Part shown: positions 1 to 20,158 of the stretch, piece after piece
Position numbering within the stretch: position 1 is the first letter of the stretch
How the letters are laid out: the number at the start of each line of letters is the position of its first letter
Assembly: GCA_048938295.1 (NCBI GenBank)
Contig: JBHLMI010000039.1
Coordinates: forward strand, 1 to 20,158
Length of the DNA stretch: 20,158 nt
Direction of reading: 5' to 3'
DNA from: Promethearchaeota archaeon
GTDB taxonomy: Archaea; Asgardarchaeota; Hermodarchaeia; Hermodarchaeales; Hermodarchaeaceae
Position numbers and translations under genes: made by a program
Notes under the pieces: generated by a model
Database searches by the model: none
Told to the model about the DNA's origin: nothing
Seen by the model: the letters and a program-made list of their open reading frames with translations, nothing else

Positions 1-498
1 GTCCTGGCTGCTGAGATGCGCAAGATTCCACGGAAGGACCGAGTCTGGTTCCTCGATGACTTGAAGCGCCAGATGGGTGAAAAGCGGATGGACTTCCTCA
101 CCAAACGTGAACCATCAGCTGTCCCGCCCAAAGAGACGCCACCAGTGGACAAAGTGTCCCCACCCAAAAAGGTCACTCCGCCCAAAGAGGGACGACCGGA
201 ACCGGCACCCACACCTCCTGAACCAGAGATTCCACCCCTCGAGGAAGTCAAACCCGTTGAACCCCCAGATACGAAAGTGTTCACCGAAGACCGTACAGCC
301 CCTACGGTGCTTCCGCCGGATTTGCAGCCTATTCCATCCGAACGACCGGAGGTGTTGGAAGAAATCCGTCGAGAACTCGACAAGATACCGGGGCTCACCA
401 CAGCGGACAAGGAAGCGCTCCTTGACCACCTTCGCCATCTGACCAAAAAAGAACGGGAAGCCACCTATCGCTCCTTGCGGCAAACAACCGAAGAGTAG
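1..498 (+). CDS. 3' end (cytoplasmic tail) of an upstream paralog of the giant surface protein; partial, 5' end outside the window
   Basis: Frame 1 is open from base 1 (VLAAEMRKIPRKDRVWFLDD...) to TAG at 496-498. It aligns with the C-terminus of the 736-9459 protein: 30/37 identical in the first block, 16/16 in TEDRTAPTVLPPDLQP, 28/40 in the last block. Many differences are synonymous. The ATG at 16 in the ORF track is an internal Met. Confidence 0.88.
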   Translation, partial: VLAAEMRKIPRKDRVWFLDDLKRQMGEKRMDFLTKREPSAVPPKETPPVDKVSPPKKVTPPKEGRPEPAPTPPEPEIPPLEEVKPVEPPDTKVFTEDRTAPTVLPPDLQPIPSERPEVLEEIRRELDKIPGLTTADKEALLDHLRHLTKKEREATYRSLRQTTEE

Positions 499-549
499 GA
501 TCCTGGCACGCTCGAGGTGGACAGGGTGCTGTGATTCTTTGTTCCTCGT

Positions 550-562
550 ATTGTTTAGATAA
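550..562. promoter_or_regulatory. Candidate transcription-factor operator ATTGTTTAGATAA (copy 1), upstream of the giant-gene TATA box
   Basis: Exact 13-bp match to 19417-19429. The core TTGTTTAGATAA is an imperfect palindrome (8/12 positions match its reverse complement). Confidence 0.4.
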
Positions 563-577
563 TGGTACAGCTAAATG

Positions 578-585
578 TTTTTAAA
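578..585 (+). promoter_or_regulatory. Putative TATA box (TTTTTAAA) for the giant surface-protein gene
   Basis: Best archaeal TATA-like element in the 499-735 intergenic region. Position only, no transcript data. Confidence 0.45.
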
Positions 586-735
586 GCGTCACAGCGCCGT
601 CTCAGTAGCGGTTTGGTACCATTTCCAGACGGAAACCAGGGATACTCGATAGCATGTGATCCGACCATACAACCCATTCACATCACCTAGACACCCTGAA
701 ACCGTATGGGAACCGCAACCTCGAGGTCGATATGC

Positions 736-3700
736 ATGAATCGTCGAACCGTTATATGTTTGACATTTCTTACTTTATTCTTGATTTTTTCTCTCAGCAT
801 GGCTATACCAGGTTCGGAAACTATTGGAACCTTAGAATTTAAAGATTTGAGTGAGGAAGTCGGAACAAATTATACTCCTTCACCATTGATACCTCCACCA
901 TTACCTGAGGGACCTATCTATTCAGAGGGACAATTCCAGTATGCAGGACTGGGAGCCCCACTTACCACAAAGGAGTATGCTGAAGGATCCAACCGCTCCT
1001 TGCAGATTTCCAACTTTAATTATCTTGACAATAGATATGGTGAAGTCCGGTTACCCAGACAGTGGACAGGTTATCGATTAGAAGCGGATGTTTACAATCT
1101 ATATGACCAGCCCTATTTTGTTCAAGGCAGTCGCGAAAATGGAAATTTCGAATCAGTCGGAACTGCCTGGAGTGCTCAGAATAATGCCATGGGAGATAAT
1201 TCAACGTATGCCTATTATGGAACTCGTTGGGGGTCGGCTTATGGTTATTCAGGAAATGGTGTACAAACCTGGGTTGAATGGTGGAGTGGATGGCCCTGGG
1301 GGGTGAGTTCCTATGTGGTTTGGCGGAACGCAATTAATATTCAACGTGACGACCCCACCTATGCCAAGCTCACATTCCGCGTTCAAGTGAACCTAATTTC
1401 AGGTTCTTCTGGCGGCCGTGGTCGGATGGTCATCTATGCTGAAATCGCAGGTATTGTTTATCGACTATTACTAGATGAACATTGTCCAAATAACGGACAA
1501 TGGTACCAATTGAGCATCTCAGTACCAGCTGACGATTTACTGACCTGGTCTGTGCCTGGAAACATCGACGTTCGGTTAGGTTTGGGGTTCACAGGTTCGC
1601 AAACAGGTTGGGATTATGAGTATTGGGGACTGAAGTTTGATGATGTGACCCTTGAAGTGCGAGGCCTGGTTAACCCGAATGATACCACCTGGTTGGATTT
1701 AGTAATGAATTCCACAATTGCACAAACGGCAGGCTATGGGTATGGATCCTATTCCCTTGTTGGAACCTGGCCCAACCCCACCACAGATCATAAACAAGTC
1801 GTGGCCCATTGGCAAGTCACCGATGCGGATGCGCGACTCGTCCAATTCACCTATAACCTCACCCTATTCATTACTCGAGACGCAACAACCGAACAACAAA
1901 TCGGACCAGATGGTTCAGCTTTTACGGCAGGAAACGACCCAACTGTGTACTGGACCACCTGGATGTATGCTTATCAACCATACTTCTTTTCACAATACAA
2001 CCTTTCCCTTACGAAACCCACTACAGAAACTTGGACGATCGCTAACGTCATAGACCCACTCTTCACAGATCGAACAAGCGTCGTTACAACAAACGCAACC
2101 CACTTCCTTCTTTCAAGTTCTGCGATCAATGATATCTATGGCTGGTGGAACTTCACGTTCGCCTCCGTGAATCGCATTACTTCCATTAGTGGTATTGCTT
2201 CAAGTTATGACATCGGAGACACCCTTTCCATCAATGTCAACCACAATATTGTGACCTCCGGTCAATGTAACATCACCATCTACGATGCAAACCACTTAGT
2301 CATCCACGAAGAAGCCAAATCGCTAACGGGATCCACTGTAGTTTCTTTCAGTAAGCTCTTTGATAGTGGTGACAGCTTCGGTGCTGGACTATACACTATC
2401 TGCGCCACTTACGATAATGGTGCCACCGGGTCGATGACCCGTGCTGGATTTGCCTCCTCAACCTTCAAGATCGTTCATGCCACCTCTCTTGACATCGAAG
2501 AAGGTGCTACCCAAAAAACCGTGATCTATGGGTTGGGAACCTTCTTTGTACGCCTTACCTATGACGATTTGGACAAAACTGTCAATCCCTGGGTTGCTAA
2601 CACTACCGGAACCGTCCGAATTAATGGCTCCGTCGATGGCAACTTCATAGAATTCCAACAATTCGGAAATCTCTACCAGGCGGAAATCGATAACGACCTG
2701 ATGATTCCTGGGAATTATCCGTTTGTCATTGAAGCTGATGATCCCTACCATGATTATGCGACTGATTCGATTACCTTGTTGGTTCGCAGCGATGCCACTT
2801 TGACATCCCCTGAATCACCGGGAGTAACCCTGCCCTATGATGAGGCGACCGCCATTCAGGTCTTCTATGAGGACGGGGTGGGCGCAGGGATAGCTGGAGC
2901 CACTGTCACTACAGACTGGCCAACAGGACCAACTGGAACGAGTAATGGAACAGCTGGTTGGTATAATATTATCATCGATACCTCCGATCAGCCTTCTCCG
3001 GGAACCTATACCCTCACCGTCCAAGCACTCCGAAATTATTACACAACTCGAACAATCAAACTGACAATTGTGGTGCGCGAAGTCTCGACAACCATTGATT
3101 ATACGTCTCCTGGATCAGTACCTTGGGACGAAGATGTCGTAATCGACTTCAGCTTTTTTGCCAATGATGCAGATTCGACTGTCCATGATGGTGACCCCAT
3201 TACTAGTGCCAGCTTGGCCTTTCAACTGGATGGAGGAAGTCTAACACAGGGCTCAGATTACACCTTGGCAAATCATGGCGATGGAACCTATACTATCACC
3301 CTATTAGCAACAAGTGGAAAATTCGCTACCATCAAAACCGGCTATGAACTTCGAATTCAGGGCAACCCAACTAGTGCAATTTATGGTGATGCCACACGTA
3401 GGGTTTACTTCAATGTTCGTTCCCTTAATACAGTAATCACTTACATTCCTCCTGCACCTAAACCCTGGGGAAATGATGTAGTTATCACCCTTAATTTTAC
3501 TGTCGATGACCCTGACAGTACTGTACACAACGGTGAGAACATCCCCGGACTCCTCGTTGGGGATGTCAGCCTGACTCTGAATGGAGTACCTCTTGGCAGT
3601 TTTGGTTGGACCGCTCTTGGTGGAGGCACATACAACTTGACGATATACTCGAGTAGTATCTCAACTGTACGATCGTATAGCCTTGTCATAACGGTCGCTC

Positions 3701-6700
3701 ACAGTAGCGTGCACTACAAATTGGCGTTTCGGACTATCACTTTTCAGATTCTTTCCCACCAAACGCAGGTTATCGTTGCTCAGCCTGACCCTACACCCTA
3801 TGGGCAGCAAACCGCAGTTATAATTACGTGGAAAGACCTTGACACTGGAGGCTCACTCTCTGACACGCAACTCAATTACCTTACTCTGCAATTTACCAAT
3901 GGCACCGGGTTGCCGAACGAGTCATCTCTCACCTTTATCTTGGATACGAGTGCTTGGGCTCCAGGCACCTACGAAATCATTGTCACAACGATTCCCACCT
4001 CGGACCAATACCTACAGAGTAGTGGCACCCTCCGCGTCACAATCCTCATCCATCAAACCGCCTTAACTGTTCTTCCACCAGAAGCAACACCCTACGGTTA
4101 TACGACTGACATCACCATCCAATGGTTTGACCTCACCGCAGGCGGGCAAATATCCTACACCGAAGTTGAAAACATCACTATTACTGGTGCTGTAAGTGAC
4201 GTCATTTTTGGTCCCCTCTCCAGCTGGACCTTTACACTGGGAACGTCGGGACTTAACATTGGAACCTATTCCATCACTGTGACTGTTTATGCGAAAGAAA
4301 CACCTAGTCAAATTTATCAGCACTCGACTGGAAGCTTGAATAACGGATTGGTAATCCGTGCTCATCGTGTATATGTCCTTGTCACTGGACCCGCACCTGT
4401 TCCCGAGGATGGGTCTTTTCAATTGAGTGTCAGCTGGACCGATTTGGATACCGGATTACCCATCGATAATGGCACATACCTTCAGGACATCGTCGTCACT
4501 CATATCTCTGGACCATCAGCGCCTACCCTTCCCTGGACCGAGTTATCGAACCTTGAGTTCACTATCAACGCATTGGGTTGGGGTCGTGGCACTCACAAAC
4601 TTAATGTTACTGTGACTGCAAACTCTGCCAACTTTAATGTCGGTTTCGGAACTGTATTTGTAGTCATCCGAGTACACTCGATAATCGCTGATGTTGATCC
4701 CATACCACGTGTGCCCTTTGGATATGATGTACCGATTATTTTCCGAGTTAATGACAGTGATAACAATGTCGGGCTGGAGGAAAACCATATCATTTCTATC
4801 ATAATTACAGGAGGACCTTCAACTATTACATTGGACAGTACCAATTGGGCTATATGGGTTGATAACGGCACCGCAGGAGATGGCATTTATCTCATTACTT
4901 TGGATGTATCCGGTTGGTCACTGGGTACATATTCTAGTATTAAATTTAATGTGCAAACGTCAGTTGAATATGGGAATGGAGTTGTGAACACCCAAATAAC
5001 GATTCGTCCATTAGCTACAAGTTTCACATATCAGAGTCCACCTGTTGTTCCATGGGGTGAGGATGGGAAGTTGATTGTCACATTTCTTGTTGACGATACT
5101 GACCCCGTCACTACTAATCCAATTACTACTCCCATTTCTGGAGCAGCGATTTCTATAGCTACACTAACACTCGGTGTAGACTATGGTTTTGTTTATTGGC
5201 AGAATGGTAAATACAATATCACGTTTTACAATTCGTATCTGACCTCTGTCCAAGAGTATCAATTCGTTATCACTATTAATGGAGGAGCACAATATGATAT
5301 CAAGCAACTTGATGATGTTCCTCTCACAGTTCGAGCCTTATTCACTTGGTTACACCCCACAGCTGTTCCCGTCACAGCTTTTGGGGATGATGTCATCATT
5401 GAGGTTGAATACATTGTACTTGATGGTGAAAGTTCGCTCAACGGAGATCCAATTCATACGGGAACAGAAAGTATAATCGTTACAGGATTAGATGGCTTCA
5501 ATCCTACTTTGGTAACCTGGCAATGGATTGGCGCGACATCTGTGTATCGAATTACTATCGATGCCTCAGAAATAACCGACATTCAATCGTATAAAATTAT
5601 GATCAGCATTTCTGGGTCTGGTGCAGGTTATACACCTGATACCATTCCTGAACTTTTGTTCAGTGTTCGAACTGTTTTCACTGCGTTAGCTATAGCACCA
5701 GTAGATGCACAAGCATATCTTGATAACTTCACTATCCGAATCACCTATACTGTAAATGACCCAGATAGCTCTCTTAATGGATGGGGAATTGATGGACAAG
5801 CTTCTATTATTGAGCTTGTTGAATACCCCGGCCTCTTCTACGTAATTCCGCTAGGCAATGGGATTTACCGTATAGTCATCAACTCAACGAGTATTGGACC
5901 GCCTGGATCTTATCTGGTAACAGTTAACACAACCTGGGTGGATTCTCCACCCCCTTACGATGTCCAGACGCGACAATTAACTCTGTTCGTCACAACTCGT
6001 CCAACAACTATCCGGAACACAATTGGAGGAGAATTCGGTTACCTCGACGAAATTCGTGTCAACTTTACCTATTCCGATCAGCTCCGGACCCAATGGATAC
6101 TCAACACCTCTTATGGAGGAGGTCATGTCCTCATCTCGGTCTACAACACAACCCCTGTAATACCTGTACTAATAGATAGTGCAGCATGGTATGTCGTGAG
6201 TCTTGGTGGAACTGATGCCTTCCAACTCCGTATTGATGCAGACTACTTTGGCAGAGTCGGCTCCTTCGATTTCAAAGTCGAAATAACATGGCAATCTGCA
6301 ATAGCACCCTACTTCGTTGCTAAGGAGTTTGAATTCCGAACCTATGTTTATGGACAACGCACAGATATTATCATAACAGAGAGTGCTGGCGCAACTCCTT
6401 ATGACAGCAATATCATAATCGAATTCAAATATATTACCGAGCAGGGCGCTCCCATCAACCAAACAGATTATCCCTTTATCGATATATCACTCATTTGTGG
6501 TGAGTTGCCCAGTTTTGGCATCCAAGGAACAGATTGGAATTACACCTTTGAAGGTAATGGACTATACCGAATCTGGATTGATACAACTCGACTCTCAGGA
6601 ATTGGTACTTACACCTTCTTTTTCAATGTGACTTACCCTGAAGGCCTATCTCCTTTCTTAGAATCCCAATACAATGAACCTACCTCACGACGTGTCCGAA

Positions 6701-9459
6701 ATATAAACACGCTGCTAACCTTCATTGACCCAGGCTCATTGTTTTCCGGCGATGACCTGAATATCACAGTCCGTTACTGGAATCTTGATAACAATTCAGC
6801 AGTCTACTTTAATCCGCCAATCACTTACATCATTAGCGGGGGAACAGTTCAAAGCAGTCAATCTCTGGGAGGAGGATGGTGGGAATTCATCATCGATACC
6901 TCAGGTTTAGCAGCAGGGGCTGAATTTGACATTTGGGTTTATGCCCATCAGAACTTTTACACCTTCCAAAATATCTCAATTCCCGTGTATATCTTTGAAG
7001 TTCCTCTTGAGATTGATCTTCTATCCACTGGAGTTATTACTAGGTATTTCGGAGAAACCCCATTCCCCCTTGTTATTATCAACTTAACAATCGGTGCCGG
7101 ATCCGACATTAATGAGCCTGTAACTGACGCTTCAGTAATTGCTACTTGGGATCATGGAACCCTTGTCTTCGTAAATGAATACAATGGCACCTACTGGGTT
7201 GAAATCAGCTCGCTTTTTGACAAGGGGGCATACTTTGTCGAGATTAATGCCTCGAAAGTGGGATACTTTCAAGAGGATATTCGAATAATTTCTTATACAA
7301 TAACTGCCGGTCCGAGTCAATTGACTACCTACTTCTGTGGCCCAACAACAGGTGATGGTGTCATACCCAGCTTAAATGAAGGAACATCCTTCATTCTTTA
7401 TGCTGGTCATTGGTATTTCATTGGAGTCTGGTTCAAAACACTTGCTGGGGATAATATCACTGGTGCAATTGTAACGTACAGCAGTGCATTTACAGAAATT
7501 CCCTCCGGCTCTCTTACAGAGATATCACCGGGAATTTATGGAAAGTGGTTTGATTCATCAAGCTATGGAAAATTAATTTATTCAATGGAGGTCGTTGCGG
7601 ATACCGCTGCCCGAAACGTTCAATCCCAAAGGTTCCAATTCCAACTTGATGTTCGCTACGCCCCAGCGAAAATGATACCGGTAGGAGGTACCTATTTCAT
7701 CTCAGTGGAATACTTTGATAACTTCACGATCACAATTTATCTTAATGATACACTCACTAATTCGCCAATATCTTCCCAGAATATAACAGCCACGTGGGGT
7801 CCGCTTCCAAGTGGAAGCGCCTCACTAAATCCTTGGACTGGTGGGTACTATAATTACACATTTCCTGCAACACTTGCAGCTGGATTTACGTATGAATTAC
7901 ATTTAGACTTCAATGGCCCAGGATCCTTTGATTGTCCTCGAACCACTCTGACTATTCAAATTATTCCCCGTACAACGAAACCTATTGACCAAACGGCAAT
8001 TGTATCAGTCCGAGATGAATGGAATAACACAATCAGTATTCTCCAGGTACCAGTGGGTGATTGGCTCTATATTTATCTGAACTACACAGATGCTGATGGT
8101 ATTCCGATTCTAGATGGTGAAGGAGCGGTCGTTGTTGGCGATGTGTCCGTTCCCGGGGCGTTTCACTTTGACGCTGATGAAGGATTATATGTAGCTATGC
8201 TAAACGCAAGTCTCTTTGGTCGAGGAACCCACTCGCTTCGCGTCACAATTTCAAAAACAAACTATGAAAGTAAAGTCTATACGACAAACTTTGAAGTCAT
8301 TCGAATACCTACGCAAATAAGGGTCACCCAGATACAAGGAGAAAATGTAACAGGTCCTGATTTGTATCCTATTCTTTACATTGGAGTACCCGTATCTATA
8401 CAGATTTTCCTTCTAGATACTTGGCATAACCAAGGAGTTGAGAATGCTAACATAACACTTCCAACAACCCTCGTTGCTCAAGGCTTTCAGATTAATGAGT
8501 TAGGTAATGGATACTATGAAGTCGTTGGAACTTATCAGGGATTTAGTCTGCAACCTGTTTCAGTGGTCTTAACGATTACTGCTGTGAAAAATGAACCAGT
8601 TTCCCATGACCAAGCTACATTAGAAGGTTGGAGTATAGATTTCCATCCTCAAACTATATTTGTAGTTGGATTTTATGGAGGAATATTTGCGGCAGTGATA
8701 CTAATTGTCGCATTACTTGGTTGGGTCTTATGGTCACGGGTGTTCTCAATTCCGTGGGAAGTTAGGCGAATGCGATCTTTAGCCAAGAGCGTTGAGAAGG
8801 AAGAAGGGTATAAACTTAGTTCAAAGGACCTGAAACGCTTCCATGACAAGGAAATCACACTTAAAGATAAGGTCACCGTGGCGATGGGGACTGTCGGAGT
8901 TGCGGCGACACCTGCGATGATTCCTGCAATCGCAGAGGTTGAAGAGATTACAGCCACCGAAGAGGACATTATGGGGGAACTGGACAAGATTCCTGGATTG
9001 GGTCCCGAAGAGAAGGCTGTGCTTGCTGATGAGATGCGGAAGATCCCGCGTAAGGATCGGATCTGGTTCCTTGATGATTTGAGGAAGCAGATGGGTCAGC
9101 GGCGGATGGACTTCTTGACAACCCGGGAACGGCCTGTAAAACCTGAACCTACTCCACCAGAGGTTACTCCTCCAGCACCAGAAGAGCCCAAGCTTGAGGA
9201 GGTGAAGCCTAAGGAGCCGCCACCGTCTAAGGCGTTGACGGAGGACAGGACAGCGCCGACGGTGTTACCCCCAGACCTACAGCCAGCCCCTGCAGCTCCG
9301 CCTGGAGTGATTACAGAAATCCGTCGTGAATTGAACAAGATTCCAGGACTCTCCAAGGAAGAAAAGGCAGCCTTGATTGATCATCTGCAGTACTTGAGTA
9401 AGGAGGAACGGCAGGCTACCTATCGATCGCTTCGTATGTCCGCAGATTCCAACGAATGA
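736..9459 (+). CDS. Giant (~2,900 aa) single-pass cell-surface glycoprotein with tandem Ig-like repeats and a conserved cytoplasmic tail (adhesin/receptor-like)
   Basis: Uninterrupted 8.7-kb ORF. The start is probably ATG 736 (GAGGT SD at 723-727; MNRR followed by a hydrophobic stretch resembles a signal peptide); ATG 706 is an in-frame alternative. It has beta-strand-rich ~105-115-aa repeats, roughly 45-50 N-x-S/T sequons by hand count (all before the TM), one TM helix at ~8656-8733 followed by basic WEVRRMR, and a charged/Pro-rich tail. Confidence 0.9.
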   Translation: MNRRTVICLTFLTLFLIFSLSMAIPGSETIGTLEFKDLSEEVGTNYTPSPLIPPPLPEGPIYSEGQFQYAGLGAPLTTKEYAEGSNRSLQISNFNYLDNRYGEVRLPRQWTGYRLEADVYNLYDQPYFVQGSRENGNFESVGTAWSAQNNAMGDNSTYAYYGTRWGSAYGYSGNGVQTWVEWWSGWPWGVSSYVVWRNAINIQRDDPTYAKLTFRVQVNLISGSSGGRGRMVIYAEIAGIVYRLLLDEHCPNNGQWYQLSISVPADDLLTWSVPGNIDVRLGLGFTGSQTGWDYEYWGLKFDDVTLEVRGLVNPNDTTWLDLVMNSTIAQTAGYGYGSYSLVGTWPNPTTDHKQVVAHWQVTDADARLVQFTYNLTLFITRDATTEQQIGPDGSAFTAGNDPTVYWTTWMYAYQPYFFSQYNLSLTKPTTETWTIANVIDPLFTDRTSVVTTNATHFLLSSSAINDIYGWWNFTFASVNRITSISGIASSYDIGDTLSINVNHNIVTSGQCNITIYDANHLVIHEEAKSLTGSTVVSFSKLFDSGDSFGAGLYTICATYDNGATGSMTRAGFASSTFKIVHATSLDIEEGATQKTVIYGLGTFFVRLTYDDLDKTVNPWVANTTGTVRINGSVDGNFIEFQQFGNLYQAEIDNDLMIPGNYPFVIEADDPYHDYATDSITLLVRSDATLTSPESPGVTLPYDEATAIQVFYEDGVGAGIAGATVTTDWPTGPTGTSNGTAGWYNIIIDTSDQPSPGTYTLTVQALRNYYTTRTIKLTIVVREVSTTIDYTSPGSVPWDEDVVIDFSFFANDADSTVHDGDPITSASLAFQLDGGSLTQGSDYTLANHGDGTYTITLLATSGKFATIKTGYELRIQGNPTSAIYGDATRRVYFNVRSLNTVITYIPPAPKPWGNDVVITLNFTVDDPDSTVHNGENIPGLLVGDVSLTLNGVPLGSFGWTALGGGTYNLTIYSSSISTVRSYSLVITVAHSSVHYKLAFRTITFQILSHQTQVIVAQPDPTPYGQQTAVIITWKDLDTGGSLSDTQLNYLTLQFTNGTGLPNESSLTFILDTSAWAPGTYEIIVTTIPTSDQYLQSSGTLRVTILIHQTALTVLPPEATPYGYTTDITIQWFDLTAGGQISYTEVENITITGAVSDVIFGPLSSWTFTLGTSGLNIGTYSITVTVYAKETPSQIYQHSTGSLNNGLVIRAHRVYVLVTGPAPVPEDGSFQLSVSWTDLDTGLPIDNGTYLQDIVVTHISGPSAPTLPWTELSNLEFTINALGWGRGTHKLNVTVTANSANFNVGFGTVFVVIRVHSIIADVDPIPRVPFGYDVPIIFRVNDSDNNVGLEENHIISIIITGGPSTITLDSTNWAIWVDNGTAGDGIYLITLDVSGWSLGTYSSIKFNVQTSVEYGNGVVNTQITIRPLATSFTYQSPPVVPWGEDGKLIVTFLVDDTDPVTTNPITTPISGAAISIATLTLGVDYGFVYWQNGKYNITFYNSYLTSVQEYQFVITINGGAQYDIKQLDDVPLTVRALFTWLHPTAVPVTAFGDDVIIEVEYIVLDGESSLNGDPIHTGTESIIVTGLDGFNPTLVTWQWIGATSVYRITIDASEITDIQSYKIMISISGSGAGYTPDTIPELLFSVRTVFTALAIAPVDAQAYLDNFTIRITYTVNDPDSSLNGWGIDGQASIIELVEYPGLFYVIPLGNGIYRIVINSTSIGPPGSYLVTVNTTWVDSPPPYDVQTRQLTLFVTTRPTTIRNTIGGEFGYLDEIRVNFTYSDQLRTQWILNTSYGGGHVLISVYNTTPVIPVLIDSAAWYVVSLGGTDAFQLRIDADYFGRVGSFDFKVEITWQSAIAPYFVAKEFEFRTYVYGQRTDIIITESAGATPYDSNIIIEFKYITEQGAPINQTDYPFIDISLICGELPSFGIQGTDWNYTFEGNGLYRIWIDTTRLSGIGTYTFFFNVTYPEGLSPFLESQYNEPTSRRVRNINTLLTFIDPGSLFSGDDLNITVRYWNLDNNSAVYFNPPITYIISGGTVQSSQSLGGGWWEFIIDTSGLAAGAEFDIWVYAHQNFYTFQNISIPVYIFEVPLEIDLLSTGVITRYFGETPFPLVIINLTIGAGSDINEPVTDASVIATWDHGTLVFVNEYNGTYWVEISSLFDKGAYFVEINASKVGYFQEDIRIISYTITAGPSQLTTYFCGPTTGDGVIPSLNEGTSFILYAGHWYFIGVWFKTLAGDNITGAIVTYSSAFTEIPSGSLTEISPGIYGKWFDSSSYGKLIYSMEVVADTAARNVQSQRFQFQLDVRYAPAKMIPVGGTYFISVEYFDNFTITIYLNDTLTNSPISSQNITATWGPLPSGSASLNPWTGGYYNYTFPATLAAGFTYELHLDFNGPGSFDCPRTTLTIQIIPRTTKPIDQTAIVSVRDEWNNTISILQVPVGDWLYIYLNYTDADGIPILDGEGAVVVGDVSVPGAFHFDADEGLYVAMLNASLFGRGTHSLRVTISKTNYESKVYTTNFEVIRIPTQIRVTQIQGENVTGPDLYPILYIGVPVSIQIFLLDTWHNQGVENANITLPTTLVAQGFQINELGNGYYEVVGTYQGFSLQPVSVVLTITAVKNEPVSHDQATLEGWSIDFHPQTIFVVGFYGGIFAAVILIVALLGWVLWSRVFSIPWEVRRMRSLAKSVEKEEGYKLSSKDLKRFHDKEITLKDKVTVAMGTVGVAATPAMIPAIAEVEEITATEEDIMGELDKIPGLGPEEKAVLADEMRKIPRKDRIWFLDDLRKQMGQRRMDFLTTRERPVKPEPTPPEVTPPAPEEPKLEEVKPKEPPPSKALTEDRTAPTVLPPDLQPAPAAPPGVITEIRRELNKIPGLSKEEKAALIDHLQYLSKEERQATYRSLRMSADSNE
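2200..8640 (+). repeat. About 20 degenerate tandem Ig-like domain repeats (protein level) in the ectodomain
   Basis: Recurring pattern [VI]R-x-h-x-T...P-x-P-[WYF]-[GD]...h-x-h-x-[FWY]-x-D-x-D...G-x-Y-x-h-x-h-D, e.g. VRSLNTVITYIPPAPKPWGNDVVITLNFTVDDPD and IRPLATSFTYQSPPVVPWGEDGKLIVTFLVDDTD. Spacing is about 310-345 nt. Boundaries and count are approximate. Confidence 0.75.
9019..9435 (+). repeat. Diverged direct repeat of 1-480 (paralogous cytoplasmic-tail coding sequence)
   Basis: Codon-by-codon alignment with 1-480 shows high protein identity with mostly synonymous DNA changes, plus indels in the Pro-rich linker. Confidence 0.9.
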
Positions 9460-9505
9460 GCGCTCAGCCTGAAGTATATTAGTGCTAGCGGAAAATACAG
9501 AATGG

Positions 9506-10924
9506 CTAGGTGCAGTGTCCAATACACCAGTGGGCATACCGCGTCATAATACCTAAGGTACGTGCTGCTCGTTCGGGCATCGGATATACCGGGACGCCGG
9601 CATCTTGGAGGGTGCGGATGCCTGAATCGCTGCGGTCTTGGGTGGAGGAGATGAGTACTGGTTTCTGGTGCTGTTTGATGGTGCGGATGAGTTGAGCGGC
9701 TGCATCTTCAAATTCAGCTTGCATCATTGTAACGACATTTTGGGGGACATCGGGGCTTTGGCGGAATTGGACCATCAGGTCAGGTCCAAAGAAGCCGTGG
9801 ATGAGGAGTGAATCAATTGTATCGAGGTCAAGTAGGATATCAGCGCACTGAGCGAACAAGTGCATGTTAATCGTGAAGGTGCTATCGACGGGATTACCAG
9901 TGACAGCGGTGGGTGGGAGTAGGGTCTTTAGTTGCTCTTGAACTGTGTCATCGAGGGGTGGTACGGCGAGGCCTTCTTCAGCGCAGACATCAGTTAGGGA
10001 AACCCCGGGCCCGCCAGAGTTCGTGAGAATGGCGACACGGTTGCCTTTCGGGAGGGGCTGGTGTCCAAGGGCCATGGACCAGTCGAACAGGTCTTCAAGG
10101 CTGTTTCCTCGTAGAATACCGACTTGGCGCATAGCGCCTTGAAAGACATCGCGGCGACCAGCAAAGGCGCCGGTATGCGAGATGGCGGCTCGCTGGCCTT
10201 GGCTGGTGCGGCCTACTTTCATGAGCAGAATCGGTTTCTTGGGGGTAATGGTTTTTGCTGCTTGTAAGAAGCGTGGTCCGTCATTGAAGCCCTCGATGTA
10301 GAGCAGAATGACTCGTGTTTCCGGATCATCAGCGAGAAGTTTGATGTAGTCTGTGCAGGTTAAGACGGCTTCATTGCCTGTGCTGATGACAGTGCTTAGT
10401 CCGAGCCCCCAGCGTTCGATAGAAAGGAAGTTTTGCACGGCAAAGGCACCGCTTTGGGAAACAAATGCGACCGGTCCTTGCTTGGGAAAGTAGGGCATGG
10501 TGGTGAGGTTGAGTTTGAGGGCAGGGCGGCTGATGCCAACACAATTGGGACCTACCAAATTGAAATGATGGCGTTTGGCAATGGCTTTGATTTCCTCTTC
10601 AGCCTCTTTTCCCTCAGGTCCCACTTCCCGATACCCAGCCGTCACGAGGATGATGTTGCGGATATCGGCTTGAGCGCATTGGTCGAGGACTTCAGGAACA
10701 GCAGATTTCGGGACAATAATCGAGGCGACATCGGGTGTAGGGCAGTCGAGAACGCTACGGTAGGCTTTGTAGCCGTGTACCGTATCGGCTTTGGGGTGAA
10801 TGGGGTACACCATGCCTTCATAGCCACCGGAGCGGACGTTGAAGGTAACGAGGGAACCCATTTTGGTGATGTTGGTGGAGGCGCCGACGATGGCGATGGA
10901 TTTAGGGTTGAGGAGGCGGTACAT
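9506..10924 (-). CDS. acdA: ADP-forming acyl-CoA synthetase (acetate-CoA ligase, ACD) alpha subunit: CoA-binding plus succinyl-CoA-ligase-like domains
   Basis: N-terminal LLNPKSIAIVGAS CoA-binding start, GPNCVG, SQSGA, STGNEA, phospho-His motif SHTGA, TNSGGPG and NPVD. No ATP-grasp domain. GGAG SD 8 nt before the ATG. Substrate is not determinable from sequence. Confidence 0.88.
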   Translation of the reverse strand: MYRLLNPKSIAIVGASTNITKMGSLVTFNVRSGGYEGMVYPIHPKADTVHGYKAYRSVLDCPTPDVASIIVPKSAVPEVLDQCAQADIRNIILVTAGYREVGPEGKEAEEEIKAIAKRHHFNLVGPNCVGISRPALKLNLTTMPYFPKQGPVAFVSQSGAFAVQNFLSIERWGLGLSTVISTGNEAVLTCTDYIKLLADDPETRVILLYIEGFNDGPRFLQAAKTITPKKPILLMKVGRTSQGQRAAISHTGAFAGRRDVFQGAMRQVGILRGNSLEDLFDWSMALGHQPLPKGNRVAILTNSGGPGVSLTDVCAEEGLAVPPLDDTVQEQLKTLLPPTAVTGNPVDSTFTINMHLFAQCADILLDLDTIDSLLIHGFFGPDLMVQFRQSPDVPQNVVTMMQAEFEDAAAQLIRTIKQHQKPVLISSTQDRSDSGIRTLQDAGVPVYPMPERAARTLGIMTRYAHWCIGHCT

Positions 10925-11063
10925 GCTAGGAGCTCCATAAAGGGTAAAGTGAAATAGGTACTCGTTCCCATAAGCCTTCTGCCTGTTAGGGAAATGAAAA
11001 ACAATTAAAGAGACCGAGAAGAGTAGCTGCTACCACAGAACCTACCTTACCGGAGGGTTTCTC

Positions 11064-12254
11064 ATGACGACAGCAAAAGTTGAGATTGTTAAAGATGTTT
11101 ATTGGGTGGGTGCCATTGACTGGATGCTCCGCGACTTCCACGGACTCTGGACCCCCAAGGGCGGCACCTATAACACGTATTTAATTATTGATAAAAAAGT
11201 CACCCTCATTGATACGGTCTCACCCAACTTCACCGAGGAACTTTTGGATCGTATCCGTACGATTATTGATCCTGCCAAAATTGATTACATTATCTGCCAA
11301 CACGTTGAACCTGATCATTCCTCAACCTATGAAGATATGATTAAAGTGGCACCAAAAGCCAAAATCATCACTTCAGAGAAAGGAGCAGAATTCCTAAAGC
11401 TCAACTACCCAGGTGTAGAGTTTCCCCTTGAAATCGTTGAAGAGGGTGACTCCTTAAGCCTGGGCAAGCGCTCACTTACCTTTGTCAAGATTCCCATGGT
11501 ACACTGGCCTGAAACCATGATAAGCTACATGCCCGAAGAACAGCTGGTCTTCAGCAATGATGCTTTTGGCATGCAAATCGCCACCCCCTATCGGTTTGCA
11601 GATCAAGTCGACGACTGGTATGAATCCCTGCGTGCCTACTACAGCTATATTGTTCGATTCCACGCCAAGTCTGTGCTTAATGCCTTCAAAAAGGTGGAAG
11701 GCGTTCCCATCAAAATCATCTGCCCTTCCCATGGTCCGATATGGCGCAAGAACGTCGACAAGATCATGGAGATTTATCGTCGCTGGTCCAGCAGCCCTGA
11801 AAAGGAAACTGCAATTGTGGTATATTCAACGATATGGAAAAGTACCGAGAAAATGGCGTTTGCCATCCGTGAAGGGATTGCTAGCGTAGGCGTACCTGCT
11901 GAGATATACAACTTGGAAGATGATCCATTCAGTCGTGTTCAAGGAGCAGCCATGGAAGCAAAGGCTGTTGTAGTCGGGGCCATGACCTACAACCTCGATC
12001 CCTATTACCCCACTGCAGCCTTTATGCCCTACCTGAAACACCTGCGACCCGACAACAAAATTGGAGCGGCTTTTGGCTCATACGGCTGGAGTGGTGGTGC
12101 AACACGAATCCTTACGGAGCAATTGAAAGAGTACAAGTTTGGAGAAGTGTTAGACCCCCTCGATGTACGATTCCGTCCTAGCGAAGAAGATTTAAAGCGC
12201 TGCTTTGAGTATGGTCAAGAAATCGGGCGAAAAGTCAAAGCAGCCTTCGCCTAA
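11064..12254 (+). CDS. fprA: Flavodiiron protein (FprA/ROO type O2/NO reductase): metallo-beta-lactamase-like diiron domain plus flavodoxin domain
   Basis: GGTYNTYLI; diiron ligands HVEPDH, VHWPE, SNDAFG, PSHG; flavodoxin loop YSTIWKSTEKMA and AFGSYGWSGGA. GGAGG SD at 11052-11056. Confidence 0.93.
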   Translation: MTTAKVEIVKDVYWVGAIDWMLRDFHGLWTPKGGTYNTYLIIDKKVTLIDTVSPNFTEELLDRIRTIIDPAKIDYIICQHVEPDHSSTYEDMIKVAPKAKIITSEKGAEFLKLNYPGVEFPLEIVEEGDSLSLGKRSLTFVKIPMVHWPETMISYMPEEQLVFSNDAFGMQIATPYRFADQVDDWYESLRAYYSYIVRFHAKSVLNAFKKVEGVPIKIICPSHGPIWRKNVDKIMEIYRRWSSSPEKETAIVVYSTIWKSTEKMAFAIREGIASVGVPAEIYNLEDDPFSRVQGAAMEAKAVVVGAMTYNLDPYYPTAAFMPYLKHLRPDNKIGAAFGSYGWSGGATRILTEQLKEYKFGEVLDPLDVRFRPSEEDLKRCFEYGQEIGRKVKAAFA

Positions 12255-12410
12255 CCCCTATTGAAGTTATTTTCACTGTTCGTTTCGTTCAATGATCATG
12301 TGTAGGAGGATTAGATAGAACTCTTCACATCCCTAAGCACTTTGTACCCTGTCGATGATGCAATTTTGTGAAGCACAAGATTGAAAAGCCCATGCATTGC
12401 CGGAACCGGG

Positions 12411-12416
12411 TATAAA
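12411..12416 (+). promoter_or_regulatory. Putative TATA box (TATAAA) for the HMG-CoA synthase operon
   Basis: TATAAA lies about 40 nt upstream of ATG 12452. AGGAG follows at 12435-12439. Confidence 0.4.
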
Positions 12417-12451
12417 GAGCCCATCGAAAACGCCAGGAGACTCACAATGCC

Positions 12452-13501
12452 ATGCCAGAAGTTGGTATCTTAGGTTATGGTGGATACATTCCCAAGTATC
12501 GCATCACAGTTGAAGAAATCGCCCGTGTCTGGGGGAAAGATGGAAAATCCATTGGAGCAGGCCTTAGCCTCGTCGAAAAAAGCGTTCCTGGACTCGACGA
12601 GGACACAACGACAATTTCCGTTGAAGCGGCACGCAATGCCTTGAAATGTGCCCAAATCGACCCCAACCGCATTGGAGCTGTTTACGTGGGATCCGAATCC
12701 CATGTGTACGCCACCAAGCCCACTGGTACGGTGGTGGCGGAAGCCATCAATGCTCCTAATAGTCTGCAATGTGCTGATTTCTCGTTCGCATGTAAAGCTG
12801 GCACCGCAGCCATGCAGGTGTGTATCGGATTGGTCAAATCCAAGGAAGTGGATGTGGGATTGGCCATCGGATCGGATACAGCACAAGCTAAGCCTGGCGA
12901 CGCCTTAGAATATGCCGCGGCAGCTGGAGGCGCTGCCTTCCTCATTGGAAGTGACGAGGATATGGTGGCAAGCTTCGAAGGGACCTATTCGTATACCAGT
13001 GATACACCCGACTTTTGGCGTCGGGAAGGCACCGATTTTCCTGAACATGGTTCACGATTCACTGGCTTACCAGCCTATTTCCGGCATGTCCAACAGGCTG
13101 CCATGGGCTTGTTCGAAAAGATAGGCACCAAAGCAAGCGATTATGATTGGGGTGTGTTTCATTCCCCCAACGGGAAGTTCCCCCGCCGGGTGGGACAAAC
13201 CCTTGGATTTAAACTTGAGCAAATTCAGCCGTCCCTTGTGGTGGATTATGTCGGCAACACCTATGCCGGTAGTTCCCCACTCGGATTAGCTGCCACCTTG
13301 GATATCGCCAAACCGGGTCAGAAAATCCTTATGGTCTCCTATGGCTCGGGGGCGGGAAGCGATGCCTTCCACATTGAAGTCATGAAATCCCTAATCGAAA
13401 AACGGAAACGTAAGCCTTTGGTGCAAGACTATATTGATGATAAGGTGTACATCGACTATGCCCATTATGCCAAGCACCGACGGACCATCAAAGTGGAGTG
13501 A
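12452..13501 (+). CDS. mvaS: Archaeal-type hydroxymethylglutaryl-CoA synthase
   Basis: Catalytic Glu in [11 protein letters not shown], catalytic Cys in FACKAGT, His in FHSPNGKFP; also [18 protein letters not shown] and SYGSGAGSD. 349 aa, and it sits in the conserved cluster with thiolase and DUF35. Confidence 0.95.
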
Positions 13502-13506
13502 GTACA

Positions 13507-14688
13507 ATGCCTAAAGAAATACCAGTAAAAGAACGTATCGCCATTATTGGTGTAGGCCAAACCGCCTTCGGGGAACAATGGGACCGCAGCATTCGCCGGA
13601 TATCACTCACTGCGGCAACGGCTTGCCTAGCCGATGCAGGTGTCAGTGGTGATGATATTGATGCACTCTATGTCAGTAACACGTCGACCAGCTCGTTTAT
13701 TCAACAGGAACACCAAGCGGTAATGGCTGCTGATTCAGGTGGACTGCTACCCGTTGCCTCCACTGAGGTGGAAGCCGCCTGCGCTAGCGGAGGTGTTGCC
13801 GTCCGCCATGCATACCTGGCAGTCAAATCTGGGGAACACAAGGTCGCTATGGTCATTGGCTGTGAGAAAATGAGTGATATCTCCGAACCTGCTATCGCGG
13901 ATACCCTGATGAGCGCAGCGGACCGAGAGTGGGAGGGCCAGATCGGTGCCACTTTTCCTGCACTTTTTGCACTGCTTGCACGCCGGCACATGTATCATTA
14001 CGGAACCACCGAAGAACAGCTAGCCGCCCCTGCTGTCAAGGCACATGCGAATGCAGTGGATAATCCCTATGCACAATTCCGGTTCAAAATCACCACAGAG
14101 CAAGTTCTGAGAGGTCCTATTGTTGCAGACCCCTTGCATATGTTGCATTGTGCCCCAATATCTGATGGAGCCGCCGCCGCAATACTCGTTAGGGGCGATT
14201 GGGTCGAAAAATTCGAAGGAGACCCCATCTGGATCGATGCCTCCACTCAGGCATCTGACACCCTAGCCTTGCATGACCGCCCTCATATCACACATTTCCG
14301 TGCCGTAACCAGTGCGGCGAAAAAAGCATATGAGAAATGTAAGATGAAACCCGAAGATGTGGAAATCGCTGAAGTCCACGACTCCTTCAGCATCAGCGAA
14401 ATTATCTCAGTTGAAGACCTGGGATTTGTCGAAAAAGGAAAAGGTGGCCCTGCCATTGCTGACGGATACTTCGACAAGAAGGGTACTCTTCCGGTCAACG
14501 TGAGCGGTGGTCTCAAAGCCAAAGGTCACCCCGTCGGAGCGACAGGGATTGCCCAAGTCGTCGAAATGGTCGAACAACTCCGGGGCACTGCTGGTAAACG
14601 CCAGGTGAAAGGTGTCAAACGGGGCCTCACCCTGAACCTAGGTGGCACAGGCTCCACAGCTGTTCTGCATATCTTGAATCGTGAATAG
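13507..14688 (+). CDS. Archaeal acetoacetyl-CoA thiolase (acetyl-CoA C-acetyltransferase)
   Basis: Nucleophile Cys in EAACASGG, EKM, HDSF (HDCF-type loop), NVSGGLKAKGHPVGATG. ATG 13507 is preferred because GGAGTGA SD lies at 13495-13501; GTG 13498 overlapping the upstream stop is an in-frame alternative. Confidence 0.93.
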   Translation: MPKEIPVKERIAIIGVGQTAFGEQWDRSIRRISLTAATACLADAGVSGDDIDALYVSNTSTSSFIQQEHQAVMAADSGGLLPVASTEVEAACASGGVAVRHAYLAVKSGEHKVAMVIGCEKMSDISEPAIADTLMSAADREWEGQIGATFPALFALLARRHMYHYGTTEEQLAAPAVKAHANAVDNPYAQFRFKITTEQVLRGPIVADPLHMLHCAPISDGAAAAILVRGDWVEKFEGDPIWIDASTQASDTLALHDRPHITHFRAVTSAAKKAYEKCKMKPEDVEIAEVHDSFSISEIISVEDLGFVEKGKGGPAIADGYFDKKGTLPVNVSGGLKAKGHPVGATGIAQVVEMVEQLRGTAGKRQVKGVKRGLTLNLGGTGSTAVLHILNRE

Positions 14689-14698
14689 GTGAATCCTT

Positions 14699-15286
14699 AT
14701 GTCAGATCAAAGCGTTCCTATGTTGTGGCGACGAATCAAAAACGTCTATAACCTTGTTGGCCGACACTGTCGAACATGTAACACCAAATACTTCCCCCCT
14801 ATTCCCCTCTGCCCAAAATGTCGCAGAAAAACAGACTTCGTGGACACCCAGTTTTCTGGGCTGGGTAAAATTTATTCTTATACAGTTATCCATGATCCAC
14901 CAACAGGATTCAAAGACCTTGCACCTTATGTAATGGCTTTAGTCCGCTTGGATGAAGGCCCTCTGGTGCTTTCCCAAATCGTGGATGTCGACCAGGATCA
15001 ACTCAAAATCGGTATGAGCGTCCAAGTGGTCTTTCGTCGGATTGGTGATGCTGGTCGCACCGGTGTTTTACGCTATGCCTACAAGTTCCGTCCCCTCCCT
15101 GAGTATGCCACAGGGCACATCATTGCTTCAGTGGATGGCGAAGAGGGTGTCGTCCATCTGGAAGTACCAATGAAAGAACGAAAACGCCGATCTGTACGGG
15201 CAGCACTCGAAGGTGCCTATGAAAGAGGGAAACGTCGTCTTCGTCGAGAAAAGAAAAATAATGAAACCGCTGAAAAGCCCAAATAA
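14699..15286 (+). CDS. DUF35 family Zn-ribbon/OB-fold scaffold of the thiolase-HMG-CoA synthase complex, with a 63-aa C-terminal extension
   Basis: CRTC...FPP...CPKC zinc ribbon, GKIYSYTVIH, PYVMALVRLDEG, ending YKFRP at residue 132. AGGTGA SD at 14687-14692. Adjacent to the thiolase gene. Confidence 0.9.
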   Translation: MSDQSVPMLWRRIKNVYNLVGRHCRTCNTKYFPPIPLCPKCRRKTDFVDTQFSGLGKIYSYTVIHDPPTGFKDLAPYVMALVRLDEGPLVLSQIVDVDQDQLKIGMSVQVVFRRIGDAGRTGVLRYAYKFRPLPEYATGHIIASVDGEEGVVHLEVPMKERKRRSVRAALEGAYERGKRRLRREKKNNETAEKPK

Positions 15287-15359
15287 AGCAAAAGTGGATA
15301 GCATCATTCCTACTCCAGTAATGATATTCTTCCTTAACTAAGAGTTCTTTAACCACGCA

Positions 15360-15367
15360 TTTTATAA
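15360..15367 (+). promoter_or_regulatory. Putative TATA box (TTTTATAA) for the acylase operon
   Basis: Canonical archaeal TATA sequence in the 15287-15433 intergenic region. Confidence 0.5.
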
Positions 15368-15433
15368 GTTGGAAGTAAAGGATGTTCGCTCCAGCGTCAC
15401 CCCACATGTGAGGAGTTCCTTGGGGGTCTATGC

Positions 15434-17854
15434 GTGTCTGGTCAGCGAAGAATTTTCAATTGCAGAACAATCACAGTCATTCTCATCAGCTCTCTAATCC
15501 TCGGCATGCTGGTGAGTATAGTTCCGTGGCTTCAACCGAATGGTGGCCTCTGGGCGGATATTTCCTTGGCAAACCTTCCCCCCTATTCGTATGAAAACAT
15601 CCAGGGACTTAATGGAGAAGTCCACATAGTTCGTGATTTCTGGGGAGTCGCTCAAATTCATGCCACTGACCTCAATGATTTGTATCTAGCCTGTGGGTAT
15701 GCTCATGCCCAGGATCGGTTGTTCCAATTGGATCTGTATCGGCGTGTCGCTGAAGGCAGATTGTCTGAAATCTTTGGGGAATCATATATTGAATTGGATA
15801 CCTTCAATCGGCAGCTGGGCTTTGAAGCTATAGCGAATGCCTCCGTCTCCGTTCTGGATCCGATGGTTCTGGCGTTGTTGAAAAGTTATGCTTTGGGAAT
15901 CAACCGGTTCTTGGAGAATATGGGATCAGATATCCCCTTGGAATTTCGAAGCCTTGGGTACTTGCCAGAACCATGGAACGAAACTGATTCATTGAGTATT
16001 GAACGGTATATGGCTTGGCAGCTTTCGGCTAGTAATGTGTTTCAAGATCTCAAAATGGCTGATCTAATTGACACCTACGGAGCTGCTCTTGTTTTTACTG
16101 ATCTGTTTCCGGAGGTGCAGTACAATGATGGTTTCATTGTGCCAAGTCCCATGCTTCCAGCCCCACTGAAAGCTGCTGCCAACTCTTTGGCTCACCGACT
16201 CGAAGATCTGCAACAGATGAATCCTGTGCCACTATCCAGTGGAGGAAGTAATGCGTGGGTCGTTAATGGGACGCATACTTCAACAGGGGCTCCGATAGTA
16301 GCAGGTGACCCTCACTTTTCAATGTCGTTACCTCCGATGTGGTATGAGATTCAACTGGTAGCGGGTGGGTATAATGTCGCGGGGATTACTTACATGGGAA
16401 TCCCCTTCGTGTATCAGGGGCATAATCATGACATTGCCTGGACCTGGACAGGAATGTTCACTGATGTGAGTGATTTCTACTATTATTCTTGGAACCCAAG
16501 TAATCCGGACCAGTATTGGTGGAATAACAACTGGTACACCGTTGAAAAGCGTAACACCACAATTTGGGTGCGAGCAGATGGACAATTTCTTCCCGAAGAG
16601 ATCACCCTTAATTACACTGTACATGGTCCTTTATTCACCGAGAATACTGGACGATTTGCCCTGAAATGGGCGGGAGCTAATAGTTCACGAACCACTGAAG
16701 CCTTCTATGAATTAGGATTAGCCACTAATTATGCCAGTTTTCTGGCGGCGATTCAACAGATCGATTGCCCCAATCTGAACTTTCTCTATGCAGACACTGT
16801 CGGCAACATTGCTTATCACGCCGCGGTTGCTCAGCCCATCCGTGGACTTGGGCTAGGTCCCGCTCCCCTCAATGGATCAGCAAATGCAACCGGATGGCAG
16901 GGATTCATCCCCTTTAATCAGCTCCCTCAAAGCGTGAATCCCTCAGCAGGTTTTCTGGTATCCGCGAACAATCGTCCCGTAAATTCGAGTTACCCTTACT
17001 ATCTCGGATATGATTTTGCAGCACCTTACCGGGCGAATCGTGTAACCGAGTTATTGAACACCTCAACATCTTTGACGATGACGGATATGGGTGCGATCCA
17101 ACAGGATGTCCTCTCACTACATGCCTTGGCAATCAAAGATATTGTCGCCAGTGTCGTCCTTGCACATATCTCTGAGACAGAGGATCCAATCATGCATGCA
17201 GCGGCGATTGCACTCCAAGACTGGGATGGGGTCGTCCATACGGAGAGTATCGCAGCGACCATCTGGACCAGCTTTTCACCGAAATTCATGAATGCTACTT
17301 TCTTTGATGAATACGATGCTGCAGGAACCCCTGATGGACCCTATCCATCCATGAGCGTTCTCGACAACCACACAATAATCAATTATGGCCAATGGTTCGA
17401 TGACATCAACCAACCTGGTTCACAAACACGCGATGACATCATCCTCGCCACTTTTGAAGAGACCATTGACTTCCTGACACTCAATCTAGGTCCGGATACA
17501 AATCTTTGGCAATATAGCCGTATCCACATATTGTGGGTGCAATTTGCCTTATCGGACGCCTTCACGTATCTGAATGCACCACGATTTCCGGTTAATGGTA
17601 GTGAATACACTGTCAATTATGCCCCCGGTTTCACGGTCTCGGTTGGAACCAGCTATCGTCTCATCATGGATACTAATGATTTCCAGAATTGCCTCGGAGT
17701 GCTCCCTGGCGGACAACGGGCTAACGGATATGCCCGTAACTTCATGGACCAACTGACCTTGTGGATTATCGGCGAATACCACCGCCTACCATATCCCGCG
17801 CATCTCGGGGAAATAACCGAGTTTGCTTCCCTTGTCCATCTCATTCCGGGGTGA
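15434..17854 (+). CDS. Penicillin acylase family Ntn-hydrolase (peptidase S45; penicillin/AHL/lipopeptide acylase-like) with an N-terminal signal/membrane anchor
   Basis: VHIVRDFWGV...GYAHAQDRLFQLDLYRRVAEGRLSEIFG alpha-subunit motif; autocleavage/catalytic Ser at G-SNAW (codon 16247-16249, residue 272); AGDPH, TVHGP, NFLYADTVGNI, SANN (oxyanion Asn), LPGGQ. Hydrophobic N-terminus. GTG start with GGGGGT SD. Confidence 0.92.
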   Translation: MSGQRRIFNCRTITVILISSLILGMLVSIVPWLQPNGGLWADISLANLPPYSYENIQGLNGEVHIVRDFWGVAQIHATDLNDLYLACGYAHAQDRLFQLDLYRRVAEGRLSEIFGESYIELDTFNRQLGFEAIANASVSVLDPMVLALLKSYALGINRFLENMGSDIPLEFRSLGYLPEPWNETDSLSIERYMAWQLSASNVFQDLKMADLIDTYGAALVFTDLFPEVQYNDGFIVPSPMLPAPLKAAANSLAHRLEDLQQMNPVPLSSGGSNAWVVNGTHTSTGAPIVAGDPHFSMSLPPMWYEIQLVAGGYNVAGITYMGIPFVYQGHNHDIAWTWTGMFTDVSDFYYYSWNPSNPDQYWWNNNWYTVEKRNTTIWVRADGQFLPEEITLNYTVHGPLFTENTGRFALKWAGANSSRTTEAFYELGLATNYASFLAAIQQIDCPNLNFLYADTVGNIAYHAAVAQPIRGLGLGPAPLNGSANATGWQGFIPFNQLPQSVNPSAGFLVSANNRPVNSSYPYYLGYDFAAPYRANRVTELLNTSTSLTMTDMGAIQQDVLSLHALAIKDIVASVVLAHISETEDPIMHAAAIALQDWDGVVHTESIAATIWTSFSPKFMNATFFDEYDAAGTPDGPYPSMSVLDNHTIINYGQWFDDINQPGSQTRDDIILATFEETIDFLTLNLGPDTNLWQYSRIHILWVQFALSDAFTYLNAPRFPVNGSEYTVNYAPGFTVSVGTSYRLIMDTNDFQNCLGVLPGGQRANGYARNFMDQLTLWIIGEYHRLPYPAHLGEITEFASLVHLIPG

Positions 17855-17858
17855 TACC

Positions 17859-18362
17859 ATGTCAAGTAGCTATATGGAAAATCTACGGGCTTTCCTGCGA
17901 AAGAAACATAACATCCTCGTTGGTTTAGCCGTCTGTTTCTTCCTCGCGATGCTCATCCAATTGACGGGACAAGGTATCCTTATCGTCATCGCTGGCATCC
18001 TAGCGGGCTTTCTTATGAAGAGAACATATCGTGCTGTCCTGATCAGCTTTCTTGCAGGGTTTCTTGCTTGGCTCACCCTCTTTGGTGTGCTAGCGTTTAA
18101 CTATACCAACGCGTTCATAAACGCCTGGATCCTTGTAGGACAAGCGTTTCCTGCACCACAGCTCTTTGTTTGCTTGATTGCAGGTGTCATTACAGGCGTC
18201 GGGGCACAAGTTGGTACACTCTTCGCCGACATCGCTTACCCACCCTCGGATGATTTGGGTCTTCCACCAGGACCCGAACGTATTCCTACCGAAGAGTTGC
18301 CAAAACGTAAACGCGTTAAACGCAGAGAAACCAAGCGTAAGAAAAAGAAGAGACGCTACTAG
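17859..18362 (+). CDS. Small ~4-TM membrane protein with a very basic C-terminal tail, probably co-transcribed with the acylase
   Basis: ATG 17859 is 4 nt after the acylase stop, with a GGGGTGA SD overlapping that stop (the ORF track's 17823 start is probably too early). Four Gly/Ala-rich hydrophobic segments; tail KRKRVKRRETKRKKKKRRY. Confidence 0.8.
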   Translation: MSSSYMENLRAFLRKKHNILVGLAVCFFLAMLIQLTGQGILIVIAGILAGFLMKRTYRAVLISFLAGFLAWLTLFGVLAFNYTNAFINAWILVGQAFPAPQLFVCLIAGVITGVGAQVGTLFADIAYPPSDDLGLPPGPERIPTEELPKRKRVKRRETKRKKKKRRY

Positions 18363-18443
18363 CGTACTCCAGCAGCCCAGTGAGATTGCAAACATCGGAA
18401 GACACAAATACGAATACACAAGTGCGGCTATGAGGTTCTCTGT

Positions 18444-19064
18444 GTGCCCAAGCCAGAATCTAATGACTTAAATTGCCTAGAACAAACAAGTCAAGTTCAA
18501 GCTGATCTCCAGCAACTCTTAGACAAAGATCCAGAGACCCGACGATTGGCTATCCGACATCTGGGACAGCTAGGCCCCATTGCTGCTCCAGCTCTTCCAA
18601 ACTTACGGTCTACTCTAGCTGACCCTGATTTTCGAATTCGTCTTGAAGCAGCCATCGCTATTGGTTTCATCGGCACCAAAAATGAGACTCAATATTTACT
18701 CCCCTTACTCGACGATGAGGTGGAAGCTGTCCGCTTTCAAACTATCAGCGCCTTCGCTTTTCTCAAAGACACCAAAGTCACGCCCATCCTCCTTTGCCAA
18801 TATGAACGGGAAACAATTCACGTGCAAGACCAAATTTTACGAGCTTTAGGTCATTTGGGGGGTTCCGAAGCGTACTCGTTGCTTGTTCAGGAACTTGGTG
18901 CTGAAAACCCCACCGTTCGAACAGGAGCAGTAGTTGGACTTAGTTTTCTTGGCGATTCACGGGCATGTTCTCTCCTAAAACAGGTTGCAGAGACCGATTC
19001 CGATGAGATTGTAGCCCATGAGGCGAGAATTGCTTTACTTCAGTTACAAGACTCGACTCAGTAA
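18444..19064 (+). CDS. HEAT (PBS-lyase-like) repeat protein
   Basis: About six ~31-aa repeats of the form L.D.D..VR..A...LG.hG (LLDKDPETRRLAIRHLGQLG, LADPDFRIRLEAAIAIGFIG, LGAENPTVRTGAVVGLSFLG). GTG start with GAGGT SD 7 nt upstream. Confidence 0.85.
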   Translation: MPKPESNDLNCLEQTSQVQADLQQLLDKDPETRRLAIRHLGQLGPIAAPALPNLRSTLADPDFRIRLEAAIAIGFIGTKNETQYLLPLLDDEVEAVRFQTISAFAFLKDTKVTPILLCQYERETIHVQDQILRALGHLGGSEAYSLLVQELGAENPTVRTGAVVGLSFLGDSRACSLLKQVAETDSDEIVAHEARIALLQLQDSTQ

Positions 19065-19091
19065 AGCGCATAGCACACTTTAAAGAGCAGC

Positions 19092-19120
19092 TTTTCTCAC
19101 AAAGAAAACGTAAGAGAAAA
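19092..19120. terminator. Possible bidirectional terminator hairpin between convergent genes
   Basis: TTTTCTC (19092-19098) is complementary to GAGAAAA (19114-19120), giving T-rich tracts on both strands between the HEAT and wHTH genes. Confidence 0.3.
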
Positions 19121-19160
19121 AGTGGTGGGTGGAAGATCGCGCAGTATCGTCCAGTCCAAG

Positions 19161-19403
19161 TTACGCTGCTTCGTTGTTAAGCAGCTGTCGACCTTTATCC
19201 GTCAAATCGAACCAGACGTGGTAGACGCCTCGTCGTTCGTTGATGAGGCCATTTTGGGTTAGTCGTTTCAAATGATAAGCAGCAGTTGAAGTGGGGATGT
19301 TTAAGTCTTTGGCGATTTCACGGAGGAACGCCTTGTCTTTGGACAGCATGTACATGATCTTCCTCCGGGTGCTGTGTTGGAGTGCTTCTTTATTCGACAA
19401 CAT
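19161..19403 (-). CDS. Small winged helix-turn-helix transcriptional regulator (ArsR-like fold, DNA-binding domain only)
   Basis: HSTRRKIMYML...FLREIAKDLNIPTSTAAYHLKRLTQNGLI...FDLTDKGR is a classic wHTH pattern. 80 aa, with its own canonical promoter. Confidence 0.88.
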   Translation of the reverse strand: MLSNKEALQHSTRRKIMYMLSKDKAFLREIAKDLNIPTSTAAYHLKRLTQNGLINERRGVYHVWFDLTDKGRQLLNNEAA

Positions 19404-19416
19404 CTTAACTCTGTTA

Positions 19417-19429
19417 ATTGTTTAGATAA
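19417..19429. promoter_or_regulatory. Candidate operator ATTGTTTAGATAA (copy 2), between the wHTH TATA box and start codon
   Basis: Exact match to 550-562; lies 6-18 nt downstream of the TATA box on the minus strand. Confidence 0.4.
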
Positions 19430-19434
19430 AGAAG

Positions 19435-19450
19435 TATATAAGGCTTTTCG
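19435..19450 (-). promoter_or_regulatory. BRE plus TATA promoter of the wHTH gene (CGAAAA-GCC-TTATATA on the minus strand)
   Basis: A purine-rich BRE immediately precedes TTATATA, about 32 nt from the ATG. No SD, consistent with a very short leader. Confidence 0.65.
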
Positions 19451-19456
19451 TTTTTA

Positions 19457-19582
19457 CTAGATTCGTCTAGCTAACCTCAAACGCACCTAGCTAAAACACG
19501 CACAGATAAATCCTTGGGTGCTGTTCTAAGGTGTTGAACGCCTGTTTTCGTTCTGTTCTAACCTGTAGGATAATGTGGGATG
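19457..19582 (+). repeat. Helically phased short repeats in the wHTH/permease divergent intergenic region
   Basis: CTAG at 19457, 19467 and 19487 (CTAGCTAA...ACGCAC twice). NTGT units at 19521, 19531, 19542, 19553, 19563 and 19573, including CTGTTCTAA twice. Confidence 0.45.
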
Positions 19583-19652
19583 TCACGAATGAAGCTAAGC
19601 AGTTTGATGGACTTACATCAGACGCTAATTGAACTAGGGACATGCGAAGAAA

Positions 19653-20158
19653 ATGGGCTTACGTGAATTCGTCGTCAGACGCGTCATCAACAGCTTCATT
19701 CTTATTTTAGGCGCAATCATCTTCAACTTCTTCGTCTTCCGGTTGATGCCCGGGGACCCGGTGTCAATTCTGATTAGTCCCCAGATTGGACGCGATCAGC
19801 AGGCCTTAGCTGATGCTCTACGGGCGATGTGGGGATTGGACCAACCACTCTATGTTCAGTTTGGCCAATACATCGTGAACATGTTCACGTTTAACTTTGG
19901 TATCTCCTTTGCGCAAGGCAATCGCCCGGTCATTGAAGCAATTGCCGCTCGACTCCCCAACACCCTATTGCTCATGGGCACTGCAGCCATTATCACGATT
20001 ATCATCGGAGTAGTCACCGGCATCTTTGCAGCCTCCAAACGTGGATCACCTTTCGACATGGGCACGGTGACCGGTGCTTTGATCTTGTACTCGGTGCCCA
20101 CTTTTTGGTTAGGCATGATGTTCATTCTCCTCTTCGGATTCTACATCCCCCTATTTCC
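19653..20158 (+). CDS. dppB: Peptide/nickel ABC transporter permease (DppB/OppB family); partial, runs off the window end and is absent from the ORF track
   Basis: My translation from ATG 19653: MGLREFVVRRVINSFILILGAIIFNFFVFRLMPGDP...WGLDQPLYVQFGQYIVNMFTFNFGISF...RLPNTLLL...SVPTFWLGMM, which carries the typical DppB/OppB N-terminal motifs. No stop before 20158. Confidence 0.92.
   Translation, partial: MGLREFVVRRVINSFILILGAIIFNFFVFRLMPGDPVSILISPQIGRDQQALADALRAMWGLDQPLYVQFGQYIVNMFTFNFGISFAQGNRPVIEAIAARLPNTLLLMGTAAIITIIIGVVTGIFAASKRGSPFDMGTVTGALILYSVPTFWLGMMFILLFGFYIPLF

Follow-up and report, generated by a model that had tools for sequence, protein, structure and literature searches.

Giant surface proteins of an Asgard archaeon with a conserved C-terminal tail and a predicted longin-type partner

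The two adjacent genes with which the analyzed stretch of DNA begins, designated A and B, stand in tandem and encode giant type-I membrane surface proteins of an unannotated family that is restricted to Asgard archaea. This stretch, referred to as the window, spans 20,158 nucleotides and constitutes the whole of contig C64 (JBHLMI010000039.1) in a Promethearchaeota genome (GCA_048938295.1) of 2.52 Mb, assembled in 66 contigs and 91.6% complete. New in this work is a membrane-proximal tail segment common to Asgard surface proteins that are fused to, or encoded directly upstream of, a longin-type protein. A full-text search of the literature returned no description of the family or of a link between surface proteins and longin-type proteins. 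What the genomes show directly is the layout of these proteins with its topology signals, how the family is conserved and distributed, and which genes are fused or adjacent. Sequence comparison and structural modeling tip the balance slightly towards an adhesion or coat protein whose tail would dock a longin-type GTPase regulator.

Architecture of the two tandem genes

Gene B lies complete within the window. Gene A reaches it from beyond the contig start and contributes its last codons. Both genes and the parts of their products are listed below.

1..498, plus strand: 3' end of gene A (last 165 codons and stop; the rest lies beyond the contig start), containing the second half of helical motif 1, the Pro-rich linker, and motif 2
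706..9459, plus strand: gene B, a complete type-I membrane surface protein of 2917 aa
745..816, plus strand: hydrophobic core of the signal peptide, residues 14-37 (Kyte-Doolittle scan)
817..2475, plus strand: head, residues ~38-590 (~560 aa), all-beta, fast-evolving between species
2476..8616, plus strand: 19 tandem Ig-like beta-sandwich repeats of ~100 aa, residues 591-2637 (iterated HMM, AlphaFold model, Foldseek)
8656..8745, plus strand: single transmembrane (TM) helix, residues ~2651-2680 (hydrophobicity, tail model)
8749..8955, plus strand: juxtamembrane helix (S-I-P-W-x-V-R-R-M-R, with invariant Pro2683 and Arg2687) and membrane-proximal tail, residues 2682-2750; Lys2715 occupies position 66, which is mostly Arg
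8956..9120, plus strand: helical motif 1, residues 2751-2805, the best-conserved part of the protein
9121..9300, plus strand: Pro-rich, low-confidence linker, residues 2806-2865
9301..9456, plus strand: helical motif 2, residues 2866-2917
283..330 in gene A and 9238-9285 in gene B, plus strand: invariant 16-residue linear motif TEDRTAPTVLPPDLQP in the linker

The true start of gene B is likely the second Met, at window position 736, because the public record of this protein has the resulting length of 2907 aa and the paralog P0006 also starts with MNRR. Only two hydrophobic segments were detected in the protein by a Kyte-Doolittle scan (residues 14-37 and 2649-2683). In the ectodomain, N-x-S/T sequons are about twice as common as expected from composition (48 versus 26), eight Cys residues occur, and charged residues account for 4% (K+R) and 9.5% (D+E) of positions. 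By contrast, the tail contains neither sequons nor Cys, is net acidic, and carries 17% K+R and 18% D+E. This contrast, together with five basic residues directly after the TM helix, agrees with a cytoplasmic tail and an ectodomain that is exported and probably glycosylated.

The tandem beta-sandwich domains of ~100 residues and the signal peptide identify gene B as an Ig-like repeat surface protein. An AlphaFold model of residues 30-905, built from a 19-sequence alignment, is all-beta with a pLDDT of 80, and Foldseek matched it, at E 1e-12 to 1e-16 and 8-14% identity, to structures made of serial Ig-like domains. These matches include contactin Ig1-6, DSCAM, titin, complement MG domains, an RTX adhesin, and cadherins, as well as the Nitrosopumilus S-layer protein 8c8m, for which the likeness is one of fold only.

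For the tail of gene B, a model built from a 42-sequence alignment consists of helices without any beta strand (pLDDT 81, pTM 0.32). The predicted order is TM helix, juxtamembrane helix, two short helices, motif 1, linker, and motif 2. In the numbering of the model, motif 1 forms a three-helix unit at 103-148, the linker occupies 157-216, and motif 2 forms another three-helix unit at 217-267. Within the tail, motif 2 duplicates motif 1 at 34% identity. The first-pass annotation, made from the DNA alone, had proposed a signal peptide, a head, about 20 Ig-like domains, one TM helix, and a structured tail of some 240 aa. This layout was recovered with 19 repeats, and the description of the tail as structured holds in part: the tail is helical, yet ~60 of its 240 residues form the low-confidence Pro-rich linker.

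The possibility raised at the outset that the tail belongs to a well-characterized family found no backing in Pfam, in PDB sequences, or in PDB and AFDB folds. Pfam searches of the whole proteins produced no tail match, and none at E <= 0.01 on the 2917-aa product of gene B. With 42 tails as queries (E up to 5), nothing exceeded a gathering score, and the sub-threshold matches to BET, HeH, and the RecX three-helix family were dropped as generic. The sole profile match below E 0.01 among PDB sequences, an engineered cytochrome c555 trimer over ~40 residues of motif 2, was likewise rejected. Foldseek searches of the tail against PDB and AFDB clusters gave best E values of 2.6 and 0.1, respectively, neither of them significant, and a feature search of the ESM Atlas with the tail gave no usable match.

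By sequence comparison, gene A encodes a protein built like that of gene B but larger still, because P0025 matches both of its available ends. P0025 is a 4498-aa protein that precedes the gene B ortholog in a related genome (GCA_048939245.1), where the same downstream genes follow as in the window. It shares 78% identity with the first 165 residues of the window and 56% with a 1726-aa fragment on contig C32. This fragment, detected by tblastn with gene B, is a 1726-codon open frame that leaves the end of C32 and probably represents the N-terminal 1726 codons of gene A. About 2,600 gene A codons are absent from the assembly, and the middle of the gene occurs on no other contig of this metagenome-assembled genome. 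Gene A contains internal repeats of ~1.19 kb with 74-84% DNA identity, which are the likely cause of the assembly gap. A concern expressed earlier was that the upstream gene might have neither a membrane segment nor an ectodomain; through the ortholog P0025, a signal peptide, an ectodomain, and a membrane segment ahead of the tail are all present. Upstream of gene A on C32, a 718-aa protein has a weak Longin match (E 0.006, below threshold).

Distribution and divergence of the tail family

Five members of the tail family are encoded in this genome, namely A, B, and three in tandem on contig C2. The C2 members measure 1395, 1625, and 2099 aa, and in each of them a signal peptide and an ectodomain precede the TM helix and the tail. 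All other genomes of the genus that were searched (14/14) contain between 1 and 10 matches. The paralog array postulated from the two genes of the window is thus borne out here, on C2, and in every searched genome of the genus. With a profile of the tail, a search through 1.84 billion proteins returned only 59 representatives, of which 33 lie at E <= 1e-30. These matches are always C-terminal and lie mostly in very large proteins, and those with names are all Asgard entries labeled "hypothetical protein". The labels carried by homologs (Promethearchaeota, Hermod-, Thor-, Hod-, or Lokiarchaeota) also confirm the suspicion that the DNA came from an Asgard-type archaeon.

In an even sample of the phylum, a match was detected in 117 of 201 genomes. 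Full-length tail matches occur in families f1 (13/13), f6 (48/49; Thor-type), and f25. Outside these three families, the match mostly covers profile positions ~5-100, which correspond to the TM helix and the proximal tail. A 208-aa protein, P0061, was considered as a stand-alone tail protein and rejected. Its upstream frame runs into an ectodomain repeat, the gene lies 340 nt from the contig end, and from its sequence P0061 is a fragment.

The end of gene A and the C-terminus of gene B share 96 of 164 residues (59%; E 2e-55). Over the first 37 aligned tail codons, the earlier count proved exact, with the same residue at 30 codons and synonymous variants at 13 of those 30; nucleotide identity over this stretch is 85/111. 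Across the whole shared tail, synonymous divergence is saturated (pS 0.79) and pN is 0.22, and TEDRTAPTVLPPDLQP is the same in both genes despite 11 of 16 differing codons. These values bear out an old tail duplication under purifying selection, as had been proposed from the 37 codons.

A further comparison set gene B against gene-B-like proteins from seven other species. Identity amounts to 36-46% in the head and 32-73% in the repeats, which form a mosaic, then rises to 57-66% in the TM helix and proximal tail and 89-98% in motif 1, with 58-80% in the linker and 68-80% in motif 2. The notion of a variable ectodomain on a constant tail therefore applies across species, where motif 1 far exceeds the head in identity. 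It holds only in part for the A/B pair, in which the N-terminal ~700 residues are more alike than the tails. Ectodomains as conserved as the tails, a pattern that had been set against this notion, thus occur in part within that pair.

The two heads in this genome are 70-91% identical over their first ~700 residues (dS 0.35-0.5), a comparison in which the head of A sits on another contig of a metagenome-assembled genome. Residues 712-1451 of A and B are 27-54% identical and their tails 59-68%, with dS saturated in both regions. Between orthologs, the pattern runs the other way: the head of gene B is 34-46% identical to that of its ortholog and the sequence beyond residue 1000 is 66-89% identical, and the corresponding values for gene A are 29-54% and 68-87%. 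In the sister genome, the A and B heads are merely 23-46% alike. The simplest reading of these sequences is that the head and first repeats have undergone gene conversion between the tandem paralogs, atop fast head evolution, because similarity drops so sharply beyond residue 711. Such exchange suggests selection on what the cell surface recognizes and would be relevant to syntrophic cell-cell contact.

Shared proximal segment and its longin-type partner

The proximal tail segment is common to other Asgard surface proteins, with per-genome profile E values of 1e-6 to 1e-10. In other Asgard families, genes matching this segment encode shorter surface proteins. In six genomes from three families (G019, G030, G040, G193, G075, and G066), such a gene is directly followed on its own strand by one for a homolog of a protein designated P0102. 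These homologs comprise about 365-370 aa and start with M-P-x-G...W-D. In G193, the proximal segment and a P0102-like module are moreover fused in one 2651-aa open frame, in the order ectodomain, TM helix, juxtamembrane motif, ~75 residues, and an M-P-x-G-like module that extends to the end. Two further giant open frames in G193 carry the P0102-like module. The TM-juxtamembrane segment, a basic helix with conserved Pro and Arg, is common to the tail family and the fused G193 protein.

The genome under study encodes one full-length homolog, P0102 itself (527 aa; C38, 87845-89425), which has an added Lys/Glu-rich end of ~150 residues. The module profile produced two matches on C38 and a weak partial match on C44 (E 7e-4). 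It matched none of the tail-family genes in this genome, in which a fused longin-type module is absent from the family. P0102 adjoins a gene (C38, 89611-90582) whose product combines a longin-like N-terminus with a GTPase domain of the Arf/Roc/Ras type (Pfam E 1e-17 to 1e-20). Within the genus, P0102 is 88-97% identical; it had no match in Pfam, and in the ESM Atlas it falls in Asgard clusters only. Its sequence features W10-D11...G15, with W10 and G15 invariant and D11 nearly so, no Pro after the Gly, and Arg at positions 70 and 72. On the basis of the WD...G motif and weak winged-helix matches (E 0.13-0.9), P0102 is a putative protein of the longin plus winged-helix type.

A complex predicted between the gene B tail (2678-2917) and P0102 (1-375) scored 0.78, with individual runs at 0.78, 0.82, and 0.74; for the controls, the best of three scores was 0.00. 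In calibration, this mark was attained by 58 of 80 complexes of solved structure and by 2 of 110 mismatched pairs; the counts apply roughly here, since custom unpaired alignments were used, and the score expresses model confidence. P0102 is modeled with a pLDDT of 82 or more, and no fewer than 55% of contacts recur between the runs. The tail contributes model residues 33-101, equivalent to gene B residues 2682-2750, and P0102 contributes residues 144-370, leaving its N-terminal longin-like part free. This tail interface coincides exactly with the segment common to the fused and adjacent relatives. Invariant P0102 residues are enriched at the predicted interface (10 of 44 versus 4.6 expected, p 0.009). 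Over tail residues 32-101, interface positions are no more conserved than others (0.45 versus 0.41).

The phyletic pattern across the 201 genomes points in the same direction. No genome has the tail module without the partner, all 11 families with the tail module also have the partner, and none of the 53 genomes (8 families) that are devoid of the partner has the tail module. The partner occurs without a detectable tail module in 18 genomes from 6 families, and in families f3 and f14 the presence and absence of tail and partner coincide genome by genome. This pattern is consistent with a partnership rather than proof of one, and the counts overstate the support because related genomes are not independent. 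The docking role ascribed to the tail in the first-pass annotation has thereby gained computational support from the predicted complex, the gene fusions, the adjacency, and the phyletic pattern.

Candidate function, known systems, and genomic surroundings

Under the favored reading of an adhesion or coat protein with a docking tail, a long stalk of Ig-like repeats would bear a fast-evolving head outside the cell. Stalk and head would probably be part of an unordered protein coat in cells devoid of an S-layer, and probably mediate contact with partners or substrates. Cultured Lokiarchaeia have no ordered S-layer and instead display unordered "complex surface proteins" (PMC9834061). Paralogs of one genome may swap heads through gene conversion. 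Inside the cell, the conserved tail would act as the predicted docking module, with its proximal ~70 residues (2682-2750) predicted to bind the winged-helix part of P0102. In this way, the surface proteins could keep a GTPase-regulator module on the plasma membrane and might link it to events outside. The distal tail, formed by the two three-helix units and the TEDRTAPTVLPPDLQP motif, is more conserved than the proximal part and would have to bind something else. Binding, adhesion, and any signaling are what we infer from these data.

A more ambitious version, which we advance tentatively, holds that these proteins are true receptors or anchors. The tail would recruit a folliculin/NPRL2-like longin regulator together with an Arf-like GTPase to the plasma membrane, and one soluble hub would serve several surface proteins as their heads diversify and recombine. 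Small GTPases of a eukaryote-like kind and longin/roadblock regulators are numerous in Asgard archaea. When produced in HeLa cells, GTPase, roadblock, and longin proteins from Asgard archaea failed to reach membranes (PMC10933270). If the receptor reading is true, it would answer how Asgard GTPase systems without lipid anchors reach membranes, and it would describe a prokaryotic forerunner of eukaryotic receptor-to-small-GTPase coupling, comparable to Ragulator-like anchoring. More broadly, an Asgard-wide surface family whose tail is fused to, adjacent to, or predicted to bind a longin-type regulator would join this question of GTPases and membranes to that of the "complex surface proteins". 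For experimental purposes, the docking proposal can be reduced to two soluble fragments at the bench.

Rather unlikely, in our judgment, is a purely structural coat protein or adhesin, in which the tail anchors and spaces the protein or serves its biogenesis and turnover without recruiting a GTPase-related partner, and the predicted complex is a false positive. Such a protein would account for an ectodomain that resembles Ig-domain S-layer and adhesin arrays, including Nitrosopumilus 8c8m, and for motif 1, the best-conserved part of the tail, lying outside the predicted interface. It would also suit this genus and the Thor-type family f6, where the partner gene never adjoins a tail-family gene. 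A structural role sits poorly with a 240-residue tail that has kept two conserved helical units and an invariant motif through saturated synonymous change, with a proximal segment fused or adjacent to a longin-type module in other genomes, and with the gap in complex score between P0102 and the controls. The linker invites another account, namely a cytoskeletal link, in which the Pro-rich sequence and its invariant 16-residue motif recruit profilin/actin or another cytoskeletal protein and the longin-type protein is secondary or irrelevant. Actin and profilin are both present in Asgard archaea. Actin filaments have been seen in cultured Asgard cells (PMC9834061). Nevertheless, the long Pro-rich linker is confined to the A/B subfamily, the C2 paralogs and Thor-type tails are devoid of it, and the linker itself has no poly-Pro runs, which makes this account improbable.

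The two remaining proposals concern the helical units and the TM helix. Read as helix-hairpin-helix (HhH) or HeH-type units, the motifs could tether DNA or RNA at the membrane, and an hPGhG-like turn is indeed visible in motif 1 (K-I-P-G-L-G) and motif 2 (K-I-P-G-L-S). Foldseek returned weak rows for the HhH domain of RecR (E 2.6-6), which also gave the best row of the search at E 2.6, and Pfam returned sub-threshold YqbF HeH, RecX three-helix, and PsbU matches in 4-6 of 42 tails (at most 6 for any of them). None of these matches is significant, all fall below Pfam gathering scores, and scores just as good were obtained with generic three-helix bundles (protein A, homeodomain, HMG). Given also the net acidic tail (44 D+E versus 41 K+R), we consider a nucleic-acid tether very improbable. 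Scarcely credible is a sorting signal made of TM helix and tail that is cut by an archaeosortase-like enzyme to leave a lipid-anchored mature protein. Surface glycoproteins of archaea often undergo processing at a C-terminal TM segment, as is established for PGF-CTERM/ArtA in Haloferax. In the tail family, no PGF- or PEF-type tripeptide precedes the helix, and 190-250 residues with conserved folded units follow it, in place of a short basic stub.

Among known systems, the fused or adjacent Asgard surface proteins are the nearest to the docking arrangement favored here. They likewise have a signal peptide, a beta-repeat ectodomain, and one TM helix, and they share the same juxtamembrane motif and the same longin-type module. 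Unlike in G193, G019, G075, and G066, the module here is neither fused nor adjacent and corresponds to a single, highly conserved gene on C38, whose product would need to suffice for five or more proteins with the tail. The two three-helix units and the linker of this tail are largely missing from those relatives. By sequence and model, the tail family would therefore add an unlinked "one hub, many tails" variant with distal tail domains of its own.

The docking of Rag GTPases by Ragulator (LAMTOR1) embodies the same idea, in which a membrane anchor holds a longin/roadblock-type GTPase regulator. The Ragulator anchor is a lipidated peptide on an organelle, whereas the anchor here would be a giant extracellular protein with a TM helix, and no sequence or fold relation was found between the tail and LAMTOR1. 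P0102 is likened in idea to the longin-type GAP complexes folliculin-FNIP, GATOR1 NPRL2-NPRL3, and C9orf72-SMCR8, whose GAP subunits combine a longin fold bearing a GP motif with an arginine finger (PMC12290439). Its W-D-x3-G resembles the WD...GP of C9orf72, and its GTPase neighbor is longin-Arf-like.

A resemblance to cadherins and Ig-CAMs, suggested at first sight of the genes, stands for the layout: classical cadherins and the Ig-CAMs contactin, L1, and DSCAM are built alike, with a tail that here is predicted to bind an adaptor. It does not extend to families, as gene B matched neither Pfam cadherin (PF00028), I-set, fn3, nor any other Pfam family. The tail is unrelated to those of eukaryotic adhesion receptors, no catenin-binding domain was found in it by Pfam, PDB-sequence, PDB-fold, or AFDB matching, and the ectodomain likeness is that of generic beta-sandwich strings at 8-14% identity. 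Long Ig-like arrays similar to that of gene B occur in the S-layer of Nitrosopumilus maritimus (8c8m/8c8o; E 4e-15) and in RTX adhesin repeats (6xi1; E 3e-13). These S-layer and RTX proteins have no long conserved cytoplasmic domain, in contrast to the tail family.

Regarding genomic surroundings, no conserved neighbors of tail-family genes were found, and their flanking genes are of housekeeping type. Downstream in the window, Pfam identified an ADP-forming acyl-CoA ligase, a flavodiiron protein, an HMG-CoA synthase/thiolase/DUF35 trio, a penicillin amidase, a HEAT-repeat protein, and an ABC permease. An Rfam search of the window gave no match. No RNA run is among those listed as sharing words with window positions 1-2500. 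At least half of the sampled words of this region occur in four sediment-metagenome DNA runs, all from one study.

The longin-type module and the juxtamembrane motif

Genome G193, from another Asgard family, encodes a 2651-aa surface protein with the same juxtamembrane motif as gene B. The longin-type module follows this motif in-frame, and in the genome studied here (G000) it is encoded by a separate gene, that of P0102, the predicted partner of the proximal tail of gene B. Judged from its sequence, the G193 protein is a Rosetta-stone fusion. The module also appears in two more giant frames of G193. In G000, the P0102 gene forms a three-gene block with the genes for a longin-Arf/Roc-like GTPase and for a 314-aa protein. 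The Lys/Glu-rich end of P0102 is possibly a single alpha-helix spacer.

Fused surface protein of G193 (locus L023, G193:C28:251700-260300) and P0102 block of G000 (locus L022, G000:C38:86900-92900)
L023 325-8280, minus: 2651-aa fused surface protein (reading frame)
L022 946-2526, minus: P0102, longin-type module plus ~150-aa Lys/Glu-rich end
L022 2712-3683, minus: longin-Arf/Roc-like GTPase
L022 3604-4548, minus: 314-aa protein, weak N-terminal match to the P0102 profile (E 1e-12)

A 208-aa protein comprising only a TM helix and tail in a Lokiarchaeota record (L013 1-966) was considered as a real stand-alone form. It was rejected as a miscalled fragment: the gene sits at the end of a contig, and upstream of the called start its frame stays open and encodes an ectodomain repeat.

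Heads of the tandem paralogs

The heads of genes A and B (window 706-2850 versus L002, G000:C32, 6258-8400) share 70-91% identity with dS of 0.35-0.5. Divergence is saturated in the stalks and tails of the two tandem paralogs, and orthologous heads in the sister genome are merely 23-46% alike. Taken together, these sequence comparisons indicate that the distal head was passed between the paralogs by gene conversion or exchange.

Gene boundaries and surroundings

The longest gene B ORF opens at window 706 (region 706-738). The second Met (MNRR..., window 736) is the first residue both of the public 2907 aa record and of the paralog P0006; the true start is probably at 736.

Gene A (window position 1, the contig start, and L002 9558-11437) is interrupted by the contig break. 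This gene contains internal ~1.19-kb tandem repeats of 74-84% nucleotide identity, and ~2,600 of its codons were not found anywhere in the whole assembly.

Gene order 3' of gene B is kept in a related genome (window 9506-19064 versus L011 18803-28581). The shared series starts with genes for acyl-CoA ligase and flavodiiron protein, continues with HMG-CoA synthase, thiolase and DUF35, and then has penicillin amidase, a small ORF and a HEAT-repeat protein. No gene of this series appears functionally tied to the surface proteins. On C32, a 718-aa protein (L002 2234-4390) is encoded ~1.9 kb upstream of gene A; its Pfam Longin match is sub-threshold (E 0.006), and its N-terminus resembles a roadblock/longin start.

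Follow-up and report, generated by a model that had tools for sequence, protein, structure and literature searches.

Asgard archaeal cells combine an actin cytoskeleton with protrusions and an elaborate surface. Ordinary archaeal surface proteins stop right after the membrane anchor. The peptide analysed here comes closest to the short linear motifs (SLiMs) of eukaryotic tails, of the ELM type, such as integrin NPxY and the late domains P(T/S)AP and YPxL. Both have a short contiguous core in the disordered tail of a single-pass protein, both contain Pro and are presumably bound extended, and in both the core is conserved far above its flanks and is plastic between lineages, the archaeal motif having been rewritten in a sister genus. 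Unlike those SLiMs, it belongs to an archaeal host, has no known reader domain, sits at a fixed spacing from a three-helix module and fits neither of the classes tested (P[TS]AP and the MIM2 core). The MIM2 element of ESCRT-III (CHMP6/Vps20 and Sulfolobus CdvB), whose reader is the MIT domain of Vps4, is likewise a Pro-rich extended peptide, but the Hermodarchaeum motif lacks hydrophobic-P-x-hydrophobic-P and does not lie at an ESCRT-III C terminus. EP and KP stretches in the linker, together with a likely role as an extended spacer, recall the (EP)n-(KP)n spacer of TonB, although the tail has no TonB C-terminal domain and is cytoplasmic rather than periplasmic, the resemblance being compositional only. 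The two folded modules of the tail are bundles of ~50 residues, as are the three-helix peptide binders protein A B/Z, paramyxovirus P XD, KIX and PABC/MLLE. The best structural matches to the modules are of this kind (Z 5–6.2), with scores in the generic helical range and no sequence relationship, and peptide binding by the modules would be an analogy.

The window, which is the whole of contig C64 (20,158 nucleotides), comes from a MAG of Hermodarchaeota (Asgard), and the carrier genus is Candidatus Hermodarchaeum. Positions 706–9459 of the forward strand, on which all features below lie, encode a giant type-I surface protein of 2,917 amino acids (ORF list and translation), laid out as an N-terminal signal or anchor, an ectodomain of ~2,640 amino acids, one transmembrane helix and a cytoplasmic tail of ~237 amino acids. 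Only two 19-residue windows of the protein, at residues 16 and 2658, are strongly hydrophobic. The transmembrane helix GGIFAAVILIVALLGWVLW (8677–8733; Hessa-scale sum −2.1) is followed by the basic juxtamembrane segment SIPWEVRRMR. Because the basic first 45 residues of the tail (net charge +4) obey the positive-inside rule, we placed the tail in the cytoplasm; the ectodomain holds 48 N-glycosylation sequons and the tail none. We rejected a second transmembrane helix at the tail stretch VAMGTVGVAATPAMIPAIA, with which the motif would come to lie extracellularly: the Hessa sum of this stretch is +5.3, like that of ectodomain strands, and sister-genus orthologues have Asp, Gln or His in it. Both the topology and the disorder of the tail are predictions. 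The sequences analysed are all from MAGs and metagenomes.

Two three-helix modules bridged by a Pro/Glu/Lys linker make up the folded architecture of the tail, and a Pfam search of this tail and that of its paralogue matched no family. Module 1 (8959–9123; ELDKIPGLG...EMRKIP...WFLDDL) has AlphaFold2 helices at tail residues 72–80, 87–97 and 102–126, pLDDT 77–82 in the full-tail model and runs that are invariant across the genus alignment at 78–86, 96–101 and 107–112. Module 2 (9301–9453; EIRRELNKIPGL...YRSLR) has helices at 186–197, 204–214 and 219–236 and pLDDT of ~90. Its model suggests a generic small three-helix bundle, a general type that is often peptide-binding, with weak structural matches: VIA-align of a model comprising the motif and module 2 returned only generic three-helix bundles (protein A-like best, Z ≤ 6.2), Foldseek of the full-tail model against the PDB gave no match at E ≤ 0.001, and an ESM Atlas search gave no usable match. 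The linker (9124–9303) is Pro/Glu/Lys-rich and disordered (pLDDT 40–51, without secondary structure), and the distance from module to module is 65 residues in one of the two paralogous tails and 86 in the other.

The motif, TEDRTAPTVLPPDLQP, occupies positions 9238–9285 (tail residues 165–180, from the translation). The same peptide, TEDRTAPTVLPPDLQP, recurs at 283–330 in an upstream tandem paralogue of the same tail architecture, cut by the contig end so that only its 3′ end (1–498) is present; a sister species has the orthologue of this paralogue (L030) in complete form, as a giant gene with an open frame of 4,511 amino acids. As the initial annotation had reported, all 16 residues are identical in the two copies and 11 of the 16 codons differ, every change being synonymous; the differences amount to 14 nucleotides. 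Elsewhere in the 2.5-Mb genome the peptide is absent. The accompanying claim that the flanks are variable stood in part: outside P-L-E-E-V-K-P-x-E-P-P, lengths and sequences do differ between the paralogues, and across the genus the linker upstream of the motif varies in both respects. The linker is not variable everywhere, however, as a block 5–6 residues before the motif (PKLEEVKPKEPP, 9187–9222; PPLEEVKPVEPP, 232–267, in the paralogue) is also conserved in the genus, with the consensus P[LI][ED][ED]V.P.EPP and V153, E157, P158 and P159 invariant.

Looking beyond the two copies, we found the core of the motif, DRTAPTVLPPD (9244–9276; family consensus [DE]-R-[TVI]-A-P-[TS]-V-[LVR]-P-[PTRS]-[DE]), in 28 of 32 distinct subfamily-A tails, so that the conservation anticipated from the paralogous pair extends to further homologues. 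These 28 include a sister lineage, which carries the core as the variant KERVAPTVRPREE, and R, A, P, V and P of the core are present in every one of them. Within the genus (14 tails), R168–V173 and P175 are invariant, each residue being written with 3–5 different codons. Twelve of the 60 linker columns in these tails are invariant, six of them consecutive (R168–V173), and an invariant run of that length arose in 107 of 100,000 linker shuffles; the conservation pattern is beyond chance. Comparison of pN values (0.03 for the core, 0.08 for module 1, 0.19 for module 2 and 0.41–0.48 for the linker outside conserved blocks) indicates that purifying selection is stronger on the core than on either flanking folded module, which bears out the earlier proposal of strong purifying selection on a motif in a disordered linker. 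Synonymous sites are saturated throughout (pS 0.74–0.84, about 0.8), and this excludes as causes gene conversion, descent from a recent common ancestor and an element acting at the nucleotide level, such as RNA structure or an antisense ORF. On the tree, the motif persists in at least two paralogue lineages, found side by side in four genomes (G006, G011, G012 and G014); it has outlasted several ancient gene duplications and speciation events. Sister-genus sequences (L016, L018 and P0024) keep module 2, with the motif degenerate or lost. This restriction to one genus and a sister lineage shows that the tail family as a whole does not depend on the motif; the family itself numbers only 39 clusters among 1.84 billion representative proteins.

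These data make it fairly probable, in our estimation, that the motif is a genuine short linear docking motif for a separate cytoplasmic protein, probably acting jointly with module 2. It has the traits of a docking SLiM, namely a contiguous 11-residue core, predicted disorder and conservation above that of its flanks. Nor is it predicted to be built into the fold of module 2, an outcome that would have counted against the initial annotation: in AlphaFold2 models of the full tail and of the motif with module 2, the motif is coil of low confidence (pLDDT 40–51 and 54–64, respectively), and the adjoining helices score 84–90. The core lies 15 residues from module 2 in 21 tails and 14 in the other 7, and 38–69 residues from module 1 across the 28. 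In the mechanism we propose, the Pro/Glu/Lys linker would serve as a TonB-like spacer in extended form, keeping a distal unit, made up of the upstream block, the motif and module 2, at some distance beneath the membrane. The motif, extended or as polyproline II, would then occupy a groove on a different cytoplasmic protein, probably with module 2 taking part, and docking would tie the surface protein to a sorting machine or other structure inside the cell.

An intramolecular contact would account just as well for the fixed spacing to module 2, and the motif might instead be a latch that packs against module 2 of its own tail, or against either module of a neighbouring one, and thereby regulates or cross-links tails. 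We consider such a latch unlikely, if a serious alternative. The spacing is held strictly to 14–15 residues although the spacer sequence varies, motif pLDDT is slightly higher when modelled with module 2 alone, and binding of extended or helical peptides is common among three-helix bundles (a weak structural analogy here), but the motif lacks both confident placement and secondary structure in the two AlphaFold2 models. Furthermore, loss or rewriting of the motif in sister-genus orthologues that retain module 2 is easier to explain by a separate, lineage-specific reader protein. Phosphorylation, proposed initially for a Thr of the motif, fared unevenly. Thr169 is replaced by Val in 3 and Ile in 1 of the 28 sequences and therefore is not an obligatory phospho-acceptor, behaving more like a β-branched packing residue; at tail position 172 (APTV), a hydroxyl is kept throughout (Thr in 27, Ser in 1), compatible with a switch in which phosphorylation at this position would decide whether the motif is read or silenced. 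The genome has two Pkinase-type matches, one of them above the cut-off, and a calcineurin-like phosphoesterase gene adjoins the ESCRT genes. Against a switch at position 172, which we regard as improbable, the +1 residue is not Pro, the site fits no known kinase consensus, an FHA domain was not found in the genome (91.6% complete), and conservation of eight contiguous residues exceeds the needs of a kinase site. P-P-[DE] is among the strongest ribosome-stalling triplets (EF-P/eIF5A), and its presence in 21 of the 28 sequences, with amino acids rather than nucleotides conserved, raises the idea that the motif pauses ribosomes in an aIF5A-dependent manner and is conserved for translation control, not binding. 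That reading is highly implausible: the strongest constraint falls on R-T-A-P-T-V and not on PP[DE], whose second Pro is replaced by Thr, Ser or Arg in 7 of the 28, other Pro runs abound in the linker and vary freely, and the site lies ~170 residues past the transmembrane helix, too late for sensing membrane insertion.

The initial annotation had also raised a loose likeness to MIM2-type motifs, which bind the Vps4 MIT domain; on that reading the tail would recruit Vps4, and ESCRT would sort or shed the surface protein. An ESCRT system is indeed present (two Snf7-family ESCRT-III genes, a Znr-CC-PH-steadiness-box protein and Vps4). Among relatives in the genus, 13 of 14 have an MIT-bearing Vps4, and the motif, rich in Pro, has P-[ST]-V in common with the MIM2 of the host itself (LPSVPE). 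In the genome itself (91.6% complete), where a contig end truncates the Vps4 gene, an MIT domain was not found. None of the 28 motif windows, however, matched the hydrophobic-P-x-hydrophobic-P core of MIM2 (as given in PMC8970359, following Kojima 2016 and Samson 2008) in its loose, strict or classic form. The same expression found the canonical LPSVP in the tail of the host's ESCRT-IIIB (P0004). The proposed link to Vps4 is not supported, and a MIM2 function is very improbable. The carrier, moreover, is a 2,917-aa surface protein rather than the C-terminal tail of a Snf7-family ESCRT-III protein, and the MIT clients known to us comprise the tails of ESCRT-III proteins plus a handful of enzymes, with no cargo among them. 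A co-folding run that paired the MIT domain of Vps4 (residues 1–80) with the motif peptide (residues 148–186) scored 0.00, a value that weighs neither way on binding. A P(T/S)AP late domain was rejected as well, P[TS]AP matching 0 of 28 sequences and Arg preceding [TVI]-A-P in all of them. By eye, none of the SH3, EVH1, 14-3-3, LC8, calcineurin PxIxIT and MYND consensus sequences known to us fits all 28.

With regard to a partner for the docking motif, domain searches of the genome (91.6% complete) found profilin and two kinase-like genes; searches for UEV (PF05743), WW and LC8 gave no match, blanks that are uninformative since the controls matched in no genome. The gene neighbourhood contains no conserved small partner gene, and downstream acdA and fprA are syntenic across the genus. 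A bolder and rather doubtful extension of the docking reading is that the motif and module 2 form the cytoplasmic 'hook' of integrin-like giant adhesins, with a polyproline spacer setting the hook 10–20 nm beneath the membrane, where it docks to a eukaryote-like machine, either profilin/gelsolin-type actin regulators or ubiquitin/ESCRT sorting. If this were true, the coupling of receptor tails to cytoskeleton or sorting via short linear motifs would predate eukaryotes. Although narrowly distributed, in one genus and a sister lineage, this is a giant surface-protein family with a long, eukaryote-style cytoplasmic tail in which the most strongly selected element is a short peptide predicted to be disordered. 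The peptide can be synthesized (~11–35 residues) as bait for an intracellular partner, whose identity would reveal whether receptor–adaptor logic built on motifs, typical of eukaryotes, was already in use in Asgard cells.

The genes neighbouring the host gene are metabolic and give no hint of a binding partner. Four sediment-metagenome DNA runs from one study, two of which may be the source sample, contain the stretch and are silent on expression; no RNA runs are listed among the public sequencing runs that contain it. In several paralogues, an EP/KP-type stretch forms the variable part of the linker (for example, ...EPKVEPEPKPKRKPKPK...), and one homologue (P0012) carries the automatic JGI annotation 'TonB'.

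The giant surface-protein gene at window positions 706-9459 (+ strand, a 2,917-aa ORF) encodes near its end, at 9238-9285, the 16-residue peptide TEDRTAPTVLPPDLQP, and the same translation recurs at 283-330, in a tandem paralogue lying upstream that the contig boundary truncates to its 3' end (contig C64 and the window are coextensive). When both copies were translated and compared, the description in the initial annotation proved correct: 11 of 16 codons differ (14 bases), all synonymously, and the inter-module linkers, 65 versus 86 residues long in the two paralogues, also differ in sequence, being alike only in the motif and in an upstream block, P-L-E-E-V-K-P-x-E-P-P, that lies 5-6 residues ahead of it.

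The source genome, 2.5 Mb in 66 contigs and 91.6% complete, is an Asgard MAG, and an archaeal HMG-CoA synthase/thiolase/DUF35 trio is found among the neighbour genes. Only two strongly hydrophobic segments occur in the host protein, an N-terminal signal/anchor and a transmembrane (TM) helix at residues 2658-2676. Because a basic juxtamembrane segment follows this helix and N-glycosylation sequons are confined to the ectodomain (48, versus 0 in the tail), we infer a type-I surface protein, whose tail, about 237 residues long, the positive-inside rule predicts to be cytoplasmic. A moderately hydrophobic stretch of the tail was considered as a second TM helix and rejected (Hessa sum +5.3; polar in sister-genus orthologues). 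The region between the juxtamembrane helices and the first of two three-helix modules (8869-8970; tail residues 42-75) contains the conserved hydrophobic stretch AM.TIGVAATPAMIP and, after it, the acidic cluster EEVEEVTATEEDIM. It may serve as another candidate site of interaction or membrane contact, and the Hessa scale does not class it as a TM helix. At 9506-12254, and likewise at loci L007-L050, lie a convergent acdA gene (ADP-forming acetyl-CoA synthetase-like) and then a flavodiiron (ODP/flavodoxin) gene, and both keep their synteny with the last giant gene throughout the genus.

To assess selection on the motif, 14 tails of the genus were aligned by codon. Synonymous sites were saturated in every tail region (pS 0.73-0.84), and pN was 0.03 in the motif core (DRTAPTVLPPD), 0.08 in module 1, 0.19 in module 2, 0.21 in the upstream block and 0.41-0.48 in the rest of the linker; on this alignment, the core is the most constrained part of the tail. 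Residues R168, T169, A170, P171, T172, V173 and P175 were invariant in these tails, each being written with 3-5 codons, and the invariant six-residue run RTAPTV was equalled in the tail only by the module 1 signature runs ELDKIPGLG, EMRKIP and WFLDDL. Shuffling within the linker produced a run as long as RTAPTV in only 107 of 100,000 trials. Given saturated synonymous sites, several codons per residue and the rarity of such a run, the sequence comparison excludes chance, recent descent, gene conversion and a nucleotide-level element as the cause of RTAPTV conservation.

The tail family is rare, with 39 clusters among 1.84 billion representative proteins in an exhaustive profile search; it occurs in 18/18 genomes of the same family and, weakly, in only one other of 42 sampled across the phylum. 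It comprises two subfamilies: A, with the Pro-rich linker, and B, with a short linker and no motif. Subfamily B includes three tandem giant surface-protein genes on another contig of the same genome (C2:37349-53177; L004, L005 and L006), which have the TM helix, juxtamembrane segment and module 1 in common with subfamily A. These three loci carry a conserved peptide of their own, QMADGTRF[GAQD]R, immediately after module 1, and one subfamily B protein of C2 (2,116 aa) has a third helical module.

The motif, noted at first in its two copies, held up in further homologues: the core, as [DE]-R-[TVI]-A-P-[TS]-V-[LVR]-P-[PTRS]-[DE], was present in 28 of the 32 distinct subfamily A tails. Its variants include ERIAPTVLPPE in P0022 and KERVAPTVRPREE, with Leu-to-Arg and Pro-to-Arg exchanges, in a sister lineage of metagenome proteins (P0015, P0017, P0018 and P0039); a degenerate TEDVAPPDEV is found in the long-branch sequence P0016. 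In the same four metagenome proteins, part of a further copy (RVAPAP or HVAPPP) lies 1-2 residues past KERVAPTVRPREE, making a tandem half-repeat of [TV]AP. In the sister genus, two tails without the motif (L016:1498-1752 of genome G016, and P0024) have a different conserved peptide, PWT..E[AV]GIPPE, and a third (L018) has neither. The substitute peptide, some 26 residues away from module 2, occupies a place analogous to that of the motif, which suggests motif turnover rather than plain loss.

When a tree was computed from the modules with the linker left out, subfamily A came out as a clade (support 100/100), within which the motif-less sister genus branches first and then the RVAPTVRPR lineage. 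Since at least two motif-bearing paralogue lineages of this tree coexist in each of four genomes (G006, G011, G012 and G014), the tree indicates that the motif was retained through old duplications and many speciations; the sequences further indicate that it was rewritten between genera, as is usual for linear motifs. In one orthologous gene (L029, G007:C59:9667-12909), the Pro-rich linker contains a short stretch of unreadable bases, translated as X, and the gene breaks into two frames on either side of it; the break probably reflects a gap from assembly or masking and not a true frameshift.

An AlphaFold2 model of the tail, built with a 16-sequence alignment, placed juxtamembrane helices ahead of module 1, a three-helix unit at tail residues 72-126, and a second three-helix unit, module 2, at 186-236 (pLDDT ~90), with no secondary structure at 127-185 (mean pLDDT 40-51), the segment that contains the motif (165-180). 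A second model, restricted to residues 148-237 and built with 19 sequences including the divergent lineage, again gave the motif as coil (pLDDT 54-64; adjoining helices 84-86). Because it is low-pLDDT coil in both models, the motif is predicted to lie outside the module 2 fold, and not to be the integral part of that module which the initial annotation had named as the outcome telling against docking. The best structural matches of module 2 were protein A-like (Z ≤6.2) and not diagnostic, and the models depict it as a generic three-helix bundle. The core lies a variable 38-69 residues past module 1 but a fixed 14-15 residues ahead of module 2 (15 in 21 tails, 14 in 7), although the residues in between vary. 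The linker would thus act as an extended spacer bearing a distal unit made up of upstream block, motif and module 2. Its variable part is of EP/KP type in several paralogues; P0012, a JGI metagenome protein, owes its source annotation, 'outer membrane biosynthesis protein TonB', to the composition of its EP/KP-rich linker, and the annotation is a false positive.

The reading that we consider most likely, with somewhat more confidence than doubt, is that the core is a docking peptide for a separate, putative cytoplasmic protein, which it would bind in extended form, probably jointly with module 2; the docking motif under strong selection proposed in the initial annotation is supported as far as sequence comparison and structure prediction reach. 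The fixed core-to-module 2 spacing would suit an intramolecular or homotypic latch of the motif on module 2 almost as well, but neither structure model supports stable packing, although both leave room for a weak contact, and we regard a latch as rather unlikely. A phospho-switch at position 172 is possible, as this residue is Thr in 27/28 sequences and Ser in 1/28 and kinase-like genes are present, although no FHA domain was found in the genome (91.6% complete). At position 169, Val or Ile takes the place of Thr in 4/28, so this position behaves as a packing residue.

The docking reading was initially coupled to a speculative likeness to MIM2 motifs that bind the MIT domain of Vps4. MIM2-like Pro-rich motifs have been reported in Asgard Vps20/32/60 proteins (PMC7240154), and the MIM2 core is defined as hydrophobic-P-x-hydrophobic-P (PMC8970359). 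This core matched 0/28 sequences of the surface-protein motif, whereas the same expressions matched the positive control, LPSVP of the organism's own ESCRT-IIIB, so the proposed link is not supported. A P(T/S)AP late domain was also rejected, the residue before [TVI]-A-P being Arg and never Pro. With no MIM2 core and Arg in place of the first Pro, the motif is filed as neither; a non-canonical contact with ESCRT proteins is possible, though unsupported.

As in eukaryotic receptors, a single-pass surface protein carries a short linear motif, here with a putative docking role, in its disordered tail. Its sequence class appears to be new, matching none of the motif classes tested, and so is the host, an Asgard archaeon, whose surface proteins are expected to end at the anchor. 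Also new is the predicted arrangement in which a polyproline-type spacer ends in a three-helix module, with the motif tied to that module at a fixed distance. No description of the motif was found in full-text literature on Asgard archaea combined with cytoplasmic tails or with linear or proline-rich motifs. The motif, narrow in distribution, offers a clean, testable handle on a predicted coupling of the Asgard surface to the cell interior.

The organism's ESCRT components include a zinc-ribbon/coiled-coil/PH/steadiness-box protein belonging to a described Asgard family (PMC11188069). Its Vps4 gene (G000:C53:1-800, L053) runs off the start of the contig, which leaves the N-terminus with the MIT domain absent from the assembly; as Vps4 is complete with its MIT domain in 13/14 genus relatives (380 aa), the lack of any match in an MIT domain search of this genome is an assembly artefact. 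Two Snf7-family (ESCRT-III) genes stand in tandem on G000:C6 (L037:9210-9851, P0003; L037:9856-10488, P0004). ESCRT-IIIB (P0004) has a canonical MIM2 (GQLPSVPEGEE) at its end, with a MIM1-like helix (RELERLKKEV) after it, and in its tandem neighbour P0003 a MIM1-like helix, SELEKEIERLKEE, stands alone; on their sequences, the candidate MIT-interacting motifs are divided between the tandem genes, MIM2 plus MIM1-like in P0004 and MIM1-like in P0003.
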